Source of the DNA: a virus
Reading direction: 5' to 3' (one strand)
IMG/VR virus record: IMGVR_UViG_3300014039_000031
Coordinates: 7,725-71,724 of that record
DNA length: 64,000 bases
The notes under the pieces are model-generated. The model did no database searches. It saw only the letters and a program-made list of their open reading frames with translations, and had not been told where the DNA came from. Both the position numbers and the translations under genes were made by a program. Shown one piece after another: positions 1 to 64,000 of the stretch (positions within the stretch are counted from its first letter, which is position 1; every line of letters starts with the position of its first letter).

Positions 1-35
1 TACCTTTTATTTATATAATTAAAAATATAAATAAT

Positions 36-207
36 CTCCATTATAGTCGTTGAACGTCTTTCTTATTATATAAGAAATTTCGCTGCGGATTACCTAATAT
101 TTGACGATTTTACCTTACCTTGGTCATTACCCTTGCCACTATTATATCACTATAATAGCTTGGTTGTCAAATCTCTAAAGGTGTTCCCGCAATTTAGAAG
201 ATTTTAT
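36..207 (-). repeat. Copy A of a ~175-bp conserved element; the near-identical copy B at 7758..7929 lies inside the ORF-less intervening sequence of dnaE; probable group I intron core located 3' of the nrdD exon
   Basis: Direct comparison: tctccattatagtcgttga(a/g)cgt, gattttacc(t/a)taccttggtc, ttcccgcaatttag(a/g)agattt shared. Confidence 0.5.
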
Positions 208-217
208 GTGAGCCTGT

Positions 218-1201
218 TTAATTCGTTAACCCACAAGTACGTGCAGCGACGTCCATCTTGTCTGTGTCTGTATTACCGCAGTTAGAGCACTCCCACCACG
301 TATTCCCATCGGTGTCTTTATGTACATCAATAGTCTGTGACTCGCCGCAAACGTGGCAATAGGAAGTCTTTGTATTAATCTCACAGTACATGATGTTATT
401 ATAAATACATTCTAGAATTGGATACAGAACGGAAATATTCTTAGATACATCTGAACTTTCTACGTAACTTAGGCAACCTCCGACAGAATACTTCTGGAAT
501 TCGCCTTCAAGTTCAATCTTGGAGAATGGGTCAATTGGTTGAGAACTCGGGATGTGATAAGAATTTTCAAAATACTTCTTGTTTCCAAATAGTTTCTTAA
601 ACTGGTCTGGATAACGTTCTTTGGTCTTAATCGCAAACTTGTAACATAATGATTCTGCTGGGGACGCATAAAGCGAATACCCTACGTTCTCTGCTTGTTT
701 CCATTCTTCACACTTGTTTGTCAAGAACTTGAGAATTCGTAACATCAGCTCTTGTCCGTTTTTGGTGAAATTATCTTCACCAATGAGAATCTTAACTGCT
801 TCGTTTCCTCCATTGTATCCAAGCGAGACTGTAGCATATCCATTGTGAACTAGCTTGTCTAGAGTCTCGTCTGGATCTAGTCTAGCTAAGGCTCCATCAA
901 CCCATAAGATTGGAGCTACGCCAGCTTTTGTTTTTGAAAGTCTATCAACTCGAACTTTTAGACCTGTGTGACAAATTTCAGCTCGTTCATCCAGTAATCT
1001 GAAAAAGATTTCAAGAAGATGTTCTTGAGATTTATCCCTGTCATATTTAAGTTCTTCTTGTGCGGCGAAAGCTGTATCTGGAAGATTCAGACTAGAAACG
1101 CCGCAATTGAATCGTCCATAATATTTTGGTTTGCCATCTTCATCTAAATATGGAGATAGGAAACTTCTACAACCCCATGAATATTCTATACAAAACGCCA
1201 C
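218..1201 (-). CDS. nrdD: Anaerobic ribonucleoside-triphosphate reductase NrdD, C-terminal exon (true 5' splice boundary lies inside the ORF; ends right at the glycyl-radical motif)
   Basis: C-terminus CHVCGES...WECSNCGN...AARTCG matches NrdD zinc ribbon plus glycyl radical loop; stop 3 codons later followed by intron-like repeat. Confidence 0.6.
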   Translation of the reverse strand: MAFCIEYSWGCRSFLSPYLDEDGKPKYYGRFNCGVSSLNLPDTAFAAQEELKYDRDKSQEHLLEIFFRLLDERAEICHTGLKVRVDRLSKTKAGVAPILWVDGALARLDPDETLDKLVHNGYATVSLGYNGGNEAVKILIGEDNFTKNGQELMLRILKFLTNKCEEWKQAENVGYSLYASPAESLCYKFAIKTKERYPDQFKKLFGNKKYFENSYHIPSSQPIDPFSKIELEGEFQKYSVGGCLSYVESSDVSKNISVLYPILECIYNNIMYCEINTKTSYCHVCGESQTIDVHKDTDGNTWWECSNCGNTDTDKMDVAARTCGLTN

Positions 1202-1589
1202 TTTTGTATACGTTCTCTTATGAACTGCTATATGTTTACATATAGATTAGACTATATCATATTCTTATTATTATAAGAATTTTTACATTTCGGTTATCTG
1301 TCGCTTATAACCTACGTCACATAAGGACTAGTCGTTAGGCTTTTATAGATATTGAATACTTTTAATCCCTCTGTTTAAATATCCTTTTGTTTTACTATTA
1401 TAAACAACACCCTGTTCATTGACCAAATACCATGACCAATTAGGTATCTTTTTCACATATAATCACCTCCACATTTTCAGGAGGTTTCTTCAACATCTAT
1501 TCTTAGCACGGTAAGTTATCTATATTTTTATAGACTTTCTCCGTTTAGAAAAATTTGCTATCAATATCACTATTGAAAGGCACAGTTAA
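1202..1589 (-). mobile_element. Intervening sequence splitting nrdD; candidate ORF-less group I intron
   Basis: 388 bp, no ORF, separates NrdD N- and C-terminal reading frames; contains ctacgtcacataagga similar to motif in other introns here. Confidence 0.4.
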
Positions 1590-2792
1590 TTAGTTTATGC
1601 AGGGGAAACAATGACCTTCGCCATTTGCATCTACCTTGATTTGCTTCATCACTTTCTCGCTGATATAATCAGGAGTTAAGCGTTTAGCAGAACATTCAAC
1701 CGCTTTCTGAGTTACATGCCAGTATTTAGTACCTGGCTTATAATTATCCTCTTCAAGAACATATAGTAGCTTAGGAAAAGCCTGAGTAACATATACACCT
1801 TGGCGATTCGGCATACCCTTTTCTCTCTGTTTTAGAAACTCTTTGATAAGAAGAACAAGTTCTTCTTTATATTCTTCTGTTTCGCCGATATACATAAATA
1901 AAGAGCAAAAAGGCGCCTGGCCGTTTAATGTAAACAGCGTTGAAATTTGATAATTAAAAGTTTGTACCGAATCTGCAATTTCTTTTTTTAAATCTGCAAG
2001 TGCAAACTTTTCTTTTAGTTCATCTGAAATATCTTCATTTTTATACTTGTTTTTGAAGATATTGTAACTATCACGAACAAAAGGAGCTAAATGAGTTAGT
2101 GTGATGGATTCTCCACCATAAGAATTAGCTGCGACACTAGCCATAATCTGCGTAGTTACAGTCATAGCTGTTAAAAGACGATGCGGCTTATTGATGCGCA
2201 CATTATTAATAACCGTGCCATTTTGCAGCATATCTTCTAGATTGATAAGGTCACAGTTATGAAGGGTTGATTGTGCCATATAATCCATATCATGTTGATG
2301 GCAGATACCAGCATCATGAGCTTCAATGACTTTTTTAGGGAAAATATAATTGCGAGCAATATCTGTGCTTGTAATACCAGCTAGATAATCTCGTTGTACC
2401 GTAACAAGTTTAGCATTTTTATTGCTGTTCTCTGTAGCCCAATAACTTTCTGGGTCATTTTTAATCATATCAAGAATTTCAGCGTCATTGTGTTTCTGAC
2501 GCGCGAGTTGGTGCTCATAACGATAAATCATATAAGATTTAGCGACATGCGGATAATCTCCCATGAGCAATTCTTCAACCGCATCTTGAATCTCTTCAAC
2601 AGTCATCTCATCATGGAAATATTCCGCATCTTGAAAATCTTGTGCGACATTTTTTGCTACGGAATGACAATCACTTTGTTCCCATCCAAGAGAATCAGAA
2701 ACATCACGTGCCGCACGATAGACCGCATTTTCAATCTTAGACAAATCAAATTTTACTTTGCTTCCATTTCGTTTTGTAATATATCTAGTCAA
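1590..2792 (-). CDS. nrdD: NrdD N-terminal exon (ATP-cone plus catalytic barrel N-part)
   Basis: N-terminus MTRYITKRNGSKVKFDLSKIENAV = ATP-cone; class III RNR-like. Confidence 0.7.
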   Translation of the reverse strand: MTRYITKRNGSKVKFDLSKIENAVYRAARDVSDSLGWEQSDCHSVAKNVAQDFQDAEYFHDEMTVEEIQDAVEELLMGDYPHVAKSYMIYRYEHQLARQKHNDAEILDMIKNDPESYWATENSNKNAKLVTVQRDYLAGITSTDIARNYIFPKKVIEAHDAGICHQHDMDYMAQSTLHNCDLINLEDMLQNGTVINNVRINKPHRLLTAMTVTTQIMASVAANSYGGESITLTHLAPFVRDSYNIFKNKYKNEDISDELKEKFALADLKKEIADSVQTFNYQISTLFTLNGQAPFCSLFMYIGETEEYKEELVLLIKEFLKQREKGMPNRQGVYVTQAFPKLLYVLEEDNYKPGTKYWHVTQKAVECSAKRLTPDYISEKVMKQIKVDANGEGHCFPCIN

Positions 2793-3723
2793 TACTTAAT
2801 CCTTTCTCTTGGTGAATAATCTTTAACATATCTTCAATATTTGATTGTAAAGGATAACGGTTGATTGATGTAGAACTCGCGGCAAATTCTTGTTTAACCA
2901 TATCAACATACATTGTGCTTCTACCATCTTCGCCCATATAGAACTGCTTGAATTCTTCTGGCGTCATCAAAGATTGTACATCGATTTGCTGTAACGCAAG
3001 ATTATCAAATGAAATATTCTGGAACCATTTCTCTTCAATCATTCGCGGCAGAGTATTTTGGATATATGCTTGATTGGTTTTAATGTCTTCACCAGCTTGC
3101 ATTAAATAATTTGTTCCACGTCCAAAGTTTTTATATCCAAGAATCAAGATTTTTAAATTATGGTGCGCCAAAGACTCTAGCTCATCTTTTGTAACAATTC
3201 CATTGATTACATGGACAACAATATTTGAATTACTCTTGGCCGCATCGATAAATTGTTTACTTGCATGATTTAAAGAAATACCGATACCATAAATTAATTT
3301 TTTGTCCGATAGCTCTTGAATAAAAGGAATATCCTGCATAAAATGCGTTTGATTAACAGTAATGGATGGAATAAGTTTCAATTTTCGGCACTTATATAGG
3401 AACTCTTCCAGGTCTGGATGTGTCATAATGTCTCCACCACCACAAGCTATTTGAGTGTATGGATGAAGTGAATCGATAAAAGACTTAGAAAGTAAATCAC
3501 CATGCAACCCATCTTTTGTTGACTTTTCATGGCAATAAGGACACCCTTTATAGCACCTATTCGTAATTTTAATATCCATTGAATCTGGAAATTTTGGCCG
3601 CAATTCATCATCTTTTGTATAACGAATCATTGTACCATCATTTAAATTAAGCATTACTACATAATTACCATTTTTATATTTTACAATATTAATGTTTTTA
3701 TCCATCATATCCAAAAAGTCCAA
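2785..3723 (-). CDS. Radical SAM protein (CxxxCxxC), NrdG-like activase candidate (longer than typical NrdG)
   Basis: RCYKGCPYCHE motif; adjacent to nrdD. Confidence 0.5.
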   Translation of the reverse strand: MDFLDMMDKNINIVKYKNGNYVVMLNLNDGTMIRYTKDDELRPKFPDSMDIKITNRCYKGCPYCHEKSTKDGLHGDLLSKSFIDSLHPYTQIACGGGDIMTHPDLEEFLYKCRKLKLIPSITVNQTHFMQDIPFIQELSDKKLIYGIGISLNHASKQFIDAAKSNSNIVVHVINGIVTKDELESLAHHNLKILILGYKNFGRGTNYLMQAGEDIKTNQAYIQNTLPRMIEEKWFQNISFDNLALQQIDVQSLMTPEEFKQFYMGEDGRSTMYVDMVKQEFAASSTSINRYPLQSNIEDMLKIIHQEKGLSID

Positions 3724-4171
3724 ACGCTATCATTTCATCGCCAGATGGAGAAGTAAATTCTTGTTCATAATATTCTAAATCATATATACTCTCAAAATCA
3801 TCATAAGACATAATTCCCAAATCAAAGCGTGCATCTCTACGCTTTTTGTTAACGTCATATGCATCCTCATTCATTTTATCAAAATAGGCGTCATGAAGCA
3901 TATTTGTATCAATGGGATGATACCATCTATTGCCTTTATACTTCTGCTCATAGATTGGCGCATATTCATCTAATGCATCTTGTACTTCTTCTTCTGTATA
4001 GATTTGACTTTGATGTTCTGGTAATAATTTTTGAAAATCATTTGAATAGGTATCAACAATATATGCTTCTCCATGACGAAATTTCCTAAATTCATCGCTT
4101 GTGCATATATTTAACGTATGCGTTGAAGATGAATTCGTTTCAAATACACTTGGCCGCACTTGAAAAATCAT
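3698..4171 (-). CDS. Hypothetical acidic protein
   Basis: ORF in operon context. Confidence 0.4.
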   Translation of the reverse strand: MIFQVRPSVFETNSSSTHTLNICTSDEFRKFRHGEAYIVDTYSNDFQKLLPEHQSQIYTEEEVQDALDEYAPIYEQKYKGNRWYHPIDTNMLHDAYFDKMNEDAYDVNKKRRDARFDLGIMSYDDFESIYDLEYYEQEFTSPSGDEMIAFGLFGYDG

Positions 4172-4246
4172 ATGTTATCCTTTCTATATAATATAAAAAT
4201 TCAATTATGTGATTATAACTATATTGTCCATGCATTAAAATGGATA

Positions 4247-4879
4247 TTATTTACACATTAACTCATTTACGCAATATTCAACGTAAAGGTTATTCACGAT
4301 TTTGCATACTGGATTTTTCACTTTTTTCGTTTTTATCCAAAGATAATTATCATGCGCTCTCGCACCAAGTCCAAACCATACATCAAAGCAATACTTATCT
4401 CCGAAATCATTATGGTCGGTCCAAGCTCTGCGCAAATATTCAAGTTTGAATTTATGCTCACGTTTATACGAACGTATCATTCTGATAATGAATGGAGTAT
4501 CTAGATATACATAAATAACTGTATATCGTCTTCCATATGAACTCAACGAATGAACGCCTTGCGGATTAAGTACGCAAACATTGACACTATTTTTTTTAAA
4601 AGAATTGACAGATGTGCCATAGTACCAATCACGGAATTCCGCACATTCAAGAAATTCATGGTTATGCTTTTTTTGCATAAATTCCATAGAATTTATAAAA
4701 TGATAATCTTCGCCATCAACTTCTCCTTCTCTCGGAGGACGTGTGGTATATGATACAACTTTATTTACTGGAACATTCTTAGACTTATAATACTTTACAA
4801 TTTGATTCTGCGTATAATTTTTTCCAGATGCAGACTTGCCGCAAATCGCTATTACTATTGGTTTCATTTTACCTCTCAA
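4247..4879 (-). CDS. Guanylate kinase-like nucleoside monophosphate kinase
   Basis: P-loop GKSASGK and TTRPPREGEVDGEDYHF guanylate kinase signature. Confidence 0.7.
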   Translation of the reverse strand: MRGKMKPIVIAICGKSASGKNYTQNQIVKYYKSKNVPVNKVVSYTTRPPREGEVDGEDYHFINSMEFMQKKHNHEFLECAEFRDWYYGTSVNSFKKNSVNVCVLNPQGVHSLSSYGRRYTVIYVYLDTPFIIRMIRSYKREHKFKLEYLRRAWTDHNDFGDKYCFDVWFGLGARAHDNYLWIKTKKVKNPVCKIVNNLYVEYCVNELMCK

Positions 4880-4951
4880 TAAAAATATAGGAGCAAACCT
4901 TTTCTGTTTACTCCTATATTATATCAAAATATTATTCAATTGTCAAAAATT

Positions 4952-6265
4952 TTATTCTTCACCATACCGTCTATTTGTCATTTCAATAGTACCATCAGAA
5001 TTGATTTGAGTGATTTTATATAACTGGTGCTGTGTTTGGCCTTTGCGTTTATATGCTTTTAAAATGAAAGTATCACCACGCCTAAAACCATTGCAAACTA
5101 CTAAAGTACCACGCTGAAAAAATCCTTGTTCCATAATTTTTTTTGAACCATCTGGCTTAATCTCACTAATACGTTTATTGTATTGAGAAAAGTATTCTTT
5201 AGACATTTTTACGTTAGCAATTCCTCCAAGAGTAGCTAAAGTAATCTGTGAATGTAATTCATCTTTTGCGATAACAGTCCCGGCTATGCGGCAAGTCTTA
5301 AAAATAGGAATATCTATATCATTACGTTTAAAAGTATAATCTACAGTCGGGGTTTGCGGCAAATCGTTAAAAGATACAATATCATACATATTCATTTTTA
5401 CATGAGATAATTCATGCTCATGGTAATACATGCCTAATGATTCCATTTCCCAATGAGAAATCGAACCAGCCGCATATTTATTCCATGCATCTTGGTCCAT
5501 TTTACCATTTAGTTTATTAAGTAGTTCTTGTTGATTCTCAATGATATAAGATTTTGCCGCACTCATTACCTTATCATATTCCTTTTTCCATACTTTTTTG
5601 TTAAGACATAATTGGTTGTCTATTGGCTCAATCATATCTTCATCAAAAAATTTGATAAAGAATTTATAATATACATCATGTAGCGCAAAATATTCCGAAT
5701 TAAATTTGCAATCTTTTTTTAATCCTTTATTAAAATTAAAAACTCGCTTTTGAATAATTAATCCTTTTGGAATTAAATTATTTTCAATTAAGGCATTAAA
5801 ATTCTGTAAAGTCAATTTCTTTTTAGGGTTAGTTGTAGTATGAAGATACTTCCGCATAATATCTTTACGTCCCCCAAAAGAATCAAAAGCACCAGACTTA
5901 ATTAATGATACCATAACAGTCTTATTAACTTTTGTCTTTCCTTCAAAATCTTCTAAAGACTTATAAGGGCGGTTTTCAATAATTTTTAAAGCAACTTCAT
6001 TGCCTACCCCTTGAAGCCCGCCAAGACCATAATGAATTACATTATTGTCTGCATCTGGTGTAAAAGAAAGCTCTGACTTATTTATGTCAATAAGTGAAAT
6101 TTTAATTCCTTCATTTTTCATCTTATTAACTGCTCGTGCGATTTTATTGTAATCAGATGATTTGTCATCCAAACCGGCAATCGTACCGCTATCGACAATA
6201 AGATTTGCACAGTTCCAAAAAATGACTGGAAATCGGAACGCTAAATTCATTTCTTGAAGGGCCAC
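4952..6265 (-). CDS. dnaE: DNA polymerase III alpha (DnaE-type) exon 3 (fingers/HhH/OB region)
   Basis: YGLGGLQGVGNEVALKIIENRPYKSLEDF = DnaE HhH region. Confidence 0.7.
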   Translation of the reverse strand: MALQEMNLAFRFPVIFWNCANLIVDSGTIAGLDDKSSDYNKIARAVNKMKNEGIKISLIDINKSELSFTPDADNNVIHYGLGGLQGVGNEVALKIIENRPYKSLEDFEGKTKVNKTVMVSLIKSGAFDSFGGRKDIMRKYLHTTTNPKKKLTLQNFNALIENNLIPKGLIIQKRVFNFNKGLKKDCKFNSEYFALHDVYYKFFIKFFDEDMIEPIDNQLCLNKKVWKKEYDKVMSAAKSYIIENQQELLNKLNGKMDQDAWNKYAAGSISHWEMESLGMYYHEHELSHVKMNMYDIVSFNDLPQTPTVDYTFKRNDIDIPIFKTCRIAGTVIAKDELHSQITLATLGGIANVKMSKEYFSQYNKRISEIKPDGSKKIMEQGFFQRGTLVVCNGFRRGDTFILKAYKRKGQTQHQLYKITQINSDGTIEMTNRRYGEE

Positions 6266-7461
6266 TAATGAGTACGCTAACGTATGTGATAAATTACGTT
6301 ATAAAATAACTGACTATTTCTTACGCTTTTTACCCAAGAGCCACTTGGTAAGCGCACGCTGTTTCCATCTACGTATCAATAGTAAATGTACTCTCGGTCT
6401 AACCCAAGATAGTCGATACAGCATTATTTGAAAAGATTATTCCATGTTTCTCTATTTGCCATTAGGTTATCTCGTAAAGGATATAAGAACCTATCATCGT
6501 AACGATTGCGGCCAACGTTAATTGCTGTAAAGGTTGATTTTGATTTATTGTATTTTTTCCCTAATGCTATCATAGATATATTAGTAAACAATAAATCATG
6601 TATAGCTTTTTTACCAAAATCTATATCAGCACACGCTTTATAACATAACGGATAAGTTTCATCATCTCTGTGCCACCTATGGCCAGAATTTATTTCACTC
6701 AAATATCCTTTACTAATATGATACTCGGCAGCAATATCATCATAATATTGTCCATTTTTAATTGCTTGAATAATTTTATCTTGTATTGCTTTTGAGTAAC
6801 TTGTTTTGTTCTTACCTAACGGATAATCTAATTTTTCGTTATAAAAATTTAAGCCAGAAGCTATGTTAGATAAAAAAGTGTTTGTCAAAATTGGATATTT
6901 TTGATAAATTTCAAAATATGCATATCCATCTACTAACATTTTTTGAATATCTGTCACTTGCTCTATGGTAAATACTTTACTACAAGCAACCCTTTCTTCA
7001 AAAGTTTTCGGATGCGGCATTTTGCCACTCCCGCCTATTTTAATATTGTATCCATTTTGGCTAGTTAATGATTTATAATATGCAATAAAGAAAATTTCTC
7101 TTTCGTCTACATATTCTTGTCCTAAACTGTCGTCAATTTCTTCTACAATTTCAAAATTAAAATTATTCCATCCATATTTTCTAATAGCATTGTGAAACGC
7201 ATTGGTGTAATCAGGTGATTTAGGATTATAAGCCGTAGATTTATGTCCACGTTTACGCTTCTCGATATTATTTGTTTGTCCTATGTATATTTTATCATTA
7301 ATTTTATTTGTAAATTTATAAATATAATGCATTTCCCCTCCCCTCATATAAAATAAATCTTTTCAAATTTTGCCACGAGATTTTACCCTCGTTAGCCTTA
7401 TATATTCTTCATTGGCTAAAAGTTAGAATTATAATTATATAAGACCATATTGATAAATATT
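6266..7461 (-). mobile_element. Intervening sequence B in dnaE carrying GIY-YIG homing endonuclease (group I intron-like)
   Basis: Separates dnaE exon 2 and 3 frames with stops; shares 16-mer ctacgtatcaatagta (6385..6400) with dnaB intron. Confidence 0.55.
6424..7347 (-). CDS. GIY-YIG homing endonuclease
   Basis: YIYKFTNKINDKIYIGQTNNIEKRKRGH N-terminal GIY-YIG. Confidence 0.8.
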   Translation of the reverse strand: MRGGEMHYIYKFTNKINDKIYIGQTNNIEKRKRGHKSTAYNPKSPDYTNAFHNAIRKYGWNNFNFEIVEEIDDSLGQEYVDEREIFFIAYYKSLTSQNGYNIKIGGSGKMPHPKTFEERVACSKVFTIEQVTDIQKMLVDGYAYFEIYQKYPILTNTFLSNIASGLNFYNEKLDYPLGKNKTSYSKAIQDKIIQAIKNGQYYDDIAAEYHISKGYLSEINSGHRWHRDDETYPLCYKACADIDFGKKAIHDLLFTNISMIALGKKYNKSKSTFTAINVGRNRYDDRFLYPLRDNLMANRETWNNLFK

Positions 7462-7692
7462 TTAGCGTGTAGGGTCCAACGTCTCAAACCCATATCCTCG
7501 ACTTGTAGCTACGCATACATTCCAAACGTAGTTACATAAGTTTTTACTAAGGTGTCGTTCGCGTACTCTTTCAAAGTATTCTTTTTCGCATTCTTTATAT
7601 GCTTCAGGTTGTTTCTTTGCCACGGATTTGCGGAGTCTATCGGCGAAGTTTAGATCAAAACCACCGCATTCAGGTATTTGAACCAACATCAT
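7462..7692 (-). CDS. dnaE: DnaE exon 2 (short middle exon)
   Basis: LVQIPECGGFDLNFADRLRKSV...SRGYGF aligns with DnaE [23 protein letters not shown]...AGYGF. Confidence 0.6.
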   Translation of the reverse strand: MMLVQIPECGGFDLNFADRLRKSVAKKQPEAYKECEKEYFERVRERHLSKNLCNYVWNVCVATSRGYGFETLDPTR

Positions 7693-8040
7693 AAACCTTT
7701 ATACCCCTGCTTTCGCAGTATTTGTTAGGGAGTAGACTATACAATCAACTTTCGTTGTCTCCATTATAGTCGTTGAGCGTTTCTCTGTTCTAGAGACTTC
7801 GATGCGTCTGGTTACCCAATCCTTAGTGATTTTACCATACCTTGGTCGCTAACCTTGCCGCCAATACATCCCTGTACTGGTTTGGTTACTAAGGCTCTAA
7901 GGGCTTTCCCGCAATTTAGGAGATTTATAGAGCGCTTTATAATTTTTATATTAAATAAAATTTTTCTTTTTTTTCGAGTTAAAAAGGAATCAAAATATTC
8001 ACCTCCAATCTTTTAATTCCTTTTTAACTTGTTTAGGTTG
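7693..8040 (-). mobile_element. Intervening sequence A in dnaE, ORF-less, contains repeat copy B (7758..7929)
   Basis: Exon 1 stops at ...YGICESQER* and exon 2 resumes MMLVQIP (DnaE YGIxxYQEQVMQIAQ); no ORF. Confidence 0.5.
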
Positions 8041-10350
8041 TTAACGCTCTTGCGACTCACAGATTCCGTATGAGATTTTCAGAACAGGTTCTAGAATCTT
8101 TTGTTCCTGTTTTGTTAACCCGTAATCGTCCATTTCTTGGTACCATAAAGATATATCTTTTTTAAACCTTGCGTATTTTTCAAGCGGTTGCTCCGCACCT
8201 TTTTCTTGTGCCATTAATCTGATTACACTATTTAAAGTAGCCAAATCGTCTACTGATTGCGGATGCGTTAATGCAATCCCCTGTACGCCACTTGACTTTT
8301 CCATCTGGAAACATGATTGAATTTTATGGTTCCAAAGCATTTCCCACATCTTAGGGTCATTACGTTCTATCTTATAAATACCAATAGCATTCTCATACGT
8401 CTCTTTTAATGTAGGATATTGCTTCAAATAACCATACTTGCAAAGTAATTCCAAGCATATTTGAATTTTATCCATCGCTTCAACAGAAAGTAGGTCGTAC
8501 TTAATAAGTGATAGTTTTTCAAGGTCATGTAAGTCAAATTGACTAATAATTGTACCATCAGGTGCTCGCATAAGTGCTGCGGTATTGGTAAACGGTTCAT
8601 CTACAAATACCAGTCCACCTGCGTGTATCCCCGAACGGCATACCAAACCTTCAATTCTAGATGCAACTTTCCATAGTTCTGAACGCTGCTTCATTTCTTG
8701 AACAAATGGAACAACAGGTTTCATACCTTCTTTATCGTCTCCATAATAACACTGATGAAGAGAACGAATAAGTCCACGGTCAGAAGGAACCAAAGAAGCA
8801 ATATATTGTGCAATATTGTTATCAATTCCTAGACCACGCGCGGCCGTTAAAATTGCTGATTTAGTTTTTTCTTTTCCAAGAGTAAGTACGTTACAAACCC
8901 TATCTTCACCGTATACATCACGAAATTTTTGAAGAATTTGTCCTCGCCGCAAACCAGACACATCTATGTCAACATCAAGGACAGACACTCGTTCAGGGTT
9001 GAGGAATCGCCAAGGGTATACTTTTGTAGTTTCTCGAAGTGCATTTATCTGGATGATTCCCAGTACATAAAGGATTAAAAAACCTCCGCCAGAGCCTCTT
9101 GAACAGCCGACAATAGACCCTGCTTCCCAAATGGTATCAATAATTTTCTGTAAATTTAGAAAATAAGATGACCAATGCGCATGATTAACAAGAGAACTTT
9201 GCCATACTGAATCAAGTTCTAGATTGATTTCATCGTATGCGGCCTGATTTTGTAAGTCTTTTTTCTCTTGAATACCTTGAAGGATTAGTTTGCCAAGCAA
9301 ATGGTCGCCTTCAAAATCAGATTCAAGAAGGTATTTTAGATTTGGAATTTTATCTTGAAAATCTCTAACTTGCTGCTCAGTGATATAACTATCTTTCCAT
9401 GGAAGTCGAGGAATTTTCAATGGTTTTTTAAGATTATAATCCTCACACTGATTTTTAATACATTCAATGTTTTTATATGCCGCGTATATTTGGTCTTTTG
9501 TCATATAGTTAAAGAAAGATTCAAGCTCTTCTGTACCCATCAAATAAGTTGTTGCATAAAAATCAGAAACCTCACGCTCTCCGTTTTGTGATTTGAGATA
9601 GGCTTCATGAATAAAGGCTTCATCTTTCTTTAAATAATGCGCATCACATGTAATAATATATGGAATATCTAACTTTTCAGATATTTTTAAAAACATCTTA
9701 TTTACAAAAATCTGTTCTGGATTATCAGACGGTTGCATTTCAAGATAAAAGTTACCTTTTCCAAAAATATTTTGAACATATTTTAACCATTTAATTGCCT
9801 GATTAAAATATTGTCTATCATGCGTGTTCATATACTTTACAAGTAACTGTTGGCAAAATCCACCGAGACACGCTGTTGAAGCAATTATATTACCTTGGTT
9901 TGGTTTAATAATATCAATCAAATCTTGATAGTATGTAGGTACTCGCCGCATACCGCGTGCCATATAGGAGCGCATCCACGCACGAGTAGAAATTTCACGA
10001 ATCTGTTGGTGCCCAGCCGCATTTTTTGCCAATAGAATGAAGTGATAATATTTATCTTCTTCTGGATTATAGTTTTCATTATTTAAACCATCGCGGCAAA
10101 GATAAATCTCATTACCTAAAATCACCTTAAAATTAGGATTATCCTTTTTGCGTTTTTCGTATGCTTCTTGTATCTTTACCGCATTTGCAACCGTTTCATG
10201 TTCAGTATATGCAATTACGTCTTGCCCTAATTCAAGTGCATAATCCATAATGCCTTCTACAGTATTTATTGAATCTCTAAGTCTAAGGTTCGAAAAATCA
10301 GTGTGGTTGTGTAAGCTCCCGGGATATTTTGTGAACTTTTTATGTTCCAT
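8041..10350 (-). CDS. dnaE: DnaE exon 1 (PHP domain + polymerase core)
   Basis: N-terminal PHP HNHTDFS, large Pol III alpha core. Confidence 0.8.
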   Translation of the reverse strand: MEHKKFTKYPGSLHNHTDFSNLRLRDSINTVEGIMDYALELGQDVIAYTEHETVANAVKIQEAYEKRKKDNPNFKVILGNEIYLCRDGLNNENYNPEEDKYYHFILLAKNAAGHQQIREISTRAWMRSYMARGMRRVPTYYQDLIDIIKPNQGNIIASTACLGGFCQQLLVKYMNTHDRQYFNQAIKWLKYVQNIFGKGNFYLEMQPSDNPEQIFVNKMFLKISEKLDIPYIITCDAHYLKKDEAFIHEAYLKSQNGEREVSDFYATTYLMGTEELESFFNYMTKDQIYAAYKNIECIKNQCEDYNLKKPLKIPRLPWKDSYITEQQVRDFQDKIPNLKYLLESDFEGDHLLGKLILQGIQEKKDLQNQAAYDEINLELDSVWQSSLVNHAHWSSYFLNLQKIIDTIWEAGSIVGCSRGSGGGFLILYVLGIIQINALRETTKVYPWRFLNPERVSVLDVDIDVSGLRRGQILQKFRDVYGEDRVCNVLTLGKEKTKSAILTAARGLGIDNNIAQYIASLVPSDRGLIRSLHQCYYGDDKEGMKPVVPFVQEMKQRSELWKVASRIEGLVCRSGIHAGGLVFVDEPFTNTAALMRAPDGTIISQFDLHDLEKLSLIKYDLLSVEAMDKIQICLELLCKYGYLKQYPTLKETYENAIGIYKIERNDPKMWEMLWNHKIQSCFQMEKSSGVQGIALTHPQSVDDLATLNSVIRLMAQEKGAEQPLEKYARFKKDISLWYQEMDDYGLTKQEQKILEPVLKISYGICESQER

Positions 10351-10767
10351 TTATTCTCCCTTTTTCTGTTCCTTTTCAGCACGCTCTTTCGCTTTTTGCT
10401 TGCGGCGTTTTGCTCCTGCTTTCTTGCCTTTTTCTTTCACCCAATCAATTTTTTTGTAGTCATATTTCTCAGACCATTTTTCAAAATCTTCCTGCGTAAA
10501 ACAATTTACAAGTTCTGGTACTCCACACTGAATCTCTTTTTTCATATAAGCGCCTTTTTGCCGACCTGTCATTTCATCGGGAAGAACTTCGCCTGTCAGA
10601 TGTTCGTAATTCAAATTCCAATTAAAGCGACTCATTTTACGTGTAGGCATACCTACTTCTGTTGTATAGCGACATTCTTTATTATAGCAAGTTGAATACC
10701 ACTTACTGTTCTTTTTAAAACCATTCACGTTATGCCGCCCGCATACAGGACATTTCGCCATTCGCAT
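10351..10767 (-). CDS. Hypothetical zinc-ribbon protein with basic tail
   Basis: CPVCG...C..C motifs, KR-rich C-terminus. Confidence 0.5.
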   Translation of the reverse strand: MRMAKCPVCGRHNVNGFKKNSKWYSTCYNKECRYTTEVGMPTRKMSRFNWNLNYEHLTGEVLPDEMTGRQKGAYMKKEIQCGVPELVNCFTQEDFEKWSEKYDYKKIDWVKEKGKKAGAKRRKQKAKERAEKEQKKGE

Positions 10768-10814
10768 AAAGTTACTCCTTTCATTTAGGACCTTTTATAA
10801 ATATATTATAACAT

Positions 10815-10848
10815 AAAAAAGCCCTCTAGTCAAATAAAACTAGAGGGC
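10815..10848 (-). terminator. Intrinsic terminator (gccctctag hairpin + U-run on minus strand)
   Basis: Inverted repeat 10821..10829/10840..10848 with A-run on plus side. Confidence 0.6.
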
Positions 10849-10862
10849 TAACGACTTATTTA

Positions 10863-11123
10863 TTAATAATGTGTAAATTCAATTGTATTATCATCATTAG
10901 TAAGATGGTCATATATATCTTTCTTTTTTAGTTCATCTGTTGGTTTGATGTTATTAGGCTGCTGACGCATAATATCATCCATGTAGCTTTCAACCATCTC
11001 CCAATCACTATAAATATCAATTTTATCAAACTTCTCACGAATAAGACTGTCCACGATAATATCATAACGTACAGCCTTATATACAAGATTCTTCAACTCA
11101 GTTTCTTCAATTAAAAGTTTCAT
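10863..11123 (-). CDS. Hypothetical protein
   Basis: ORF. Confidence 0.45.
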   Translation of the reverse strand: MKLLIEETELKNLVYKAVRYDIIVDSLIREKFDKIDIYSDWEMVESYMDDIMRQQPNNIKPTDELKKKDIYDHLTNDDNTIEFTHY

Positions 11124-11915
11124 TTAAAATATCCATTCATCTTCATTTTCTTCTAATTCGAAATCATCAATTAAAATTTGCGGCGTAACGTTTAAAGCAT
11201 ATTCCCAATGAGTATTATGTGTTTGAGAATACGTGCCTTTACAACACATACTAATAGAGCCATGTGGAATACCAGTTTCTTTTTCTGCTTGCCTTGCAGA
11301 TGGATATATAATATTTGTTTCTAAACATTTTACTGGAATTCCGTTACTATGCGTCCCATACATAGGATTTTTATTACCAGTCATATCTAAACTATGTTGT
11401 TTCTTCCATTCTTCTGTATGTGGTGGCCGACTATAGTCGGGGTCTAAGCGCATTCGTTCAAGTCCCTGCATCATTTTTATATGATGTTGCTTTCCTTCTT
11501 CGGTTTCCATAAAATTTTTTGCCCATTCTTTTCTTCTTTCGCGCTCTTTTTCAGTACAATTATATCCACAAATACCTTCTCCACCGCTTGTAAGATTATA
11601 TTGGTCTTTATCTATAAAAGTTTTAAAATAATTTATCCAATAACTTTCTCGTTCACTACCAATATTTTCATAGTCGCTTTTTGGAATTTCTTCTACGATT
11701 TCTATTTGAAAAAATTGTGCTCCATATTTTAAAATGGCATTTTCTACTGCATTTTTTCTCCTATTTGGATTTTTTGCTTCATATACATGACTTAACAATC
11801 GTTTTCTTATATTATTACTTTTTCCTATGTAACTATGTCCATTTATGCTATTAGTAATTTTGTATATTCCAGAGATATTATTATATTTATAGGGAATATT
11901 ATTTAAAAAATCCAT
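11124..11915 (-). CDS. GIY-YIG homing endonuclease, free-standing, C-terminal 25 aa homologous to the RecJ-like gene tail
   Basis: GIYKITNSINGHSYIGKSNNIRKRLLSHV; tail NVTPQILIDDFELEENEDEWIF. Confidence 0.8.
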   Translation of the reverse strand: MDFLNNIPYKYNNISGIYKITNSINGHSYIGKSNNIRKRLLSHVYEAKNPNRRKNAVENAILKYGAQFFQIEIVEEIPKSDYENIGSERESYWINYFKTFIDKDQYNLTSGGEGICGYNCTEKERERRKEWAKNFMETEEGKQHHIKMMQGLERMRLDPDYSRPPHTEEWKKQHSLDMTGNKNPMYGTHSNGIPVKCLETNIIYPSARQAEKETGIPHGSISMCCKGTYSQTHNTHWEYALNVTPQILIDDFELEENEDEWIF

Positions 11916-13618
11916 TCTATTTCATCTTCTTTAGCTACAACTTCAAAATCTTCAACTATAATTTGTGCTGTAACATTCCCCATCCAAGAATTTTTGGAAC
12001 ATTTGCCGACAATGGTTAGTTTCTTTTCTCCGCTTGTCCATTCCTCAAATTCTTCTCTGCTCGATTTAAATTTCATAATATCTACGCCAGAAGGTAGAGA
12101 AATCTTAATCGTAGGATGTCCTTTGGCTTCACCTAGTAGTTGGACATTAACATTATCTAATGGAATATCCTCAATAACAATTTTAGATTCTGGGATACCT
12201 TGACCATAGATATTTAATGCGGCAATATCTAGAACCGTTTTAGGATTAACTTGCATATAGTTCCAAATATAGTCTACATAATAGACTGGTTTAAAGTCAA
12301 TTCCTTGGTATTCTTTGTTGGTTACTTCTAGGAACTTATAATAGTTCTCTAAAGGTATCTCAAACCCGAACGCTGAGGTGTGGCCCTGCGCGAAATCTAT
12401 TAAACCGGTATTTTCACAGAGACTTCTCATATCTTCGATGGGGCAATAAGAATAGTTACGGGCACTGCCACGTAAATGAATTCCGTCTTCTTCTTCGACT
12501 TCTTGAAGTACCAAAGTTGGGTGTTGATATTTCGCTTGAATTTTATTTGCCGCAAGACCTAAAATGGAACTGGGAATATCATCTTTGCCGCATACACAAA
12601 TGATAATGGCATTATCAGTTAATCTCTTCTCTTGGATTTGATATTCAAGAAATTCCATAGCTTCATCTTGCAGCTTGGTTTGTCTACGCTTTACACGTTC
12701 GATAACGGTAATTGCCTCTTGCCAAAGAGGAACCTTTTTCCCTTTTTCACCCCTCTTGGATGATAGAACCATTGTATCACATTTATAGTCCAGAAGAGCA
12801 TTCATAAGCAGCCGTTTCTCAACCATCTCACCACTTCTACACATCGCGTTGATATAAGGGGTAATATAAAACGCCCAACTAAGATAATTAGAACCGTTCA
12901 TTTTATTCAACGAAAATTCCTGCTTTTTTACAAACTCACTAATGAATTTATTATGTAAATTAGACGTGCCTAGTTTGACAATTGCTCGTGTCTCCTGAGT
13001 AGTATATAACATCATATCGCTTAAGTTACCAAGAGCACATAAATCAATATAATCTTTTGCATAATTAAAATTAAAGAGTTCATCTAACATGCGGCAAAGC
13101 TGCCATGTAATGCCTGCACCGCTGAAATCTTTGTTCGGATAATTGTCCAATTGATTATTTACAACAATAGCATCTTCTGAATACTTCTCACATATATGAT
13201 GGTCAAGGCAGCAAACATCAACGTTATTATCTTTGAGATACTTATGTTGTTCATAATCGTTACTAGAAGAATCCGGTAAGATTAACAAATCTGTTGTATC
13301 AATAATCTCGTCTAAATCTATATCTGCAAGACCATGAGCTTTCCCTTCATGGATGACAATATTGGGCTCTTTTCCACAGATGCGATTAATGTAATTTGCA
13401 ATGATGCTAACGCTCGTGCATCCATCCACGTCACAGTCCTGTAAGATGGAGATTTTAGAATCCTTCCACATGCAGTGATTACCAATCATAACAGCAGCAT
13501 CTTTAATGTTCCGAAGCAAATGGTAGTCATTGATACTTTCTAATCCCGCATCCAACCACTTTTCTTGTTCTTCTACTGGAATATCTCTATTATACAAAAT
13601 TTGTTGCAGAGGTGTCAA
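11903..13618 (-). CDS. DHH-family phosphoesterase, RecJ-like ssDNA exonuclease
   Basis: DVDGCTS and LDHH motifs. Confidence 0.65.
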   Translation of the reverse strand: MTPLQQILYNRDIPVEEQEKWLDAGLESINDYHLLRNIKDAAVMIGNHCMWKDSKISILQDCDVDGCTSVSIIANYINRICGKEPNIVIHEGKAHGLADIDLDEIIDTTDLLILPDSSSNDYEQHKYLKDNNVDVCCLDHHICEKYSEDAIVVNNQLDNYPNKDFSGAGITWQLCRMLDELFNFNYAKDYIDLCALGNLSDMMLYTTQETRAIVKLGTSNLHNKFISEFVKKQEFSLNKMNGSNYLSWAFYITPYINAMCRSGEMVEKRLLMNALLDYKCDTMVLSSKRGEKGKKVPLWQEAITVIERVKRRQTKLQDEAMEFLEYQIQEKRLTDNAIIICVCGKDDIPSSILGLAANKIQAKYQHPTLVLQEVEEEDGIHLRGSARNYSYCPIEDMRSLCENTGLIDFAQGHTSAFGFEIPLENYYKFLEVTNKEYQGIDFKPVYYVDYIWNYMQVNPKTVLDIAALNIYGQGIPESKIVIEDIPLDNVNVQLLGEAKGHPTIKISLPSGVDIMKFKSSREEFEEWTSGEKKLTIVGKCSKNSWMGNVTAQIIVEDFEVVAKEDEIEWIF

Positions 13619-13650
13619 ATTATCCAGTGTCGGCTTATATAATTTATAAT

Positions 13651-13878
13651 CTATTTTTCATCAACTCCAAACTCTTTGCACATGCATCCAGCCAATGTCT
13701 TAAAACTTAAAATATAAGGATAAATACGTTTATCTTTAATAGCACACTCAGGAGGAACAAAATCAGTTAATTTTACCTCATGCGGCACATATGGATAAAA
13801 ATAATATTTGCAGTATCGACAACGCTTATGCTTGCGGCGATAGTTAAGAATCTTTAGCTTATCCCTTTTTGTCATCAT
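13651..13878 (-). CDS. Hypothetical Cys-rich small protein
   Basis: ORF. Confidence 0.35.
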   Translation of the reverse strand: MMTKRDKLKILNYRRKHKRCRYCKYYFYPYVPHEVKLTDFVPPECAIKDKRIYPYILSFKTLAGCMCKEFGVDEK

Positions 13879-13989
13879 CTATCACTTCATCCCACCATTC
13901 AGGTTTTACGTCACTTCTATAATGAGTATATTTTTTAATACGCAACCATGTAAAAAAAGATTTGACGCGCCAAGGAAATGGTACATATT

Positions 13990-15066
13990 TCATAGCATAA
14001 TCCTGTTCTTAAAAAGATACATGAATACATCTTTACCTTGGTCTAATGGACTTGCCTTATAATCAAGAATATTTTCTCTATCAAACAATACAGATATATT
14101 CATATATGGTTTATATTTATTGCCAATCTTGGCAATCTTCTCTTCAACCTTTAAACTTTCCTCAGACCCATATTCAGTAAAATCATGGTCATACGCGAGA
14201 ACTAATTCTTTGCAGCCAACATCTTTCAATAATTTAAATTGATATTTAGACAACGAACTGCCGCATGTTGCTACGCAGATATTATTACCAGTACCATAAT
14301 AGGTCATATAATTCAATACCGCTTTTTCACCCTCGACCACAATAGCGGTTTTTATATCTACAATTCTATCTTTCGCCCAATTAAGACCATATAGATTAAA
14401 ACCAAGAGCATGATTATATAGCTGCCCATGTGCTCTCCAAGGTTTATACTTACCATATTGTTCTAATTCCTCAATAATCGTGCGCTGCCTGATACCAACG
14501 CATCTATTGTTTTCATCAAAATGAGGAATCAAAATATTGCCACCAATAGGGTCATAATGAATGTCCGCATAATCACATACCTCTTTAGATATATTTTTCC
14601 AAGAGGAAATAATAGGTTGCGGATAATGGCGGATAATTGATAAATCATATTCAGGTAACTCAATTGAATTATTATTTATCTCTACGTCTTTTTGCTCTTG
14701 GTACCTATTAAAGATTTTCCAATCTTCTATTGTGTCTTCAAGAGTTACAGAATCATCGTCTATTTGAAGATTTAAAAAATTAACTACAAAGTTAATTGCT
14801 TGATTCAGGTCTACGTTTTTTACTTTTTCAATAAGCTCAAAAATATCAAAAACGCCGCACTCTGTATAGCAATTAAACATTTTATTTTCAAAATAATAAT
14901 ATAATTTTTTAGAACCTTCCCCAATACCATTATGGCAAATTGTGCGGGAAATGATGTAATCAGAATACATTTCTGGGTCTGCGCTGAAAAACTCTAATAT
15001 ATTATATACATCTTCTGGCTCAATTGAATCTTTTACTTTATCTTTGTCGTATCCCAATTCCCGCAC
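13990..15066 (-). CDS. dnaG: DnaG-like primase
   Basis: Zinc-binding CHNG...CYTECG and TOPRIM VVEGEKA...LAYDHD. Confidence 0.75.
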   Translation of the reverse strand: MRELGYDKDKVKDSIEPEDVYNILEFFSADPEMYSDYIISRTICHNGIGEGSKKLYYYFENKMFNCYTECGVFDIFELIEKVKNVDLNQAINFVVNFLNLQIDDDSVTLEDTIEDWKIFNRYQEQKDVEINNNSIELPEYDLSIIRHYPQPIISSWKNISKEVCDYADIHYDPIGGNILIPHFDENNRCVGIRQRTIIEELEQYGKYKPWRAHGQLYNHALGFNLYGLNWAKDRIVDIKTAIVVEGEKAVLNYMTYYGTGNNICVATCGSSLSKYQFKLLKDVGCKELVLAYDHDFTEYGSEESLKVEEKIAKIGNKYKPYMNISVLFDRENILDYKASPLDQGKDVFMYLFKNRIML

Positions 15067-15069
15067 CTC

Positions 15070-15399
15070 CTATTCATTTGGTTTCGTAGGGAAAAAATCT
15101 TTAGGGTCTATCAGTTTATAGAAGAAATCTGTTACAAACAATGTTTTATATCTGCAAGTGCCTTTGTCCGCATACATCCAACAAATAACGCGATTATATT
15201 TCCCTCGTCTGTTCTTATATACACTTTTTTTCATATTCGGAACACCAATGCCTGGGTGAGACGCAAGAATTCCTTCAATATCCTGTATGTCTTCTTCTGT
15301 GCAATCCACCATAATTTCACCAAAGTCGATACGGTTTGCAATTGATTTTGCACCCGCTAGCATGGTCTGGTCTAGAATCTTTTCTTGTTTAAAACTCAA
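15070..15399 (-). CDS. dnaB: DnaB-like helicase exon 2 (H4 region)
   Basis: LAGAKSIANRIDFGEIMV ~ DnaB RESGSIEQDADVVMFL; KNRRG ~ KQRNG. Confidence 0.55.
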   Translation of the reverse strand: MSFKQEKILDQTMLAGAKSIANRIDFGEIMVDCTEEDIQDIEGILASHPGIGVPNMKKSVYKNRRGKYNRVICWMYADKGTCRYKTLFVTDFFYKLIDPKDFFPTKPNE

Positions 15400-16429
15400 C
15401 TTATATAAAGTTCGACTATCTCTTATTACTTATATAAATAAATAAAATTCTATTTCGGTTTTCAAATGATTCGTTTCCTAAAACATTGCTACGTATCAAT
15501 AGTAGCCCTACTTCCCCGCTTTGCAACATAGGGAATAGTCTGTACGTATTACATGTTATTTTTATTAATATGCATGGCCTAAACATATATAGCTAATCAT
15601 ACTTAAGCTGCATCTATTATTAAAATATGATTGAATTTCAGATAAAGTTTTTCCTTCTACTCTTAACTCTTTCATTTTAATAACTTCTTCTGGATTAAAA
15701 CGCCTATGCGCTTTTTACAGATTTCGTCATTAGCGACATTTTTATTTAAAGGGTACTCCCTATCATCATCGTGCCAATTAATACCTTTATTAATTAATGT
15801 AATCGTAGCAGAAGAAACATGATACTCATGTGCTATTTCTTTAAAAGTTTGCTCTCTTCTTACAATTTTTTCTTTAATCTCTTCTACTTCTTTTTCGGTT
15901 AATTTTGCCTGAGAGTGCCTTTCACGTTTTAATGCAAACGTCTTTTGCCCACCAGATGCTACATTGTATCCATTTTCATTGATGTCAGAATGAAAATTCT
16001 TTATCCAATATTTTTCTCTTTCGTCTAATTCATCTTTTGAGCATTCCTCTAAAATCTCTAAGGAATATCCTTCACCTATATTTTCATATTTAGCCATCGC
16101 TAAATGAACTGGAAGATTCGTGTCTCTACAATTCTTACTTGTATATTTTTCAGGATGCGACGAACGATAATGTCCTCTATATCTATCATATATATCTACA
16201 CTTTGCCCTACATAACTTTTTCCATTCGGAAAAATTATACGATATATTCCGCAAATTCTCTTTCTCATTTTACCTCCTTTCTTTTTTATAATAAATATAT
16301 ATATTAGCCAAAAATATAATAAAAATAACATGTTTTTACACGGGATTGGCATTTAGCTTTCCCCGTTAGCAATTATTATTAATAATTACCCCAATGATGA
16401 ATTGGAAAAAAATTACTGGCAGCTTGTCA
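15400..16429 (-). mobile_element. Intervening sequence in dnaB with GIY-YIG homing endonuclease
   Basis: Exon 1 ends right after the H3 SNTQIN motif; 16-mer ctacgtatcaatagta at 15489..15504 shared with dnaE intron B. Confidence 0.5.
15672..16352 (-). CDS. GIY-YIG homing endonuclease
   Basis: CGIYRIIFPNGKSYVGQSVDIYDRYRGHY. Confidence 0.8.
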   Translation of the reverse strand: MPIPCKNMLFLLYFWLIYIFIIKKKGGKMRKRICGIYRIIFPNGKSYVGQSVDIYDRYRGHYRSSHPEKYTSKNCRDTNLPVHLAMAKYENIGEGYSLEILEECSKDELDEREKYWIKNFHSDINENGYNVASGGQKTFALKRERHSQAKLTEKEVEEIKEKIVRREQTFKEIAHEYHVSSATITLINKGINWHDDDREYPLNKNVANDEICKKRIGVLIQKKLLK

Positions 16430-17680
16430 TTACAACGGTTTACCATTAATTTGGGTATTTGAGAGCATGAAAATATTATTTTCTACCGCAATATCCTTGA
16501 GTTTTGAGGACATTAGAAACAAAATCTGGTCCTCACGGACTCTCATTCCTGTTCCTTGAGAAATCTCTTCAATCATCTTAATAGAAGATGTTAAATAATC
16601 AAATACTACGCATTGAAACGATAGATAATCAGTGCCTCCTTGCTCATTTACTCTTGGATATTTATATTTGCGGATATTGCGTTTAATGCAATTATCAACA
16701 TCTTTAAGACCATAGTTAGGAAGATATTGCATACGAAGTGGCGCATTACTAAGAATCTCCATAGATTTTCTAAGACGCTCTTCTTCCTCAAACGTTAACA
16801 GCTCAGGGTCAAGAATATGGTCTTCTGGAATATTACCGATAAAAGATAGCGCCATGGTTTGTAACTCTTCAATATCTAACTCAACTGAAATATAAAGAGT
16901 AGGGATACGATTATATAACTTCTCCCATTCACCTCTATCATTATAGTATTCGCTACAGGAAAAGAAACATGCATCGGCAACATCGCTTCTTGACTTGCCA
17001 GAACCGCTAGACCCAGAACGTAAATAAAATTTACCCCGCCGAGCGCCCATAGCAATGGCATCTTCATATGCATCGTACATGGCCCATCCGCGTGCTGGCG
17101 TGTGCCGCAAATCATCTATCAATTCGTTAATTCCATCACCAACAAGGACAGAATCAGAATCGTTATTATTCACATAAAAGTCACGAATGAAATAGAATTT
17201 ACTCTCGATGTCATCGGCTAATTGCTCTAAGCTCGTTCGGTCAAAATATTCATCTTGTGATTGCTTTTTACTTAAATCAAGAATATTATCTGGGTCATAA
17301 ATATCTGATACATCTACGCCAATAGAATCATAAGCTCGAAGAAGGGACATTTTCTTTAAGCGATTATAATAATAATCAAAAGCATCTACGTGCGTATCTT
17401 CAAATGTTTGCATCATCCATTTGCGGCCATTGTTAGCTTTATAGATTGCCAAAGACTTCGGCTTATCCTTTAAGTATGGCTCAATTTCTCGGCCTAAATG
17501 GTTCGTTACACCGCTATTATAAAGATTGTAAAGTGCGCCAAATATCACTTTATGTAAATCATTGCAGAAGTCTTCCTCTGAAAAGAAAAAACGTCCATCA
17601 GAAGCAAGATAGTCTGGCTTATGCATACAGCATCCGATAACCTGAATAGCCGCTTCTGAATCGTAATATTTACTAATCAA
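16430..17680 (-). CDS. dnaB: DnaB-like replicative helicase exon 1
   Basis: DnaB N-domain, Walker A GSSGSGKS, Walker B VVFDYLT, H3-like LSNTQIN. Confidence 0.7.
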   Translation of the reverse strand: MISKYYDSEAAIQVIGCCMHKPDYLASDGRFFFSEEDFCNDLHKVIFGALYNLYNSGVTNHLGREIEPYLKDKPKSLAIYKANNGRKWMMQTFEDTHVDAFDYYYNRLKKMSLLRAYDSIGVDVSDIYDPDNILDLSKKQSQDEYFDRTSLEQLADDIESKFYFIRDFYVNNNDSDSVLVGDGINELIDDLRHTPARGWAMYDAYEDAIAMGARRGKFYLRSGSSGSGKSRSDVADACFFSCSEYYNDRGEWEKLYNRIPTLYISVELDIEELQTMALSFIGNIPEDHILDPELLTFEEEERLRKSMEILSNAPLRMQYLPNYGLKDVDNCIKRNIRKYKYPRVNEQGGTDYLSFQCVVFDYLTSSIKMIEEISQGTGMRVREDQILFLMSSKLKDIAVENNIFMLSNTQINGKPL

Positions 17681-17692
17681 ATATCCTCCTTC

Positions 17693-18268
17693 CTAATCAA
17701 GGTTAAAGCGCTGCTTGGGCCGCAAAATATTTACTGGCCTTGGCCGCACATATACCCTAGGTTTATCATCAATACCTATATCTATATTTTTTGACTTCTC
17801 TTGGTCTGATTTGATTTTTTCCAATCGTTGAAAATAGTTATCAGCATCGGAATAAATAGAATCGACAATCCAAATTCCACCATTTGATTTACTAGGGTCA
17901 TTATGTTTAATATTATACCAATAGTCCAGACTCCTTTCAATCTGCTGGTAAGTCAAGCCATGTTTGATAAGCTGAGATATATTGATACCTATTTTCTTAT
18001 AGTCGGCATATGCGCCTAAGCATTGTGCTGCCAAAGTTATTACACTATCTCGCTCACTCTTGGCTGTTGTTTCTTGATTATTCTTATTATCCCAACAGTT
18101 ATCATGCCAATATCGATTACCATGTTTTGTCCAGTCAAATTCAAAGTCACGGTCAATCATTTGACAGCATCCAGGACATTTTACTAATCTTTGAGCCATA
18201 TACACTCCTATCTTTATAAATATATTATACAATATTCTAGGAGTATTGTCAAATAAAAAAAGAGCCAC
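17693..18268 (-). CDS. Hypothetical zinc-finger protein
   Basis: CPGCC...HDNCW. Confidence 0.45.
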   Translation of the reverse strand: MALFLFDNTPRILYNIFIKIGVYMAQRLVKCPGCCQMIDRDFEFDWTKHGNRYWHDNCWDNKNNQETTAKSERDSVITLAAQCLGAYADYKKIGINISQLIKHGLTYQQIERSLDYWYNIKHNDPSKSNGGIWIVDSIYSDADNYFQRLEKIKSDQEKSKNIDIGIDDKPRVYVRPRPVNILRPKQRFNLD

Positions 18269-18291
18269 CTATATTATCTATAAGTGGCTCT
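18255..18291 (-). terminator. Intrinsic terminator
   Basis: agagccac/gtggctct hairpin + U-run on minus strand. Confidence 0.6.
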
Positions 18292-18302
18292 TGGATATTA
18301 TT

Positions 18303-19319
18303 TTATTTTACATCTACGCCATTGGCTAGTAGTTCTTTAAGGTCATCGAGAATAAGGATAAGCTGCTCTGACTGTTTAGGCGTACAATCATTAACCTTTT
18401 TGCCAGTACCAAGATATTTATCTGTAATCTCAATAATCTTAGGTGCCCACTTCTCCTTAAATTCTGCTTTGTCTACGCTATGTTGAATCTTTGAGGTTAG
18501 TTCTTTAAATTCAGCACGCATAGAATCAAAATCAGGCGTAGCGGCCACTTCGTGCGCGGTCGTTCGTTCGTCTGTAATATACGCGCCATTATCTTCTTCT
18601 GCCTGTTTGTCGATGGCATCTCCAATTGCTTTTACAAGATTGTCGTAATTAAAGTCAATAGAATTCGGAGTGTATTTAAAACGTGACCCAGCAACGAATC
18701 TAGGAGTTCCACGCATATACAGAACAGTATGTGTGCGGCCATCCTCTTCTTCAACGGGATGCGCGTAACCAATAATGTCACTCATTCGGTCTACAATTAG
18801 ACGCGGACGATTTCCAAGCGTAGGAACAATTTGGTTATATTCGTTTCCATTTTCATCGGTAAATGTTTTATCCTGAGAATGGGAAATCATAACCAGACCA
18901 TAACCCATCTGCGGGATAGAACGAAGACATTCATCGAATTCCTTACTAGTTTGGCTCCACCCACCGCCATACGGAATTTCCCTGATAGTGGAAACACCAG
19001 CCTGATTACAAATGTATTTCTCACATAAATCATAAGCAATATCAGCAGTGTCTACGATAATGTTACTGTAAACGTCGTGTGCTTTCGGGTCTTTAAGCTG
19101 CTTCAGAACCTGTTTAAACTCAGACCATTTATTAATTGGAATAGCTTTTACGCCACCAATCGTAAGGTACCCAGCCTCAAACGCTAGAAGTAACGCTTTT
19201 GGGAACTTGGCAGCTGTACTAGTCTTGCCAGTTTTTGGTTCACCATAAAACATAACGGTGTACCCTTCAAGGGAACGACTAACCTTATGTGGCTCTACAC
19301 TAAAAATGTCAATTGCCAT
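18303..19319 (-). CDS. RecA-fold ATPase (Sak4/AAA-like recombination ATPase)
   Basis: Walker A GEPKTGKTS, Walker B-like IIVDTAD. Confidence 0.5.
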   Translation of the reverse strand: MAIDIFSVEPHKVSRSLEGYTVMFYGEPKTGKTSTAAKFPKALLLAFEAGYLTIGGVKAIPINKWSEFKQVLKQLKDPKAHDVYSNIIVDTADIAYDLCEKYICNQAGVSTIREIPYGGGWSQTSKEFDECLRSIPQMGYGLVMISHSQDKTFTDENGNEYNQIVPTLGNRPRLIVDRMSDIIGYAHPVEEEDGRTHTVLYMRGTPRFVAGSRFKYTPNSIDFNYDNLVKAIGDAIDKQAEEDNGAYITDERTTAHEVAATPDFDSMRAEFKELTSKIQHSVDKAEFKEKWAPKIIEITDKYLGTGKKVNDCTPKQSEQLILILDDLKELLANGVDVK

Positions 19320-19377
19320 GTATTTCCTCTTTCTCTAAAAAGTAACTGTAATATAAATTTTAAGAATATCTAAGATG

Positions 19378-19632
19378 TTACTCTTTAACCAGATAAACTA
19401 CAGTACCACGACGCTTAACATCAACTTGGTCGGCATAAGGACAACCTTCTTTGGAAAGTAGACCCTTGAACCCCTTATAAATAGTCCTAGCCGCGCTTTC
19501 AGTCTCGCAATCCATAGACTGTGCTGCATCATCAGATTTTAGAAAATCTTTAATTGGCTGCTCGTATTTAGATACACGTACATTGAGTTCAAAATCAGTA
19601 GGCACTTCGCTCTTTGTAAAATTAAGTTCCAT
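19378..19632 (-). CDS. Hypothetical protein
   Basis: ORF. Confidence 0.4.
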   Translation of the reverse strand: MELNFTKSEVPTDFELNVRVSKYEQPIKDFLKSDDAAQSMDCETESAARTIYKGFKGLLSKEGCPYADQVDVKRRGTVVYLVKE

Positions 19633-19712
19633 TATACATCCTTTTCTCTATATAGGTAGGGGAAACTTTAGTCCCCTACTCTATACTTTTTAGTTACTTT
19701 TAAGAAACAAAA

Positions 19713-20666
19713 TTAGAATGGGAGGTCGTCCCAATCATCGTCATCCTCAGTGGTGGTTTCAGTAACCGTTTCAGTTACTTTTGTAGGTGCATTGAAATTC
19801 TGACCGCCATTTTTCTGTGCCTGATAGTCATCATGATTCTTTTTAACTTCTGCAAGATGCTCTTCACGGTCAGCTAGCTTCTGCTTAAACTCCTTCTTGG
19901 TCAGAGTAGATTCATCATCCCACTCATAAGGCTCAACCGCAGCCCAAGTTACATCCCAAGTACGAATATGGCGCGTAACCTTATGGACAATTGGGTCACC
20001 AAAAGCAGATTCCTCTGTAGTCTCATGGGTGATTGCCTGAGAAACAATATTGCCCTTGATATGTGTAAACATGGGATTTTTATTGGAAATCTCCGCATCC
20101 ATGAAATAATCAATACCACCACGAGAACGGATATTAACATCTACAGGAAGTGCGTCACCACGATAATTAAAGGCATAGCCACGAAGATTTGCGAAATCAT
20201 CACCATCTTCTACCTCGCGCTCTGCAACACCTGCAATCAGCATATCAATATCAAAAGTAGCAGGCTCGGCAGAAATATCGCCTGTCATAAGATGCATAAA
20301 ACTACCAGATACACGCTTGGGAGAAGCCATTTCACCATCGCGGGTTACAAAATCATTTACATCTACAGAACCATCGATGCGAACCTTAAGAGCTTCCTTA
20401 CCAATCTTCTCATAGGTATTGCCGCCATCAGAATCAATTAGACCCTGTAGAATCTCATATGCGGGATTTGGCTTACCGCTCTTAAAAGTCTCAGTTACAT
20501 AAGGAAAAAATACAGGAACGATATTGGTTGCATCTTCATCTGTGGCAACATTTACCGTACCGTTAATGAAAGGCGTGTTGGTCTTCTTAGAAACACGATT
20601 GGCAAGACGCTCAGTGGAAAAAACATAACCTTCGACATGTACTGCATTGTTAAAACTCATATACAA
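19713..20666 (-). CDS. ssb: Single-stranded DNA-binding protein
   Basis: Acidic C-terminal tail DDDDWDDLPF typical of SSB. Confidence 0.55.
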   Translation of the reverse strand: MYMSFNNAVHVEGYVFSTERLANRVSKKTNTPFINGTVNVATDEDATNIVPVFFPYVTETFKSGKPNPAYEILQGLIDSDGGNTYEKIGKEALKVRIDGSVDVNDFVTRDGEMASPKRVSGSFMHLMTGDISAEPATFDIDMLIAGVAEREVEDGDDFANLRGYAFNYRGDALPVDVNIRSRGGIDYFMDAEISNKNPMFTHIKGNIVSQAITHETTEESAFGDPIVHKVTRHIRTWDVTWAAVEPYEWDDESTLTKKEFKQKLADREEHLAEVKKNHDDYQAQKNGGQNFNAPTKVTETVTETTTEDDDDWDDLPF

Positions 20667-20720
20667 TCCCTTTCTTTGTTCTTTTTCTAATTCATTAATT
20701 GTAATTATACTATACTTTGA

Positions 20721-21431
20721 TTATCTAGTCAATAACTTTTTAGGATACTTGCCGCATGATTTATGTTCTAAGCAATAACCGACTTTGTCACATTTGCATA
20801 GATAAAACATGTCACAAATAGTTTTCCATTCGTCAGAATACTCAGATAGCGCAGTAATAATGTCACGCATAAGCTGCCTAAATTCCCAATAGGCTCTCAT
20901 ACAAAGACGCTGTTCAGCCATACTCATAAGTGTGCGGGCATTGAATCGACAACTAACAGTTGTTGTCATACCAAGAGGAAGAACCATATTAGCATCCTCT
21001 TGCGGAATTCCGCACTCCTGTTGCATATAGGTTGTCGCTTCCGCGATAGCTGACATGCAAGAATCATATTTTTCTTTTGCCTTTGGATTCGCCGCAATCT
21101 TAGGAGGAGTCACATAGTCAAAACCTTGATATTTAATATATCGAGTGCTTGCCTGTAGACGCGTAGGTGCTCCTCCAATACACGTATACAGTTCTCGAAT
21201 CACTTTAGCGGAATATCCTTCAAGAGTGAACCATGCTTCGCCAAATTCCATTGTGCGGAAATGCCCATCTTTTAGACATGAAAGACCTCGCTTATAATTC
21301 TTCTCTGCATCAATTGTATCTGTCCCGTAACATGGGCCAGCCATTTCGCCGATTAGCGTTACTGGTTTCTGGACCGTATTGAAATTAATTGTTACTTTTC
21401 CCATTGACACCTTCCTGACTGTTATATCCAA
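20721..21431 (-). CDS. thyX: Flavin-dependent thymidylate synthase ThyX-like (divergent)
   Basis: TRLQASTRY and NARTLMSMAEQRL...AYWEFR resemble ThyX RHRxxSxxxQSxR / NxRxL...EIR. Confidence 0.5.
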   Translation of the reverse strand: MDITVRKVSMGKVTINFNTVQKPVTLIGEMAGPCYGTDTIDAEKNYKRGLSCLKDGHFRTMEFGEAWFTLEGYSAKVIRELYTCIGGAPTRLQASTRYIKYQGFDYVTPPKIAANPKAKEKYDSCMSAIAEATTYMQQECGIPQEDANMVLPLGMTTTVSCRFNARTLMSMAEQRLCMRAYWEFRQLMRDIITALSEYSDEWKTICDMFYLCKCDKVGYCLEHKSCGKYPKKLLTR

Positions 21432-22263
21432 AATTCACTGCATTGTACATTTTAATATAATATGCTTCTTTTTCGTCTAGTTCTTCTTTAGGACATTGCT
21501 CAACCACTTCAAAAGTAAAAGATTCAAGACCGCAGTCAAGCATTGCCGCATATAATTTATTGTCTTTTGGGGTTTTCATACCACAACCGCATCGACAATG
21601 CTGAGTAAAACGATTTAAAATATCTACAGATTGTCCAACATAGCACATTTGATTATCAATGTTGGTAATCTTATATATGCCGCATACCTTATCAGTTCCA
21701 AGTATATTTGTAAAAAGCTCTTTTGCTTTCTTTTGGTAATATGTAGACCAAATAAGTTTAGATAAAATTTCTGGATTTGTCAAGCGATTTTTAAAAGAGT
21801 TAATCACTTCAATATCTTCTTTATCCGCACGAGAAATAACAATATGATTATCAGTTGTCTTATTTGAATTTTCTCGCTGTAAGACCTCAACAGCCGCAGA
21901 TTTCTGTCGTTGCAATTTATCTAATTCATTTTGAAGCTCTTGGACTTGTTCAATATATTCGGTTTTATTTTGATTGACCTGAATTTGAAAATCTCTAAGA
22001 TTAGATAAAATATTTTCTTTTTCAATCTTTTCGAAATCTTTAAAGCCTTGCTTTTTTTGCTCTTGGACTTCTTTAAGTTCTTTTAGCCTAGCTTTTTCAT
22101 TTTGAATTTGATATTCAATATGCTCTCGCGCAATGAGGATTTCTTTATTATTTTCTTTTACAATATTGATTTTGCGGCGAATGCCTGTGTGTACGCCAAC
22201 TGCATATCCGCATATTGTAATACAGATGACGCACACAAAAGCAATAACAATTTGCACTACCAT
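21385..22263 (-). CDS. Membrane-anchored coiled-coil protein with C-terminal minimal GIY-YIG domain
   Basis: N-terminal TM, long coiled coil, then VCGIYKITNIDNQMCYVGQSVDILNRFTQH. Confidence 0.5.
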   Translation of the reverse strand: MVVQIVIAFVCVICITICGYAVGVHTGIRRKINIVKENNKEILIAREHIEYQIQNEKARLKELKEVQEQKKQGFKDFEKIEKENILSNLRDFQIQVNQNKTEYIEQVQELQNELDKLQRQKSAAVEVLQRENSNKTTDNHIVISRADKEDIEVINSFKNRLTNPEILSKLIWSTYYQKKAKELFTNILGTDKVCGIYKITNIDNQMCYVGQSVDILNRFTQHCRCGCGMKTPKDNKLYAAMLDCGLESFTFEVVEQCPKEELDEKEAYYIKMYNAVNFGYNSQEGVNGKSNN

Positions 22264-22568
22264 TTCTGATTATAATGTTTCTCAATAGTCTTACTGGTAG
22301 TTTCATCTAAGTCGGCAGTGCGGCCTTTATCAGTTAGACGAATATAATTAGTTCCTCCATCTGGTTGAAGCTCGCGCACCGCATATCCACGATTTACAAG
22401 TGAAGAGGTAATCATGCAATTTGCCGCACGCGGCTTCATATCAAGTCCAGCCGCAATATCCTTGAAAGTTAAATCTTCTCCATCATGGTCACGAAGGAAG
22501 CGAACAAGACGTTTAGCATCATGTGAAAATGTTGCTTCTTCTACAAGAATTGTCTTTTTTAATAGCAT
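22257..22568 (-). CDS. Hypothetical protein (possible winged-helix)
   Basis: ORF. Confidence 0.4.
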   Translation of the reverse strand: MLLKKTILVEEATFSHDAKRLVRFLRDHDGEDLTFKDIAAGLDMKPRAANCMITSSLVNRGYAVRELQPDGGTNYIRLTDKGRTADLDETTSKTIEKHYNQKW

Positions 22569-22633
22569 CTGATTCCTTTCTTTCTAAAATACTTTATAAG
22601 TATTATACCATGGGATATTAAAATAGTCAAGAA

Positions 22634-23668
22634 TTATTTGAAGATTTCTTCTAACTTGCAATCGGTAGCTGGCTTGTCCGGTCTAAGCCTATTCAAGTAT
22701 GGATGGCGGAACGTCTTGGCTTCTTTATCGAGACTCATGCAATTAACTTCTACTGTTGTACCGATATATTTATCTGGATTAAGCGCCATAAGGGCTTTCA
22801 TTTCATCTGTAAGCCCAGAAGACACTCGACCAATAGAGACAAGATTACCTGCATTATCATATGCGCCAACACGGATAGCGCCAGCCCAGCCGTAGTACGC
22901 GGCCTTTGTAATTAGATTACCATAACTATCTTTATACTGCCATGTATCAGATTCTTTTCCAGTGTATTCATATTCAGGAGGTAGAATCTCTGTAATCACA
23001 AAATCAATATCATTTTTCGCCTGTTTGATTTTAAACATGACTTTTGGCTGTCGTTTACCAGGAGCATAAAGACCATCTTCAACTCGAAAAACCATACCCT
23101 CCTCGCCACGTGCAAGCATGTCACTTGTGATTTTATCTAAGTTAAGATATGCATTATCATAGCACGATGCTACTTCAAGTTCTGGAATTAGATTTGTCCC
23201 AATATCAATATGCTCACATAGGTTACCATAACGCCTAGAATAATTCACTTGATTCATCACATAATCTTCACCATTATATGCAAGAATATCATGCATATAA
23301 AAATGAATCTTACCATATTCTCCATACTGTCGTTCAATGGCTTTTTCAGGAAGAGCACCAAGCACTGACGTTACATTTTTAGATGTGCCATTGGGGTAAT
23401 AAACTTCTCCAATAATGCATGTACCGTTAGGAAGCTCATTTCTAGCCCACTCTGCTATATGCGGCACTTTCTCAATATTGTCTGAATAGTATCCTGTCTT
23501 CTTTGAAATAGAACGACTATACAGATGTACTTTATTATTGTCTTTAATTAATTGGCTCCAATATCCGTCTTTCTTGACTGTTCCAATTATTGGAACGTTT
23601 TTAAACATTTCCTCATAGTTTTTAGGAGCTTTACCAACAAGCATGGGCGAATAAATATTCAGTGACAT
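22634..23668 (-). CDS. ATP-dependent DNA ligase
   Basis: Motif I TVKKDGYW, motif V-like FRHPYLNRLRPDK. Confidence 0.65.
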   Translation of the reverse strand: MSLNIYSPMLVGKAPKNYEEMFKNVPIIGTVKKDGYWSQLIKDNNKVHLYSRSISKKTGYYSDNIEKVPHIAEWARNELPNGTCIIGEVYYPNGTSKNVTSVLGALPEKAIERQYGEYGKIHFYMHDILAYNGEDYVMNQVNYSRRYGNLCEHIDIGTNLIPELEVASCYDNAYLNLDKITSDMLARGEEGMVFRVEDGLYAPGKRQPKVMFKIKQAKNDIDFVITEILPPEYEYTGKESDTWQYKDSYGNLITKAAYYGWAGAIRVGAYDNAGNLVSIGRVSSGLTDEMKALMALNPDKYIGTTVEVNCMSLDKEAKTFRHPYLNRLRPDKPATDCKLEEIFK

Positions 23669-23697
23669 ATTCCTCCAATAAAAAGAAAAAGGATGGA

Positions 23698-25572
23698 CTA
23701 GAGCTTAGTCCCTCGTCCACCCTTATTTGCTATTTTACCTGTAAAGTTTTGCGGCTCAGTTATTGTCATGGATACAATCTTATCATCATCGTCTAGCTTA
23801 ATGCCGCACATGCCGCCAGACCTGATACTACTTGCTCGCACACTATCTGCCTTAAAACTAATCTCTCTCTTGGAAGAGGTAAGTGTTACGATACACCCAT
23901 TAGTCTCTTGGATAGATACTATATCCACATCAGTTTTAGCGGCAACGATTCCACGCTTATTGCGCACACCTTTAGCAAATTGTTTTCCTTCACACTTTTT
24001 AACTTTGCCATCAGCCATTGCAAACATCAGATAAGGCTTGCTATCACGGAAATAGCTATCGTGCGCATAGATAATTTTTTCATCCTTATCTAAATTAATG
24101 ATAGCGCCAATTGCTGTACCCTTATCCTTTGGGCCGCACTCTTTAATATCCGCAGGTGAAATACGGTAAAACTTACCCTTATTTGAGAATAGAGCAATCA
24201 TCCTATCTTCTGCAATGCTAAATGCAGCGAAACCGTTATTTTTGAATTTAGAAGGAGAAACCTTTTGTAGATAACCAAGAGGATTAAAAACAATTACGAA
24301 GTTCTTAATTTCCTTTGAAGCAGAAGACTTGGCTTTCTTTGTCTTTGTAATCTCCTTTTGGACTACTTTAGTCCGACGAGGAGTACTATATTTTTTATCC
24401 ATATCTTTCAGCTTTTTTAAAAATACTTTATCAAGTTCTTTTTTATCATTTAAAATTAAATCGCATTTTGCAATAATTTCGCTCTTTTCTGTTAGCTCTT
24501 TTTCAATTGACTGCGTATCCAGTTTAGTCAGCTTCATTAACGGCATTGAAAGAATTGATTTGATTTGCTTATCTGTAAAGTTAAACTCATTTTTAAGCCC
24601 ATTTGCCGCATTAGCTTTATCATTTGAACCGCGAATAATCTCAATGATTATATCAATATTCGTTAAGGCAAATTTTAATCCCTCTAAGATTTCTTTTCTT
24701 TGAGCCGCGAGATTTTTATCATATTCAGCTTCGCGTTTAAGGCACTCAAAACAATGAGACAAGTATTCATCAACTGTCTGCTGTAGATTTAATAAAACAG
24801 GAGTTTTACTGATAATGCCATTCTGATTGACATTATACTGTGACCTTAAAGGTGTTGACTGAAATAGCTGCTGCAATACTTTTTCTGCCGCATACCCTCG
24901 TTGACATTCTACAACTAAAGCAATGCCATTCTTATCACTCTTATTATATACATCTTTAATACCAATTAAATCTTCTGATTCGATTAGCTCTTTAATCTTT
25001 ACAATTAAAGGTTCAATGTATACTTGATATGGCATTTCAGTAAAAGTAATTTCGTTGCCGTCAATAGTATATGTAGCTTCTACAATTACTTTACCTTTTC
25101 CAGTTTCATTGATTGAAGATAATTCATCCTTATTGACGATTGTACAGCCAGTAGGAAAATCAGGGTAGTATTCCTCTGCTTCAAATTTACCAGTTTTAAC
25201 GTACTTACCGATTAAGTTAATAGTTTCTTTAAGGTTGTGCGGCAACCAATTATTTGCAATTGAAACACCGATACCTTGAGCGCCATTGACAAGAAGTCTA
25301 GGAAAATATGATGGTAATACTACTGGCATATATTCATCTTCGCTGAAATTCAAAACCATTGGAACTGTATTTTTTTCAATTCCATTTAACATGAATTCTT
25401 CTGTGATTTTAGAAAGACGCGCTTCTGTATATCGGTCCGCAGCAATTGCGTCTCCGCCCAAAATTACGTTACCATTTGCACCATGGAAATCAACCTCTGG
25501 TACATTGTTTGTAAAAGGCTGAGACATGCGTGCGAAAGTTTCATAAATCGCTTGAGTCAATTTTGTTATCAT
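23698..25572 (-). CDS. Type II topoisomerase A subunit (GyrA/ParC-like) exon 2
   Basis: AIYETFARMSQPF... continues GyrA after HPHGD. Confidence 0.8.
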   Translation of the reverse strand: MITKLTQAIYETFARMSQPFTNNVPEVDFHGANGNVILGGDAIAADRYTEARLSKITEEFMLNGIEKNTVPMVLNFSEDEYMPVVLPSYFPRLLVNGAQGIGVSIANNWLPHNLKETINLIGKYVKTGKFEAEEYYPDFPTGCTIVNKDELSSINETGKGKVIVEATYTIDGNEITFTEMPYQVYIEPLIVKIKELIESEDLIGIKDVYNKSDKNGIALVVECQRGYAAEKVLQQLFQSTPLRSQYNVNQNGIISKTPVLLNLQQTVDEYLSHCFECLKREAEYDKNLAAQRKEILEGLKFALTNIDIIIEIIRGSNDKANAANGLKNEFNFTDKQIKSILSMPLMKLTKLDTQSIEKELTEKSEIIAKCDLILNDKKELDKVFLKKLKDMDKKYSTPRRTKVVQKEITKTKKAKSSASKEIKNFVIVFNPLGYLQKVSPSKFKNNGFAAFSIAEDRMIALFSNKGKFYRISPADIKECGPKDKGTAIGAIINLDKDEKIIYAHDSYFRDSKPYLMFAMADGKVKKCEGKQFAKGVRNKRGIVAAKTDVDIVSIQETNGCIVTLTSSKREISFKADSVRASSIRSGGMCGIKLDDDDKIVSMTITEPQNFTGKIANKGGRGTKL

Positions 25573-26926
25573 AAAGGCTTTTTATCCTTTATTTCTTATA
25601 GTTTCCTATAAGTTCGGCATATCTTTTCTACTTAATAATTTAAGTAGCCGCTGACTCTTGGAAGAATTATATTCTGTAATTACAGTTTCATCTTCTATGC
25701 TCTGCCCCTGACTAATATTTTATTACTAGCCTTCGGTTCGGATTAGCATATTCAATATTAATTTAATATTAAACTTAGCCTTCCCGCTTAATTCAGCAGT
25801 TTTAGCACGGCACGCGCTAAATCATATTTTCTATCTAAATAAATAGGACAATTTTCTGGATATAGCAGTTCTAATACGTTTTTGGTTCCCTCTCGGCAAG
25901 TTGTTTGCCAATAATATAAATCTGAACCAATACTTTCGCTATGAGCTTTTGGCTTTGCATGTTCCATTTTATGAGGAAAATACTCTTTTAAAACGCTGCT
26001 AATATAATTACAAACTTCTTCTGAACCAACTACACCCATTCTTAAATCTCTTGTAGTGGGTTTTCTAATCCATCCATCGCCGTCAATAATACCTCTAATA
26101 TAATTTAATTCAAGCTCTCTATCATTAAAAATAAATGGCTTTTCTTTTAGGCTTTTTCTTGGAGTAATATTATATTTTTGTAAGTCTTTACATAAATCAG
26201 TACTGCAAACATCAATAACCCAACAAAGATTATTCCTGTCATAAGCACCGCCATAGCAAGGTTTAATAACTTCATTTAATTTTTCTTTTGGATATTGTAA
26301 AAACTTAGCAAATTTATATACGTGTTCTTTGTCTTTATCTCCAAGACGAACCGTAACGTTATATGAAATATAATCTTTTGAATTCCCTTTGATTTTATTT
26401 TCAATAATACAACCATCTGCTAATAAGAAACCAAGCCAATATGCCATTTCTGGAGTTGGTTCTTCTCTAAAAATATCTCTTTTAAAATTGTATTTATATC
26501 TAACTGTATCCTCGTATCCAAGAACCTCTAGCCAATGACTAAAAACTCCATTTTGAGATATATTATATTTATCTCTAATTTCTTTTTTAGTAATATTAGG
26601 ATTATTTATATATTCTTGAATTGCTTCCCATTCTTTTGGTTCAAAATAATAGCAATATCCATTGTCTTCTTTTGGAAATACTAATTCTTTATACTTATCT
26701 TTCCAAGTTAATTTACAAAAACTATGCCTATCTATTTTAAACATATCTGCTACTTTTGATTTTGACAAACCTTTTTCATTCTCTTCCATATAAAACTTAG
26801 TTGCTTCATAGGTTGATACTTTTACTGCTTTCATATTTATATCCTTTCTTATATTATTTATCGCTATATAATATAAAAAATAGATATACAAAATAATAGA
26901 GATATGCCCATAAAAAATATAATCTA
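25573..26926 (-). mobile_element. Intervening sequence in topo A gene carrying LAGLIDADG homing endonuclease (inserted at HPHGD codons)
   Basis: Exon 1 ends ...WWPHG, exon 2 resumes AIYETF; stops flank. Confidence 0.55.
25788..26891 (-). CDS. LAGLIDADG homing endonuclease (double motif)
   Basis: YWLGFLLADGCI and IRGIIDGDGWI. Confidence 0.8.
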   Translation of the reverse strand: MYIYFLYYIAINNIRKDINMKAVKVSTYEATKFYMEENEKGLSKSKVADMFKIDRHSFCKLTWKDKYKELVFPKEDNGYCYYFEPKEWEAIQEYINNPNITKKEIRDKYNISQNGVFSHWLEVLGYEDTVRYKYNFKRDIFREEPTPEMAYWLGFLLADGCIIENKIKGNSKDYISYNVTVRLGDKDKEHVYKFAKFLQYPKEKLNEVIKPCYGGAYDRNNLCWVIDVCSTDLCKDLQKYNITPRKSLKEKPFIFNDRELELNYIRGIIDGDGWIRKPTTRDLRMGVVGSEEVCNYISSVLKEYFPHKMEHAKPKAHSESIGSDLYYWQTTCREGTKNVLELLYPENCPIYLDRKYDLARAVLKLLN

Positions 26927-27160
26927 TTAGTTAATTCTACCGTGTGGCCACCATAATGCTGCTACACCGCCATCAATCTTAGCAGACTTTACGTGTGGTT
27001 TGTCATTGGTATACTTCTTAGTATACATTTCCCAAAGAATACATCTTTGGCCTGGTTTCAAACCGTCTTTCACGTTTGGGAACGCGCGATTGGCATTTAC
27101 GTCATAAGAACTATCAACAAAATTCTGTTGAACTACGTCAATAATGTCTGCTTTATCCAA
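26927..27160 (-). CDS. Type II topoisomerase A subunit exon 1
   Basis: RAFPNVKDGLKPGQRCILW...HG = GyrA N-terminus. Confidence 0.7.
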   Translation of the reverse strand: MDKADIIDVVQQNFVDSSYDVNANRAFPNVKDGLKPGQRCILWEMYTKKYTNDKPHVKSAKIDGGVAALWWPHGRIN

Positions 27161-29063
27161 TATTTGCCTCCTCTAAATGTTGTTCAAGAAATTTTACTCG
27201 TGGTTCTACTTTCTTTCCATATAGGTCATTAAACATATCTGCTGTTTTTTCTATATCAAACACCGTAAGCAATTTCATATTTCTTGTTTCTGGCTCTAAC
27301 AAGCAGTATGCAAGTTCATTTGCGTCTTGTTCGCCTAATCCTTTCATCCTTGTTATTGCTTTTATTTTACTAGAATATTTTTCTTTATATTTTTGTAAAG
27401 CAATATCATTCTTCAAATAAATATATTCATTCTTTTTAGTAATAACTCTAAACAATGGTGGCTCGGAACAATAGACGTGACCATTAATAATCAATTCTGG
27501 ACAAATATACCAAAATATATTTAACATAAGATTTGAAATCGCTTCGCCATCAAAATCTGCATCTGTTGCTGTAATAATTTTCCCATAACGAAGAGATTTT
27601 TTATCATATTTACACTTTGCTGTTTTTGGGTCAAACTCTAATCCAAGAGCTTGAATTAGATTATTGATTTCTTGATTCTTAATAATAGTCTCTGGTTTTG
27701 CCTTTAGTACAGAAAGCATTTTTCCTCTAACTCCATAAACAGCTTGGAACTTAGAATCTCTACCAGCAACCATATTTGAAGATGCACTTCGACCCTCTGT
27801 TAAATATAATTCACAGATAGAACGGTCTTTAGACCAACAATCAGACAAACTTGTTGGCATTTTTAAAAAGTTATTACCACGCTTTTTATTATTCTTAACC
27901 GCTGCGCGAGCTTTCTTCGCTGCTTCTGCCGCACGTTTAGCCACAATGGCTTTCTCAAGAATGGCTTTTGCATCTGTTGGATTATTATCTAACCACACTT
28001 CAAGCTGTTCACCAAGAGTAGAAGTAAAAGATGTATCTACATCAATAATATCATCTTTAACTTGCGCGTTATATTTAACGCCTTTACTATCGATATTGCA
28101 TACAAGAATTAATCCTTCTTGAATTGCCGCACCATCTAGATTCTTTTCTTTGTCTTTAAGAAGATTATTTACTCTAGCCCATGAATTAAATACGCGGGTT
28201 AACGTTGATTTAATCCCTGTAATATGCGGCCCAGACGATGTTAAACCATAATTTACATATGAGACAATCTTAGATTGACTACTGGATGTAAAAGTCATGG
28301 CAAGACGAATATTATCCTCATTCATCACAAAATGATTTGAAACAATTTCAGTATCATTGCCACGCTTTTCATCTAACATGTCTTCAATACTATCATGTGC
28401 AATTTCAACACCATTTAAAACAACTTTAAGAGTGGGACAAATGCACGTAATATCATTGAAAAACTTTTTGAAGTGCGCAATAGATGTTTTATCTGTACCA
28501 AAAAATTGTCCATCTGGTAGATACTCTACATATGTACCAGAATGTCCTTTATCAATACCAGAGTTATGTCCAGTAATAATACCATCTTTGAATTCAATCT
28601 GTTCATATTTACCATCACAGACTGTTCGTGCCTTAAGACATTTAGAAAGAAACGTAACTAATTTACTTCCTAATCCGTTAAGGCCAAGACTAGACCCCTC
28701 ATAAACACCATCATCTGTATACTTACCAGAGGTATTCATCGTATCAAAAGCAGCCTGAAATACAGTCTTACCATCATCACGCTTTTGATTCACAAGAAAA
28801 CCTTGTGCATAATCTTGGATTGAACATACACCGGTTTTATCATCAATAGATACTTCAATTACATTACCATGTCCGATATTATGTTCATCTAACGCATTGC
28901 TGAATAGTTCCAACATTAACTGATTTGGAGTAGATGTGTCGCCGCAGTACATTGATGGACGTTTACGCACATGCTCACGTGGAGTTAGTGATTGAATTGA
29001 ATCTTCCGTATAAGAATTGCTTTTTAAGTTACTTCTCAAATTACTCTCCTTTCTTTTATACAA
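27153..29063 (-). CDS. Type II topoisomerase ATPase subunit (GyrB/T4 gp39-like)
   Basis: GHKL ELFSNALDE, TOPRIM ELYLTEGRSASS. Confidence 0.85.
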   Translation of the reverse strand: MYKRKESNLRSNLKSNSYTEDSIQSLTPREHVRKRPSMYCGDTSTPNQLMLELFSNALDEHNIGHGNVIEVSIDDKTGVCSIQDYAQGFLVNQKRDDGKTVFQAAFDTMNTSGKYTDDGVYEGSSLGLNGLGSKLVTFLSKCLKARTVCDGKYEQIEFKDGIITGHNSGIDKGHSGTYVEYLPDGQFFGTDKTSIAHFKKFFNDITCICPTLKVVLNGVEIAHDSIEDMLDEKRGNDTEIVSNHFVMNEDNIRLAMTFTSSSQSKIVSYVNYGLTSSGPHITGIKSTLTRVFNSWARVNNLLKDKEKNLDGAAIQEGLILVCNIDSKGVKYNAQVKDDIIDVDTSFTSTLGEQLEVWLDNNPTDAKAILEKAIVAKRAAEAAKKARAAVKNNKKRGNNFLKMPTSLSDCWSKDRSICELYLTEGRSASSNMVAGRDSKFQAVYGVRGKMLSVLKAKPETIIKNQEINNLIQALGLEFDPKTAKCKYDKKSLRYGKIITATDADFDGEAISNLMLNIFWYICPELIINGHVYCSEPPLFRVITKKNEYIYLKNDIALQKYKEKYSSKIKAITRMKGLGEQDANELAYCLLEPETRNMKLLTVFDIEKTADMFNDLYGKKVEPRVKFLEQHLEEANIG

Positions 29064-29093
29064 GCATTATATCAAATATCATTTATTTTGTCA

Positions 29094-29130
29094 AATAAAA
29101 AGCGCAAGATAGGTTTTTCTATCTTGCGCT
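29094..29130 (-). terminator. Intrinsic terminator
   Basis: agcgcaagatag/ctatcttgcgct hairpin + U-run. Confidence 0.6.
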
Positions 29131-29158
29131 TAACCGTAATCTATTCTGATTGATTAAC

Positions 29159-29581
29159 TTATTTATTTAATTTTTCACGTGTCTTAATCTCATTCTCACA
29201 AAAAATATGAAAATTATTTTTCATATTCTGATACCTCTTTTGCTCTCGCCTATATTGTTCATTAATCATCTTTGCTTCACGGCAAGCAACATTGAAGGCA
29301 TCCATACCATCCGCCGCATTCATTTCACCAAGAGCAGATACAATATGATTGACTCCCTCAGCTCGTCCCTTCATAACCTTTAGACGCTCTGCGGCCATAG
29401 CCAAACGATTCTTATAATCCGCAATTTCCCAACCAATCCACTTATTGGCATTTTTCTTGTCCTCTTGGTCTGGTGCCGCATAAGAAGTAAACATTCCCCA
29501 TTTAGACGAACGAGTTACAGTTGCAACTTTAGTATCATCATCCCAAGAGCAATCAATAATTCGAGAGTGAGCCATTTGCAA
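29159..29581 (-). CDS. Hypothetical protein
   Basis: ORF. Confidence 0.4.
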   Translation of the reverse strand: MQMAHSRIIDCSWDDDTKVATVTRSSKWGMFTSYAAPDQEDKKNANKWIGWEIADYKNRLAMAAERLKVMKGRAEGVNHIVSALGEMNAADGMDAFNVACREAKMINEQYRREQKRYQNMKNNFHIFCENEIKTREKLNK

Positions 29582-30440
29582 TTTCCCTTTCTGTATATTT
29601 TGTCATAATATTAACTAAAAAATTATCTAAAAAGTCATTCGCGGCAATATTTTCTTTAGGTACACCAAAAGTAAAGCTAGGTTTCTCACTTTCAGCATCT
29701 TCAATAATAGCTTTCATGTTATGCACATATTCATCACAACGTGCTTTTGCTTCTTCTGGTGTTAAGGAAATCCTATAACGCTTAATATCCATCATTTCAT
29801 CTCGTACTTTATGAGAGTTAACGCGAATAGCTTTACTGAAAGGAACGCCTGAGCAATATTTAAAAATGAAATTATATAATCGAATAATATGCTGCAACTC
29901 TTTTGCCACATATCCATGCTTTTCAATCAATTCATGGTTAGCAGGAGAATCATGGCAGATTTTAGATGCTTTTTCACGAGCCATTCCAAGAGAAGAAGCA
30001 AGAACCTTATGCGGGTTAATGTTGGCAATTTCATCAACTTTAGAACAAAGAAGGTTCCATTCATTTTTATACACAGGGTTTACATAAACGTAATCTGTGC
30101 ATAAGATTTCAAGGAAATTAATATTGGCCTTGCGGAAAATGCGAAAATAGTCACGAATATCTTTTAATGTACAATGCTCATTATTGGCTAAAACTTCAAC
30201 TTTGTTAATAGATTTGCGGCCAAGGAACAAATCATCAAGTTTTGGGAATACAAGCATTTTTGTATCAACATCAGACGATTCATCAAAAAGACCATAATTC
30301 ATAGAGCCATTTGCCGCACAGACGAACATTTCCACTCCATCATATTTATGAGTCTCTTGGACTTCTTTTACATGAGCTTCAACACGTTTCTGAATGTCCC
30401 AATCATCTTTATACATATAATTCTCCTTTCTTTTAGACAA
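29553..30440 (-). CDS. Nucleotidyltransferase-fold protein (Pol-beta-like NTase)
   Basis: GS...DxD: CAANGSMNYGLFDESSDVDTK. Confidence 0.45.
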   Translation of the reverse strand: MSKRKENYMYKDDWDIQKRVEAHVKEVQETHKYDGVEMFVCAANGSMNYGLFDESSDVDTKMLVFPKLDDLFLGRKSINKVEVLANNEHCTLKDIRDYFRIFRKANINFLEILCTDYVYVNPVYKNEWNLLCSKVDEIANINPHKVLASSLGMAREKASKICHDSPANHELIEKHGYVAKELQHIIRLYNFIFKYCSGVPFSKAIRVNSHKVRDEMMDIKRYRISLTPEEAKARCDEYVHNMKAIIEDAESEKPSFTFGVPKENIAANDFLDNFLVNIMTKYTEREIANGSLSNY

Positions 30441-30470
30441 TTATATAATATTATATATATTTTGTCAAAT

Positions 30471-30494
30471 AAAAAAGGGAGTCCGAAGACTCCC
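30471..30494 (-). terminator. Intrinsic terminator after Ro60 gene
   Basis: gggagtc cgaa gactccc hairpin + U-run on minus strand. Confidence 0.6.
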
Positions 30495-30513
30495 CATCAA
30501 AAGAAAGAAGAAA

Positions 30514-31950
30514 TTAGATTGTATACTTTTCCTCGATATAATCAACCAACTCTCCGCCATCTTCAACGTACTTAAGCATCTTAAATACATTGTCGTTGAG
30601 CGCGGTCATTAGATGCATATCAGGATTGTTCGAATTCACAATCTGAGTATGGTAATTTCCAAGGTCAAAGCTATAGAGAGTCGTGCGGCCATAGTTAGCG
30701 CAATACTCGTTATAAGAATACATTGCCTTATCATATCCCGCAGTAGACCAAAAATATGAACGCTTATCCATTACCTGCATATCAGATACAACAAAAATGC
30801 GGTCATAATTCTTATTGCGAATCATACCGAAAGCCGGAGCAATATCAGTACCATATCCGCAATGGTCATTATCACACATTTCACGAATAATCTGGAAAGG
30901 ACCGGAAGCCTTAGCAAACGTCTTCGTCTTTGCATCGTTACCGAACTTCACAAAGTCACAGTTCCCATTGATATATAGGGCTGCTGCGTAGCAAGCCCCA
31001 ACTTCCTTGATGGAAAGAGAAGACTTGTCGCCATACATATCATCCATGGAGCCAGAAACGTCAAGCATGATAACAGAAGTTCCATCCAACTCAGGCATAT
31101 TGCCACAAGCAATACGGAAAGCGGTATCAAGAGCTGTAATCACTGCCATATTCTGAACACTGAGATTTCGATAGGCCGTATAAATCTGATAAGGGAACAC
31201 AAGAGACTTGTGGATAGAGACTTCATTGATAATCTGGTCAACAAGATTCTTCTTGACCCAAACGTCATCAACGTCACTGTGTAGAATGTTGTTGAGATTG
31301 CGGATAAGGGCAAGATAACCAAGTTTATGTCCCTCTACAAGTTCCTTCCAACTAGTGGTACCAGTAGAAATACCAACTTCCCAAGTCTCAGGGGCAGCAA
31401 GAGTACCAGCCTTATACTTATCAATCGTCTCGCTATGAGCATGAGTAATATTGATAAGGTCATACATATTATACTGCTTACCGTTCATCTTATACTTAGC
31501 AATCTGATAATCACCAAGAGAAGAAAGATAATCAGCACAGCCACGAACCAGCGCATGAGAACGCCTGCCGCCAAGCATATCTACAGCTGCAAAAATCTCA
31601 GCTGGATCATCCGCGCGATGCATGAAATTCTTATAGAACTCACGCTTCTGCTCAAACTTCTCAAAATTCAGGCGAGCTGCGACAAGCTGAGAAGCCGAAC
31701 GCATACCAAGCTCATTACGCGCAAACTTAGCGCACTTGGCCGCAAACACAGGGCCATACTGCTCAATGATAGCATCAGTCAGCTTGATAAAACGCTCCTG
31801 TTGCACATCTGCGGATTCATAGAAGGTATTACACATCTTAGACGAGAAAATGAAATTCATCCACTCCTCGACAGGATTCTTTACATAATTAAGCCCACCC
31901 TCAAAAGAACGCTCACGAGAGGGCTTCACATTTTCATTAAACTTTGCCAT
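30514..31950 (-). CDS. rsr: Ro60/Rsr ortholog (TROVE + vWA domains)
   Basis: vWA MIDAS DVSGSM...GYGTD...FVVSD; YLALIRNLNN ~ Ro60 LLRNLGKM; SLVFPYQI ~ Ro60 HPFHIL; FEGGLNY ~ SEGGTYY. Confidence 0.65.
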   Translation of the reverse strand: MAKFNENVKPSRERSFEGGLNYVKNPVEEWMNFIFSSKMCNTFYESADVQQERFIKLTDAIIEQYGPVFAAKCAKFARNELGMRSASQLVAARLNFEKFEQKREFYKNFMHRADDPAEIFAAVDMLGGRRSHALVRGCADYLSSLGDYQIAKYKMNGKQYNMYDLINITHAHSETIDKYKAGTLAAPETWEVGISTGTTSWKELVEGHKLGYLALIRNLNNILHSDVDDVWVKKNLVDQIINEVSIHKSLVFPYQIYTAYRNLSVQNMAVITALDTAFRIACGNMPELDGTSVIMLDVSGSMDDMYGDKSSLSIKEVGACYAAALYINGNCDFVKFGNDAKTKTFAKASGPFQIIREMCDNDHCGYGTDIAPAFGMIRNKNYDRIFVVSDMQVMDKRSYFWSTAGYDKAMYSYNEYCANYGRTTLYSFDLGNYHTQIVNSNNPDMHLMTALNDNVFKMLKYVEDGGELVDYIEEKYTI

Positions 31951-32083
31951 AACTACTTCTCTTTCTCTTGGAAGGAAATATACTTATAGGAATTAAATAC
32001 TGGTATCTATGATTTGAACAAAAGCACATTTAAGAAGAAAGGATACCTTTATATTTAATTCCTATAGGCATGTTTCCACACCT

Positions 32084-32224
32084 AAAATAAAATAAAATGA
32101 GGAGATGTTAAAAACAGTACACAAAAGATACCGACCTACCCGACGCAATGTCTGCGAAGGACGGAGTTGAACCGCCTTTCCGCATTTTCAAGGTGAAGTA
32201 ACTGTTTTTCTATCACTCATTTTG
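32084..32224 (-). ncRNA. Y-RNA-like ncRNA upstream of rsr: long bulged terminal stem + tRNA-like acceptor/T-arm minihelix
   Basis: Own -35/-10 promoter; 5' strand aaaatgagtgatagaaaaacagttac pairs with 3' gtactgtttttaacatctcctcatttt; tgcggaa-a-GGCGG TTCAACT CCGTC-cttcgca; U-run end. Confidence 0.5.
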
Positions 32225-32231
32225 TAATTAT

Positions 32232-32261
32232 ATTATACAATATAAATTTTTAAAAGTCAAT
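32232..32261 (-). promoter_or_regulatory. Sigma-A-type promoter (TTGACT-17-TATAAT) for the Y-like RNA/rsr
   Basis: Minus-strand ttgacttttaaaaatttatattgtataat. Confidence 0.55.
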
Positions 32262-32269
32262 AAAAATTT

Positions 32270-32506
32270 TTAAAAGATTTTTATTTTTCTAATATCTTCA
32301 TCGTCACCTGTATAATCATACCAAGTGACACACACTAAAAAGAATTCGTTTTCAGGAGATTCAGCCCATTCACAATAACTACGATATGCAATATAGGCTT
32401 CATCTAAATCATCCGTTTCTGTACTATCTATAACAGTACCATCAGTAATGCAAGCCTGTACAATAAAATCGTAAGGCTCTTCCATTAGAGCAAGAAAATC
32501 ACCCAT
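32270..32506 (-). CDS. Hypothetical acidic protein
   Basis: ORF. Confidence 0.4.
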   Translation of the reverse strand: MGDFLALMEEPYDFIVQACITDGTVIDSTETDDLDEAYIAYRSYCEWAESPENEFFLVCVTWYDYTGDDEDIRKIKIF

Positions 32507-33300
32507 TATCCAAATACCTCGTCATCATTAAATCCTGAATAGTCGATAATTTTAATGCGGCCATCTTTATCATATCCAAAATTTCCATCATGAAAATCAG
32601 AGATATTATATTTATTGATAAAATCAATAAGCCGTTTTGCCGCATTGATACCATAGTCTGCAATAAAACTAGATAGTTCAACCGAATGCAGTTCACTATA
32701 TGTGTTATATTTTTTATTGCTCTTGGTTACAATCTGATTGGCAATATCATTATATTTTTTAATATTATGCTTAGACTTATTATAAGAATATTTACTCTCA
32801 ACGCGATTAGACACATAAATTGGAATAAAGCCAACAGTACATAGAAATTGAGTTTTGGCAAACATAGAACTTATTTTATTCTTCTTTGCGATACGATAAA
32901 AATATTCTTCTGCTTCGCAATAATTTGATTCATCGATAGGAAGTTCACACTTACCATTTGCATGATTATATAAAACAATATCATCAGTATTAAAATACTC
33001 AGGAACGCAATTAGATTCTGCGGCATCTTCAAAAGAATCTACATCACATTCATGGATGCGGTAATAACCTTGAAATGGGATTTTGAAAACATAATTAGGA
33101 TATTCTTCAAAAAATAAAACAAGTTTTGATACTCCGTTGATAACTTTATCCGCACCAGTCAAGCGTTTAAAAGTATCATTATAATCGGAAAAATCCTGCT
33201 CATTATAATCTTCAAAATATACTGTCATCATAGACATTAAATCATCAGACATAGTATTAAAACGAGAATTAATAAAATTACACAATTTTTTTTTATCCAT
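32506..33300 (-). CDS. Hypothetical protein (possible kinase-like fold: HDGNFGY...IIDYSG)
   Basis: ORF; weak motif. Confidence 0.4.
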   Translation of the reverse strand: MDKKKLCNFINSRFNTMSDDLMSMMTVYFEDYNEQDFSDYNDTFKRLTGADKVINGVSKLVLFFEEYPNYVFKIPFQGYYRIHECDVDSFEDAAESNCVPEYFNTDDIVLYNHANGKCELPIDESNYCEAEEYFYRIAKKNKISSMFAKTQFLCTVGFIPIYVSNRVESKYSYNKSKHNIKKYNDIANQIVTKSNKKYNTYSELHSVELSSFIADYGINAAKRLIDFINKYNISDFHDGNFGYDKDGRIKIIDYSGFNDDEVFG

Positions 33301-33323
33301 ATATATCCTTTCGTCAATATATA

Positions 33324-33677
33324 TTATAATAAATTAGAATTATATGTGTCAATTTGTTTTTTCTTGGTCCCAATCGCCTTCCCTTGTATATCTAAGACAG
33401 TCCCTATTTTACATCTATTAAAGATAAAATTATTTACTCTATCAAATTCTTCAAAGTTACATTTATACTGATCAAGAGGAATGAAAGGAAGCACTTCGTC
33501 TTTTAGATGTGAGTATTCTGCATATAAATCTTCATCCATCTTGCGAGTGCAACCCTGTCCCGAATCTTGCGGCACATAGCTACCCAGAGGGCATAGAAAA
33601 CAGGTGTCGTTGTCACAATCACAACAATGAAAATCAACGTACACATCTATACCTCTTTCCAATGTGCGGCAAAGCAT
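33324..33677 (-). CDS. Hypothetical Cys-rich protein
   Basis: ORF. Confidence 0.4.
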   Translation of the reverse strand: MLCRTLERGIDVYVDFHCCDCDNDTCFLCPLGSYVPQDSGQGCTRKMDEDLYAEYSHLKDEVLPFIPLDQYKCNFEEFDRVNNFIFNRCKIGTVLDIQGKAIGTKKKQIDTYNSNLL

Positions 33678-33886
33678 TTCGGATTATAAGGAATCCAGGC
33701 CGCATATTGCGGAGGAAGGAACACTCTTAGTTCTGTTGGTTCAGTATTCATTGCGACACCATTAATAATAACCTGTTGCGCATTAGACTGAATTTGAATG
33801 TTATACTGTTTCCCATGCTCTAACTTATATGTCATATCAGGATAAAGATTGTGATATTCCCAGTCTTCACCTATATATGTATACAT
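33647..33886 (-). CDS. Hypothetical protein
   Basis: ORF. Confidence 0.35.
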   Translation of the reverse strand: MYTYIGEDWEYHNLYPDMTYKLEHGKQYNIQIQSNAQQVIINGVAMNTEPTELRVFLPPQYAAWIPYNPKCFAAHWKEV

Positions 33887-33888
33887 GG

Positions 33889-34101
33889 TTATGCCTTACG
33901 AATTTCAAACTTCGCACCATAGTAGATTTTACCAGACTGAATCTTATCAAGCATATCCTGCGCAGACTTTTTATCTGGAAAAAGCATTGCTTCATCTGAT
34001 TTAGTTGTCCGCATACCCTTTGCAGTTAGCATACGAAACTGCTTATCAACAAAAGGCTCCTGAGTGCGCTTACCATAAATACGATACATTAATACTCCCA
34101 T
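33889..34101 (-). CDS. Hypothetical protein
   Basis: ORF. Confidence 0.35.
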   Translation of the reverse strand: MGVLMYRIYGKRTQEPFVDKQFRMLTAKGMRTTKSDEAMLFPDKKSAQDMLDKIQSGKIYYGAKFEIRKA

Positions 34102-34301
34102 TCATCTAAAACATTTTTAAGGCGAATTTCCTTAGTAAAATTATTGATTGCTTCTACCTCTTGGTCCTCATAATCGTAAAATACTTCTGCAACGTTACCC
34201 AACCATACAAAATGCTGGTAACCACCTTCATTCACAAGACCAAACAAATCAAAAGTTTTATACTCTGGACGTCCATCTGTGATAGCATCATTGAGTGTCA
34301 T
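34089..34301 (-). CDS. Hypothetical protein
   Basis: ORF. Confidence 0.35.
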   Translation of the reverse strand: MTLNDAITDGRPEYKTFDLFGLVNEGGYQHFVWLGNVAEVFYDYEDQEVEAINNFTKEIRLKNVLDEWEY

Positions 34302-34312
34302 TTTGTTCTCCT

Positions 34313-34786
34313 CTAAAGAAGCTGATTCGCATCACTATATGTGCGGCCGCCTTTAGGAGTCGGCCATTGACTATATGGTACTACTTTTTCCGATTGGTCG
34401 CAAGTACATTTATCTGAAAGGCCGTTATATTTTTCATAATCACTCTTGGTTGCAAGATGCCATTTACCGTCATTTTTCCAATTATATTCTACTTTGATAT
34501 GAAGTAGTGAAAAAGCATTTTTAGAACCGATTAAAACATCCTGAACATGCCTATATAGGTCAAGATATTGTTCACGTTCATCTTCACTTTCGGCAGTGAT
34601 ATGTTTCTCATAATGACGATTTGCAGTTTCCTGTTCATCGTTCATATACTTTTCAATATCACGTTTCTCATATTGATTTAAATTATCATAATTTTCAGGA
34701 TATTCATCTTGTTCATTAATGTTTTTAATACGCATAATTTTCCTTTCTTTTGGTATCATATTATCATATAAAAAAGGAGTTGTCAA
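34313..34786 (-). CDS. Hypothetical acidic protein
   Basis: ORF. Confidence 0.4.
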   Translation of the reverse strand: MTTPFLYDNMIPKERKIMRIKNINEQDEYPENYDNLNQYEKRDIEKYMNDEQETANRHYEKHITAESEDEREQYLDLYRHVQDVLIGSKNAFSLLHIKVEYNWKNDGKWHLATKSDYEKYNGLSDKCTCDQSEKVVPYSQWPTPKGGRTYSDANQLL

Positions 34787-34804
34787 GAAAAATTTGACAA
34801 CTCC
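34770..34804 (-). terminator. Intrinsic terminator (ggagttgtcaa/ttgacaactcc)
   Basis: Hairpin + U-run on minus strand. Confidence 0.55.
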
Positions 34805-34816
34805 AACATTATATAT

Positions 34817-35755
34817 TTAGTTGTTACTATTGGTCAGAATATATTCACGAATAGCCGCTTGCGCCAAACCTTTAATCTTTGCAAGATTAACACTGGCAAC
34901 CTTCTTCTTACGATAAAAGTCCCAAAAATTCTCTTCCATAAGCTCGTTCAAAACTTTTTGCATACACATACCGAAGAATTTACCATTGCGGCAATCAATT
35001 TCATCCATATCGAGAACGATAAGAACTTTATTAACTTCCTTTTCGACAAAAGCAGGCGTACAAAACTTATCTACAAACTCTTTTTCAGTATCATTTTGGT
35101 TGACATTGGTCTTCTTAGTGGTTTTATTATGATGCCATTCATCGCGTACAATTTTAGCAACTTGTGGATTTCCCCACGGGTCACGAAGAACTGGATAAGT
35201 TTTAATAACAATACCTTCACCAATAATACCAGAAGGAAGATTAAAAGTACAAGAATCTACATACTTATCAACATCATCCCAAGTCATATTATCAATGCGG
35301 GCAATGATAGGAACGCAACGATGATAAATTTTACTTACTACTGGATACCATACATCATAATCAATATATTCACCGCTGTCAGTATCAAAAACATCAAAGA
35401 TAAAGAAACCACCTTCAATATACTGTTTAATGCTACCGACAAACTTGCGGCCATCCACTCCGCCAAGCCATTCACCATAAATAATATAGCTAGGATTGTC
35501 AAGCAACCAATCCTTTAAAGCATTGATTTCAGTGTCATTAGAATTTGTAATATAGTATGCAAATCCAGCATTATCCTTCTCAATAGAAATCTCACGGGTA
35601 CGAGAGCCACACGCAATTTTGCCCTCATCATCTACCCAAATGCTGGAATTGCTTCCGTCCATTTTCGGCTGAATTAAAACCGACTTACAAATGAAACCCT
35701 GAACTTCATTACGAGTAGAGCGTTCAAGATGAATATACTTGTTGAAATGTGACAT
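34817..35755 (-). CDS. ATP-dependent RNA ligase, Rnl1-like (nucleotidyltransferase motif I KMDGS, motif IV EGIVIK)
   Basis: IQPKMDGSNSS; GEGIVIKTY. Confidence 0.55.
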   Translation of the reverse strand: MSHFNKYIHLERSTRNEVQGFICKSVLIQPKMDGSNSSIWVDDEGKIACGSRTREISIEKDNAGFAYYITNSNDTEINALKDWLLDNPSYIIYGEWLGGVDGRKFVGSIKQYIEGGFFIFDVFDTDSGEYIDYDVWYPVVSKIYHRCVPIIARIDNMTWDDVDKYVDSCTFNLPSGIIGEGIVIKTYPVLRDPWGNPQVAKIVRDEWHHNKTTKKTNVNQNDTEKEFVDKFCTPAFVEKEVNKVLIVLDMDEIDCRNGKFFGMCMQKVLNELMEENFWDFYRKKKVASVNLAKIKGLAQAAIREYILTNSNN

Positions 35756-36304
35756 GTTTTCCTCTTTCTCTCTTTCAACAATTACATTATATCATGCATT
35801 TTATAAAATTGCAAGAAAAATTTTTCTTCTCTTTTCTGTTTTCTTATAGTTATTTTTGCGTAGCAAAAATAACGTAATTCTTTTATCTTTTCTCTTCTTT
35901 ATAATTTTTACGTCACTGTAAGTGACGTAAAAGATAAATTAATTTAAAGATAATTTATTTTATAATTATATAAATAATATTATATTTGTCAATATTATTT
36001 CTTATTATATATAAAAATTATAAAGAATAAATAAACTAATTTAAAATAATTAATTAATTACATTAGTTTTACATTATATACTATATATTATATTAATAAT
36101 ATTCTTATTATATATAATCTTATATAATTAGTCTTAAGGGGTAAACCCCTTAACAACCCAGTTATTAATTATAACGTAATTTTTCATTTTGTCAAGAGTT
36201 CTGTAAAAAATTTTTTATAACAAAATTTATGCTAAAAATATTGTTGACTAATTTAATTTTATAGTTTATAATGTTCTCAACACGCAAACAAAAGAAAGGA
36301 AAAT
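35756..36304. other. AT-rich divergent intergenic control region with perfect palindromes (tacgtcact gtaa gtgacgta at 35898..35925; taaggggt aaa ccccttaa at 36134..36154)
   Basis: No ORFs; strand switch point. Confidence 0.5.
36244..36272 (+). promoter_or_regulatory. Promoter TTGACT-17-TATAAT
   Basis: Consensus hexamers. Confidence 0.55.
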
Positions 36305-36688
36305 ATGGAACAGATTACAGCAGAAGCAGCTCGCCGCATTCGACAGCAGAGTGTAGTAGATAAAAAGAAAAAGGAACTGGAAGAAGCTCAAAATATTCCA
36401 TTTTTTGAAGAGCTAACTGAGAAAGTAAAAGACGCGGCGTTCAATGGCGAAAGTAATGTACAGATTGGGCCGCATGAATCAGAATATTACCAAGAGGTTA
36501 TCGATAGTGGCAAGATTGTTCATAGTAAAGAGAAGCAACTTCCGCTAGACTGGAAAAAAGTTTTCAAGGTTTTTGAAGAGTCTCTTGGATATAAAGTTTC
36601 AATTGTGCAATATCCTGCGCAATTTCTTAAGTCCAATGGCCTTGATATGGTTACACTCAATATTGAGACTGCAACTGTATATTGGTAG
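36305..36688 (+). CDS. Hypothetical protein
   Basis: ORF with RBS. Confidence 0.5.
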   Translation: MEQITAEAARRIRQQSVVDKKKKELEEAQNIPFFEELTEKVKDAAFNGESNVQIGPHESEYYQEVIDSGKIVHSKEKQLPLDWKKVFKVFEESLGYKVSIVQYPAQFLKSNGLDMVTLNIETATVYW

Positions 36689-36694
36689 TAAAAT

Positions 36695-37216
36695 ATGAAG
36701 CACACGTTAATTATGATGGCAGGCCCTGCGAGTTCAGGAAAATCTGTATTTGCAAAAATCATTAAAGATTCACATGATGATTGCGTTGTAGTTTCATATA
36801 AACAGATGGCAAAAGCAGCACTGGTCGCAAAAGAACCGCAACATTATGTAGATAAGCGATATATCGAAGTATTAAATAATATGCTTGAAACACATGAATA
36901 TGTAATTGCTGATAATTACAATATCAATGCAAATGAACGCAAAAAAATATTTGACAATATAAATATTGATAAATATAATATTATTTGTGTTTGGGTGGAA
37001 ACGCCTCTTAATGTTGCATTGAAGCGAAATGCACAACTAGATGAAAAGTGGCGAAGGTCGGAAGACTCTATAAAGCAAATGTATAAAATTAAAGTATCGC
37101 CGCAAGAACAAGAGCCTTTTAAAAAAGTAATTTTCATTTCAGAGCAAATGAATTATGCTATTGGAACAGATACAATGGAAATTCAAAATATTTTAGATAC
37201 TCTTAAGGCTCTATAG
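36695..37216 (+). CDS. P-loop kinase, polynucleotide kinase (Pnk kinase-domain)-like
   Basis: GPASSGKS; VIADNYNINANERKK and VALKRN resemble T4 Pnk kinase domain. Confidence 0.5.
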   Translation: MKHTLIMMAGPASSGKSVFAKIIKDSHDDCVVVSYKQMAKAALVAKEPQHYVDKRYIEVLNNMLETHEYVIADNYNINANERKKIFDNINIDKYNIICVWVETPLNVALKRNAQLDEKWRRSEDSIKQMYKIKVSPQEQEPFKKVIFISEQMNYAIGTDTMEIQNILDTLKAL

Positions 37217-37268
37217 TACTTTGACAATTGAATATTTTATTTTAATTATTATTTAATAAAAGGAAATA

Positions 37269-38189
37269 ATGTTAAAATTTATTTGTATTTTAATTGCGGC
37301 AATGTTTATTGTTAATTTTCTTTGTAGTTTTACTAAAGAATATCGAGAAAGTAATAATGTTGGCATTAATCGAGCCATTTCAGTTGTAATTGCAGTAATT
37401 CTAATTGGTATTTCATGTGTATATACACAAGACGTAGGCGAAGTTGTTGTACTTCGCTCTATTGGTGGTAGTCTCTCTGGTTACACAAGTGAAGCTGGTT
37501 TCCATTTTACTGCACCATGGAATGATACAATTTCGTTCGATACCCGTAACAATTTAATTAACTTTCATGGTTCAAAAACAGACTACTCTTATGATGGAGG
37601 TTCTGCGGAAGGCCCATATGTAACTGTAAACGATAAGTCTGGCTCCAAGGCGAATGTAGATATACAAGTCAATTACAGTCTAGACTCAAAGACTGCTGAG
37701 TATCTATATACTGAATACGGAACGCAAGAGAACTTTACTAAGAACTATGCTTCCAATGACCTTCGCTCTGTAGCGCGTGAGGTGTCTGGTCAGTTTGACA
37801 CAATCACTATGTTAACTGACCGCTCTCAATATACGAAAGCAGTCCAAAAAGCTCTAGAAAAGAAGTGGAAGAAAATTGGCCTAACTGTTGAGCAAGTCAG
37901 TGTGCAAGACATTTCTTATGCTAAATCTATTACAGATGCCTATGCTGATTCTCAGGCAGCAGAAGTAGAAAAGGCTAAGGCTCAGAATCAACAAGAAACT
38001 GCCAAGATTAAGGGAGACACTAAAGTAATTGAAGCTACAAAGGAAGCAGAAGCTAATAAAGTTCTTAATGATTCATTAACTGATAATGTTCTTTCTCAGC
38101 AATATATTGAAGCTCTAAAAGAAATGTCTAAGAATGGCAATACTGTAGTAGTCCCACAAGGTTCAACTCCAGTAGTATCAACTAAATAA
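37269..38189 (+). CDS. SPFH/band-7 domain membrane protein
   Basis: TM then VVVLRSIGG...GFHFTAPWNDTISFDTR SPFH pattern. Confidence 0.55.
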   Translation: MLKFICILIAAMFIVNFLCSFTKEYRESNNVGINRAISVVIAVILIGISCVYTQDVGEVVVLRSIGGSLSGYTSEAGFHFTAPWNDTISFDTRNNLINFHGSKTDYSYDGGSAEGPYVTVNDKSGSKANVDIQVNYSLDSKTAEYLYTEYGTQENFTKNYASNDLRSVAREVSGQFDTITMLTDRSQYTKAVQKALEKKWKKIGLTVEQVSVQDISYAKSITDAYADSQAAEVEKAKAQNQQETAKIKGDTKVIEATKEAEANKVLNDSLTDNVLSQQYIEALKEMSKNGNTVVVPQGSTPVVSTK

Positions 38190-38194
38190 TCAAT

Positions 38195-38232
38195 AGCCTC
38201 AAAGTTTTTCTTGACTTTGAGGCTATTTTTTT
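38195..38232 (+). terminator. Intrinsic terminator whose loop carries the -35 (ttgact) of the next promoter
   Basis: agcctcaaag/ctttgaggct + T-run. Confidence 0.6.
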
Positions 38233-38271
38233 ATATACTTATGCTAACAGAATCCAAGAGGAAGAGAGATT

Positions 38272-38451
38272 ATGGATGCAAATGTAGCAATGGTATGTGT
38301 CACGGTTATTTGCGTCGCGGCAATTATAGCTAAATGCTATATGGAACATTTGGCTGAAACTACTCGACGCATTAGGGCGAACGCACCAGAGCACCAACGC
38401 AATATCGATAACGTTCCATACAATATGAACAATATCTGGAAGAAGAAGTAA
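38272..38451 (+). CDS. Small membrane protein (59 aa)
   Basis: MDANVAMVCVTVICVAAIIAK...; followed by two more short TM ORFs 38451..38537 and 38537..38656. Confidence 0.35.
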   Translation: MDANVAMVCVTVICVAAIIAKCYMEHLAETTRRIRANAPEHQRNIDNVPYNMNNIWKKK

Positions 38452-38708
38452 TGTTTAATATTATTTTATCATTTGCCGCAGGTTTTATAATTGGATATGC
38501 GGTGTGTTGTATTCTTACTATTGGAAAGGATAACTAATGGCAGATTGCATTTTTGTTGCATATATCCTTGCTGTAATTGGATATGCATATTTTTCATTTA
38601 GCCGCAAATTTGAAAATATTCGATTCAATTTATATCGAATGTATCTTAATTTTTAGTTGACTATTGACTTTATATAAATTATAATATAAACCAATAGAAA
38701 GAGGAATT

Positions 38709-38897
38709 ATGCGTGATATTAATCGTATATATGATATTGTTATAAAAATTCAAGACCTGTGGGAGCACTATTCAGACCAACGTTTAGGTCAACTTATTGA
38801 AAATTATCTTGTAAAAGATGGAGAAGATTTGTTCTATATAGAAGATGAAGAACTTTCTCAACGTTTAACTGATAAACTCTCATGGATTGATTGGTAA
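38709..38897 (+). CDS. Hypothetical protein
   Basis: ORF with RBS aagaggaattatg. Confidence 0.45.
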   Translation: MRDINRIYDIVIKIQDLWEHYSDQRLGQLIENYLVKDGEDLFYIEDEELSQRLTDKLSWIDW

Positions 38898-39133
38898 AGA
38901 TGAATATTACAGTGAAAGATTTTATTGATTGGCTTCGTATGGATACCGCTAATACCGGAAGTATGATTCGCTTTGAAGCATCAAATATTCCGTGCTTAAA
39001 GAGTCCAAGCATATATTTTAAAGATATTGATGATAATATGACCATTGAATTAGAAAATGCATATGTACATTATTTTCATGTAGAATATAATGAAGATTAT
39101 AGAATCTTTACTTTTGTAATTTATATTTTGTAA
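38891..39133 (+). CDS. Hypothetical protein
   Basis: ORF. Confidence 0.4.
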   Translation: MVKMNITVKDFIDWLRMDTANTGSMIRFEASNIPCLKSPSIYFKDIDDNMTIELENAYVHYFHVEYNEDYRIFTFVIYIL

Positions 39134-39149
39134 TTTATGTGGAGTTTTA

Positions 39150-39719
39150 ATGATTACTCAATATTCTCATGGTATCAATACAGAAGCAAATCCAAGCAAC
39201 AATGTAATCGATATTTACAAAAAGTGGAGTGCGGAAGAAGTGCGGGCTAGCCTTCAACCAAATCGTACTTCACTTGTAAATATTTGTCTCAATCTTGACC
39301 ATGGATTTAACGTTGGTTCTATTATTCGCGCATCAAATTGTTTTCTTGCTAAGGAGACTTATGTGGTTGGCCGCAAACGCTTTGACGCTCGTGGGGGTGT
39401 TGGATCCAAAAAATACGAACGCGTATATCACGCAGATACATTAGATGAAGTCATTGAAGTTCTGCATCCTCTTGGATATACCATTTTTGCTGTAGATAAT
39501 GTAGAAGAATATAATCCGCAGAATATTTTTGATGCTGATATTCCAATGAAATCTGCTTTTGTATATGGAAGTGAGGGCGATGGTTTGCCAAAAGATGCTA
39601 TTGACAAATGTGATGAAATGGTATATATTAGGCAATATGGAAGTATTCGCTCACTAAATGTGGCACAAGCTGCCGCATGTTGTATGATGGAATATTCTAG
39701 ACGTTATCAAATGAGGTAG
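39150..39719 (+). CDS. SpoU/TrmH-family RNA 2'-O-methyltransferase
   Basis: NVGSIIRAS, VYGSEGDGL, SLNVAQAAACCMMEY motifs. Confidence 0.75.
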   Translation: MITQYSHGINTEANPSNNVIDIYKKWSAEEVRASLQPNRTSLVNICLNLDHGFNVGSIIRASNCFLAKETYVVGRKRFDARGGVGSKKYERVYHADTLDEVIEVLHPLGYTIFAVDNVEEYNPQNIFDADIPMKSAFVYGSEGDGLPKDAIDKCDEMVYIRQYGSIRSLNVAQAAACCMMEYSRRYQMR

Positions 39720-39721
39720 CT

Positions 39722-39952
39722 ATGAAATGGGAAGATTTATCACCAGAAGCAAGACTATATATTAAATTACAGCCGCATGTTTTTGCTAAGACTACGATTG
39801 CATCATTAATTGCTCTAATGGATAAATCAGTTTCTCTCCAAGAGAAAGCAAATTATATCGACCGTGCGGCAGATATTTTAAAGCTATGCGCAGTTTCAAT
39901 CAAAAGCCATCCAGAGTTTGAAATTGTTATTGACAATACTCATAGTACGTAG
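39722..39952 (+). CDS. Hypothetical protein
   Basis: ORF. Confidence 0.4.
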   Translation: MKWEDLSPEARLYIKLQPHVFAKTTIASLIALMDKSVSLQEKANYIDRAADILKLCAVSIKSHPEFEIVIDNTHST

Positions 39953-39988
39953 TATTATATAAAATAAAGATAAGAAAGGATGTTTTAG

Positions 39989-40432
39989 ATGGCTGAGTTG
40001 ACTAAGAGCGACTATAGATACTTTGAAATGGCACATAGGGAAGCTGAAAAATCTACCTATGATACCTTTCATCTTGGATGCGTTCTAGTCTATAAAGGTC
40101 ACATTATCGGTCGCGGAAGCAATTCCTCTAAAACTTCACCTATTCAGGCCAAATATAATCAGTTCAGGCAGTTCCGATATGGGCCGCAATTAGTAGCACA
40201 TAAAAACCATGCTGAAATCAGCGCTATTAAGAGTGTACCTTATCAGGTAGATAAAGAGACTGATTGGTCAAAGGTTTCATGTTACATTTATCGTATCTCT
40301 AAGGGTCGAAAAAAGAATGTGGGTTTAGCTCGACCTTGTGAGGGATGTTTTCAGGCACTTATCGATAAAGGTATTCGTAACATCTACTATACTACAAATA
40401 ATGGCTATGCGTATGAGGAAATTCTTGTATAA
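39989..40432 (+). CDS. Cytidine/deoxycytidylate deaminase family zinc enzyme
   Basis: HAEISAI ... PCEGCFQAL. Confidence 0.65.
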   Translation: MAELTKSDYRYFEMAHREAEKSTYDTFHLGCVLVYKGHIIGRGSNSSKTSPIQAKYNQFRQFRYGPQLVAHKNHAEISAIKSVPYQVDKETDWSKVSCYIYRISKGRKKNVGLARPCEGCFQALIDKGIRNIYYTTNNGYAYEEILV

Positions 40433-40511
40433 TGAATATTGTTAGTATTGCTGTAATTATAATTTTTATGTTTTCTGTCTATTGCTATTATAATGGAAAG
40501 CGATTTAAATA

Positions 40512-40814
40512 ATGAAGTGTATTCTAATTTCAGATAAAGAAATGCAGGATTACCTAAAGCATTTTAATGAATCAAATGGTTCAAATTATAGCTTTGTATG
40601 GTGCCCTGAATATTGTAATCTGGTTGATTTTACCAATCATCATCGTCTTGATTATAATAATTCATTACAGGCGATTTTATATGAATTTAAATATGATAAT
40701 ATTGAACTTAAAGCGGTAATTAATCTTGCTATCGAGGAAGGAACTCCTTTAAGCGATGTATGCGGCCTTTATCATGATACTAGCCGCAAAACCTATATTC
40801 TTACTTGGAATTAA
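40512..40814 (+). CDS. Hypothetical protein
   Basis: ORF. Confidence 0.4.
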   Translation: MKCILISDKEMQDYLKHFNESNGSNYSFVWCPEYCNLVDFTNHHRLDYNNSLQAILYEFKYDNIELKAVINLAIEEGTPLSDVCGLYHDTSRKTYILTWN

Positions 40815-40847
40815 AGCTATTAAGTAGATTCAAACAGTCTACTAAAT

Positions 40848-40922
40848 GGGCCATTAGCTCAGTTGGATTAGAGCCTGAAACTTCTATTTTCAAAGTCGCG
40901 CGTTCGAGTCGCGCATGGCTCA
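40848..40922 (+). tRNA. tRNA-Arg (anticodon TCT)
   Basis: Manual cloverleaf: GGGCCAT/ATGGCTC acceptor, GCTC/GAGC D stem, TGAAA-CTTCTAT-TTTCA anticodon arm, GCGCG-TTCGAGT-CGCGC T arm; flanked by inverted repeat cagtctacta/tagtagactg. Confidence 0.8.
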
Positions 40923-40969
40923 CTTAGTAGACTGGCAATAAGTTAGTCTATGTTATTTAAAACAGCATT

Positions 40970-41152
40970 TTGAAAGGATTTATTGTGAAAATTCGTGATT
41001 GGGAAGACTTCGATGAAGAGGATAACTTTGAAAAATTTTCCCATAAGACAAAACTAATTCGCCAGCGCAAAGATGATACTTATAAAAGTAAGCGTCGTGA
41101 GAAGCGTGAGCGTCAAGAATTTGAAGAAAATGCTGCGAAGGGCGGGGAGTAA
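40970..41152 (+). CDS. Hypothetical small basic protein (non-ATG start likely)
   Basis: ORF. Confidence 0.3.
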   Translation: MKGFIVKIRDWEDFDEEDNFEKFSHKTKLIRQRKDDTYKSKRREKRERQEFEENAAKGGE

Positions 41153-41236
41153 TTCCTGCCCTTTTTTATTATAAAAAATAGTTGCCATTTGCCACATAAT
41201 CATATATAATATATTTACCAAAAGAAAGAGGTAAGT

Positions 41237-42172
41237 ATGAATGAAGTAGATATGCTCCGCAATGATTCTCTTGTGCGGGAAAAGGATTTGGGAAACGGAA
41301 TCTCGTCTTTCAATTTTTCCAATAAGTGCTTTTGGGATAAGAAGTGGACTACGGAGTCAATCAAGGCTCGCGGATTATTCTGTGATGTTAAAAATAACAA
41401 TGTTGTGGCACGTTCTTATAATAAGTTTTTCAATATTGGAGAGCGTCCTGAGACTGAAATGCTGAATCTTCGTACTACTTTTGCATATCCTGTGCAGGCA
41501 TATGTGAAGTATAATGGTTTTTTGGCAATCGTCTCAGCAGATAAGGATAATCCCGATAAGTTGTTCATCGCATCCAAGAGCACTAATGAAGGCCCGTTTG
41601 CGGGATACATTAAGAACATTATTAACTCTATGCTGAGCGAAGACACGCAAAAGGATTTTGCAAACACCTTGCATAATCTTAATATCTCTGCTGTGTTTGA
41701 GTGTATTGACCCAGCGCATGACACGCATATTGTAGAATATTTCAGTCCGCATTTAGTTATGCTTGATTGTATTTATAATTCCTTTGAATATAAGCACATG
41801 TCATATGAGAATATGAGAGAATTTGCATGTAAGTTTGGTTTTTTGTTTAAGGTTCGTTTTTCCATTTTAACAGATTGGGAAGATTTTACAAGTTTTATTG
41901 ATTGGCATAAGGATGATAATGGGATTGAAGGATTTGTGTTTGAAGATGCTAATGGGTTCATGGTAAAGTATAAAACTTTATGGTATCGTTACTGGAAGCA
42001 GGTGCGTGGCGTTTTGCAGCAGGTCTGGAACGGACGTGATATTGATTCAATCAAGAATATCAATAACAAGATTAAGCCAGAGCACAAGCAGCCGCTTCTT
42101 GATTTCGTAGCTTCATGCCGCAATCGTGATGCGTGTCCATCAGTAATTGAATTCCGCAACTCTTTATCTTAA
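41237..42172 (+). CDS. Ligase/nucleotidyltransferase-superfamily protein (RNA ligase-like; motif I KYNG, motif IV-V EGFVFEDANGFMVKYK)
   Basis: Motif inspection. Confidence 0.4.
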   Translation: MNEVDMLRNDSLVREKDLGNGISSFNFSNKCFWDKKWTTESIKARGLFCDVKNNNVVARSYNKFFNIGERPETEMLNLRTTFAYPVQAYVKYNGFLAIVSADKDNPDKLFIASKSTNEGPFAGYIKNIINSMLSEDTQKDFANTLHNLNISAVFECIDPAHDTHIVEYFSPHLVMLDCIYNSFEYKHMSYENMREFACKFGFLFKVRFSILTDWEDFTSFIDWHKDDNGIEGFVFEDANGFMVKYKTLWYRYWKQVRGVLQQVWNGRDIDSIKNINNKIKPEHKQPLLDFVASCRNRDACPSVIEFRNSLS

Positions 42173-42178
42173 TTTTAG

Positions 42179-42208
42179 TTTGACTCTTGGTATAATATAT
42201 TATATAAT
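42179..42208 (+). promoter_or_regulatory. Early promoter TTGACT-N-TATAAT with upstream T-tract
   Basis: ttttagtttgactcttggtataatatattatataat. Confidence 0.55.
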
Positions 42209-42239
42209 ATAATTGTTCCAAGAGAGGAAAGGAAGTTAT

Positions 42240-42425
42240 ATGACTGCTACTTACACTACCGCCGTTCTTCGTCTCGCCAGCTATTACGTGGACAATAAGG
42301 ATGATATTACCGGAGATTATATTGATGGGGCAGTTATGACTATCAGTAATGTCTATGGGGTGCGTGACGAGCGCATTCGCCGAGACATGTATAAGATGAT
42401 TGACATTTTGATTGATGGAGAGTAA
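42240..42425 (+). CDS. Hypothetical protein (start at second Met after RBS)
   Basis: RBS agagaggaaagg. Confidence 0.45.
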   Translation: MTATYTTAVLRLASYYVDNKDDITGDYIDGAVMTISNVYGVRDERIRRDMYKMIDILIDGE

Positions 42426-42642
42426 AATGCTTTCATGGAATTGGGATATTAACAATCCTATTCGGCTTGGTATGGAGGACGAGCATATGCAGGAAAGCGT
42501 TTACAAGTGTATCCAAGAGTTCGAAAATGAATATATGGGGCATCCATCTTGTGAAGAGTTTGAAGATACCTTGGAGCGCAACGGTATTGACCCGTCTGAC
42601 ATGCCTAATTGCTATTGGAACGATTTAGCTCAATATCTTTAA
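42412..42642 (+). CDS. Hypothetical protein
   Basis: ORF. Confidence 0.4.
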   Translation: MMESKMLSWNWDINNPIRLGMEDEHMQESVYKCIQEFENEYMGHPSCEEFEDTLERNGIDPSDMPNCYWNDLAQYL

Positions 42643-42648
42643 TTCTAT

Positions 42649-42683
42649 GGGAGATTGTCTATTGACAGTCTCCCTATTTTTTT
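42649..42683 (+). terminator. Intrinsic terminator with embedded -35 ttgaca
   Basis: gggagattgtc/gacagtctccc + T-run. Confidence 0.6.
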
Positions 42684-42719
42684 ATATAATATAAAAAGTA
42701 TATATTGAAAGGATGATGT

Positions 42720-43532
42720 ATGATTAAACTTGCAATTCCCTTTCAATTGAATGGAGAGTTAAATGATGATGTAAAAGAATTCAATATTCTTTTTTACAAA
42801 TCTCGAAATTCAATTGAAGATTTGATTGAATTCGTTCAAAAGTATGAGAATACTCGCATTAATCTGGAATTCCCAGAAGGAATTCATATGCCGACAGTCA
42901 AATCAATTAATAAAGTCTCTGATAATATTTATATTAAGGTTGCTCCTGCGGATATTCTTAAAGTTGTAGAGCTTAAAGAAAATAATTTTAAATTCTTTTT
43001 TAATCAAGATATGCCGGTGTCAACATACACAGCACTTGATGCCTTTTTCCGCATGGGTGTATCAGACGTATACATTGCAGATGACCTATGCTATAATTTA
43101 ACAGAAGTGCGGCAAATGTGTGAAAGTCATAACGTACAAATGCGGCTAGTCCTTAATAAGATTCCATGCACTACTTTTGACCGTGGAGTTAATCCCAAGA
43201 GTCCAATCTATATGCCTAAAGACTTTGAGCTTTTGGATGGATATTTTGATGTATTTGAATTTGAGTGCGGCCTACCGTATGACTGGGCTAAGTTCGATGT
43301 TCTATATCGAGCATGGTTTATCAATCATTATTGGCATGGTCAAATGAGCGAAATAAATGAAGATGTAGACCAGAATTTTCATTGTGACGCAATCCATCCT
43401 GATTTTACCCGTAATAAACTAAATTGTGAACGTAGATGCTGCAAAAGGGTGTCAAATAATTGCCGCAAATGTGAAGATTTTCTTGAACTTGGTGAAGTAT
43501 TGAAAGCTAAGAGAATTCGATTTACAAATTAA
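42720..43532 (+). CDS. Hypothetical protein with Cys-rich C-terminus
   Basis: ORF. Confidence 0.45.
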   Translation: MIKLAIPFQLNGELNDDVKEFNILFYKSRNSIEDLIEFVQKYENTRINLEFPEGIHMPTVKSINKVSDNIYIKVAPADILKVVELKENNFKFFFNQDMPVSTYTALDAFFRMGVSDVYIADDLCYNLTEVRQMCESHNVQMRLVLNKIPCTTFDRGVNPKSPIYMPKDFELLDGYFDVFEFECGLPYDWAKFDVLYRAWFINHYWHGQMSEINEDVDQNFHCDAIHPDFTRNKLNCERRCCKRVSNNCRKCEDFLELGEVLKAKRIRFTN

Positions 43533-43534
43533 TT

Positions 43535-43570
43535 GGGCAAATGATTATAAACTTTTGCCCATATTTTTTA
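43535..43570 (+). terminator. Intrinsic terminator
   Basis: gggcaaa...tttgccc + T-run. Confidence 0.6.
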
Positions 43571-43627
43571 TAAATATATAAGCAATCGTCTAACTGTCGT
43601 ATAGGATTTAAGGAGAATTTTATTCAA

Positions 43628-44407
43628 ATGACAATCATTAAAAACAGGGCAACGAAAGCATTGGCCTATGGTGTATCTATTTTAGCCTTGGCCGGAGTGA
43701 CAAATGCTTATTGCGCTTCAAACGCAAGCGCTATGTCCAACGATGAAATCTTAGCTGCGGCTACTCGTGAAATCAAAGTTGAAACCATGTTCAAATATAA
43801 AGAAGATGGATATAATAACGCGCAGAGTTGGCTGGTAGATAAGATTAATATGCAAACCCAGCAGCAAGACCAAGTAACAAGAATCATTCAAGATTATGGA
43901 GATTATCTAGATTTAAATGAGATTTCTCAAATTCAACAGATTATGGAAAAGCAATCTGTGGCAACTAGTATCTCTGAATTAAAGCAGTATAAAGCTGAAC
44001 TTGATAAATGGTCACAGTATGGTGCCGATAAAAAACAAAAAGCACTCCAAGAGAAGAAAGAAGCGGAAGAGCGCGCGGCACAAGAAGCATTAGCGGCAGA
44101 GCAGGCAGCACAACAGGCCGCAATCGTCCAAAGTACGCAAACTATCTCATATAGTAATACCAATGCAAATACCTCTTACTCTTGGTCTGGTGGCAGCGCG
44201 AAAGATTTTATCGTAAGCAAAGAAAGTGGCGGTAATTATAACGCTACCAACGGTAGGTATTTTGGCGCGTATCAGTTAGATATATCCTACCTTAATGGTG
44301 ATTTATCGCAAGAAAATCAAGACCGTGTTGCCGAACAATATGTAAACAATAGATATGGCAGTTGGGAAAACGCTGCCGCACATTGGCAGTCTAACGGTTG
44401 GTATTAA
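43628..44407 (+). CDS. Secreted protein with coiled coil and C-terminal transglycosylase-like (Rpf/APF-type) domain
   Basis: Signal peptide; C-term GGNYNATNGRYFGAYQLDISYL...GSWENAAAHWQSNGWY. Confidence 0.45.
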   Translation: MTIIKNRATKALAYGVSILALAGVTNAYCASNASAMSNDEILAAATREIKVETMFKYKEDGYNNAQSWLVDKINMQTQQQDQVTRIIQDYGDYLDLNEISQIQQIMEKQSVATSISELKQYKAELDKWSQYGADKKQKALQEKKEAEERAAQEALAAEQAAQQAAIVQSTQTISYSNTNANTSYSWSGGSAKDFIVSKESGGNYNATNGRYFGAYQLDISYLNGDLSQENQDRVAEQYVNNRYGSWENAAAHWQSNGWY

Positions 44408-44415
44408 GAAAGTAG

Positions 44416-44754
44416 TTGACAATATTTGAAATGTTTGGTAATATATTATTGAAAGTTAAGAAGTGGGCAATTCCAGTAATTGCCGCATTAATCGTTGTGG
44501 TTGGGGGCCTAACAGTATGGGTTAACACTACCTTCCAAGGTCAACTTTGGTTCGACAAAATGACAAATCAAAGAACTCCACCTCCTGAGAATCACTGTAT
44601 CAAGGTGTATTCCGCAGGACAGCTCGTTGGAGACTATGATGGACATTATTCTGTAGAACAATTTGATGACCACATTGTTCTTATCAATCATGATAAACAT
44701 GATGATAAAACTGAAATCTACGGTGAAACCGCAGTGATTGTAGACGAAGATTAA
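44416..44754 (+). CDS. Membrane-anchored hypothetical protein
   Basis: N-terminal TM. Confidence 0.4.
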   Translation: MTIFEMFGNILLKVKKWAIPVIAALIVVVGGLTVWVNTTFQGQLWFDKMTNQRTPPPENHCIKVYSAGQLVGDYDGHYSVEQFDDHIVLINHDKHDDKTEIYGETAVIVDED

Positions 44755-44767
44755 AAGGAGAAAATCA

Positions 44768-45208
44768 ATGGTTGAATCTTATGGTATGAATTTTAATGCT
44801 GCACTAACGCAGGATAAAGATGGTAATGTGTCTCTTGGTGTACACGTGACCGATTCGGATGGCCTTGACATTGACAAGAATGAATCTGGCAGCGATATTC
44901 CAAAAGTCATTGAAAACCTTTGCAGTGGTCTGATTAAAGACCTAACAGTTGTATCCAACGGCCGCAAAGCCAAAAAGGAGAAGGAAGATGCGGAGAAGCG
45001 TCGTGCGGCCAAAGCTGAGAAGCAGAAGAAGATTGCAGACCTTAAAGCACAGGCAGAAGCTCTACAAAAAGAGATTGCTGCGCTGGAATCTGAGAAAACG
45101 TCCTCCACGCCCAAGACTACAGTGAGTGCTCTAGATTCACTTTCCAAGGACTTTGAATCTCTTCTGGACGATTCAACTATGAAAATTTTCCGCAAGATGC
45201 TGTTCTAA
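44768..45208 (+). CDS. Hypothetical protein with KE-rich coiled coil
   Basis: ORF with RBS aaaggagaaaatcaatg. Confidence 0.45.
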   Translation: MVESYGMNFNAALTQDKDGNVSLGVHVTDSDGLDIDKNESGSDIPKVIENLCSGLIKDLTVVSNGRKAKKEKEDAEKRRAAKAEKQKKIADLKAQAEALQKEIAALESEKTSSTPKTTVSALDSLSKDFESLLDDSTMKIFRKMLF

Positions 45209-45274
45209 AATTTATCTTGCAAACCCATATATAAAGTTATATAATATACTTAAAGAAAAGGAAGGAGATACAGG

Positions 45275-45619
45275 ATGTTCGTAGGTGACAAGTTTTATAA
45301 CATTGATACGGAACGCGACTTTGACGCTTGCTTGAAAGAGAACGGTTTCGACCCTGCGGAAATTAAAAACTATGCTATCTCCTTCCACGTTTCTAATCGC
45401 GCATGTTGCGTAGAAGGTCTACTTGGTGACGATTGGGCGGAAGTATCTCATGCGATTCAACAGGAGTGTGATGACTTGCGGAATGAGGTGGATAACCTTG
45501 AATCTCGTTCTCGCAAAGGCAATACTCGTGCTGACATTGCTAAACGTCTTAGCACTATTCTTGAGAATATTTATGACCTTGCTTTATCGAATCAAATTTA
45601 TGACCCCGATGAACTTTAA
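45275..45619 (+). CDS. Hypothetical protein
   Basis: RBS aaaggaaggag. Confidence 0.5.
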   Translation: MFVGDKFYNIDTERDFDACLKENGFDPAEIKNYAISFHVSNRACCVEGLLGDDWAEVSHAIQQECDDLRNEVDNLESRSRKGNTRADIAKRLSTILENIYDLALSNQIYDPDEL

Positions 45620-45632
45620 GTAATATTTTTTC

Positions 45633-45661
45633 TTGACAAAAAGGAAAATTAACCATATAAT
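45633..45661 (+). promoter_or_regulatory. Promoter TTGACA-17-TATAAT
   Basis: Consensus. Confidence 0.55.
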
Positions 45662-45730
45662 ATATTTGAAATCTTTGGACAAAGATGTATAATTTTGTTG
45701 TACAACTTTTTATATTATATAGTGGTGCTA

Positions 45731-45784
45731 GAGCCTACAGTGTTCCAGAAATATTGTAGGCTCATTTTTCTTTTGGCAAAGCCA
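45731..45784 (+). terminator. Intrinsic terminator (gagcctaca...tgtaggctc + T-run) ~100 nt downstream of promoter: short transcript/attenuator
   Basis: 9-bp stem + attttt ctttt. Confidence 0.55.
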
Positions 45785-46144
45785 GTTTAGTATAACAGTA
45801 ATACATCGCTCTTGTAAAGCGAAGCAGACAGGGCAGCACTGTCAACTGGCTCCAATATTTTAGTATTCTATGAGGATAATATAAAAGGAGATTCGACCAC
45901 TCCAAGCAATGCACTTGTATTATTCTCATAGAGTGCTAACCTTAGACACTCTCCAAGTGATAGTAGAGCGGAATTTGACCCCGTCTGTGCTATCCCAAGT
46001 TATAAGCGATTCGGGCAGTCGCTATACAAATTTGCCCACTTTAGATTATTAGATAGGCTACATAGGGAGTAGCTACCTCATGGAAAAGTGAATATCCACC
46101 ACCTGCCTATCTATTGTATTTAGTGGATAGGAAAGTGTGGATAT
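45785..46144 (+). other. Highly structured ~360-nt noncoding leader of HNH endonuclease gene; start codon region sequestered
   Basis: Many local and long-range complementarities (agataggc/gcctatct; aatatccacca/tgtggatat covering ATG). Confidence 0.45.
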
Positions 46145-46870
46145 ATGCTTAAATGTATTATTTGTGAAAAAGATTTTGTTATTAGACCAAATGGTAAAAT
46201 GGGCGGGGCAAATCGTCAAATTTGTTATAATTGCTTGCCTGAAGATATTAGTTCAAAACAAGAAAGACGAAAAGCTACGAATTTTCTTATTAGTCAAAAG
46301 CTTCAAAAAGAAAAAACAAGTCGTGGCTGCGATATTTGTGGTTACAATAGTTGCGGAGCAGCATTAGAGTGGCATCATTATAATAGCGATAAAGATTTTA
46401 ATCCAAGTGCTATTCCAGTATGTAATTGGGAAACATTGAAGAAATATCGTAAAGAAACTCAAAAATGTCAATTATTATGTGCAAATTGCCATAGAGAAAT
46501 ACATTATAAAAAATATTGGGGAAATTTTATTATGCCAATTGATAGTGGCCAAAGTGAAAATTTCAGAAAAGAAGTTTGTGATTATTACAAAGAAAACCTA
46601 AACATAAATAAAACTAGCGTTTATTTCCATAAAAATCGCGAAACAATTAAAAATATTCTGCTGTATTGTGGAGTTAAGATAACTAAAGAAGACAATCATA
46701 AATCTGTCAGTATGATAAATATTAAAACAAATGAAATTATTAAAACATTTTACAGTTTAAATGAAGCTAGTGATTTTTTAAATAAAGGTAAAGGTGGCAT
46801 TACCCATATATCTGATGCTTGTTCCGGGAAAAGAAAGACTGCTTACGGGTACAAATGGCGTTATGAATAA
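46145..46870 (+). CDS. HNH homing endonuclease with C-terminal DNA-binding module
   Basis: CDICGYN...HH...CANCH HNH motif; C-term TAYGYKWRY. Confidence 0.8.
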   Translation: MLKCIICEKDFVIRPNGKMGGANRQICYNCLPEDISSKQERRKATNFLISQKLQKEKTSRGCDICGYNSCGAALEWHHYNSDKDFNPSAIPVCNWETLKKYRKETQKCQLLCANCHREIHYKKYWGNFIMPIDSGQSENFRKEVCDYYKENLNINKTSVYFHKNRETIKNILLYCGVKITKEDNHKSVSMINIKTNEIIKTFYSLNEASDFLNKGKGGITHISDACSGKRKTAYGYKWRYE

Positions 46871-46899
46871 TATTTTTCATTTTTACTTTTAAAAATTAT

Positions 46900-46929
46900 T
46901 TGACAAATTATCAAATAATTTGATATAAT
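46900..46929 (+). promoter_or_regulatory. Promoter TTGACA/TGaTATAAT overlapped by perfect 10-bp inverted repeat aaattatttg/caaataattt (operator-like)
   Basis: Sequence inspection. Confidence 0.5.
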
Positions 46930-47318
46930 GTAGTTAACAAAAGGAAAAACACTTCTTTTGAACATAGGGTTCCTAAACCAAAAGAATTAGGTGCGGCTTA
47001 AGGTTTCAGACTACAGATAAAAGAAACTTAGTGATTAAATAAATGATGCGAAAGAACGTCTGAAGAATCACGATTAAAATATGGTTTGCGGTTATCCTAA
47101 AACCACACCTAAAATTTTTCTTGACTTCTAGTTGAGAATAATGTACAATATATTTAGAAGAAAAGGGGAAAAAGGATAGTCAACAGTACCATCAACAAAC
47201 CAGTGACCCTGCGGCGAATATTAATGAGCCAATACCCATAAGATGTAATATCGAGTACGCTGTTAGGTTGATTAAATTTTTCTTCCAAATAAGTTTAAAC
47301 GCCAAGAGAAAGAGGTAA

Positions 47319-47429
47319 AATGGCACAGTCTATCGAGTCTATGGAGCAGCGTTATCAGATGCTTATTAACCGAAAGGGTAAGAATTCAGAAAATGTAGGC
47401 ATTATGCGCAAACTTCGCCGCAAGATTAA
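47319..47429 (+). CDS. Small ORF (36 aa) with strong RBS
   Basis: agagaaagaggtaaaatgg. Confidence 0.3.
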
Positions 47430-47466
47430 CAAGGCTAAGTCAGGTATCATTCTTTCTTAATTTTAT

Positions 47467-47600
47467 ATGCGTGATAGGGATTCAGTTACTTCATATCAAT
47501 AGCAGAGATATAGGCTGTCGGTTCGAATCCGACCATCTACGGATGTAGCTCAACAGGTAGAGCGATGTCATTTTATAGTCTGAATCCAAGATTTCCGCAT
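47467..47600 (+). ncRNA. Y-like ncRNA paralog with T-arm and D-arm-like tRNA mimic
   Basis: 5' atgcgtgatagggattcagttacttc; closing helix atgcg/ccgcat and ggattcag/ctgaatcc; GTCGG TTCGAAT CCGAC T-arm; GCTC aacaggta GAGC D-arm-like. Confidence 0.45.
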
Positions 47601-47608
47601 ATTTTTTC

Positions 47609-47637
47609 TTGACTTTTGGTTATATATATTATATAAT
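47609..47637 (+). promoter_or_regulatory. Early promoter
   Basis: ttttttcttgacttttggttatatatattatataat. Confidence 0.55.
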
Positions 47638-47660
47638 ATATTTAGTTCAAAGGAGATAAC

Positions 47661-47807
47661 ATGAGATACTGCATTTGCCGTGAAAAAACTACGCATTGCC
47701 TGTCTATTCGAGTTGATACTGACTGCTCGCCTGTACGCTTTGATGTACTTTCCATTCATGACACTTTCGAAGAGGCAGATGCGGCACTTCGTTTTTATCT
47801 TGATTAA
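47661..47807 (+). CDS. Small Cys-containing protein (48 aa)
   Basis: RBS aaaggag + ATG; not in ORF track (<60 aa). Confidence 0.4.
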   Translation: MRYCICREKTTHCLSIRVDTDCSPVRFDVLSIHDTFEEADAALRFYLD

Positions 47808-47900
47808 TCTATTTTATAGATAGATTAATGTAAACATTCCGCAGCCAGAGCCAATCTGGACCGCCGCATACTTGAAAGGAAGCGGGTTTGAATGTTTTAT

Positions 47901-47973
47901 GCGCCCTTAGCTTAGTTGGTAAAGCAGTGGACTCTTAATCCAAAGACCGTCAGTTCGAATCTGACAGGACGCA
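47901..47973 (+). tRNA. tRNA-Lys (anticodon CTT)
   Basis: Manual cloverleaf; GTCAG-TTCGAAT-CTGAC T arm. Confidence 0.75.
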
Positions 47974-47988
47974 CCTATTTTATTTCGC

Positions 47989-48061
47989 TCGTCTGTAGTT
48001 CAGCTGGTAGAACATTTGGCTGTTAACCAAAATGTCGTAGGTTCGAGTCCTACCGGACGAG
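47989..48061 (+). tRNA. tRNA-Asn (anticodon GTT)
   Basis: Close to E. coli tRNA-Asn architecture; TTTGG-CTGTTAA-CCAAA. Confidence 0.8.
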
Positions 48062-48291
48062 CAAAATAAAATATTTGACAAAATCATTTCGGTAGTATAT
48101 AATATAAATATAAAATAACAAGTCTTCAAGAATCTTAACTCATACGGTTTGGCCGCCGATAGAGGAACTACTAAGGACGGGACACCTGAATGCTAGCTAA
48201 TACAGGGAGCAGACAGCCAGTATTGTCCTTGATGTAATCGAATGAGCTATCTTGTTGTTTTATATTTATATTATTGGTCGAAAGGTTTCAA

Positions 48292-48495
48292 ATGAAATTA
48301 TATCTGAAACACTATACTAACAAAATTTTATGGTCAGAGCCAAAAGATGATGATGAAGCATATAAAGATATTCAAAATTGGTTAACAGAACATTATCCAA
48401 TTAATCATTATATGCGGCATTGGGTAGATAATGCTGGTGTTCATTGGATTGATTTTGGTTCGCACACAGATTTCTTTTGCATTGAAGGAGAGTAG
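48292..48495 (+). CDS. Hypothetical protein (start MKLYLKH)
   Basis: Promoter at ~48074..48102 and 170-nt structured leader. Confidence 0.45.
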   Translation: MKLYLKHYTNKILWSEPKDDDEAYKDIQNWLTEHYPINHYMRHWVDNAGVHWIDFGSHTDFFCIEGE

Positions 48496-48498
48496 GCA

Positions 48499-48948
48499 AT
48501 GTCTTACAACAAGGAAGAAGATTTGAAGTTGAAATACGCTTATATTCCCGATGATGCGGCAAATGCCCCTGCTTCTAAAAAGAAGAAGCCGTCTCCTAAG
48601 AAAGCCAACCATAAACATAATTATGATAAAAGTATTATCATCAATTATTATGATAAATATACTGGTAAGTGGACCTATTCATATAGGAATATCTGCACTG
48701 TTTGCGGCCGCATTGGTGATTTTAAAGATAAAGATGGAATCATCGCAAAGACTTTCCCGCACATCAGTACTTGTTGGTTTGGTTTTTCCGTTGCTTTTGG
48801 ATATAATGCAGAATTTGAGGAGTTTACCGAGTGGTCAAAAACTTGGTATCCTGTAATTGTTTGGAAAGACTATCAACCTTTATCAGATAAGTTTATTCCT
48901 AACGAGTTTTTTGATGAACTTAAAATCGGAACAGATAAAGTAGATTAA
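48499..48948 (+). CDS. Hypothetical protein with basic N-terminus
   Basis: ORF. Confidence 0.45.
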   Translation: MSYNKEEDLKLKYAYIPDDAANAPASKKKKPSPKKANHKHNYDKSIIINYYDKYTGKWTYSYRNICTVCGRIGDFKDKDGIIAKTFPHISTCWFGFSVAFGYNAEFEEFTEWSKTWYPVIVWKDYQPLSDKFIPNEFFDELKIGTDKVD

Positions 48949-48958
48949 TAATGTGCTT

Positions 48959-49046
48959 CGGGAGTTGATGGAATTGGCATACATAGCGGCCTCAAAAGCC
49001 GTCGGTTATTGTAACCATACGAGTTCGAATCTCGTACTCCCGACCA
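48959..49046 (+). tRNA. tRNA-Leu (anticodon CAA), type II, CCA encoded
   Basis: CGGGAGT/ACTCCCG acceptor, long variable arm ggtta-ttg-taacc, ACGAG-TTCGAAT-CTCGT. Confidence 0.75.
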
Positions 49047-49051
49047 GAACT

Positions 49052-49137
49052 GCTACGGTATCCCATTAAAGACATGGACCGGTCTGTAAAATCGGTACCT
49101 TAAGGTTGACTAGGAGCGTTACCTAGACGTAGCACCA
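49052..49137 (+). tRNA. tRNA-Tyr (anticodon GTA), type II, CCA encoded, atypical T-loop
   Basis: CCGGT-CTGTAAA-ATCGG anticodon arm. Confidence 0.65.
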
Positions 49138-49150
49138 ATTGTACTTTATA

Positions 49151-49244
49151 ATGCGTGACAGAAAATCAGTTACTTCTATTTTAAAAATAAGATATTGGTT
49201 CGATTCCAATTACCGCATAAAAACTGATTTTAGTATTTCCGCAT
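49151..49244 (+). ncRNA. Y-like ncRNA paralog (compact)
   Basis: atgcgtgacagaaaatcagttacttc (22-mer shared with the rsr-linked RNA at 32084..32224); aaaatcagtt/aactgatttt and atgcg/cgcat helices; ATTGG TTCGATT CCAAT T-arm; T-run after. Confidence 0.45.
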
Positions 49245-49677
49245 TTAATTTTTATTCTGGTATGTGATTGAGTTTTAGTTACTTCGAAGATATATATTAT
49301 GTTTTAAATTAATTAAAATTTAAATTAAAAGAACCAGCTTTTACGTCAGACTATAACGGCGTAACAAAAAACTGGTAACTTATACTAAAACTAGTATTTC
49401 CATACCTTCCTCTTTCTCTTGGATAAGTGATTGACCGCATAGTTACTTCATATTTTTGGTATAATATAATTCAGTCTATGTGATATTATTTCCTTATCTT
49501 AAACATTTTGCGTGATTGGTTCAAGAGATACTTCATAAATATTTTATGACATTTTTTTGCTCTCTCTTGGGCATACTTTCCGCTTTAATAGGGCCTTATG
49601 GTCCTATTTTTTTTATTGACTTTATACATACAATATTATATAATATATATAAAGAAAGAGAGAAAGAGGTTTTTTAT

Positions 49678-50217
49678 ATGAGCGTTTGGGTTGTTTCTGA
49701 TACTCATCTAAATCATACCCGCATCATGGAGTATTGTCCTGATACACGTGATTTTTCCTGCGTTGAGGATATGAACGAAGCAATTATCAATAGATGGAAT
49801 GACCGCATTTCCCCCGATGATATAGTCTATCATCTTGGTGATGTTTGTATGGGACAACTTGATACAATCGATAAGTATCTTCCTCGACTAAATGGTCATA
49901 TCACTCTCATTAAGGGAAACCATGATACGAAGGGCCGCATTGCCCGCATCCAAGAGGTTGTCGGTTGGGAAGTCCTCAACATTGAATGTATACACTATAA
50001 TGGTATTAACTTTCTTATGATGCATGAGAAGCCAGAAGACATGCATGGTAATTCTGAGAATGTTATTCTTTACGGTCATGTTCATGACGCTGCGCCGCAT
50101 GGTTTGCAGCCTGATTGGACATATCATGTTGGACTTGATACTAACAATCTTGCTCCTGTAAATCTTCATGATATTTGGATTGATGTCCAAGAGCAGCGAA
50201 TTAAGACTGGTGAATAA
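49678..50217 (+). CDS. Calcineurin-like metallophosphoesterase
   Basis: VVSDTHL, GDV, GNHD motifs. Confidence 0.75.
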   Translation: MSVWVVSDTHLNHTRIMEYCPDTRDFSCVEDMNEAIINRWNDRISPDDIVYHLGDVCMGQLDTIDKYLPRLNGHITLIKGNHDTKGRIARIQEVVGWEVLNIECIHYNGINFLMMHEKPEDMHGNSENVILYGHVHDAAPHGLQPDWTYHVGLDTNNLAPVNLHDIWIDVQEQRIKTGE

Positions 50218-50405
50218 TGGAAGTCAAGCATAAAGTGCAAAGGATTTGCGGCAATTGCCGATATTATTGGCATAAATCATGCTATCGGTTTCCGCCGCAA
50301 ATTGTTTTAGACTATGATTATAATGTGAGGACGGTTCATCCTTCGCCGCAGTCAGGAGACAGATGTGGTGAATGGTCTATTCATCCTAAATTGGAGCAAA
50401 AATGA
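50217..50405 (+). CDS. Small Cys-rich protein (CGNCxYY...CGEW)
   Basis: ORF. Confidence 0.4.
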   Translation: MEVKHKVQRICGNCRYYWHKSCYRFPPQIVLDYDYNVRTVHPSPQSGDRCGEWSIHPKLEQK

Positions 50406-50617
50406 AATGCAAGAAGATTTGTTGGACTTGTAAGTATATGCGTGGCAGATATACCGATTCGTTCTATGGCGGGTCTATTGGAAATTGCGCATATGATTCT
50501 GTAATGTTGGGACATTTTGATGAATCAAGAGATAATATGCCGCTTAAAAGCGGTGATGATACTTGCGGCAATTGGGCACCAAACGAATATTTTGCATCTA
50601 TAGATAATTTTTCCTAA
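50402..50617 (+). CDS. Small Cys-rich protein, paralog (CWTCKY...CGNW)
   Basis: ORF. Confidence 0.4.
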   Translation: MKCKKICWTCKYMRGRYTDSFYGGSIGNCAYDSVMLGHFDESRDNMPLKSGDDTCGNWAPNEYFASIDNFS

Positions 50618-50625
50618 ATTTTATC

Positions 50626-50654
50626 TTGACTCTTGGGTAATTATATTATATAAT
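50626..50654 (+). promoter_or_regulatory. Early promoter
   Basis: ttttatcttgactcttgggtaattatattatataat. Confidence 0.55.
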
Positions 50655-50681
50655 ATAATTAAAGAAGTTGAGAGAGAGGTT

Positions 50682-50876
50682 TTGGACATGGACTTCAACA
50701 TCTGCGCCAACTGCAAGTATTTTCTTACAACTGATTCTGATTATATGTTTGGACATTGCATTAAGGAGTTTGCTGATGCTGGGTTAGACATTGATGAAAT
50801 CAAGTCTATGATTGGACCTATTGGTAATATTCTCGGTGATGATTATATGTGTGCGGATGGTGAGCTCAATGATTAA
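50682..50876 (+). CDS. Small Cys-rich protein, paralog (CANCKYF...)
   Basis: RBS agagagaggttttggacatg. Confidence 0.45.
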   Translation: MDMDFNICANCKYFLTTDSDYMFGHCIKEFADAGLDIDEIKSMIGPIGNILGDDYMCADGELND

Positions 50877-51039
50877 CAATAGTTTCAATGGTTGGACGAA
50901 AGAGCAACTTGACCAGTACAATGAACTTTGTATTGACTATCCGCAATGGGCAGTTGACATGCTTATTGACCTCTATGGCCCAAATGAACTTTTTGACGGT
51001 ATCGTAACGGACCTTGAAGAGTACTCTTATATGCTTTAA
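50869..51039 (+). CDS. Hypothetical small acidic protein
   Basis: ORF overlapping previous stop. Confidence 0.35.
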   Translation: MINNSFNGWTKEQLDQYNELCIDYPQWAVDMLIDLYGPNELFDGIVTDLEEYSYML

Positions 51040-51048
51040 TATTGGAAT

Positions 51049-51121
51049 ACCTGTGTAGCACAATTGGTTAGGGCAGTTGACTTATAATCGACCGATGCGG
51101 GTTCAAGTCCCGACACAGGTA
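51049..51121 (+). tRNA. tRNA with anticodon TAT (Ile, AUA-reading), imperfect D and T stems
   Basis: GTTGA-CTTATAA-TCGAC anticodon arm. Confidence 0.55.
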
Positions 51122-51129
51122 CCCGACAT

Positions 51130-51223
51130 GGGATAGATAACCAGTGGGGAACTGGGTCCGCCTGCTAAGCGGAACGTACTTGTAAATAATAAGTATCCGG
51201 GTCGGAACCGGATTATCCCGCCA
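51130..51223 (+). tRNA. tRNA-Ser (anticodon GCT), type II with very long variable arm, CCA encoded
   Basis: TCCGC-CTGCTAA-GCGGA; GGGATAG/TTATCCC acceptor. Confidence 0.6.
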
Positions 51224-51309
51224 ATGTTTATTCCCGCGCCTATACGCGGTGGCTTTCATGGTAGTGCCGAAAACAACCATTGCGGCAGAATAGGCAACGC
51301 CGCATACTT

Positions 51310-51401
51310 GGAGAGTTGGCCGAGTTGGTCGATGGCACTTGTCCTGAAAACAAGCAGGCGCTGGTAACGTCTCTAGAGTTCGAATCTCTAACTCTCCGCC
51401 A
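51310..51401 (+). tRNA. tRNA-Ser (anticodon TGA), type II, C at position 33, CCA encoded
   Basis: Parallels E. coli tRNA-Ser(UGA) D-arm; CTTGT-CCTGAAA-ACAAG. Confidence 0.7.
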
Positions 51402-51402
51402 T

Positions 51403-51479
51403 GGTCATGTAGCTCAGTTGGTAGTAGCAGCAGACTGAAAATCTGCGGGTCGCTTGTTCGATTCAAGCCGTGACCACCA
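51403..51479 (+). tRNA. tRNA-Phe (anticodon GAA), CCA encoded
   Basis: GCAGA-CTGAAAA-TCTGC; GCTTG-TTCGATT-CAAGC. Confidence 0.8.
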
Positions 51480-51491
51480 ATAAATACCCTG

Positions 51492-51527
51492 TAGGGCAAC
51501 TTCTTTTGAGGTTGCCCTATTTTTTTA
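51492..51527 (+). terminator. Intrinsic terminator after tRNA cluster
   Basis: tagggcaac...gttgcccta + T7. Confidence 0.65.
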
Positions 51528-51556
51528 TTGACTTTTACTGCATAATCATATATAAT
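51528..51556 (+). promoter_or_regulatory. Early promoter
   Basis: ttgact-17-tataat. Confidence 0.55.
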
Positions 51557-51588
51557 ATATATAAAGAAAGCCAAGAGAAGGAGAAAAG

Positions 51589-52071
51589 ATGGCTACTCTT
51601 TATATTCTCGCAGCTATTCCAGCCGCAGGAAAGACAACTTGGGCGCATGAGCATCATTCTGAGCTTGATGCCAAGATTATCTCGCGCGATAACATTCGTT
51701 TCAACTATATGGCAAATGACCCTGATTTTCTTCCTTCCATGGATTATTTCAAGTATGAGAAGGATGTCGAGCGATGCTTCTATGACCAGATTAATTGGGA
51801 TTTGTGTGTGAATGATATGAACGTCATCGCTGATGCCACTCATATCTCTTGGAAGAGTTTAAAGAAAACCGTTGAGCATTGCGGCAAAAACGCGGACAAG
51901 GTTATTCTTGTATACTTCAATCGTGGTCTTGATATTGCCTTGCCGCAGAACGCGAAGCGTGATGGCGTTGAGCATGTTCCCGAGGAAGTAATCAAGCGTA
52001 TGTGGAAGAACCGCTATCAGCCTGCTCGTGCAAAGGCCGCAGGTCTTGTTGATGAATATATGATTGTGTAG
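51589..52071 (+). CDS. Polynucleotide 5'-kinase (T4 Pnk kinase-domain-like)
   Basis: AIPAAGKTTWA; IISRDNIRF; VPEEVIKRMWKNR align with T4 Pnk N-domain. Confidence 0.6.
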   Translation: MATLYILAAIPAAGKTTWAHEHHSELDAKIISRDNIRFNYMANDPDFLPSMDYFKYEKDVERCFYDQINWDLCVNDMNVIADATHISWKSLKKTVEHCGKNADKVILVYFNRGLDIALPQNAKRDGVEHVPEEVIKRMWKNRYQPARAKAAGLVDEYMIV

Positions 52072-52297
52072 GCAACAAATGGATGATAACGTGAAATATA
52101 CCCTACGGCAAATCAAAAAGGCCGCAAAGGAAATGCTGAATCTCAATATGCCTATTGGCTTTGAGTACTGTGTTTACGATATGCCATTGGCTGATTGCCA
52201 AGAAATCTGCCGCAAACTTGAGAATTTTGGTTTTCAGGTCTCTATTGGTCATCGTCTTGGCAGTGAGAATACGATTATAGTAAGAGAGAAAGAGTGA
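52064..52297 (+). CDS. Hypothetical protein
   Basis: ORF. Confidence 0.4.
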   Translation: MCRQQMDDNVKYTLRQIKKAAKEMLNLNMPIGFEYCVYDMPLADCQEICRKLENFGFQVSIGHRLGSENTIIVREKE

Positions 52298-52611
52298 ATA
52301 TGTGTACTTTTAATTATCCAGAAAATTACGACCAGTTTACCCAAGAGCAGCAAGATAGCATCCTGAGCTGGTTCAATACTACGAAAGAGATTGAACGTGG
52401 ACTGATTTCATATTCTACCAAAAGTAAGAATGAAAATGAATTGAAAGCCTTTTCAGACAGGCGTGAGAAATATGAAGTGCGGCTAAGGGCGGCTCAGTCG
52501 ATTCTGCGTACAATGGGCGTGTTCGTTGAATATAATTGGCCTGGACATGAACACGAATATTTCCTAGCCACACGAGCTGACGCAGAGCTGTATCGCAAGG
52601 AGCATGAATAA
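52294..52611 (+). CDS. Hypothetical protein
   Basis: ORF. Confidence 0.4.
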   Translation: MNMCTFNYPENYDQFTQEQQDSILSWFNTTKEIERGLISYSTKSKNENELKAFSDRREKYEVRLRAAQSILRTMGVFVEYNWPGHEHEYFLATRADAELYRKEHE

Positions 52612-52799
52612 TGGCCGCATGTGTTCATGGCGAAGTGTGCCGCGCATGGATGGAAAGAACTAAACAGAAAGCTCCGTTGAGCAATACATGTCCTTTTAAT
52701 TGTCCTTTATACGAGCGCAAACCTTCAATATCGGAATACTGTCCAAATCGGCACGCATATCCTAAAGATATTTTCGGCACGCCTATTTTTTATTGTTAA
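52611..52799 (+). CDS. Small Cys-rich protein
   Basis: ORF. Confidence 0.35.
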   Translation: MAACVHGEVCRAWMERTKQKAPLSNTCPFNCPLYERKPSISEYCPNRHAYPKDIFGTPIFYC

Positions 52800-52814
52800 A
52801 AAGGTAATTTATGA

Positions 52815-53610
52815 TTGCGAATGACGCACGCACCATGGTATATGAGTCCATTTATGCAAAGGTGTTTATATATGAAATATGAAGATGGGCATACTTTTGA
52901 TAGTGGCGTAAAATTAATTAAACGATTATATAAAGATGATACTTCGCATTATACATGTCAGTTCCAGTGCCCAAGATGTGGTAATATATTTACTGCTACA
53001 TTAGCAGACGTAGCTAGAGGAAGCACAAAATCTTGCGGGTGTCTACAAGCAGAAGTAAAAAAGCAGCATGCCCCAACCAATAAAAAAGATTTAACTGGGC
53101 AAAAATTTGGTTATTTGACAGTCATTAAAGATTCTGGTAAAAGAGATGCTAATGGTACGGTGAAGTGGCAATGTAAATGTGATTGTGGGAATTATCATTT
53201 AGTAGCTACTACAAATTTGATAAATGGAAATACTGTATCTTGCGGGTGTGTAGTATCTTATTATGAACGATTAATAGAAGAAATTTTAAAAGAAAGTAAA
53301 ATTAATTATATAAAACAAAAAACTTTTAATGGATGTATAAACCCAGAAACAGGATATAAATTAAGATTTGATTTTTATCTGCCGGACTATAATTGTTGTA
53401 TAGAATACGACGGTATACAACATTTTAAACCAGTAGAGTATTTTGGCGGTGTTAAAAAATTCAAAAAAGATAAATATAGAGATGCCATAAAAGATAATTT
53501 TTTGTAGTGAAAATAACATTAAACTCATTAGAATACCTTACAAAGATAAAAATCTTCTTAATAAAAAATATATTTGTGAATTATTAGATTTTTGAGTTAA
53601 TTGTGGAGTG
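52815..53610 (+). pseudogene. Zinc-ribbon + PD-(D/E)xK-like (DUF559/Vsr-like IEYDGxQH) endonuclease gene interrupted by a frameshift at a T6 run (~53495..53505); C-terminal ...NNIKLIRIPYKDK continues in another frame
   Basis: Two-frame reading across aattttttg. Confidence 0.45.
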
Positions 53611-53617
53611 GTAAATT

Positions 53618-53896
53618 ATGTATTTTGTTTTATGTGATTGGGTTACTGACGAAAAAGAATGGTATGAGCAGCGGGGTTCGAAAGTTATCGCTCTAAATAC
53701 TGCGGCTGAGGCCCTTGCACTCGCACATAATATCGCTTATCATTACGATACAAGTGAGAAGTATGAGAATCCAGTAAATGTAACTATTTTTTATAATGAA
53801 GATGGAGTATTTGACGAAGAGGATAATTTCGTTTGCTCCTATATAGGATGTAACAAATATATTAAATGCGGCAAAAAGCTGCATCTATATGCTTAA
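53618..53896 (+). CDS. Hypothetical protein
   Basis: ORF. Confidence 0.45.
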   Translation: MYFVLCDWVTDEKEWYEQRGSKVIALNTAAEALALAHNIAYHYDTSEKYENPVNVTIFYNEDGVFDEEDNFVCSYIGCNKYIKCGKKLHLYA

Positions 53897-53903
53897 ATTT
53901 TAA

Positions 53904-53927
53904 GGGGCCGCAAGGCTCCTTTTTTTA
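53904..53927 (+). terminator. Intrinsic terminator (ggggcc GCAA ggctcc + T7)
   Basis: GNRA-loop hairpin + T-run. Confidence 0.6.
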
Positions 53928-53928
53928 T

Positions 53929-53957
53929 TTGACGATACCCTTTCAATTTTATATAAT
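53929..53957 (+). promoter_or_regulatory. Early promoter TTGACG-17-TATAAT
   Basis: Consensus. Confidence 0.5.
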
Positions 53958-53984
53958 ATAAATATAGAAAAGAAAGGATGTTGT

Positions 53985-54920
53985 ATGGCAAAAGAGTACG
54001 GTTTCCGTCCTTCCACCATTGATGACTTGAAGGGTCAACCTAAGATTCAAAAAATGCTGCGAGTGTATATTAAAGCAGCTAAAATCAAAGGGGAGTCTTT
54101 TCCGCATACCATTATCACAGGCCCCAGTGGTTGCGGCAAAAGCGCTACTGCAAATGTTATCGCACATGAGCTTGGATGCAATTTCCGTGCGTATTCCGGT
54201 CCTGCTATCAACGATATTAAAACTATTCAGACTATTCTTCTATCTATTAAAGAGAATGATATTGTTCTGATTGATGAAGTACACCGTCTAAACAAGAAAT
54301 TGCAGGAAATGCTTTACTTTGCAATGGAGAATTTCCAAGTCGATGCTGAGATTGATGGCCAGACCGCACGTACAGACATTCCGCATTTTACCTTGGTGGC
54401 AGCTACTAATCTTTATGGTGGATTAAATGACGCTCTTTTGAACCGTTTCCCTATTCAAATGAAACTTGCCGCATACACCCAAGATTCAATGACAGATATT
54501 GTAAATAAAATCTGCCAAGAGAAGAATATCCAGATTGACCAGAAGAGCGCTCGAATGATTGCGGCCACCACTCGTGGTGTTCCTCGTAATGCAAACTCAT
54601 ACGTTGCCCGCATCTATGATTTTGCTCTTGTAATGAACGATGGCATCATCACGCCGCAAATCGTTATTGATGGCTTTGATATTATGGGTATCAACAAGTA
54701 TGGTTTGAACCAAGACGATATGGATTATCTAAACTTTCTTGCGGTACAGAGCAAAGCGGTAGGCATTGATACAATTTGTCTTACTCTTGGAGTGGATAAA
54801 AATACAGTCCAGACCAAGATTGAGCCTTATTTGTTGCAAAAAGGCTATATCCAGAAGCAACCGCGAGGTCGTGTAGCTACTGATTCTGGCCGCAAACTTT
54901 GCAAAGAAATGGCTGAATAA
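53985..54920 (+). CDS. RuvB-like AAA+ ATPase
   Basis: GPSGCGKS, LIDEVHRL, VAATN, RGVPRNANSYVARIYDFA parallel RuvB. Confidence 0.7.
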   Translation: MAKEYGFRPSTIDDLKGQPKIQKMLRVYIKAAKIKGESFPHTIITGPSGCGKSATANVIAHELGCNFRAYSGPAINDIKTIQTILLSIKENDIVLIDEVHRLNKKLQEMLYFAMENFQVDAEIDGQTARTDIPHFTLVAATNLYGGLNDALLNRFPIQMKLAAYTQDSMTDIVNKICQEKNIQIDQKSARMIAATTRGVPRNANSYVARIYDFALVMNDGIITPQIVIDGFDIMGINKYGLNQDDMDYLNFLAVQSKAVGIDTICLTLGVDKNTVQTKIEPYLLQKGYIQKQPRGRVATDSGRKLCKEMAE

Positions 54921-54982
54921 TTTTCTTGCTCTTGGTCATAATATGTTATATAATATATTTAGAAAGAGAGAGAGGAAAACAA

Positions 54983-55132
54983 ATGATTGGCGATAAGGTT
55001 ATGGTTGAGCAAGCATACGGTATCGTATGCGGTGTAATTTCTGATATTATCTATGATGAAGATTGTGTTGTAATCACTGATACCCGTGGTTGCCGCATCG
55101 TTGCAAACTTCAATGAGATTATCGTTCTTTAG
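54983..55132 (+). CDS. Hypothetical small protein
   Basis: RBS agagaggaaaacaaatg. Confidence 0.4.
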   Translation: MIGDKVMVEQAYGIVCGVISDIIYDEDCVVITDTRGCRIVANFNEIIVL

Positions 55133-55140
55133 GAGATATT

Positions 55141-55407
55141 ATGTGCAAGTATTGTGATTTCCCTGTCGATAGCAATTCCGCATACATTGATGCAACAGAT
55201 ACATCATGCTCTGATGGTGGATTCAGCGTAGGGCTGCATCATTCCAACTTTGCAAAAGACAATGGATATTATATCTTTGGGGAATATTATCCATATGAAG
55301 ATGAAACTATTGATTCTGACCTTGCAAATTCCTTTTCAACACGTAATGGATATTCCCTTGCAATCAACTTTTGTCCGTTTTGCGGAAGGAAACTCAATGT
55401 CAACTAA
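55141..55407 (+). CDS. Zinc-ribbon small protein
   Basis: CKYCD...CPFCG. Confidence 0.4.
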   Translation: MCKYCDFPVDSNSAYIDATDTSCSDGGFSVGLHHSNFAKDNGYYIFGEYYPYEDETIDSDLANSFSTRNGYSLAINFCPFCGRKLNVN

Positions 55408-55729
55408 GATTTATACGAAGATTCTTTCAGCTCTTGAAACGATTGTCTATCAAGAGGGTTGGGTACTCGGTCAATGTTGTTATAATACCAGAAGTGAATT
55501 CTATTATCGCGGATGTAAATTTGTTGTGGTTGTTTGCCCATCGGAAGGACGTGACGTTTTCAAAGTGTATTGTGAATATCATGATGGTAATGACGTAACA
55601 TATAGTCAGTTTAGCCGCACATATCTTGGTGAGACTAATGGTGATACAAGCCCTATTCTTACCTTTGCAAATATGCTATTTTCTGATATAGCCCACGAGA
55701 GCCGCATCATTCGCCGCAAGTTCGATTAA
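55397..55729 (+). CDS. Hypothetical protein
   Basis: RBS ggaagg + ATG. Confidence 0.4.
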   Translation: MSTKIYTKILSALETIVYQEGWVLGQCCYNTRSEFYYRGCKFVVVVCPSEGRDVFKVYCEYHDGNDVTYSQFSRTYLGETNGDTSPILTFANMLFSDIAHESRIIRRKFD

Positions 55730-55816
55730 TTTTTTCTTGCAATCTATGATATAATATCATATAATATATATAAAGAAAAGGAAGAGATATTAAATCTCCC
55801 AAGAGAAAGAGAAAGT

Positions 55817-56080
55817 ATGCGCTACATGGTTGAATCTGAGCTTTATCAATTTCCCGCATGGGGTGGGGCCAAGTCTCGTCTTGACGATTTGGTAAAGCAT
55901 CCTGCGGCATATGATATGGTTGCGGACTACCTTGACATGTGTCAGATGGAAGGCGATGCCTGCGAGCCATGGACTGAAACTGATGTGAATGATTGGCTTT
56001 GGTTCGAACTTGACAACTATCTGTACGAAGAGGGCTTCAAGAACGAAGACGATGAGTGGATTGACGAGGATGATGACTAA
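55817..56080 (+). CDS. Hypothetical acidic protein
   Basis: RBS agagaaagagaaagtatg. Confidence 0.45.
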   Translation: MRYMVESELYQFPAWGGAKSRLDDLVKHPAAYDMVADYLDMCQMEGDACEPWTETDVNDWLWFELDNYLYEEGFKNEDDEWIDEDDD

Positions 56081-56256
56081 TGTTTAATCTTTCTATTGGC
56101 GATTATTGCACTTATTATGGTTTCGCTGGGCAGCATTCACTCGTTAAGATTATTGCTTTTGGATGCGACTATGAATATAACGGATATGTTTGCGTTAAGT
56201 TTATATCCAATGGTAATGAGTGCTATGTCCCTGAGAATCAGCTTTGCAAGTATTAA
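56080..56256 (+). CDS. Small Cys-rich protein (58 aa)
   Basis: ATGA overlap with previous stop. Confidence 0.35.
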   Translation: MFNLSIGDYCTYYGFAGQHSLVKIIAFGCDYEYNGYVCVKFISNGNECYVPENQLCKY

Positions 56257-56265
56257 GGAGTATGC

Positions 56266-56457
56266 ATGAAGATTTATCTTATTTGGGATGGTTCGGGTAT
56301 TATCGGTGGTTATTCCAGTGAGGGTAAGGCACGTAAAGCACTGAAACAGTATATCATCGACACGGGCGCATGCGAAGAGAAGGATTTTAAAGACAATATG
56401 ATTGATGATCTTTCATACGGAATCATCAGTCATCCAATTGACAATCTATGGATTTAA
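56266..56457 (+). CDS. Hypothetical protein
   Basis: RBS aaggag. Confidence 0.45.
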   Translation: MKIYLIWDGSGIIGGYSSEGKARKALKQYIIDTGACEEKDFKDNMIDDLSYGIISHPIDNLWI

Positions 56458-56461
56458 AAAA

Positions 56462-56490
56462 GGAGGGCTTGCGGCCCTCCTTTTTATTTT
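56462..56490 (+). terminator. Intrinsic terminator
   Basis: ggagggc ttgcg gccctcc + T-run. Confidence 0.65.
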
Positions 56491-56565
56491 TCAGAAATCA
56501 AAAAAAACATAGTTGCGGCCATTGCTATCTTTTTATATAATATATATAAAGAGAAAGGAAGAATC

Positions 56566-56898
56566 ATGAAAAACGCCAATCAGATTTTCAATACCATTGA
56601 GACTAGATGTAATGCAACGAACTCTATGTATACTTGGTATGTCAATAATAAGGATTATGATGATGACCTTGGGGTTGTTTTTGATGTGCGGGATAAGGCC
56701 ACACATGATGTCCTATGTCATTGCGGCATCTTTCCTTTTACAATGTATAGCGATGGAGAAGCATATGGCAATGTAGAGTTTAATTTATGGGATGGATTTG
56801 ATTTTGTAACGTTCGATTGTGGAGATTATAAATGTGAAATCGGTAGTATTTATATGAATGATGTCATTGATATGGCGATTAATATTCTTTATCGATAA
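56566..56898 (+). CDS. Hypothetical protein
   Basis: Promoter + RBS agagaaaggaagaatcatg. Confidence 0.45.
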   Translation: MKNANQIFNTIETRCNATNSMYTWYVNNKDYDDDLGVVFDVRDKATHDVLCHCGIFPFTMYSDGEAYGNVEFNLWDGFDFVTFDCGDYKCEIGSIYMNDVIDMAINILYR

Positions 56899-56965
56899 TT
56901 TTTTCTTGCGGATAGCTTTAATATATTATATAATATATATAAAGAAAAGGGAGAAAGGAACTTTC

Positions 56966-57124
56966 ATGAAGCGCAACGATTACGTTACTTATGTTCACCC
57001 TGATACGAAGAAGGTTATTATCTGCACTGTTGAGGAAATGTACGGCGATGGTCATGTACTTCTCTACGCTGTAGATTCAAATGAAGCGTTTCTGGCTAAT
57101 ATGTATGAGATTGTTGAGTATTAA
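56966..57124 (+). CDS. Hypothetical small protein
   Basis: Promoter + RBS. Confidence 0.4.
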   Translation: MKRNDYVTYVHPDTKKVIICTVEEMYGDGHVLLYAVDSNEAFLANMYEIVEY

Positions 57125-57127
57125 TTT

Positions 57128-57388
57128 ATGTTTGTCGCAGGTGATTTTATTCAAAATGGTGATGTAGTAAGTACGTTTAAAAATATGGAATTAAATATTG
57201 ACGCTAGTCTTATACAAGCCCTTATAGATAGTCAAGATGGAAAAGCATTTGACATAAGTATTCCCATTGATTCCTATCAGTTTATTGATTGTGCATCGTT
57301 GGAACTTCTAAACGATTATATTCAGTATGGCTATGACGTGTCTATCGATATGTTTAATCATACTATTGATATTAAATATAATGCTTAA
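57128..57388 (+). CDS. Hypothetical protein
   Basis: ORF. Confidence 0.4.
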   Translation: MFVAGDFIQNGDVVSTFKNMELNIDASLIQALIDSQDGKAFDISIPIDSYQFIDCASLELLNDYIQYGYDVSIDMFNHTIDIKYNA

Positions 57389-57400
57389 TGGAGCATAACT

Positions 57401-57721
57401 ATGAATGATTCTACTATTAAAGAAATTGCAAATCAACTTGGCGTAGCAGTCAATACCGTTGTGCCGCAATATGCTATGAGTCAGTCTATTAAACTATGTG
57501 CTTTGATTATTATTATGCTGATTGTTATTATTGTCAGTATCATTGTTATGAAACATAATTGGCAGAATTTTAAAAACGATTATGGAGATGGTAAACTCAT
57601 TTTCATTGGCGCAGCCGTAGTAACTTGCTTCGCCGTACCTCTTCTTGTATTTTCCATTGCGTCTTTGGTCGCTTGGATTGTCAGCCCTATTGGAATGACT
57701 CTTGGAGCATTGACTAGTTAA
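57401..57721 (+). CDS. Membrane protein (2 TM)
   Basis: Hydrophobic segments. Confidence 0.45.
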   Translation: MNDSTIKEIANQLGVAVNTVVPQYAMSQSIKLCALIIIMLIVIIVSIIVMKHNWQNFKNDYGDGKLIFIGAAVVTCFAVPLLVFSIASLVAWIVSPIGMTLGALTS

Positions 57722-57790
57722 TTTTTTTCTTGCATCTGGTTTAATTATGTTATATAATATAATTAAAGAAAGAGGAAAAGGAGATTCCAA

Positions 57791-57997
57791 ATGGCTCAGT
57801 ACATGGTTGCAAACATCGCTTACAACACCTTCTATGAGTGCGATGGGAAGTTTGCGGGAATCGTGCGGGATAAGTGCCTTTTCAAGAGCAAGGACCAGCT
57901 CCGCAGGATTCTGGACGAGGTTAAGGCTCATAAGTTGAGCAAGTACCACATGGTCTATGAGGGTTCAATTGAGTCCGTTGAGCCGTTTGAGAACTAA
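57791..57997 (+). CDS. Hypothetical protein
   Basis: Promoter + RBS. Confidence 0.45.
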   Translation: MAQYMVANIAYNTFYECDGKFAGIVRDKCLFKSKDQLRRILDEVKAHKLSKYHMVYEGSIESVEPFEN

Positions 57998-58021
57998 TTC
58001 AGCCAAGAGAAAGAAGAAATA

Positions 58022-58444
58022 ATGGATATTTACACTTACTATCACGAGACGGTTATGACAGATGCAGAGTATTATATCGATAATGAACACATCGATACTC
58101 GCGTAGATGGCTTTGATGAAGATGCGGCTTTCGATGAAATTTTTGACGATATGTGGGCTTCTGATTGGGTGTGCGGTAATGGGTCGGAAAACGGTCATGA
58201 CGATGTGCTGGTCGTTGTTTCTGCGGAAGAGATTATGAGTGGTCTTTTGGATAAGGACCTAACCGATAACATCCGCGATGCATATGGCGATGACTATTTT
58301 GGCAAGGCAATTGTGGAAAATGTTATCGGCCAAGGTACAAAGGGTGTGCGTTATCTAGACACCTTGTTCCGCACGACTACCCTTGAAGATATTATCGATG
58401 ATGTTAAAGATTATTTTCTCAAGAGCATTCATAAGGAGAATTAA
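58022..58444 (+). CDS. Hypothetical acidic protein
   Basis: ORF. Confidence 0.45.
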   Translation: MDIYTYYHETVMTDAEYYIDNEHIDTRVDGFDEDAAFDEIFDDMWASDWVCGNGSENGHDDVLVVVSAEEIMSGLLDKDLTDNIRDAYGDDYFGKAIVENVIGQGTKGVRYLDTLFRTTTLEDIIDDVKDYFLKSIHKEN

Positions 58445-58446
58445 TC

Positions 58447-58806
58447 ATGGAAAAGTTTTTTGATGATGATACGCTGGCTAATGATTATGTCAAGAACATT
58501 GTAGACCATGCGGCATATCGTCTCTTTGAGAACCAGCAGAATTGGCTTTATATGGTCGGTGAGCTTGGTAAAGGGCGCTGGCCGATGCTAAAAGATAATG
58601 CCGTTGATTATATCGAGCAGAAGGTTGAACAGGAATTCCATCTTCTTATCGCTTTTATCACATTTGAGCTTATCAAGATGTATCACGGGCAGGATATTGA
58701 CCTTAGTGAGAATGTTGCCGCTGAATATAATGAGTGGTTTGGCTATGAGCCAGAAGACGAAGGATATGTTAAAGGCAAGCCTGACCCTAACGGAGAGAAG
58801 GAGTAA
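58447..58806 (+). CDS. Hypothetical protein
   Basis: ORF. Confidence 0.45.
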   Translation: MEKFFDDDTLANDYVKNIVDHAAYRLFENQQNWLYMVGELGKGRWPMLKDNAVDYIEQKVEQEFHLLIAFITFELIKMYHGQDIDLSENVAAEYNEWFGYEPEDEGYVKGKPDPNGEKE

Positions 58807-58814
58807 AATACATA

Positions 58815-59348
58815 ATGGACGATTGTTATATGAACGCCCGCATGAACGAGCTAGCAATCAATATTGATAAGGTGCAGAAGATGGCCGTAGATACAAAGCT
58901 ATCTGATATTCCATCTATCCATAAAGATGTACGTACAGCCAAGCAAATGTCACATGCCGCATATACGCTTGCAAGCTCCATCAATGAGGTTGCTTCTAAG
59001 ATTCAGACAGCAAATATCGGAGGCCGCACTGTAGACGCTGATATTGACCCTGACTTTGCATATCATGTGTATCCAGCTCTTCAAAATGCATATTCGAAAG
59101 GCAAACGCCTACAAGAACAGCGTGAGCTGAAAGTCCGCCAAGAGCATAACAAACATATGGATGGGCTTATTCGTGATGTGAAGTTTGACGGCAAGTGGAC
59201 TATTATCAAATGGTCTGATGGTGATATTACACGAGTGAAATGCTCAGATGAAGATGATAATACGCCTGCTGGTGGGTTCAATGCGGCAGTTGCCAAGCAT
59301 TTCTTCCGTGGTGCATATAATAAGATTATGCATAAATGGTGTGATTAA
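58815..59348 (+). CDS. Hypothetical protein
   Basis: ORF. Confidence 0.45.
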   Translation: MDDCYMNARMNELAINIDKVQKMAVDTKLSDIPSIHKDVRTAKQMSHAAYTLASSINEVASKIQTANIGGRTVDADIDPDFAYHVYPALQNAYSKGKRLQEQRELKVRQEHNKHMDGLIRDVKFDGKWTIIKWSDGDITRVKCSDEDDNTPAGGFNAAVAKHFFRGAYNKIMHKWCD

Positions 59349-59537
59349 ATGCTTGATGAAGACGGAAAAGATTGGTGGTTAAATCAAGCCAAAAGAAGCG
59401 TTGAAACACTTGATGAAGATGATTTCGATAGATTCTTGATGATGTTGGATACAGCGCCAGTAGCAGATGACATTCTGTATGATAAGTTCGGTGAAACGTT
59501 AGACCTTTGGCCGCAGGAGGATGAATATGAGTCATGA
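59349..59537 (+). CDS. Hypothetical acidic protein
   Basis: ORF. Confidence 0.4.
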   Translation: MLDEDGKDWWLNQAKRSVETLDEDDFDRFLMMLDTAPVADDILYDKFGETLDLWPQEDEYES

Positions 59538-59805
59538 GTTTGTAAGTAATTTGCGGAATATTGCCACTTTTGCCAATAGTCAAGAGGTAATTAAAGATAA
59601 AGAGACGCAAAGTGACTACATCGATGAAATCAATCATATCATCAAAAAGGCCGCACAGCGAGGAGAGTTCTTCTATACATACAATGGTGTAAAAGAAGAT
59701 ATGGTAATGAAGCTAGCTATTTATTATGATTCTCTTGGTTTTGTTACCAGCGTGCAGAAGGATAGATATAGCGGCTCTTGGTCGCTTTACTTGAATTGGA
59801 TGTAA
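59521..59805 (+). CDS. Hypothetical protein
   Basis: ORF. Confidence 0.4.
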   Translation: MNMSHEFVSNLRNIATFANSQEVIKDKETQSDYIDEINHIIKKAAQRGEFFYTYNGVKEDMVMKLAIYYDSLGFVTSVQKDRYSGSWSLYLNWM

Positions 59806-60143
59806 ATATGAGAGCAGAAGAAGCTAAGACTATCGCACGAATTGCCGTCCAAGAGAAGCATGAAGCTGAATTGGCTAAGATTGCGGCAAAGCGCAAGGAG
59901 ATGGATGAACGGCTAGAATATTATTGTAATAGTTTAAGCACTTTAATTGAGAATAAGGCTAAAGACGGTAACTTTGATGCGAGGTATCGCATCAATGCTG
60001 AAAATTTTGATTCAGAGCATATGATTGAACTTTCCGCGCGTCTTGAAGACGATGGCTATGATGTTGATTATAAATTTTTTGAAAAAGGAGAGCGTCGTAT
60101 TGTTAAACCGGCTCATTGGCTACTTTCAATCTCTTGGCGATGA
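59778..60143 (+). CDS. Hypothetical protein (true start possibly ATG ~59807)
   Basis: ORF. Confidence 0.4.
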   Translation: MVALLELDVNMRAEEAKTIARIAVQEKHEAELAKIAAKRKEMDERLEYYCNSLSTLIENKAKDGNFDARYRINAENFDSEHMIELSARLEDDGYDVDYKFFEKGERRIVKPAHWLLSISWR

Positions 60144-60144
60144 T

Positions 60145-60483
60145 ATGTCCGCAGACAATATGCGGAACGTGACTAAAATTGCCCTTGATAATATGAAAGC
60201 CAAAAAGAAGAAAGATGAAGAATGGCATCAAAAGCTGATGGACAGGCGTGTGCGGCCAGTAATAAAAGTTCTCGAAGAAGAAGTTAAATGTTCGGCGAAA
60301 GATGGCAAAACCAGAATCGAGCAAGAGATTGAAGATTATTATCTAGATTTGCCGCACATGGAAAAAATCAGAGATTATTTTAATGATTTGGGCTATAATG
60401 TGATGTTATGGGATACCCATAATGGTCCAATCAGTGCTTCTTTTAAGCCTTTAATCTACACAATCAGTATTTCATGGGAGTAA
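60145..60483 (+). CDS. Hypothetical protein
   Basis: ATG after previous TGA. Confidence 0.4.
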   Translation: MSADNMRNVTKIALDNMKAKKKKDEEWHQKLMDRRVRPVIKVLEEEVKCSAKDGKTRIEQEIEDYYLDLPHMEKIRDYFNDLGYNVMLWDTHNGPISASFKPLIYTISISWE

Positions 60484-60726
60484 ATATGGGCATCGAGACT
60501 ATTTTAGGAGTTGTAATTGGAACTATTGTATGCGCTTCTCTTCTCGTTTTTCTCTTCACTGGCTGGGATGATAGCACGCTCTCAGATGATTTTTAATTTT
60601 ACATGCGGCCTAGGACTACTTATTGGTCTATATATGGTCGTGTGGGGTTTACATGAGTTCTGGCTGATGTACCAAGAGGAAAAGAAACTAACACATCAGA
60701 TGAATGGTCGGCATTGGGCTAGTTAA

Positions 60727-60850
60727 ACACTATATATTGTGTGCGGCCTAGCACAATATATAGTAACACAATATATAGGGTGGGTTAATTAATAGCTCAT
60801 AAGCACGCGGCTTAACCTTAAGGTTCAAGTTTAACTTGAAGGTTTGGCCG
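60727..60850. repeat. Nested perfect palindromes in ORF-free region (ctatatattgtg...cacaatatatag; acgcggc...gccgcgt enclosing aaccttaaggtt and caagtttaacttg)
   Basis: Sequence inspection. Confidence 0.5.
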
Positions 60851-61088
60851 CGTTATCTTTATATATATTACCAATTATAATACTATAGCCAGTTTATTGA
60901 ATAATATTAAAACGGAAACGTCGAGCTTGAATTCGGCAATTAAAAATATAAAACGTATAAGTTTACTTAAAATATAAAATAGGCCCTCTGAGTCCATTCT
61001 GTGGGCTTCCAGGGCTATATTTTCTTCTTGCTTCTGGCTATATAATATTATATAATATTATTAAAGAAAGGGAAGAAAGGAACCTGAT

Positions 61089-61418
61089 ATGGGCATGAAG
61101 TTCACTCCTGAAACCATCCAGTACCTGTTTGATGAGAAGACCCGCGATGCCGCAAATGCAATCAACAGCGGTGAAAAGTCGTGGTTGAAAGCCAAGCCAA
61201 TTGAAGCTATCGCCGCAGAAGTAATTGAATCTGCGGAGAAGGGTGATTTTTGCGCCTATTGGGTTATTTTTAAGGGTAGCGAGAAAGAGGCTATGGAAGC
61301 TCGTAAAACGCTTGAAGAGCTTGGTATGGCTGTTGAGGACTACTACTGGCATGATGATGGCGAATATGATACAGCAGGTGGCCGCATGAGTGTTTACTTC
61401 TCCCACCTTCTGGTGTAA
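61089..61418 (+). CDS. Hypothetical protein
   Basis: Promoter + RBS. Confidence 0.45.
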   Translation: MGMKFTPETIQYLFDEKTRDAANAINSGEKSWLKAKPIEAIAAEVIESAEKGDFCAYWVIFKGSEKEAMEARKTLEELGMAVEDYYWHDDGEYDTAGGRMSVYFSHLLV

Positions 61419-61433
61419 AGATAGGATTATATT

Positions 61434-61733
61434 ATGGTGATTTGTGCGGCATATGCCAAGAGACTGAAAGATAATGAGCTTACACGATATGAGAAAAAAA
61501 TAGTGGATGTGCATACAATTTGCAGCATATTCAATACCGCAATAGTCTGTACTGAATGTAAAGACGATTGGCCGCTAGCTATCTCTAGGAAGAGATTCGA
61601 GCCGTATCTTTTAAGTGATGATTGGGTGTGGGTTTCTTCAAGTGTTGTGGATGTTCTTGAAGGCGCTGGATATGATGTTGTAAAAAAGCAGGATAAAATC
61701 GTCGTGGACATACCAAGAGAAGAGAAAAAATAA
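61434..61733 (+). CDS. Hypothetical protein
   Basis: ORF. Confidence 0.4.
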   Translation: MVICAAYAKRLKDNELTRYEKKIVDVHTICSIFNTAIVCTECKDDWPLAISRKRFEPYLLSDDWVWVSSSVVDVLEGAGYDVVKKQDKIVVDIPREEKK

Positions 61734-61750
61734 AATAGAAAATGATGATA

Positions 61751-61780
61751 AACCCGTGCGGCGAATGCCGTGCGGGTTTT
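61751..61780 (+). terminator. Intrinsic terminator
   Basis: cccgtgcggc gaat gccgtgcggg + tttt. Confidence 0.6.
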
Positions 61781-61878
61781 AGTATATCTAAAGGAAGTTG
61801 GGCAAAAGAATATAATTTATGATATGTATTTTTTGTATATAATGTATAAAATGTATATAATAAAGATAGGAGAAAAGA

Positions 61879-62052
61879 ATGAATAAACATGTAAACATCG
61901 GTATGCCGCAGGAGAAATATGATGAATGGTTTGCGGCGATGCTCACTATGGGATATAGCAATTTTACGCAATTCGTGCGTGATGCTATTCAAGAGAAAGT
62001 GGATAGGAACGCTGTAACTGGATTAACGGTTTTGTCTGCGTTAAAAAGTTAA
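61879..62052 (+). CDS. Ribbon-helix-helix (CopG/Arc-like) DNA-binding protein, 57 aa
   Basis: VNIGMPQEKYDEWFAAM...GYSNFTQFVRDAI RHH pattern; RBS ataggagaaaagaatg. Confidence 0.5.
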   Translation: MNKHVNIGMPQEKYDEWFAAMLTMGYSNFTQFVRDAIQEKVDRNAVTGLTVLSALKS

Positions 62053-62141
62053 CGGTCTTGTGTGCATTTTGATTATTGTGGCAATCTTATAATTATAAAA
62101 CTCTTGTGGTTACGAAAATAACGGTACAATTCGTTTTAACA

Positions 62142-62373
62142 AAACCGCAGGTAAAATTGGTGCATATTTTTTAACTATCAAAAAGGTCAAAAAAACTGCA
62201 CCAAATATTGAGAAACCGCAGGTAAATTTAGTGCAGTTTTTTTAACCATATGAAACAATAAAAAAACTGCACCATTATTTCTAAAAAGGTTAAAAAACTG
62301 CACCAAATATGTAAAAAAGGTTAAAAAAACTGCACCAAATATGTAAAAAAGGTTAAAAAAACTGCACCACTAG
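62142..62373. repeat. Iteron array: aaaaaaCTGCACCA x5 direct (+ inverted copies in aaaccgcaggtaaaNttNgtgcag x2)
   Basis: Direct/inverted repeats immediately upstream of Rep-like gene. Confidence 0.6.
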
Positions 62374-62424
62374 TAAATTATAAGTAAATTATATAAAGTA
62401 CTTTATATAAAAGAAAGGAATTAT

Positions 62425-63408
62425 ATGAAGCAGTCTAGGATAAGTTTTAATGTTAACGACGATAAGATGCAAAATAAATATTATAATCCTTTAGCCATAG
62501 GATTGATTAGTCTTGATGCCCCATTGAATAAAGATACTCACACTCGAACATTAAAAGTAAAAGCAGCAAATAAAAAATTGCGTGATATTGGTTTTTCTAA
62601 ATATCAAATTAAGAAATTCTGGGATTGCATGGCGCAATTAGAAATACTGCAAATTGACGGTTCAGAATGTATTATTCTGCCAGTGGAAAAAAGATTCGTC
62701 GCTATCCCAATAGAGACGGTACGATTCTGTGTGAACACTTTATCCAGCGGTTGTTTTAAAACTTATTGTTATTTAAAATCTTGGTATCAATTGCGGCAAA
62801 TTAAAAACTATAAAGAGAATTACTTTTTTTCATATTCTGAAATAGTAAGAGCGTTCGGAATGAAAAAAAATAATGTATTGCTTAAAAAAATTCGAGAATA
62901 TGTCAATACGCTAAATGCGATAGGATTGATTGAATGTGCTCAAGCTGGTGTATATAGAAAAGGACATCATGGACAGTATATAGAATTATACCAAGTAAAT
63001 GATTATTGCCCAGCAGAGATTGAAGCAATTGAATCATTAGATAAGATTATTGAAGATGAAAAAGACATTCCAGAAGATTATGATCCATTGGATGTGAATC
63101 CAGAATATGCCGCATTATGTGATGGAGACAATAGTGTTGTGAAGCAAAAGACTATTGACGCAGAAGAACATCGGTTGCCGCAAGATACATCAATACGCTC
63201 TGCTGATTTTAAAATAAATTGGAAAAATGGTGAAATTTCTTTTGAAGAATACAAAGAATGGGTTAAAAAGCAGTATCTGCCAGTGTATCAGTTTAAAGTG
63301 GATATGAAAGGGAAGAATAAAAAGATTTTTGAAGAGCATGAAAATGTTTGCCAAGAGTTTTTAGAAGAGCTACGTGGTGAATTTCCTGCAGGAGATTTAC
63401 ATAGATAG
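62425..63408 (+). CDS. Putative replication initiator / iteron-binding protein
   Basis: Position downstream of iterons; RBS aaagaaaggaattatatg. Confidence 0.4.
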   Translation: MKQSRISFNVNDDKMQNKYYNPLAIGLISLDAPLNKDTHTRTLKVKAANKKLRDIGFSKYQIKKFWDCMAQLEILQIDGSECIILPVEKRFVAIPIETVRFCVNTLSSGCFKTYCYLKSWYQLRQIKNYKENYFFSYSEIVRAFGMKKNNVLLKKIREYVNTLNAIGLIECAQAGVYRKGHHGQYIELYQVNDYCPAEIEAIESLDKIIEDEKDIPEDYDPLDVNPEYAALCDGDNSVVKQKTIDAEEHRLPQDTSIRSADFKINWKNGEISFEEYKEWVKKQYLPVYQFKVDMKGKNKKIFEEHENVCQEFLEELRGEFPAGDLHR

Positions 63409-64000
63409 TGGAACACATAGATAGTGGGACAGCTTTCCACTTTTGACTTGATATGGTTCATTATATTGGTTTATTTTGGGAATGCGTCCCACTTATGATG
63501 ACATAGGGTGGGGTGAGAGGTATAGAATTCTCCCAGATAAGGTAAAAAATGATTACACTATCCAAATGCAATTTGGAATGCGGTATTATATATGAACATA
63601 TGTTCATATGTCAATATATTTTTTTTAGTCCTCTGACCTGCGGAAACGTTAAAAACCACCTCATTTCCCGCAAGTCGAACCATATAACGTTTCATTGTAC
63701 TCTTGGATTTTTTGAACCAAGAGAAAGAAAAGTTTGAACCAAGAGAAAGAAAAATAATGTTCTTAACAAATAAAAAAAATGCCCGTGCGCGACCTTGTGT
63801 CGTGCAGGGGCCTTGTGTCGTACAGACAGAGAGAGTTCAAAGAAAAGAAAGAAAAAGAAAAAGTAACACAAAAAGAAAAAGAAAGAAAAGAAATTAAAAA
63901 ATACTTTTACTAAAGTAAAAGTATTTTTATAATTATTATTTATTTTAAATAATTTATATTATTTAATTTATTATAATATAATAAATATTATTTATAATAT

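What the first reader, a model, noticed from the sequence alone, without database searches (positions are those of the whole stretch)
36..207. Conserved ~175-bp element present both in dnaE intron A and immediately 3' of the nrdD exon
36..207 and 7758..7929 are about 80% identical over their length. The second copy forms the 3' part of the ORF-less dnaE intervening sequence. The first copy follows the nrdD ORF, which terminates three codons after its glycyl-radical RTCG motif. In class III RNRs the Gly-radical loop is RxCGY followed by more residues. This implies a second nrdD intron whose downstream exon lies beyond the left window edge, with the two introns sharing a homologous ribozyme core.
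Basis: seen in the sequence. Interest (0 to 1): 0.6.

Follow-up and report, generated by a model that had tools for sequence, protein, structure and literature searches.

The report
Second self-splicing intron in phage nrdD
The repeated ~170-base element is the catalytic core of two related group I self-splicing introns: one in the phage's DNA polymerase gene, and one cut by the window edge that splits the anaerobic ribonucleotide reductase gene right after its radical-bearing glycine, which is a real but ordinary kind of phage feature.

Summary

- **The repeat is real.** Window 36-207 and 7758-7929 are 78% identical over aligned columns (blastn E = 6e-26). On the minus strand each copy matches the P3-to-P3' core of Rfam's group I intron model.
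- **The missing part was recovered.** A public contig 99.9% identical to the window supplies the 44 bases beyond the left edge. The full nrdD intron is 272 nt (window 228..1 plus those 44 nt) and scores 56.3 bits against RF00028, above the gathering score of 50.
- **Removing it restores the gene.** Splicing gives ...ARTCG|YVGVNFWNDGKTQEIASRYKHIDDHEIGEK*. This aligns to the C-terminus of T4 NrdD and matches the uninterrupted nrdD of 16 of 17 related viral contigs, apart from the final residue.
- **The second copy is also an intron.** It lies in dnaE intron A (8043..7696), whose removal gives ...ESQER|FMMLVQ..., as in intron-less relatives.
- **Structure is conserved.** Each intron's guide sequence pairs with its own exon. 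Twelve helix pairs differ between the copies by compensatory changes.
- **This is not a recent duplication.** The copies are no closer to each other (72%) than to family members in other phages.
- **Both have lost their endonuclease gene.** Relatives carry LAGLIDADG or HNH endonuclease genes in the same introns.
- **The nrdD site is used elsewhere.** The same site is occupied in Enterocloster phage CB457P1 and in Clostridium nrdD genes, unannotated at least in CB457P1.

Verdict: a new member of a known kind.

The parts
1..228 (-). nrdD intron 2 (group I): the first 228 of 272 nt. The last 44 nt (rest of P7', P9, terminal G) lie beyond the window's left edge, at L001 14172-14215.
   Evidence: RF00028 scores 46.1 bits on the window part and 56.3 bits, above the gathering score of 50, over the full model on L001 13869-14197. 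Boundaries are fixed by intron-less alleles.
36..207 (-). It runs from the last base of the internal guide sequence through P3, P4, P5 and its extension, P6, J6/7 and the P7 5' strand to P3'.
229..235 (-). Last 7 nt of nrdD exon 2 (UGUGGGU), the 5' strand of P1. The final U forms the U.G wobble at the 5' splice site. GGG is the codon of the radical glycine (RTCG).
   Evidence: Complementary to the guide sequence GCUCACA at 213..207. Aligns with T4 NrdD residue 580, which is Ala in the matched PDB sequence at the position where the query has Gly.
207..213 (-). Internal guide sequence GCUCACA (P1 3' strand) of nrdD intron 2.
   Evidence: read directly from the sequence
43..54 (-). J6/7 and P7 5' strand (UUCAACGACUAU). 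A bulged C is followed by the G-C pair expected for the guanosine-binding site. Identical in copy 2 apart from its first base (C instead of U).
   Evidence: P7 is paired in 97.6% of cells in 7 family members. The partner AUAGUCU starts at window 1 and continues beyond the edge.
229..1175 (-). nrdD exon 2.
   Evidence: The spliced 744-aa NrdD is colinear with the uninterrupted NrdD of L026.
1176..1596 (-). nrdD intron 1 (421 nt), a group I intron of a different sequence family.
   Evidence: Weak RF00028 hits at 1334..1228 and 1544..1465. Boundaries come from the intron-less relatives L026/L029, which read ...GEGDCYACMGCRSFL.
1597..2792 (-). nrdD exon 1 (ATP-cone plus the N-terminal part of NRDD).
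7696..8043 (-). dnaE intron A (348 nt, group I, no ORF), the intron that holds copy 2.
   Evidence: Intron-less relatives read ...ICESQERFMMLVQIPECGG across the site. RF00028 core hit of 19 bits. Homology to nrdD intron 2. 92% identical ortholog in L046.
7758..7929 (-).
7929..7935 (-). Internal guide sequence GCGCUCU of dnaE intron A. It pairs with the exon end AGAGCGU at 8050..8044.
   Evidence: read directly from the sequence
7946..8028 (-). Scar of a deleted homing-endonuclease gene in the P1 loop. The ribosome-binding site GGAGGUG plus a UUG start (8006..7991) is joined to the last 45 nt of the ORF (7990..7946). The region folds into a long hairpin.
   Evidence: Alignment with L046, where a 268-aa LAGLIDADG ORF fills the gap; fold.
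8044..10350 (-). dnaE exon 1.
7487..7695 (-). dnaE exon 2.
6297..7486 (-). dnaE intron B, carrying a GIY-YIG endonuclease ORF (7347..6424).
   Evidence: Intron-less L031 reads GYGFNLSHTL across the site. GIY-YIG scores 36.5 bits.
4952..6296 (-). dnaE exon 3.

Best explanation
The element at window 1-228 (minus strand) is the 5' five-sixths of a 272-nt ORF-less group I intron. It interrupts the phage's class III ribonucleotide reductase gene nrdD after the first base of the Tyr codon that follows the radical glycine (RTCG|Y).

Inferred mechanism, the standard group I pathway:
1. The exon end UGUGGGU pairs with the intron's guide sequence GCUCACA to form P1, with a U.G wobble at the splice site.
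2. An external guanosine bound in P7 attacks there.
3. The freed exon end then attacks after the intron's last G.
4. This joins GGG-U to AU-GUG-GGA, so the mRNA encodes ...RTCGYVGVNFWNDGKTQEIASRYKHIDDHEIGEK.

Without splicing, translation stops three codons into the intron and NrdD lacks its last 31 residues.

The second copy is the same kind of ribozyme core in dnaE intron A (8043..7696). The two look alike because they belong to one widespread family of phage and clostridial group I introns, not because one was recently copied from the other. Both are endonuclease-less derivatives of mobile introns.
For: **Shown here**
- Rfam RF00028 match on the correct strand for both copies. The full-length nrdD intron in the 99.9%-identical contig L001 scores 56.3 bits against a gathering score of 50, E = 3.8e-13.
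- The predicted spliced tail aligns with T4 NrdD residues 576-604 (RTC[A]YLG...N.GK..EI..R.KH), inside an overall match of E = 3e-50.
- 16 of 17 related IMG/VR contigs have an uninterrupted nrdD reading ...ARTCGY[VI]G.NFWN.GKTQE... across the site. In the 12 closest the tail is identical to the prediction through ...DDHE or further.
- The fully spliced 744-aa NrdD is colinear end to end with an intron-less relative.
- For dnaE intron A, ten intron-less relatives read ...ESQERFMMLVQ... across the site.
- In four insertion contexts the guide sequence complements its own exon: nrdD UGUGGGU/GCUCACA; CB457P1 AUGUGGGU/GCUCACGU; dnaE AGAGCGU/GCGCUCU; a terminase-like gene AAUUCCGU/GCGGAAUU.
- The hand-drawn P3-P9 structure on 7 family members has 93.2% of cells paired, against 37-44% when partners are slid. 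31 of 55 pairs show compensatory change, and 0 of 500 shuffles reach the observed values.
- Between the two window copies, 38 pairs are identical, 12 compensatory, 3 changed on one side and 1 broken.
- Minimum-free-energy folds recover P4, P5, P6, P7, P8 and P9, with z = -3.3 and -3.5.
- Both introns end in G, and an in-frame stop follows the 5' splice site (UAA at once in dnaE, after 3 codons in nrdD). The review PMC3984707 notes this stop as typical.

**Inferred**
- Actual self-splicing and its chemistry.
Against: - No RNA evidence: splicing was not observed.
- The part of the nrdD intron inside the window scores 46.1 bits, below Rfam's gathering score of 50. dnaE intron A alone scores only 19 bits.
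- No convincing P10 pairing was found by eye.
- P2 and P7.1/P7.2 are absent, so the subgroup is not assigned.
- The leftward extension comes from near-identical public contigs, not from the window's own record.
Confidence: 0.94

Rival explanations
1. The two copies are a recent intragenomic duplication. One intron would have transposed, by reverse splicing or illegitimate recombination, from dnaE to nrdD or the reverse within this phage.
For: - Both copies lie in one genome 7.7 kb apart and share 72-78% identity.
- The guide sequences differ exactly as retargeting would require.
Against: - They are no closer to each other (72.4%) than nrdD intron 2 is to the same-site intron of Enterocloster phage CB457P1 (73.2%) or to the dnaE intron of an unrelated contig (73.5%).
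- dnaE intron A has a 92% identical ortholog at the same dnaE site in L046.
- Each site is occupied independently in other genomes.
- An ancient ectopic move within the family is not excluded. It is implied by one family occupying nrdD, dnaE and a terminase-like gene.
Confidence: 0.04
2. The element is a decayed, non-splicing intron remnant. nrdD would then be a truncated pseudogene, or a protein that works without its C-terminal tail.
For: - No endonuclease gene is present.
- Gene callers report nrdD ending at RTCGLTN*.
- The Rfam score of the in-window part is below the gathering score.
Against: - All core helices, the bulge plus G-C pair in P7, the terminal G and the P1 pairing are intact, and changes are compensatory.
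- Exon 3 is intact, in frame and ends at a stop just before nrdG. Its protein sequence matches intron-less relatives.
- The intron region is identical in 12 of the 13 near-identical public contigs examined; the other has a 1-nt insertion.
- The tail after the radical glycine is conserved from T4 to E. coli-type NrdD.
Confidence: 0.03
3. The element is a repeated terminator, promoter or other regulatory DNA element placed after nrdD and inside the dnaE gap.
For: - AT-rich hairpins are present (P8, and the hairpin in the P1 loop of dnaE intron A).
Against: - There is a group I covariance-model match with covariation.
- A continuing exon exists.
- Precise excision restores both reading frames.
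Confidence: 0.01

Closest known systems
Phage T4 nrdD (sunY) group I intron with I-TevII
   Same: [quoted passage not shown] It is variably present among related phages, and nrdD is the RNR gene most often split in phages (PMC2988022, PMC3653736).
   Different: - **Site:** the I-TevII ORF inside the T4 intron lies about 1.3 kb upstream of the nrdD stop, and the last 166 codons are contiguous in T4-like genomes. Here the intron sits 31 codons from the end, at the radical glycine.
- **Endonuclease:** the T4 intron carries a GIY-YIG gene; this one has none.
- **Structure:** from my own knowledge, T4 introns are subgroup IA2 with P7.1/P7.2, which this intron lacks.
Unannotated intron in nrdD of Enterocloster phage CB457P1 (OP172753)
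   Same: It occupies the same insertion site (RTCG|Y, phase 1), is a homologous ribozyme (72-73% identity), uses the same P1 exon strand UGUGGGU, and its nrdD ORF likewise ends three codons into the intron.
   Different: - It has an extra hairpin in P9 and a longer P8.
- A metagenomic variant (L184) carries a frameshifted HNH endonuclease ORF in P8.
- The GenBank record annotates nrdD as ending at RTCGLTL and does not annotate the intron.
Group I introns at the same site in Clostridium nrdD (C. paraputrificum NCTC11833, Sarcina ventriculi NCTC12966, C. cuniculi and others)
   Same: Same site, same P1 hairpin start (UGUGGGU|UAAC...GGCUCAC) and a terminal G. Exon 3 encodes Y[IV]G..WNKGRTAEIGDRVLHL.
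   Different: - These are in bacterial genome assemblies. The one locus examined has an nrdD-nrdG operon with no phage genes within 8 kb.
- They are only 58-67% identical to the phage intron.
- The two scanned (L100, L094) fall below Rfam's gathering score.
Multi-intron genes of Gram-positive phages (Twort nrdE and orf142, SPO1-family DNA polymerase, Bacillus prophage nrdE/F)
   Same: Several group I introns lie in replication and nucleotide-metabolism genes, inserted at highly conserved functional residues, with a mix of endonuclease-bearing and ORF-less forms (PMC3653736, PMC3984707). blastn links this intron's core to introns in SPO1-like Bacillus phages, Enterococcus phages, Vequintavirinae, PhiPA3 and crAss-like phages.
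   Different: - The host genes here are a DnaE-type polymerase and nrdD.
- The phage is uncultured; its DnaE is at most 38% identical to that of any deposited phage.

Membership tests
Group I self-splicing intron (Rfam RF00028) | Match to the family covariance model at or above the curated gathering score | tested here: met
   The full nrdD intron on L001 scores 56.3 bits against 50, over model positions 1-253. The in-window part alone scores 46.1 bits, and dnaE intron A 19 bits, both below threshold. dnaE intron A is included through its homology to the nrdD intron (E = 6e-26).
Group I self-splicing intron (Rfam RF00028) | P1 formed by the 5' exon end and an internal guide sequence, with U.G at the splice site | tested here: met
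   nrdD UGUGGGU/GCUCACA and dnaE AGAGCGU/GCGCUCU. The guide sequence co-varies with the exon in four insertion contexts.
Group I self-splicing intron (Rfam RF00028) | Conserved core P3-P4-P5-P6-P7-P8-P9, including the P3/P7 pseudoknot, supported by covariation | tested here: met
   93.2% of cells paired against 37-44% in slid controls; 31 of 55 pairs compensatory. P8 could not be scored in common columns, but each member has a hairpin there.
Group I self-splicing intron (Rfam RF00028) | Guanosine-binding P7 (bulged nucleotide followed by a G-C pair) and a terminal G at the 3' splice site | tested here: met
   A-C(bulge)-GACUAU pairs with AUAGUC-U, invariant in all 7 members. The introns end ...UUAAAG and ...UAAAGG.
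Group I self-splicing intron (Rfam RF00028) | Precise removal restores a reading frame colinear with uninterrupted homologues | tested here: met
   nrdD: 16 intron-less alleles and T4 NrdD. dnaE: ten intron-less alleles.
Group I self-splicing intron (Rfam RF00028) | Guanosine-dependent self-splicing activity | not testable with these tools
   Needs an in-vitro GTP-labelling or splicing assay, or RNA reads across the junction.
Mobile (homing) group I intron | Intron-encoded homing endonuclease | tested here: not met
   No ORF of 40 aa or more on the RNA strand in either intron. dnaE intron A keeps only the ribosome-binding site, start codon and last 45 nt of a LAGLIDADG gene that is present in L046. 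Same-site nrdD introns with an HNH gene exist elsewhere.
Mobile (homing) group I intron | Presence/absence polymorphism among related genomes at the same site | tested here: met
   nrdD site: 1 of 17 IMG/VR relatives occupied. dnaE site A: empty in the ten relatives whose sequence spans it but occupied in L046. No co-conversion tract is detectable, because the relatives are about 90% identical throughout.
T4-type subgroup IA2 phage introns | P7.1/P7.2 hairpins between P3' and P8, and a P2 helix (definition recalled from my own knowledge, not checked against a subgroup model) | tested here: not met
   Only one hairpin (P8) lies between P3' and P7', and only 4 nt lie between P1 and P3. The subgroup is left unassigned.
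Class III ribonucleotide reductase NrdD (host gene) | NRDD and Gly_radical domains with the C-terminal RxCGY glycyl-radical motif and conserved tail | tested here: met
   Pfam NRDD and Gly_radical on the called exons. T4 NrdD match E = 3e-50 reaching residue 604 of 605 only after splicing. An NrdG-type activase (Fer4_12, 142 bits) lies directly downstream.

The most novel reading that the evidence does not exclude
One family of small, mostly endonuclease-less group I introns moves between the nrdD genes of Clostridium hosts and of their phages. It always targets the codon boundary next to the radical glycine, and it has been retargeted, by changing only its guide sequence, to dnaE and terminase-like genes. 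In that reading the nrdD intron is a shared host-phage mobile element. Splicing might then gate production of active anaerobic reductase, since the unspliced mRNA yields a protein that has the glycine but lacks the tail. Bacterial nrdD would be a new, overlooked class of bacterial protein-coding intron host.
Probability: 0.15. Interest if true: 0.55.

Novelty: new member of a known kind. Interest (0 to 1): 0.3.

Why it matters
For this genome, the result corrects two gene models.
- nrdD has three exons (744 aa), not a 400-aa and a 327-aa fragment.
- dnaE has three exons (1286 aa).

More generally, it shows that a conserved group I intron family sits at the catalytic glycine of class III ribonucleotide reductases. 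The family is present in at least two phage lineages and in several Clostridium genome assemblies. The three tested relatives fall below Rfam's gathering score, and the deposited CB457P1 record annotates nrdD as C-terminally truncated. The window also gives a clean example of endonuclease-gene loss from mobile introns.

None of this changes what is known about how group I introns work.

Tried and rejected
- **Megablast of window 1-8500 against deposited phages** found only short hits to nrdD intron 1, so no close cultured relative exists.
- **Exact-protein look-up of the 312-aa radical-SAM ORF** failed because the annotated start differs. The 157-aa and 307-aa versions worked.
- **Rfam at gathering threshold on the window** found only tRNAs. 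The intron became visible only with the E-value threshold.
- **No further group I hits** in window 8400-64000.
- **Test for a recent duplication** was rejected by the identity matrices.
- **Test for a co-conversion tract next to the nrdD insertion site** gave no local excess of divergence. Relatives are about 90% identical throughout, so recent gain and loss cannot be told apart.
- **Pattern CGNACNTGTGGGTTAAC in IMG/VR** gave mostly chance hits; only 3 of 17 were real.
- **The small ORF in nrdD intron 1** has no Pfam match, so I do not call it an endonuclease remnant.
- **My first guess at the T4 nrdD coordinates** was wrong and was corrected.
- **An 11-nt GAAA-receptor-like motif** (CCUUAG / UAUGG) that might dock the L9 GAAA loop was considered. 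It could not be placed consistently in the secondary structure, so it is not claimed.
- **P10** was not identified.

Full report
**1. The observation**

All genes in the first 15 kb of the window are on the minus strand. Window 36-207 and 7758-7929 align with 130 identities in 167 aligned columns, which is 77.8%, or 73.4% counting gaps. MAFFT gave 78%. blastn of the element against the whole window gave E = 6e-26 for the second copy, and no other hit to the ribozyme core. The nrdD ORF ends ...ARTCGLTN* at window 218.

**2. What the two copies are**

At Rfam's gathering thresholds the window yields only tRNAs. With an E-value threshold, both copies match the group I intron model RF00028 on the minus strand, over model positions 47-158. 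That span runs from P3 through P4, P5, P6 and the P7 5' strand to P3'.
- Copy 1 (205..33): 46.1 bits, E = 1.9e-9.
- Copy 2 (7925..7757): 19 bits.

In copy 1 the match stops where P8 should begin. The window then ends inside the sequence expected to form the 3' strand of P7, so the window edge cuts the RNA.

**3. Extending to the left**

A 157-aa protein encoded at 3698-4171 occurs on many public contigs. Locus L001 (ENA ERZ26859180, a 114.8-kb contig) matches the reverse complement of window 1-14171 with 12 mismatches. The mapping is L001 position = 14172 minus window position.

In L001, the sequence after ...CGU ACU UGU GGG U is a 272-nt stretch. It begins UAACGAAUUAAACAGGCUCACA and ends ...GGGGUAUUAAAG. 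After it comes AU GUG GGA GUU AAC UUC UGG..., which runs to a stop 92 nt later. The stop overlaps the start of an NrdG-type activase gene.

Scanned whole, this intron scores 56.3 bits against RF00028 over the full model, above the gathering score of 50 (E = 3.8e-13). In window coordinates the intron is 228..1 plus 44 nt beyond the edge.

**4. The exon continues as predicted**

Joining GGG-U to AU-GUG gives ...DVAARTCGYVGVNFWNDGKTQEIASRYKHIDDHEIGEK*.
- Exons 2 and 3 together match T4 NrdD (PDB 1h78) at E = 3e-50. The new tail aligns with T4 residues 576-604 of 605 (RTC[A]YLGNPNERGFNLGKNKEIMHRVKH), which include radical-glycine position 580.
- Of 17 related IMG/VR contigs, 16 have an uninterrupted nrdD reading ...ARTCGY[VI]G.NFWN.GKTQE... 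across the site. The 12 closest match the predicted tail through ...DDHE or further. Only the contig identical to this phage has the intron.
- Taking the first intron's boundaries from intron-less relatives as well, the spliced gene is 2235 nt and encodes 744 aa. It is colinear end to end with the uninterrupted NrdD of L026 at 70% identity.

The splice sites are unambiguous: shifting either one changes the product.

**5. The dnaE copy**

Ten relatives that lack an insertion at this site read ...SYG[IL]CESQERFMMLVQIPECGG. This places dnaE intron A at 8043..7696 (348 nt). The 5' site follows GAGCGU, and the 3' site follows ...GGGGUAUAAAGG. The alternative one-base shift gives the same product but would end the intron in U rather than G.

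Copy 2 (7758-7929) is the guide-sequence-to-P3' segment of this intron. A further 62 nt (P8, P7', P9) follow it, and 114 nt precede it.

**6. Structure and covariation**

Each intron's guide sequence is complementary to its own exon, with a U.G wobble at the splice site:

| Host gene | Exon end | Guide sequence |
|---|---|---|
| nrdD (this phage) | UGUGGGU | GCUCACA |
| dnaE (this phage) | AGAGCGU | GCGCUCU |
| nrdD (CB457P1) | AUGUGGGU | GCUCACGU |
| terminase-like gene (L047) | AAUUCCGU | GCGGAAUU |

I drew a P3-P9 structure, including the P3/P7 pseudoknot, on an alignment of seven family members.
- 93.2% of cells are paired, against 37-44% when partners are slid by 1-3 columns.
- 31 of 55 pairs carry compensatory changes.
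- No shuffle out of 500 reaches the observed values.
- Between the two window copies alone, 38 pairs are identical, 12 compensatory, 3 changed on one side and 1 broken.

P7 is nearly invariant and has the bulge followed by a G-C pair expected of the guanosine site. L9 is a GAAA loop in six of the seven members. P6a, P8 and the P9 stem differ in sequence but keep their pairing. Minimum-free-energy folds recover most of these helices, with z = -3.3 and -3.5. There is no P2 and no P7.1/P7.2, and I did not assign a subgroup.

**7. Relationship between the two copies**

Over the full core, the identities are:
- the two window introns to each other: 72.4%;
- nrdD intron to the same-site intron of Enterocloster phage CB457P1: 73.2%;
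- nrdD intron to the dnaE intron of L046: 73.5%;
- dnaE intron A to its L046 ortholog: 91.7% (similar values).

The repeat therefore reflects shared family membership and ribozyme conservation, not a recent duplication within this genome. blastn finds the same core in 98 deposited phage records. These include Enterococcus phages, SPO1-like Bacillus phages, Vequintavirinae, PhiPA3 and crAss-like phages.

**8. Loss of homing endonuclease genes**

In L046 the ortholog of dnaE intron A carries a 268-aa LAGLIDADG ORF in the P1 loop (PF14528, 34.2 bits). The window intron matches L046 up to the ribosome-binding site, the UUG start and two more bases. It matches again from the last 45 nt of the ORF onwards, so about 745 nt have been deleted. 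The joined ends form a long hairpin.

For the nrdD site, longer versions carry an HNH endonuclease ORF in P8.
- L182 (717 nt): HNH_3 at 38.1 bits, plus NUMOD4.
- L184 (703 nt), which is CB457P1-like: the ORF is frameshifted.

This phage's nrdD intron has only an AT-rich P8 hairpin. Both window introns are thus ORF-less derivatives of mobile introns. How they now spread, if they do, is inferred only. Candidate routes are recombination during co-infection, or cleavage by an endonuclease supplied in trans.

**9. The same site elsewhere**

Enterocloster phage CB457P1 (OP172753) has a homologous intron at exactly this position. Its record annotates nrdD as ending RTCGLTL and leaves the intron and third exon unannotated.

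A scan for the P1 hairpin (TGTGGGTTAAC...GGCTCAC) also found the site occupied in bacterial genome assemblies:
- Clostridium paraputrificum NCTC11833;
- Sarcina ventriculi NCTC12966;
- C. cuniculi;
- a C. perfringens MAG;
- other Clostridium assemblies;
- about 19 metagenome contigs.

In all that I parsed, the intron is 236-717 nt, ends in G and is followed by Y[IVL]G...; the clostridial exon 3 reads Y[IV]G..WNKGRT.EIG.RVLHL*. In C. paraputrificum the interrupted gene is part of an nrdD-nrdG operon, flanked by DUF2207 and metallophosphoesterase genes, with no phage genes within 8 kb. The two scanned clostridial introns (L100, L094) and the CB457P1 intron do not reach Rfam's gathering score.

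A 2014 review lists only flagellin, recA and nrdE as bacterial protein-coding hosts of group I introns (PMC3984707). My literature searches found no report of a Clostridium nrdD intron. However, RNRdb's curators mention more than 100 manually curated RNR introns (PMC2795772), so I do not claim priority.

**10. Comparison with what is known**

Group I introns in phage nrdD have been known since T4, and nrdD is the RNR gene most often split in phage genomes (PMC2988022; PMC3653736). Gut jumbo phages have nrdD fragmented by many group I introns, with RNA evidence of splicing (PMC12880540).

The T4 intron sits elsewhere in the gene. Its I-TevII ORF lies about 1.3 kb upstream of the stop, and the last 166 codons are contiguous in T4-like genomes.

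The phage itself is uncultured. Its contigs are about 145 kb, and its DnaE is at most 38% identical to that of any deposited phage.

**11. Verdict**

The feature is a genuine group I intron truncated by the window edge, homologous to dnaE intron A. It is a new member of a well-known kind of element.

The modestly interesting aspects are:
- the insertion exactly at the radical-glycine codon boundary;
- its recurrence in Clostridium and phage nrdD genes that standard annotation misses;
- the clear endonuclease-loss scars.

Splicing itself remains inferred.

Noticed in passing
L100 5331-5608 (C. paraputrificum NCTC11833); also L094, L075, L088, L089, L080, L081, L101, L102, L104, L111: Homologous group I introns occupy the same RTCG|Y site in nrdD of Clostridium genome assemblies. 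In the one locus examined (L100) the gene is in an nrdD-nrdG operon with no phage genes nearby. The two scanned with Rfam (L100, L094) score below the gathering threshold. I found no report of this in the searchable literature.
   Followed up: partly
L013 3491-3785 (Enterocloster phage CB457P1, OP172753): The GenBank record annotates nrdD as ending RTCGLTL. A 295-nt group I intron and a 27-codon third exon (YIGTHYWNYGRTEEIRDRFVHLGDNEN*) are unannotated.
   Followed up: yes
window 1176-1596 (minus strand): nrdD intron 1 is 421 nt, from a different group I sequence family. The 327-aa ORF that gene callers report as 'exon 2' starts inside this intron. The true exon 2 begins at 1175 (...CFPC|MGCRSFL).
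   Followed up: yes
window 7946-8028 (minus strand) and L046 1236-2042: dnaE intron A keeps the ribosome-binding site, the UUG start and the last 45 nt of a LAGLIDADG endonuclease gene. That gene is intact (268 aa) in the orthologous intron of IMG/VR contig 3300013426_000349. The deletion scar folds into a long hairpin.
   Followed up: yes
window 6297-7486 (minus strand): dnaE intron B is inserted at GYGF|N and carries a 307-aa GIY-YIG endonuclease ORF. In relatives the same site holds different introns, one of which (L039/L040/L043/L044) belongs to the same family as the two copies studied here.
   Followed up: partly
L042, L045 and L032 (relatives' dnaE): Related phages have interruptions at further dnaE positions (after ATSRG, after SVA, and one upstream in exon 1). 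The polymerase gene of this phage group is a hotspot with at least five insertion sites.
   Followed up: no
L182 and L184 (metagenome contigs): Same-site nrdD introns of about 700 nt carry an HNH (HNH_3 plus NUMOD4) endonuclease ORF in P8. In L184 the ORF is split by a frameshift in an A-run.
   Followed up: partly
window 11124-11915 (minus strand): A free-standing GIY-YIG endonuclease gene (263 aa) lies between the RecJ-like gene and small ORFs. It is shortened to 236 aa in some near-identical contigs (L002, L008, L012).
   Followed up: no
window 2785-3723 (minus strand): A 307/312-aa radical-SAM-like ORF (Radical_SAM 25.3 bits, below the cut-off) overlaps the nrdD start. It is distinct from the NrdG-type activase, which lies beyond the left edge (L001 14304-14828, Fer4_12 142 bits).
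   Followed up: no
window 40848-51476 (plus strand): A cluster of at least 8 tRNA genes. A weak YrlA (Y RNA-like) hit lies among them at 47493-47581 (31.8 bits against a gathering score of 69).
   Followed up: no
window 229-235 and L001 14216-14224: The heptamer UGUGGG(U/A) occurs on both sides of the nrdD intron: at the exon 2 end (UGUGGGU), and near the exon 3 start (A-UGUGGGA). The guide sequence could therefore pair with either. Intron-less alleles read UGCGGAU and UGUUGGA instead. Significance unknown.
   Followed up: no

What the first reader, a model, noticed from the sequence alone, without database searches (positions are those of the whole stretch)
4952..10350. dnaE (Pol III alpha) in three exons: one ORF-less intron and one GIY-YIG-bearing intron
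Exon 1 (8041..10350) ends YGICESQER*. The 76-aa ORF at 7462..7692 aligns to the next DnaE segment (VMQIAQVL...ADLLRRAM...AGYGF), so it is a short middle exon. Exon 3 (4952..6265) carries the HhH/OB region. Intervening sequence A (7693..8040) has no ORF. Intervening sequence B (6266..7461) encodes a GIY-YIG endonuclease. Stop codons at all junctions argue for RNA splicing (group I introns), not inteins. A triply split DnaE-type polymerase is unusual.
Basis: partly seen in the sequence, partly recalled or inferred. Interest (0 to 1): 0.6.

Follow-up and report, generated by a model that had tools for sequence, protein, structure and literature searches.

The report
Phage DNA polymerase gene with two self-splicing introns
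A phage's DnaE-type DNA polymerase gene is interrupted by two group I self-splicing introns, one of which has lost its homing-endonuclease gene while the other still carries one; this is a well-known kind of selfish element, and related phages carry up to four such introns in the same gene.

Summary
Three minus-strand ORFs are colinear with the unsplit SPbeta YorL polymerase and join into one 1286-aa reading frame.

The corrected introns are A = 7696..8043 (348 nt) and B = 6297..7486 (1190 nt).

**Intron A** is a group I ribozyme.
- It has a 7-bp P1 with U·G at the splice site, an adjacent 8-bp P10, P3–P9 and a terminal G.
- Rfam RF00028 scores its core 30.7 bits (E 2.7e-6), below the gathering score of 50.
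- Intron-less relatives read exactly the predicted ligated junction.
- It is not primitively ORF-less. An ortholog holds a LAGLIDADG gene, and the window keeps only that gene's start and end.

**Intron B** is invisible to RF00028.
- It belongs to a large IMG/VR family of at least 119 loci.
- The family's P1/P3/P4/P6/P7/P7.1/P7.2/P9 fold, including the P3 pseudoknot, shows strong covariation.
- Its intact I-TevI-like GIY-YIG gene sits in the P6 loop.

"Unusual" is not supported. Fourteen relatives use at least six insertion sites in this gene, with up to four introns in one gene. A Staphylococcus phage has a three-exon pol gene and Lactococcus phage AM1 a split one. The window itself holds two more introns, in nrdD and the helicase gene.

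This is a new member of a known kind. Splicing is inferred, not shown.

The parts
8044..10350 (-). Exon 1 of the DnaE-type (YorL-like) polymerase gene: PHP, palm/thumb and the first part of the fingers. It ends ...CAA GAG CGU.
   Evidence: The catalytic-looking motifs VLDVDID, HAGG and KYDLL are readable in the translation.
7696..8043 (-). Intron A: a 348-nt group I intron without a functional ORF. It starts UAA (an in-frame stop) and ends ...AAAGG (terminal G).
   Evidence: Hand-derived P1-P10 structure. RF00028 partial hit at 7716..7960. 92-94% identical to the intron at the same site in L022. Intron-less relatives read CAAGAGCGU|UUUAUGAUG.
7929..7943 (-). Internal guide sequence of intron A. 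GCGCUCU (7929..7935) pairs with the exon-1 end AGAGCGU to form P1, with U·G at the splice site. AUUAUAAA (7936..7943) pairs with the exon-2 start UUUAUGAU to form P10.
   Evidence: In L022 the G·U pair in P10 becomes G-C (sequence).
7947..8006 (-). Remnant of a deleted LAGLIDADG homing-endonuclease gene in the P1 loop. It keeps the Shine-Dalgarno GGAGGUG (8000..8006), the UUG start (7991..7993) and the last ~14 codons plus stop (7947..7949). About 743 nt of ORF interior are missing.
   Evidence: alignment with L022 1194..2287; 268-aa ORF with LGYLHADG / LLDGDG motifs. That ORF hits phrog_4645, described only as 'endonuclease'.
7487..7695 (-). Exon 2 (209 nt, about 70 aa): the end of the finger domain, from FMMLVQIPECGGF to SRGYGF.
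6297..7486 (-). Intron B: a 1190-nt group I intron of IA type with P7.1/P7.2 and two hairpins between P3 and P4. Its endonuclease gene lies in the P6 loop.
   Evidence: Helix map. Family covariation. An ORF-less 203-nt ortholog at the same site in L022 and ORF-bearing orthologs in L013 and related loci. The intron-less allele L015 reads GGGUUUAAU across the site.
7371..7486 (-). 5' ribozyme half of intron B. IGS GACCC (7472..7476) pairs with the exon-2 end GGGUU. The P3 5' strand is CACGCU (7464..7469). Then come hairpins P3.1 and P3.2, P4 (ACGAG/CUCGU) and the P6 5' strand GGCA (7371..7374).
6424..7347 (-). GIY-YIG homing-endonuclease gene (307 aa), I-TevI-like, with its own Shine-Dalgarno (GAGGGGAGGGG N3 AUG).
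   Evidence: Pfam GIY-YIG 6e-9. phrog_7168 and phrog_314 'homing endonuclease', 2e-39 and 3e-26. The I-TevI catalytic domain 1LN0/1MK0 matches at E 8e-4. 69% aa identity to the ortholog in L013/L023.
6297..6423 (-). 3' ribozyme half of intron B. P6 3' strand UGCU, P7 GACUAU (6409..6414) with AUAGUC (6312..6317), P7.1, P7.2, P3 3' strand AGCGUG (6355..6360), P8, P9 and the terminal G at 6297.
4952..6296 (-). Exon 3 (1345 nt including the stop codon): NLSHTLAYS..., the HhH domain and the C-terminal/OB region.
   Evidence: The conserved NLSHTLAYSL lies upstream of the first possible start codon (GUG at 6265) and one codon after an in-frame UAA.

Best explanation
The minus strand of 4952..10350 carries one gene for a phage DnaE-type (SPbeta YorL-like, C-family) replicative DNA polymerase. 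Two group I self-splicing introns interrupt it.

**How it should work (inferred).** The gene is transcribed as one pre-mRNA. Each intron folds into a ribozyme, binds an external guanosine and removes itself by two transesterifications. The exons join as ...YGICESQER|FMMLVQ... and ...SRGYGF|NLSHTLAYS..., giving a 1286-aa polymerase.

**Intron A (348 nt).** It is a Tetrahymena/SPO1-like core with a P5 extension and no P2. It once carried a LAGLIDADG homing-endonuclease gene in its P1 loop. An internal deletion of about 743 nt removed that gene, so the intron can now spread only passively.

**Intron B (1190 nt).** It is an IA-type ribozyme with an intact I-TevI-like GIY-YIG endonuclease gene in the P6 loop. 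The enzyme should cut intron-less polymerase alleles of co-infecting relatives in the highly conserved GYGFN(K/L)SH motif, and repair then copies the intron in (homing).

**Shown here:** gene continuity, splice-site geometry, ribozyme secondary structure with covariation, and the existence of intron-less, ORF-less and ORF-bearing alleles.

**Inferred, not shown:** actual splicing and endonuclease activity.
For: **Gene continuity.**
- Three colinear tblastn segments match YorL and the Geobacillus phage GR1 polymerase.
- The joined exons give one 1286-aa frame.

**Intron A.**
- P1 is 7 bp with U·G, P10 is 8 bp and immediately adjacent, and P3/P4/P5/P6/P7/P8/P9 all form.
- RF00028 matches 7716..7960 at 30.7 bits, E 2.7e-6.
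- blastn links the core to unannotated gaps in split genes of unrelated phages. One of these, SBSphiJ5, is an RF00028 hit at 54.5 bits.
- Relatives L010, L019 and L023 read the predicted ligated junction exactly.
- Against the L022 ortholog, 3 paired positions show compensatory changes and 4 show one-sided pair-preserving changes. Three are broken, two of them in the deletion-made stem.
- The intron is 92-94% identical to the L022 ortholog, while flanking exons are 72-74% identical.

**Intron B.**
- The U·G / terminal-G rule places the junction consistently in the window (GGGUU|U...CG|UAAU) and in L022 (GGGUU|U...UG|CAAU).
- L015 lacks the intron.
- The family alignment of 27 complete introns shows 92.2% of cells paired, against 35-44% when partners are slid. 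The covariation score is 0.522 against 0.08-0.12, and 0 of 500 shuffles reach it.
- The P3 pseudoknot has double changes in 5 of 6 pairs.
- RNAalifold on 94 3' halves finds P7, P7.1, P7.2 and P9, with compensatory changes in 17 of 23 pairs.
- A different intron inserted 1 nt away in relatives is a bona fide RF00028 hit at 62.9-65.6 bits.

**Endonuclease gene:**
Against: - No transcript or splicing data exist.
- RF00028 does not reach its gathering score for A and gives nothing for B.
- Intron B has a very reduced P5 and a short P9 compared with most family members.
- MAFFT misaligns the window's copy in the P3.2/P4 region, so its P4 rests on reading by eye plus the L022 and L013 orthologs.
- P7 is invariant in the family alignments because the search pattern fixed it, so P7 has no covariation support.
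- Much of the family was gathered with a pattern derived from the window's own sequence.
Confidence: 0.9

Rival explanations
1. The polymerase gene is fragmented or pseudogenised. The three ORFs are decaying pieces, or separately translated subunits, and the intervening DNA is just inserted endonuclease genes and junk.
For: Stop codons lie at or just inside each 5' junction and one codon upstream of exon 3. RF00028 is below threshold or absent. Free-standing endonuclease insertions do occur in this genome, for example 11124..11915.
Against: - All three pieces stay open and are 77-85% identical in protein to relatives.
- The conserved NLSHTLAYSL of exon 3 has no start codon upstream and follows an in-frame stop, so it cannot be translated without splicing.
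- The guide sequences pair precisely with both exon ends.
- The ribozyme helices covary.
- The same introns sit in otherwise intact genes on at least 6 other contigs.
Confidence: 0.04
2. The interruptions are inteins, or 'fractured gene' arrangements in which split inteins flank a free-standing endonuclease, and are removed at the protein level.
For: DnaE genes are classic intein hosts. Fractured DnaE loci with a GIY-YIG gene between the halves have been described (PMC2677866). From memory, the cyanobacterial DnaE split intein sits in the same GY|(G/C)FNKSH motif.
Against: - The reading frame is broken by stop codons 0 and 8 codons into the intervening sequences.
- Only 7 extra residues follow GYGF, and none precede NLSH, so there is no room for intein halves.
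- No Hint/intein domain appears in Pfam.
- The endonuclease ORF is in its own frame with its own ribosome-binding site.
Confidence: 0.01
3. The introns are real group I relics, but one of them no longer self-splices and needs a host or phage protein, or splices so poorly that polymerase output is limited. The candidates are intron B, with its reduced P5/P9, and intron A, with its large AT-rich P1 loop.
For: - Intron B lacks the P5 extension and the long P9 seen in most family members.
- Intron A has 108 nt between the 5' splice site and its guide sequence.
- In Bastillevirinae, 4 of the 8 validated split genes spliced only in infected cells and not in vitro (PMC11878797 abstract).
Against: The same reduced intron-B form is kept in at least 7 contigs with intact exons. 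The intron-A core is 92% conserved, with compensatory changes.
Confidence: 0.25

Closest known systems
Group I introns in phage DNA polymerase genes (SPO1/SP82 I-HmuI intron, Bastille I-BasI; Bastillevirinae pol genes with 1-3 introns, PMC11878797; Twort multi-intron genes)
   Same: Self-splicing group I introns, many carrying homing-endonuclease genes in a peripheral loop. They insert at the most conserved motifs of the replicative polymerase, several per gene, with a patchy distribution among relatives.
   Different: Those hosts are family-A polymerases (phrog_17). Here the host is a C-family DnaE/YorL-type polymerase. I found no paper describing group I introns in a phage DnaE-type gene. 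GenBank records nonetheless show such a gene split in two in Lactococcus phage AM1 and three exons in Staphylococcus phage PT1-1.
T4 td intron with I-TevI
   Same: An IA-type ribozyme with P7.1/P7.2. A GIY-YIG endonuclease gene lies in the P6 loop with its own ribosome-binding site, and there is an in-frame stop soon after the 5' splice site. The I-TevI catalytic domain aligns with residues 9-103 of the window's ORF.
   Different: The host gene differs. The similarity to I-TevI is weak (E 8e-4) and confined to the catalytic domain, and the C-terminal DNA-binding part is unassigned. Intron B also has two extra hairpins between P3 and P4 (P3.1/P3.2-like) and no P2.
B. anthracis/B. cereus recA and phage 0305phi8-36 recA group I introns with an ORF in the P1 loop (PMC2677866)
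   Same: The endonuclease ORF is placed in the P1 loop, as in the ancestor of intron A (L022 ortholog).
   Different: Those ORFs are Vsr-like. Here the ORF is LAGLIDADG-type by its motifs and has been deleted in the window.
Cyanobacterial DnaE split intein (Ssp/Npu DnaE)
   Same: From memory: a mobile element interrupts DnaE within the same GY|(G/C)FNKSH motif, 1-2 codons from the intron B site. This illustrates that the motif is a preferred homing target.
   Different: That element is removed at the protein level and sits in unlinked gene halves. It shares no homology with the elements here. The site equivalence was not tested with tools.

Membership tests
Group I intron (intron A) | P1 formed by the 5' exon end and an internal guide sequence, with U·G at the 5' splice site | tested here: met
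   AGAGCGU pairs with GCGCUCU over 7 bp and ends in U·G. It is conserved in L022, with an A-U to G·U change.
Group I intron (intron A) | Terminal G at the 3' end, and P10 with the 3' exon adjacent to P1 on the guide sequence | tested here: met
   The intron ends ...AAAGG. UUUAUGAU pairs with AUUAUAAA over 8 bp, directly 5' of the P1 strand.
Group I intron (intron A) | Conserved catalytic core P3-P8 with the P3/P7 pseudoknot, scored by the Rfam RF00028 covariance model | tested here: inconclusive
   30.7 bits against a gathering score of 50, E 2.7e-6 on a 281-nt search, model positions 19-253. No hit in the larger scans. All helices can be drawn by hand, with 3 compensatory changes against L022. 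A 70%-identical relative passes at 54.5 bits.
Group I intron (intron A and B) | GTP-dependent self-splicing that yields ligated exons | not testable with these tools
   Needs in vitro splicing or RNA data. The indirect evidence is that intron-less alleles equal the predicted ligated exons.
Group I intron (intron B) | P1 with U·G, a terminal G, and P10 | tested here: met
   GGGUU pairs with GACCC and ends in U·G. The intron ends ...AACG. P10 is UAAU/GUUG, 4 bp in the window and 5 bp in L022 with pair-preserving changes (sequences).
Group I intron (intron B) | Core helices P3, P4, P6, P7 and P8 with the P3/P7 pseudoknot topology, supported by covariation | tested here: met
   On alignment A2, 92.2% of cells are paired against 35-44% when slid. 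P3 has double changes in 5 of 6 pairs, P4 in 1 and P6 in 2. P7 is invariant, so it has no covariation evidence. P8 was not column-consistent and was left out of the count.
Group I intron (intron B) | Match to Rfam RF00028 | tested here: not met
   No hit at E<=10, even for the ORF-less 203-nt ortholog or in the window scans. The model appears insensitive to this subfamily. The R and S core elements (GUAUCGACUAU / AAGAAAUAGUC) resemble the group I consensus as I recall it.
Subgroup IA (intron B) | Extra helices P7.1 and P7.2 between P7 and the P3 3' strand | tested here: met
   RNAalifold predicts both hairpins, and they covary strongly: all 4 P7.1 pairs and all 7 P7.2 pairs have double changes. 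The precise subgroup (IA1, IA2 or IA3) was not tested.
GIY-YIG homing endonuclease (I-TevI-like) | N-terminal GIY-YIG catalytic domain with the motif residues (YIY...YIG, Arg, Glu, Asn) | tested here: met
   Pfam PF01541 at 6e-9 over residues 6-101. The alignment to I-TevI 1LN0 keeps IY..N..N.K.YVG, ERE and GYNI.
GIY-YIG homing endonuclease (I-TevI-like) | Site-specific cleavage of the intron-less allele near the insertion site | not testable with these tools
   Indirect evidence only: the same intron is present or absent among relatives with about 84% aa identity.
Bacterial/phage C-family polymerase, DnaE/YorL type | PHP, Pol III alpha core, fingers and HhH domains in order, colinear with an unsplit homolog | tested here: met
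   Pfam; 36-38% identity to YorL and the GR1 polymerase over the whole length.
Intein / split-intein 'fractured gene' | An in-frame Hint domain (or two halves) flanking the break, with no stop codons between extein and intein | tested here: not met
   Stops occur 0 and 8 codons after the junctions, and Pfam finds no Hint domain.
Group II intron | Six-domain structure of about 600 nt or more, a 5' GUGYG, and a reverse-transcriptase ORF | tested here: not met
   Intron A is 348 nt and begins UAACAA; intron B begins UGAGAC. There is no group II Rfam hit. The ORF is GIY-YIG, not a reverse transcriptase.

The most novel reading that the evidence does not exclude
The two introns might act together as a splicing-dependent switch.

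- Read-through of the unspliced RNA ends at the UAA that opens intron A.
- Skipping of the 209-nt exon 2, which is known for Twort group I ribozymes, would join CGU to UAAUUU and create the same stop.
- So every incompletely or alternatively spliced transcript would give one defined 769-aa PHP-plus-polymerase-core fragment ending ...ESQER. That fragment could have its own role, such as an exonuclease or a dominant-negative regulator of replication timing.

Separately, and more likely: the GYGFN(K/L)SH motif of phage DnaE-type polymerases is a general homing hot spot. At least four unrelated ribozymes insert within about 10 nt of each other there. The intron-B family, IA-type with P3.1/P3.2, is an abundant class that RF00028 does not detect.
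Probability: 0.05. Interest if true: 0.55.

Novelty: new member of a known kind. Interest (0 to 1): 0.3.

Why it matters
**Annotation.** Gene callers will report three "polymerase fragments" plus a "hypothetical protein". A standard Rfam scan reports none of the four introns in this window, so DnaE-type polymerases of such phages are systematically mis-annotated as broken.

**Biology.** The locus and its 14 relatives form a compact natural series of the homing-endonuclease life cycle within one gene: invasion, endonuclease loss, and mini-introns. At least six sites are used, and three different ribozymes lie within 9 nt in the most conserved motif of the enzyme.

**Limits.** None of this changes current understanding of group I introns.

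Tried and rejected
- **Rfam, whole window at gathering and 4800..10500 at E<=10:** no group I hit. A positive control showed that RF00028 is in the library and works.
- **megablast of the locus against phage genomes:** nothing.
- **RF00028 on the ORF-less intron-B ortholog:** nothing.
- **MFE folding of intron A alone:** it recovers only P7, P8 and local hairpins and is of little use for the pseudoknotted core.
- **P8 of the intron-B family:** it could not be put into consistent alignment columns and was dropped from the count.
- **P1 of the intron-B family:** it is register-shifted between subfamilies, so its 80% paired figure is an underestimate.
- **The two hairpins between P3 and P4:** I first thought they were non-canonical. 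A paper lists P3.1 among the optional group I helices (PMC3873408), so I do not claim novelty for them.
- **Literature searches for group I introns in phage DnaE-type genes:** no direct description found.
- **Intein, split-intein and group II readings:** rejected on sequence grounds.
- **Not used:** the large protein-database searches and structure prediction, because they would not change the verdict.


Full report
**1. The observation.**
- ORF 8041..10350 carries PHP, the Pol III alpha core and finger-model positions 12-119.
- The 76-aa ORF 7462..7692 carries finger-model positions 127-165.
- ORF 4952..6265 carries the HhH domain.
- ORF 6424..7347 carries a GIY-YIG domain.

The closest cultured homologs are unsplit polymerases of about 1260-1305 aa from Geobacillus phage GR1, several Staphylococcus phages and SPbeta (YorL), at 36-38% identity. 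tblastn of YorL against the region gives three colinear matches: aa 5-775, 767-849 and 847-1302, with E-values of 1e-154, 2e-12 and 3e-92. The split is real and far beyond chance.

**2. Exact junctions.**
Homology extends upstream of the start codons of the second and third ORFs. I combined three criteria: the homolog alignment, the group I rule of a U before the 5' splice site, and a G as the last intron base. This gives:
- exon 1 = 8044..10350
- intron A = 7696..8043
- exon 2 = 7487..7695
- intron B = 6297..7486
- exon 3 = 4952..6296

The joined exons total 3861 nt and encode one open frame of 1286 aa, reading ...YGICESQER|FMMLVQ... and ...SRGYGF|NLSHTLAYS....

Fourteen IMG/VR contigs encode the same polymerase at about 84% identity. 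Most of them lack intron A. L010, L019 and L023 read CAAGAGCG(T/C)TT(T/C)ATGATG straight through the site, and L019 matches the predicted ligated junction at 18 of 18 bases. L015 lacks intron B and reads GGGTTTAAT through that site. These are natural intron-less alleles.

**3. Intron A is a group I ribozyme.**
- *Guide sequence.* GCGCUCU (intron nt 109-115) pairs with the last seven exon-1 bases AGAGCGU and ends in U·G. The eight bases directly upstream of it (AUUAUAAA) pair with the first eight bases of exon 2 to form P10. This is the canonical arrangement, and it fixes both splice sites independently of protein homology.
- *Core.* Downstream come P3 (UCUCC/GGAGA), J3/4-P4 (AAAUUGCGGG / CC-AGA-CGCA), a branched P5 extension, P6, P7 (GACUAUA/UAUAGUC), P8 (CAAC-GAAA-GUUG), P9 and the terminal G.
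- *Rfam.* RF00028 finds nothing in large scans. When the AT-rich P1-loop insert is left out it matches 7716..7960 at 30.7 bits, E 2.7e-6, over model positions 19-253. This is below the curated cut-off of 50.
- *Relatives.* blastn links the core at about 70% identity to unannotated gaps next to split genes in unrelated phages. These include nrdD of an Enterocloster phage, a Bacillus Nitunavirus, Twort-like phages and Lactococcus AM1. The Nitunavirus one is a full RF00028 hit at 54.5 bits.
- *Covariation.* Against the ortholog in L022, three pairs change on both sides and stay paired (P5a, P5b, P6) and four change on one side and stay paired.

**4. Intron A has lost its endonuclease gene.**
L022 has the same intron at the same site: 92% identity in the core and 94% at the 5' end, while the flanking exons are only 72-74% identical. 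The L022 copy is 1094 nt long and holds a 263-268-aa ORF with two LAGLIDADG-type motifs (LGYLHADG, LLDGDG). That ORF matches phrog_4645, described only as 'endonuclease'.

The window keeps the Shine-Dalgarno GGAGGUG, the UUG start and the last ~14 codons with the stop. About 743 nt in between are gone. The ORF sat in a hairpin inside the P1 loop. That position has a precedent in Bacillus recA introns (PMC2677866).

**5. Intron B is a group I ribozyme of a family Rfam does not see.**
No RF00028 hit appears at E<=10, even for the 203-nt ORF-less ortholog in L022. By inspection the intron has:
- P1 (GGGUU/GACCC, ending in U·G) and a 4-bp P10
- P3 (CACGCU ... AGCGUG, about 1100 nt apart)
- two hairpins, then UAA-P4 (ACGAG/CUCGU)
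- P6 (GGCA/UGCU), which encloses the ORF
- P7 (GACUAU/AUAGUC), P7.1, P7.2 and P8
- a short P9 and the terminal G

A pattern taken from P7...P7' (GTATCGACTAT N60-90 AAGARATAGTCAG) found at least 119 loci in IMG/VR. Many of them lie in gyrB/topoisomerase-like genes, and some lie in DnaE-type genes.

On 94 non-redundant 3' halves, RNAalifold predicts P7, P7.1, P7.2 and P9, with compensatory changes in 17 of 23 pairs.

On 27 complete ORF-less or ORF-trimmed introns, my full structure gives:
- 92.2% of cells paired, against 35-44% when partners are slid
- a covariation score of 0.522, against 0.08-0.12
- 0 of 500 shuffles reaching the observed values
- double changes in 5 of 6 pairs of the long-range P3 pseudoknot

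There are three caveats. P7 is invariant by construction of the search pattern. P8 could not be aligned consistently. MAFFT misplaces the window's own P3.2/P4 segment.

P7.1/P7.2 place the intron in subgroup IA. The two hairpins between P3 and P4 correspond to the optional P3.1-type helices mentioned in the literature (PMC3873408).

**6. The endonuclease of intron B.**
The ORF occupies intron nt 140-1063, entirely inside the P6 loop. It follows GAGGGGAGGGG-N3-AUG, and its stop abuts the P6 3' strand.

It matches phrog_7168 and phrog_314 'homing endonuclease'. Its first 100 residues align with the I-TevI catalytic domain, keeping the motif residues.

Orthologs in L013 and L023 are 69% identical in protein. 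The ribozyme parts are 87% identical in DNA, against 75-77% for the flanking exons. This fits lateral spread or strong structural constraint.

**7. How unusual is the arrangement?**
Mapping the spliced protein onto the relatives shows six insertion positions:

| Site (aa) | Content |
|---|---|
| 449/450 | 946 nt, GIY-YIG |
| 614/615 | 1240 nt, GIY-YIG; just before KYDLL |
| 769/770 | intron A |
| 796 | 261 nt ORF-less, or 1271 nt with LAGLIDADG |
| 836/837 | 166 nt, ORF-less |
| 839/840 | intron B |

At 839/840, intron B also exists as a 203-nt mini form. A different 285-nt ribozyme sits 1 nt downstream and is an RF00028 hit at 62.9-65.6 bits.

- L020 has four introns and five exons.
- Staphylococcus phage PT1-1 has a three-exon DnaE-type gene, with introns at the P|DIDID motif and in the YSFS motif.
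- Lactococcus phage AM1 has its gene split at GGG U|AU AGU UUU AAC (G-Y-S-F-N) by an intron whose 3' end resembles intron A.

Multi-intron polymerase genes are documented for family-A enzymes of Bastillevirinae, which have up to three introns (PMC11878797). So the triple split is ordinary for intron-rich Firmicutes-type phages. I found no publication describing it for a DnaE-type gene.

**8. Rivals.**
- *Pseudogene or separate subunits.* Contradicted by the conserved open exons, by the lack of any start codon for the conserved NLSHTLAYSL, and by guide-sequence pairing and covariation.
- *Inteins or fractured genes.* Excluded by stop codons right after the junctions and the absence of any Hint domain.
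- *Group II.* Excluded by size, termini and ORF type.
- *What remains open.* Whether both introns self-splice efficiently or need helpers. Intron B has a reduced P5 and P9.

**9. Verdict.**
The finding is correct in substance. It is a new member of a known kind, with two useful corrections: intron A is an endonuclease-deletion derivative, and the proposed Rfam test is not a valid refutation. Splicing and homing are inferred, not demonstrated.

Noticed in passing
window 218..2792 (-), intervening ~1202..1589: The anaerobic ribonucleotide reductase gene nrdD is also split, into ORFs 1590..2792 and 218..1201, by an ORF-less sequence of about 388 nt. RF00028 scores 27.8 bits (E 3e-5) at 1228..1334, so this is probably a third group I intron. 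The exact junctions were not mapped.
   Followed up: partly
window 15070..17680 (-), intervening ~15400..16432: The DnaB-like helicase gene is split into ORFs 16430..17680 and 15070..15399 by about 1 kb. That stretch holds a GIY-YIG ORF (15672..16352) and a ribozyme of the intron-B family. nhmmer with the family profile hits 16421..16332 (E 3e-9) and 15540..15414 (E 2e-7). This is a fourth intron.
   Followed up: partly
window 11124..11915 (-) and 11903..13618 (-): A free-standing GIY-YIG endonuclease gene lies between the recJ-like gene and the next small ORF, and it is absent from all 14 relatives. Its last ~25 residues (NVTPQILIDDFELEENEDEWIF) duplicate the recJ-like C-terminus (NVTAQIIVEDFEVVAKEDEIEWIF). 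The endonuclease gene therefore seems to have inserted inside the 3' end of recJ, bringing or leaving a duplicated gene end.
   Followed up: partly
whole window; L022 2504..2706: A standard Rfam gathering scan of the 64-kb window reports only 7 tRNAs and none of the four introns. The intron-B family has at least 119 IMG/VR loci, many of them in gyrB-like genes at ...KG|...|VGEM. RF00028 does not detect it even in ORF-less form.
   Followed up: yes
L011-L023 (IMG/VR relatives), pol gene: Three different ribozymes insert within 9 nt in the GYGFN codons: L019 at GGGU|AC, the window type at GGGUU|U, and the L011 type at GGCUUU|A. Lactococcus phage AM1 and Staphylococcus phage PT1-1 are hit in the same motif. 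From memory, the cyanobacterial DnaE split intein sits at GY|CFNKSH.
   Followed up: partly
L023 2230..5062: In relative L023 the recJ-like gene is itself interrupted at aa 354/357 by about 1.1 kb containing a GIY-YIG ORF.
   Followed up: no
L022 5602..5931: There is a further RF00028 hit (74 bits) about 1.5 kb downstream of the polymerase gene in relative L022. The host gene was not identified.
   Followed up: no
window 40848..51476 (+): Seven tRNA genes lie on the plus strand (Rfam RF00005, 45-72 bits). This is consistent with a large phage genome.
   Followed up: no
window 8044/6296 junction (hypothetical): Ligating exon 1 directly to exon 3 would read CGU|UAA. Exon-2 skipping would therefore give the same 769-aa product as translation of unspliced RNA. 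This is probably a coincidence.
   Followed up: no

What the first reader, a model, noticed from the sequence alone, without database searches (positions are those of the whole stretch)
30514..32261. Phage Ro60/Rsr ortholog with a promoter-driven Y-RNA-like ncRNA immediately upstream
Sequence evidence for the protein: ORF 30514..31950 combines a TROVE-like N-terminal region with a vWA domain whose MIDAS motifs match Ro60 (DVSGSM, GYGTD, FVVSD); LIRNLNN and FPYQI resemble the Ro60 LRNLGKM and HPFHIL motifs. Sequence evidence for the RNA: 20-250 nt upstream on the same (minus) strand lies a consensus promoter (32232..32261). It is followed by a ~140-nt ORF-free unit bounded by a U-run. The first 26 nt (aaaatgagtgatagaaaaacagttac) pair with the last 27 nt (gtactgtttttaacatctcctcatttt), giving a long helix with an internal loop and a bulge. 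In between is a tRNA-like minihelix, tgcggaa-a-GGCGG-TTCAACT-CCGTC-cttcgca, which is a 7-bp acceptor-like stem stacked on a canonical T-arm. This architecture (Ro-binding bulged stem plus tRNA-mimicking effector module) is that of bacterial Y RNAs (YrlA class). Inference: phage-encoded Ro60/Y-RNA RNPs have not been studied functionally. This locus sits between a nucleotidyltransferase gene and an RNA ligase, which suggests an RNA surveillance or repair role during infection.
Basis: partly seen in the sequence, partly recalled or inferred. Interest (0 to 1): 0.85.

Follow-up and report, generated by a model that had tools for sequence, protein, structure and literature searches.

The report
Phage Ro60 protein with Y-like RNAs
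This phage encodes a Ro60-type RNA-binding ring protein and at least six small structured RNAs predicted to dock on it, a pairing already known from other phages and bacteria, here in an undescribed group of ~140-kb phages.

Summary
ORF 30514..31950(-) is a Ro60/Rsr ortholog: TROVE domain, intact vWA MIDAS, and Ro60 structures as the 13 best fold matches. The RNA at 32095..32222(-) is real. It has a consensus promoter, a closing bulged helix, a T-arm and a U-run. A covariance model built from 12 related RNAs, without this one, scores it 59.8 bits (E about 8e-10).

Three corrections:
The conserved layout is YrlA-like: T-arm, then a small hairpin, then a degenerate D-arm.
- The window holds five more RNAs of this family on the + strand, in the tRNA cluster (47465-47602, and four in tandem at 49149-49587). 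The first is a complete YrlA-type tRNA mimic.
- Phage Ro60/Y RNA pairs are not unstudied. They were predicted in 22 phages (Chen 2014) and characterised for Thermus phage phiLo (Hu 2025).

The family shares GUGAU..(G)UUACUUC...UUUCC instead of the published GNCGAA motif, and all units fall below Rfam's YrlA threshold. Expression, processing and Rsr binding are inferred, not shown.

Verdict: new member of a known kind, of moderate interest.

The parts
30514..31950 (-). rsr: Ro60/Rsr ortholog, 478 aa (TROVE HEAT-repeat ring plus vWA domain with MIDAS)
   Evidence: Pfam TROVE 46.4 bits. PHROG 850 109 bits. Profile hit to phiLo Ro60 9l5y at E 4e-35 and to Xenopus Ro60 at 3e-5. AlphaFold model pLDDT 79; the 13 best Foldseek PDB hits are all Ro60, TM 0.6-0.72. 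MIDAS residues invariant.
32232..32260 (-). Sigma-70-type promoter TTGACT-17-TATAAT. The predicted start near 32225 lies 2 nt before the RNA's closing helix.
   Evidence: Conserved in L046 and L047. In the L002-L020 clade the same promoter sits directly before the rsr leader.
32095..32222 (-). The finding's Y-like RNA. It has a lower bulged helix AAAAUGAG(U)GA / UCCUCAUUUU, an upper helix, single-stranded GUUACUUC, a T-arm at 32160-32176, a hairpin CGCA/UGCG at 32144-32156, and a degenerate D-arm.
   Evidence: Model R1, built without it: 59.8 bits, E 7.6e-10, full-length alignment with the D-arm deleted. Ortholog L046 scores 50.5 bits. The T stem shows one compensatory pair and one G-U to A-U change. 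MFE z = -2.1 to -2.7.
32084..32094 (-). U-rich linker (UUUUAUUUUAUUUU with the end of the helix). It is a possible leaky stop or processing site.
   Evidence: Read from the sequence. Not called as an intrinsic terminator by the scan.
31974..32077 (-). Long leader hairpin between the RNA and the rsr ribosome-binding site. It is not a member of the Y-like family.
   Evidence: MFE -34.4 kcal/mol, z = -5.3. Four compensatory pairs between the window and L046. No R1 hit. Its base GGAAA/UUUCC persists as a mini-hairpin in the L002-L020 clade.
30476..30495 (-). Intrinsic-terminator-like hairpin after rsr, followed by the promoter of the next gene (30440-30468)
47465..47602 (+). Complete YrlA-type Y-like RNA: bulged helix, GUUACUUC, T-arm GUCGG-UUCGAAU-CCGAC, hairpin CAUC/GAUG, D-arm AGCUCAACAGGUAGAGC
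   Evidence: Rfam YrlA RF02553 31.8 bits, E 1.6e-5 in a 181-nt search, below the gathering score of 69. R1 114.6 bits, but it was in the training set. Fold.
49149..49246 (+). Y-like RNA with a T-arm only; first of four tandem units after tRNA-Leu
   Evidence: R1 56.3 bits, E 4e-9, not in the training set. Sequence.
49258..49407 (+). Y-like RNA with a non-tRNA-like distal module
   Evidence: R1 31.1 bits, E 5e-4. 8/8 upper and 5/5 lower pairing.
49421..49499 (+). Short Y-like RNA (YrlB-like, no tRNA-like module)
   Evidence: R1 33.9 bits, E 1e-4..
49506..49587 (+). Short Y-like RNA with AUACUUC in place of UUACUUC; the weakest member
   Evidence: R1 24.1 bits, E 0.012. MFE z = -3.3.
49587..49608 (+). 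Intrinsic-terminator-like hairpin with a U-run that closes the four-unit array
29553..30440 (-). RlaP-type (RNA-ligase-associated Pol-beta) nucleotidyltransferase, directly downstream of rsr
   Evidence: Pfam PF10127 24.7 bits against a cut-off of 23. PHROG 388 51 bits.
34817..35755 (-). RNA ligase (PF09414), 2.6 kb upstream in the same orientation
   Evidence: Pfam 64.9 bits. PHROG 548 135.6 bits. Synteny kept in L046 and L047.
41237..42172 (+). T4 Rnl1-type RNA ligase in the tRNA / Y-like RNA region
   Evidence: Pfam PF09511 137 bits.
36695..37216 (+). AAA_33 / KTI12-like P-loop kinase, a possible polynucleotide kinase
   Evidence: Pfam PF13671 42.6 bits and PF08433 29.5 bits. The function is inferred.

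Best explanation
The phage encodes a Ro60 (Rsr) ring protein and at least six cognate Y-like RNAs.

**Anatomy, shown computationally**
- Each RNA closes its 5' and 3' ends into a helix with one unpaired U: 5'-NNG(U)GA / 3'-NNC-CU.
- Above that come an internal loop, a covarying 8-bp upper helix, and a conserved single-stranded (G)UUACUUC.
- This is the anatomy of the Ro-binding module of Y RNAs.
- The distal modules differ between units. One is a full permuted tRNA mimic (T-arm, hairpin, D-arm) at 47465-47602. The rsr-adjacent RNA has a T-arm, a hairpin and a decayed D-arm. One unit has a T-arm only, and three have plain hairpins.

**Expression, inferred**
- The rsr-adjacent RNA is transcribed from the promoter at 32260-32232 as the 5' part of the rsr transcript.
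- It is then released by cleavage or partial termination at the U-rich linker, as described for M. smegmatis YrlA/YrlB (PMC4201824).
- The array RNAs are made with the tRNAs and cut out.

**Mechanism, inferred by analogy with D. radiodurans, S. Typhimurium and phage phiLo**
- Rsr binds the bulged helix.
- The distal module gates the ring and tethers it to partners: exoribonucleases such as PNPase, or tRNA-recognising enzymes.

**Likely role, inferred**
- The surrounding genes are an RlaP nucleotidyltransferase, two RNA ligases, a kinase, a SpoU methylase and seven tRNAs.
- This points to surveillance, repair or protection of tRNA and other structured RNA during infection, probably against host RNA-cleaving defences.
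For: **Protein**
- TROVE domain, full-length Ro60 fold and invariant MIDAS residues.

**RNA family**
- The 5' motif occurs 5 times in the window against 0.07 expected.
- 28 of 72 relaxed 5' motifs have a qualified 3' partner, against 1.2% with shuffled downstream sequence.
- In 35 units, 96% of cells are paired and 13 of 16 pairs show double changes. The covariation score is 0.92, against 0.18 shuffled and at most 0.15 with partners slid.
- RNAalifold on 12 full units finds on its own the bulged helix, upper helix, T-arm, AS hairpin and D-arm. 23 of 31 pairs have compensatory changes.
- Model R1 finds exactly six units in the 64-kb window, including the untrained rsr-adjacent one at 59.8 bits. 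Nothing else scores below E = 0.01; a partial tRNA match at E 0.013 comes next.

**Link to Rsr**
- Units lie directly upstream of rsr, on the same strand, in at least 16 viral loci and 3 MAG loci whose Rsr is 28-62% identical.
- 6 of the 10 true-positive loci found by DNA motif alone come from contigs already known to encode Rsr.

**Link to known YrlA**
- Unit 47465 hits Rfam YrlA at 31.8 bits.
- The RNA that Rfam's YrlA model hits upstream of the Ro gene of Gordonia phage Rabbitrun scores about the same with Rfam (31.5 bits). It scores 42.6 bits with R1 and shares GGUUACUUC.

**Precedents**
- PMC4201824, PMC12135203 and PMC7824862.

**Context genes**
-.
Against: - There is no expression, processing or binding data for this phage. 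Everything beyond sequence and structure conservation is inferred.
- The published Rsr-contact motif GNCGAA(N)G / CGAA is absent.
- No unit reaches Rfam's YrlA gathering score, and the finding's RNA gets no Rfam hit at all.
- The 3' partners used for the covariation count were picked by complementarity, which inflates the percentage paired.
- The closest large clade (L002-L020, Rsr 69-71% identical) has no RNA next to rsr, so adjacency is dispensable.
- The finding's RNA has only one ortholog for comparison (L046) and lacks a D-arm, so it may be a decaying copy.
Confidence: 0.75

Rival explanations
1. The element is a cis-acting 5' leader of the rsr mRNA, not a released trans-acting RNA. It would be a structured leader that stabilises the message, or an operator through which Rsr represses or activates its own translation.
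For: - The only strong promoter for rsr lies upstream of the RNA. In the L002-L020 clade the same promoter abuts the rsr leader directly, so here rsr must be transcribed through the RNA.
- No intrinsic terminator is called between the RNA and rsr.
- A second conserved hairpin follows, z = -5.3.
Against: - Five RNAs with the same helix and motifs lie 15-17 kb away on the other strand, not in front of rsr. One array ends in its own terminator.
- In M. smegmatis, Y RNAs are cut from a joint precursor with rsr (PMC4201824). Co-transcription therefore does not argue against release.
- This reading is not exclusive of the main one.
Confidence: 0.15
2. The units are tRNA-derived relics or tRNA-like decoys that act without Rsr. 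For example, they could be bait for host anticodon nucleases or for tRNA-modifying enzymes, and lie near rsr only because both sit in RNA-metabolism regions.
For: - T-arms and D-arms are tRNA-like, and five units sit in the tRNA cluster.
- Some relatives carry nearly complete, non-permuted tRNA-like inserts (L026 2632, L052 5418).
Against: - Three of the six window units have no tRNA-like part, yet they keep the bulged helix and UUACUUC. The constrained part is therefore the Y-type helix.
- ARAGORN and Rfam tRNA do not call any unit in the window.
- Units co-occur with rsr across divergent clades.
Confidence: 0.07
3. The units are a repeated intergenic element with a DNA-level or transcriptional role, such as a terminator, insulator or recombination repeat, and not a functional RNA.
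For: - There are several copies in intergenic DNA.
- The closing helices are followed by U-rich runs at 32084-32094 and 47600-47608.
Against: - Helix sequences differ completely between copies while pairing is kept, and the loop motifs are invariant. This is the signature of selection on RNA structure plus a protein contact, not of a DNA repeat.
- The units are strand-specific and co-oriented with the flanking genes.
Confidence: 0.03

Closest known systems
Bacterial and phage YrlA/YrlB Y RNAs with Rsr (Chen et al. 2014, PMC4201824; Rfam RF02553)
   Same: - Encoded next to rsr on the same strand.
- The ends pair into a helix with an internal loop.
- A conserved YUAY (here UUAC) follows the upper helix.
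- The tRNA-like domain is permuted: T-arm, then AS hairpin, then D-arm.
- Several Y RNAs per genome, of which at least one is tRNA-like.
- Co-transcribed with rsr.
   Different: - The 5' loop motif is GUGAU(N)G, not GNCGAA(N)G.
- All units score below Rfam's threshold: 31.8 bits at best against 69.
- There are six units, five of them 15-17 kb from rsr, outside the 4-kb neighbourhood used in 2014.
- The rsr-adjacent unit has lost its D-arm.
Thermus phage phiLo Ro60 with Yrl1/Yrl2 (Hu et al. 2025, PMC12135203; PDB 9KOP, 9L5Y)
   Same: - A phage-encoded Ro60 with Y-like RNAs upstream of the gene.
- It is the best sequence and fold match of the window's protein (E 4e-35; TM about 0.7).
   Different: - The proteins are only about 21-26% identical.
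- The phiLo Yrls were picked by their CGAA motif, which is absent here.
- R1 gives no convincing hit upstream of phiLo Ro60.
- The host and phage type are unrelated.
Gordonia phage Rabbitrun Ro-like protein, with the RNA that Rfam's YrlA model hits and its tandem units upstream
   Same: - Three to four tandem units upstream of the Ro gene, each with GUUACUUC.
- One unit has a T-arm and a D-arm.
- A nucleotidyltransferase gene and a tRNA cluster lie nearby.
   Different: - The lower-helix motifs are AUGCGAAGG and GUUCC.
- The Rsr proteins are about 24% identical.
S. Typhimurium rsr-yrlBA-rtcBA RNA repair operon (PMC7790460)
   Same: Rsr and Y RNAs are linked genetically to an RNA ligase and to damage of tRNA.
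   Different: - The ligases here are ATP-dependent Rnl-type enzymes (PF09414, PF09511), not RtcB.
- No RtcA or RtcR was found among the ORFs scanned.
- The setting is a phage, with sigma-70-type promoters.
Metazoan Y RNAs (Rfam RF00019)
   Same: A helix formed by the two RNA ends, with a single unpaired pyrimidine on the 5' strand next to G-C pairs.
   Different: No sequence similarity and no Rfam hit. The distal modules are different.

Membership tests
Ro60 / Rsr protein (TROVE + vWA) | TROVE domain above Pfam's curated threshold | tested here: met
   PF05731 46.4 bits against a cut-off of 23. The match covers only residues 176-262.
Ro60 / Rsr protein (TROVE + vWA) | Full-length similarity to solved Ro60 structures (HEAT-repeat ring closed by a vWA domain) | tested here: met
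   Profile A1 against PDB: 9l5y E 4e-35 over residues 12-395, and 1yvp 3e-5. AlphaFold model pLDDT 79. Foldseek ranks 1-13 are all Ro60, TM 0.60-0.72, with about 490-560 aligned columns.
Ro60 / Rsr protein (TROVE + vWA) | MIDAS motif DxSxS ... T ... D in the vWA domain | tested here: met
   DVSGSM (D297, S299, S301), GYGTD (T368) and VSD (D390) are invariant in 13 homologs that are 54-78% identical to the window protein.
Ro60 / Rsr protein (TROVE + vWA) | Binds Y RNA on the outer ring surface and single-stranded RNA in the central hole | not testable with these tools
   Needs EMSA, RIP or a structure.
YrlA (Rfam RF02553; Chen 2014) | Reaches Rfam's gathering score of 69 bits | tested here: not met
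   The finding's RNA gets no hit at E <= 10. The best unit in the window, 47465-47602, scores 31.8 bits. Control: the RNA upstream of the Ro gene of Gordonia phage Rabbitrun also scores only 31.5 bits, so the threshold is strict for phage members.
YrlA (Rfam RF02553; Chen 2014) | Encoded within about 4 kb of rsr on the same strand | tested here: met
   The finding's RNA ends 145 nt upstream of the rsr start, on the same strand. The five other units do not meet this: they lie 15.5-17.6 kb away on the opposite strand.
YrlA (Rfam RF02553; Chen 2014) | T-arm with a tRNA-like T-loop | tested here: met
   GGCGG-UUCAACU-CCGUC aligns to the T-arm of model R1. The ortholog has CACGG/CCGUG, which gives one compensatory pair.
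YrlA (Rfam RF02553; Chen 2014) | D-arm (AGCUCA...GGUAGAGC) 3' of the AS hairpin | tested here: not met
   In the finding's RNA only GGUAGGUCGGUAUC remains, and R1 aligns it as a deletion of the D-arm. The feature is met in unit 47465-47602.
YrlA (Rfam RF02553; Chen 2014) | AS hairpin between the T-arm and the D-arm | tested here: inconclusive
   CGCA-GACAU-UGCG is conserved in the window and L046 but never varies. R1 aligns it with two non-standard pairs.
YrlA (Rfam RF02553; Chen 2014) | GNCGAA(N0-1)G motif near the 5' end, the proposed Rsr contact | tested here: not met
   All 36 units examined carry GUGA(U/C) at that position, with no CGAA.
YrlA (Rfam RF02553; Chen 2014) | Conserved YUAY at the start of the V region | tested here: met
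   UUAC lies within the near-invariant (G)UUACUUC. The motif is shared with the Gordonia phage units.
YrlA (Rfam RF02553; Chen 2014) | Bound by Rsr; carries tRNA-type modifications; substrate of tRNA enzymes | not testable with these tools
   Experimental.
   There are 6 pairs in the window's minimum-energy fold. L046 has no complementary 5' strand, and the consensus fold drops this stem. ARAGORN and Rfam tRNA give no call here.
Metazoan Y RNA (RF00019) | Terminal helix with a bulged pyrimidine; match to the Rfam model | tested here: inconclusive
   A bulged-U helix is present and conserved. There is no Rfam hit. This is similarity of design only.

The most novel reading that the evidence does not exclude
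One Ro60 ring is served by a phage-encoded library of at least six docking RNAs. They share one Rsr-binding helix of a new sequence type, GUGAU / UUACUUC / UUUCC. Their distal modules range from a full tRNA mimic to plain hairpins. The phage could thereby direct the same protein to several different partners, or present several decoys to host tRNA-targeting defence nucleases. The array would be matured together with the phage tRNAs. In that case the rsr-adjacent RNA could also act as an autoregulatory operator of rsr.
Probability: 0.2. Interest if true: 0.7.

Novelty: new member of a known kind. Interest (0 to 1): 0.4.

Why it matters
**What is known**
- Ro60 with tRNA-like Y RNAs is an established RNP in bacteria and phages.
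- What it does during phage infection is still open. Only phiLo has been studied, and only in vitro.

**What this locus adds**
- A large, previously unannotated group of ~140-kb phages from metagenomes. Related contigs binned into gut Bacilli and Clostridium MAGs hint at a Firmicutes host.
- In these phages the RNP sits inside a dense RNA-repair and tRNA region.
- The RNAs escape Rfam's YrlA model.
- The number of RNAs per genome, at least six, is higher than usually reported.

**Practical value**
- A covariance model and motif that find these RNAs.
- The observation that Y RNAs can lie far from rsr, so surveys limited to 4 kb around rsr undercount them.
- A natural series of distal modules on one common docking helix, suited to testing what each module recruits.

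Tried and rejected
1. **Rfam.** The gathering-threshold scan of the whole window and the E <= 10 scan of 31900-32320 gave nothing for the finding's RNA. The 47600-49700 scan gave only tRNAs.
2. **DNA similarity.** The locus has no DNA match in 50,697 phage records, so there is no sequenced close relative.
4. **The leader hairpin.** I considered the hairpin 31974-32077 as a seventh, degenerate Y unit (GGUGUGG ... UUUCCUUCC). It is rejected: R1 does not hit it and the 5' motif is not kept in L046.
5. **Listeria phage P100.** I tested it as a possible expressed homolog, because the CKA15 paper (PMC12282133) speculates about Y RNAs near an Rsr-like gene. tblastn finds no Rsr and there is no family member. 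R1's best hit, 27 bits, falls in the tRNA cluster. This was a dead end.
6. **The IMG/VR motif scan.** Only 10 loci hold true units. The scan cannot give a census.
7. **Alignment of half-units.** The MAFFT alignment was shifted at the 3' end. I replaced it with anchor-trimmed constructs of equal length.
8. **phiLo, the 635-kb uncultured phage and the crAss-like cr111_1.** R1 gave no convincing hit near their Ro genes. The GUGAU-type family therefore does not extend to them.
Full report
**1. The protein**

ORF 30514..31950(-) encodes 478 aa.
- Pfam TROVE scores 46.4 bits against a cut-off of 23, over residues 176-262 only.
- PHROG 850 'RNA-binding protein' covers residues 9-463 at 109 bits.
- A profile of 13 homologs hits the solved Ro60 of Thermus phage phiLo (9l5y/9kop, E 4e-35, residues 12-395). 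It also hits Xenopus Ro60 (1yvp, E 3e-5).
- An AlphaFold model (pLDDT 79, pTM 0.72) has Ro60 structures as its 13 best Foldseek matches in the PDB. These are phiLo, Xenopus, human and Deinococcus Ro60, with TM 0.60-0.72 over the whole length.
- The protein is therefore a Ro60/Rsr ortholog.
- 894 relatives exist in metagenome proteins at E <= 1e-10. The best 120 are 53-100% identical, and many come from contigs of about 130-146 kb.
- Ro-like proteins are already annotated in 93 phage records, all below 30% identity to this one.

**2. The RNA at the given coordinates**

- A TTGACT-17-TATAAT promoter lies at 32260..32232(-). It puts the predicted start about 2 nt before a helix formed by AAAAUGAG (32223-32216) and CUCAUUUU (32101-32094).
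- A U-rich run follows.
- Only ORFs of 30 aa or less overlap the region, apart from a 220-aa antisense frame ending at 31989.
- Rfam gives no hit, even at E <= 10.

**3. Relatives show it belongs to a family**

I fetched 45 viral loci, two assembly loci and four MAG loci that encode Rsr homologs.

- Upstream of rsr, many divergent clades carry one to four tandem units. Each begins NNN-GUGAU.G-[8 nt]-(G)UUACUUC and ends [8-nt complement]-N3-6-(A)UUUCC-NNN.
- The lower helix is 5'-NNG(U)GA paired with 3'-NNC-CU, so one U is unpaired. This design is the same as the bulged helix of animal Y RNAs.
- In 35 distinct units, 96% of the cells of the 16 modelled pairs are standard pairs. Thirteen pairs show changes on both sides. 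The covariation score is 0.92, against 0.18 for shuffles and at most 0.15 for slid partners.
- The 3' partners were chosen by complementarity, which inflates the percentage paired. As a control, the same procedure finds a partner for 28 of 72 loosely defined 5' motifs but for only 1.2% of trials with shuffled downstream sequence.
- RNAalifold, run on a plain MAFFT alignment of 12 full-length units, recovers five elements on its own: the bulged helix, the upper helix, a T-arm, a hairpin and a D-arm. Of the 31 pairs, 23 have compensatory changes.
- The order T-arm, hairpin, D-arm is the permuted tRNA-like domain that defines YrlA (PMC4201824).

**4. Test of the finding's RNA**

- A covariance model (R1) was built from those 12 units. 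It excluded the finding's RNA and its ortholog.
- With filters off, R1 scores 32095-32222(-) at 59.8 bits, E 7.6e-10, aligned end to end.
- Both helices, GUUACUUC, the T-arm and the hairpin match, and the D-arm is aligned as a deletion.
- The ortholog in L046 (Rsr 78% identical) scores 50.5 bits. Its T stem reads CACGG/CCGUG instead of GGCGG/CCGUC, which is one compensatory pair and one G-U to A-U change.
Both sequences instead keep CGCA-GACA(U)-UGCG directly after the T-arm, the place of the YrlA 'AS' hairpin.
- After that hairpin comes GGUAGGUCGGUAUC, a decayed D-arm.

**5. Five more units in the window**

- The 5' motif occurs five times in the window, against 0.07 expected.
- R1 finds six units and nothing else below E = 0.01. 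A partial tRNA match at E 0.013 comes next.
- The new units are on the + strand, in the tRNA cluster:
  - 47465-47602 is a complete YrlA-type RNA. It hits Rfam YrlA at 31.8 bits, E 1.6e-5 in a local search, below the gathering score of 69.
  - 49149-49246 has a T-arm only.
  - 49258-49407, 49421-49499 and 49506-49587 have no tRNA-like part.
- The four tandem units follow tRNA-Leu and end at a terminator-like hairpin at 49587-49608.
- The three units without a tRNA-like module still keep the helix motifs and UUACUUC. Those features therefore belong to the common, presumably Rsr-binding, module.

**6. Link to Rsr and to known YrlA**

- The L002-L020 clade (Rsr 69-71% identical) has no unit next to rsr. 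There the promoter abuts a mini-hairpin and the ribosome-binding site.
- A motif scan of IMG/VR nevertheless found units elsewhere on four of those same contigs. Two hold one unit each. The other two hold six units each, a five-unit cluster plus a separate unit about 1.1 kb away. Where both positions can be placed, the units lie roughly 15-18 kb from rsr, as in the window.
- Six of the ten true-positive loci from that scan lie on contigs already known to encode Rsr.
- Control: in Gordonia phage Rabbitrun, Rfam's YrlA model hits an RNA upstream of the annotated Ro-like gene at 31.5 bits. R1 scores it 42.6 bits (E 9e-7). It and its three neighbouring units carry GGUUACUUC, but with AUGCGAAGG / GUUCC in the lower loop.
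- Rfam's threshold is therefore too strict for phage members.
- The window's RNAs are YrlA/YrlB-class RNAs with a different loop motif. The published GNCGAA(N)G / CGAA motif is absent.

**7. Transcription and context**

- rsr has no strong promoter of its own, so it is probably read through the RNA.
- Between them lies a long hairpin (31974-32077, z = -5.3) with four compensatory pairs against L046. It is not a family member.
- Joint transcription with later cleavage is what was shown for M. smegmatis YrlA, YrlB and rsr (PMC4201824). Here it is inferred.
- Downstream of rsr, after a terminator and a promoter, lies an RlaP-type nucleotidyltransferase.
- 2.6 kb upstream lies a PF09414 RNA ligase.
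- The + strand region with the other units also encodes a T4 Rnl1-type ligase, a P-loop kinase, a SpoU methylase, a deaminase and seven tRNAs.
- This association of TROVE proteins and a tRNA-like partner with RlaP and RNA ligases in phages is already described (PMC7824862).

**8. Mechanism**

- Shown here: a Ro60-fold protein, and six RNAs with a conserved, covarying Y-type docking helix and variable distal modules.
- Inferred from D. radiodurans, S. Typhimurium and phiLo (PMC4201824, PMC12135203): Rsr binds the helix, and the distal module gates the ring and tethers partners such as PNPase or tRNA enzymes.
- Inferred from the gene context: a role in repair, surveillance or protection of tRNA and other structured RNA during infection.

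**9. Novelty**

- Phage Ro60 with Y-like RNAs was predicted in 22 phages in 2014 and studied structurally and biochemically in 2025.
- This is a new member of a known kind.
- The less ordinary points are the GUGAU-type motif, the six units per genome, their location in the tRNA cluster far from rsr, and the range of distal modules.
- The host is unknown. Four related contigs are binned in gut 'Bacilli' or 'Clostridium' MAGs. The promoters are sigma-70 consensus.

Noticed in passing
window 49044-49150 (+): An ORF-free stretch between tRNA-Leu and the first array unit folds as a cloverleaf: a 7-bp closing stem and four hairpins. One hairpin has the loop CUGUAAA, which would read as a GUA (Tyr) anticodon. 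The T-loop is non-canonical. Neither ARAGORN nor Rfam calls it, and the fold z-score is not significant (-0.45).
   Followed up: partly
window 48104-48270 (+): About 170 nt without an ORF directly follow a perfect TTGACA-17-TATAAT promoter (48075-48103). There is no Rfam hit and the fold is no better than shuffles (z = -0.09). This may be another ncRNA or a long leader.
   Followed up: partly
window 36300-46900 (+): A dense set of RNA-related genes lies among the tRNAs: an AAA_33/KTI12-like kinase (36695-37216), a SpoU methylase (39150-39719), a cytidine/dCMP deaminase-like protein (39989-40432) and a T4 Rnl1-type RNA ligase (41237-42172). The same stretch also encodes an SPFH/Band-7 protein (37269-38189) and an ORF with a NUMOD1 domain (46145-46870).
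   Followed up: partly
L002-L020 (viral contigs), about 60 nt before rsr: The closest large clade lacks the rsr-adjacent RNA and most of the leader hairpin. Its promoter is followed at once by GGAA-AGUU-UUCC and the conserved UUCCAAGAGAAAG leader. Compared with the window this looks like two clean deletions, or two insertions in the window.
   Followed up: partly
L027 2403-2660; L026 2632-2767; L052 5418-5551: Unusual family members. One unit has about 120 nt inserted in the hairpin between the T-arm and the D-arm. Two others carry a near-complete, non-permuted tRNA-like insert (D-arm, anticodon-like arm, T-arm) inside the Y-type helix. Rfam tRNA scores one of these at 39.5 bits.
   Followed up: no
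L168 (Gordonia phage Rabbitrun) 1745-2230: Four tandem Y-like units, each with GUUACUUC, lie upstream of the annotated Ro-like gene. None is annotated in the record. A nucleotidyltransferase gene and a tRNA cluster flank the locus.
   Followed up: partly
L052 (IMGVR_UViG_3300028591_004246), 5400-11310: This is a 93-kb viral contig. Strict criteria find six units within 6 kb and R1 finds about eleven hits. No rsr lies in the 13 kb fetched. Whether the contig encodes Rsr elsewhere is unknown.
   Followed up: no
window 51310-51401 (+): ARAGORN calls a tRNA-Ser (tga) that Rfam's tRNA model did not report at gathering score. Rfam reports a tRNA at 45781-45851 that ARAGORN does not call.
   Followed up: no
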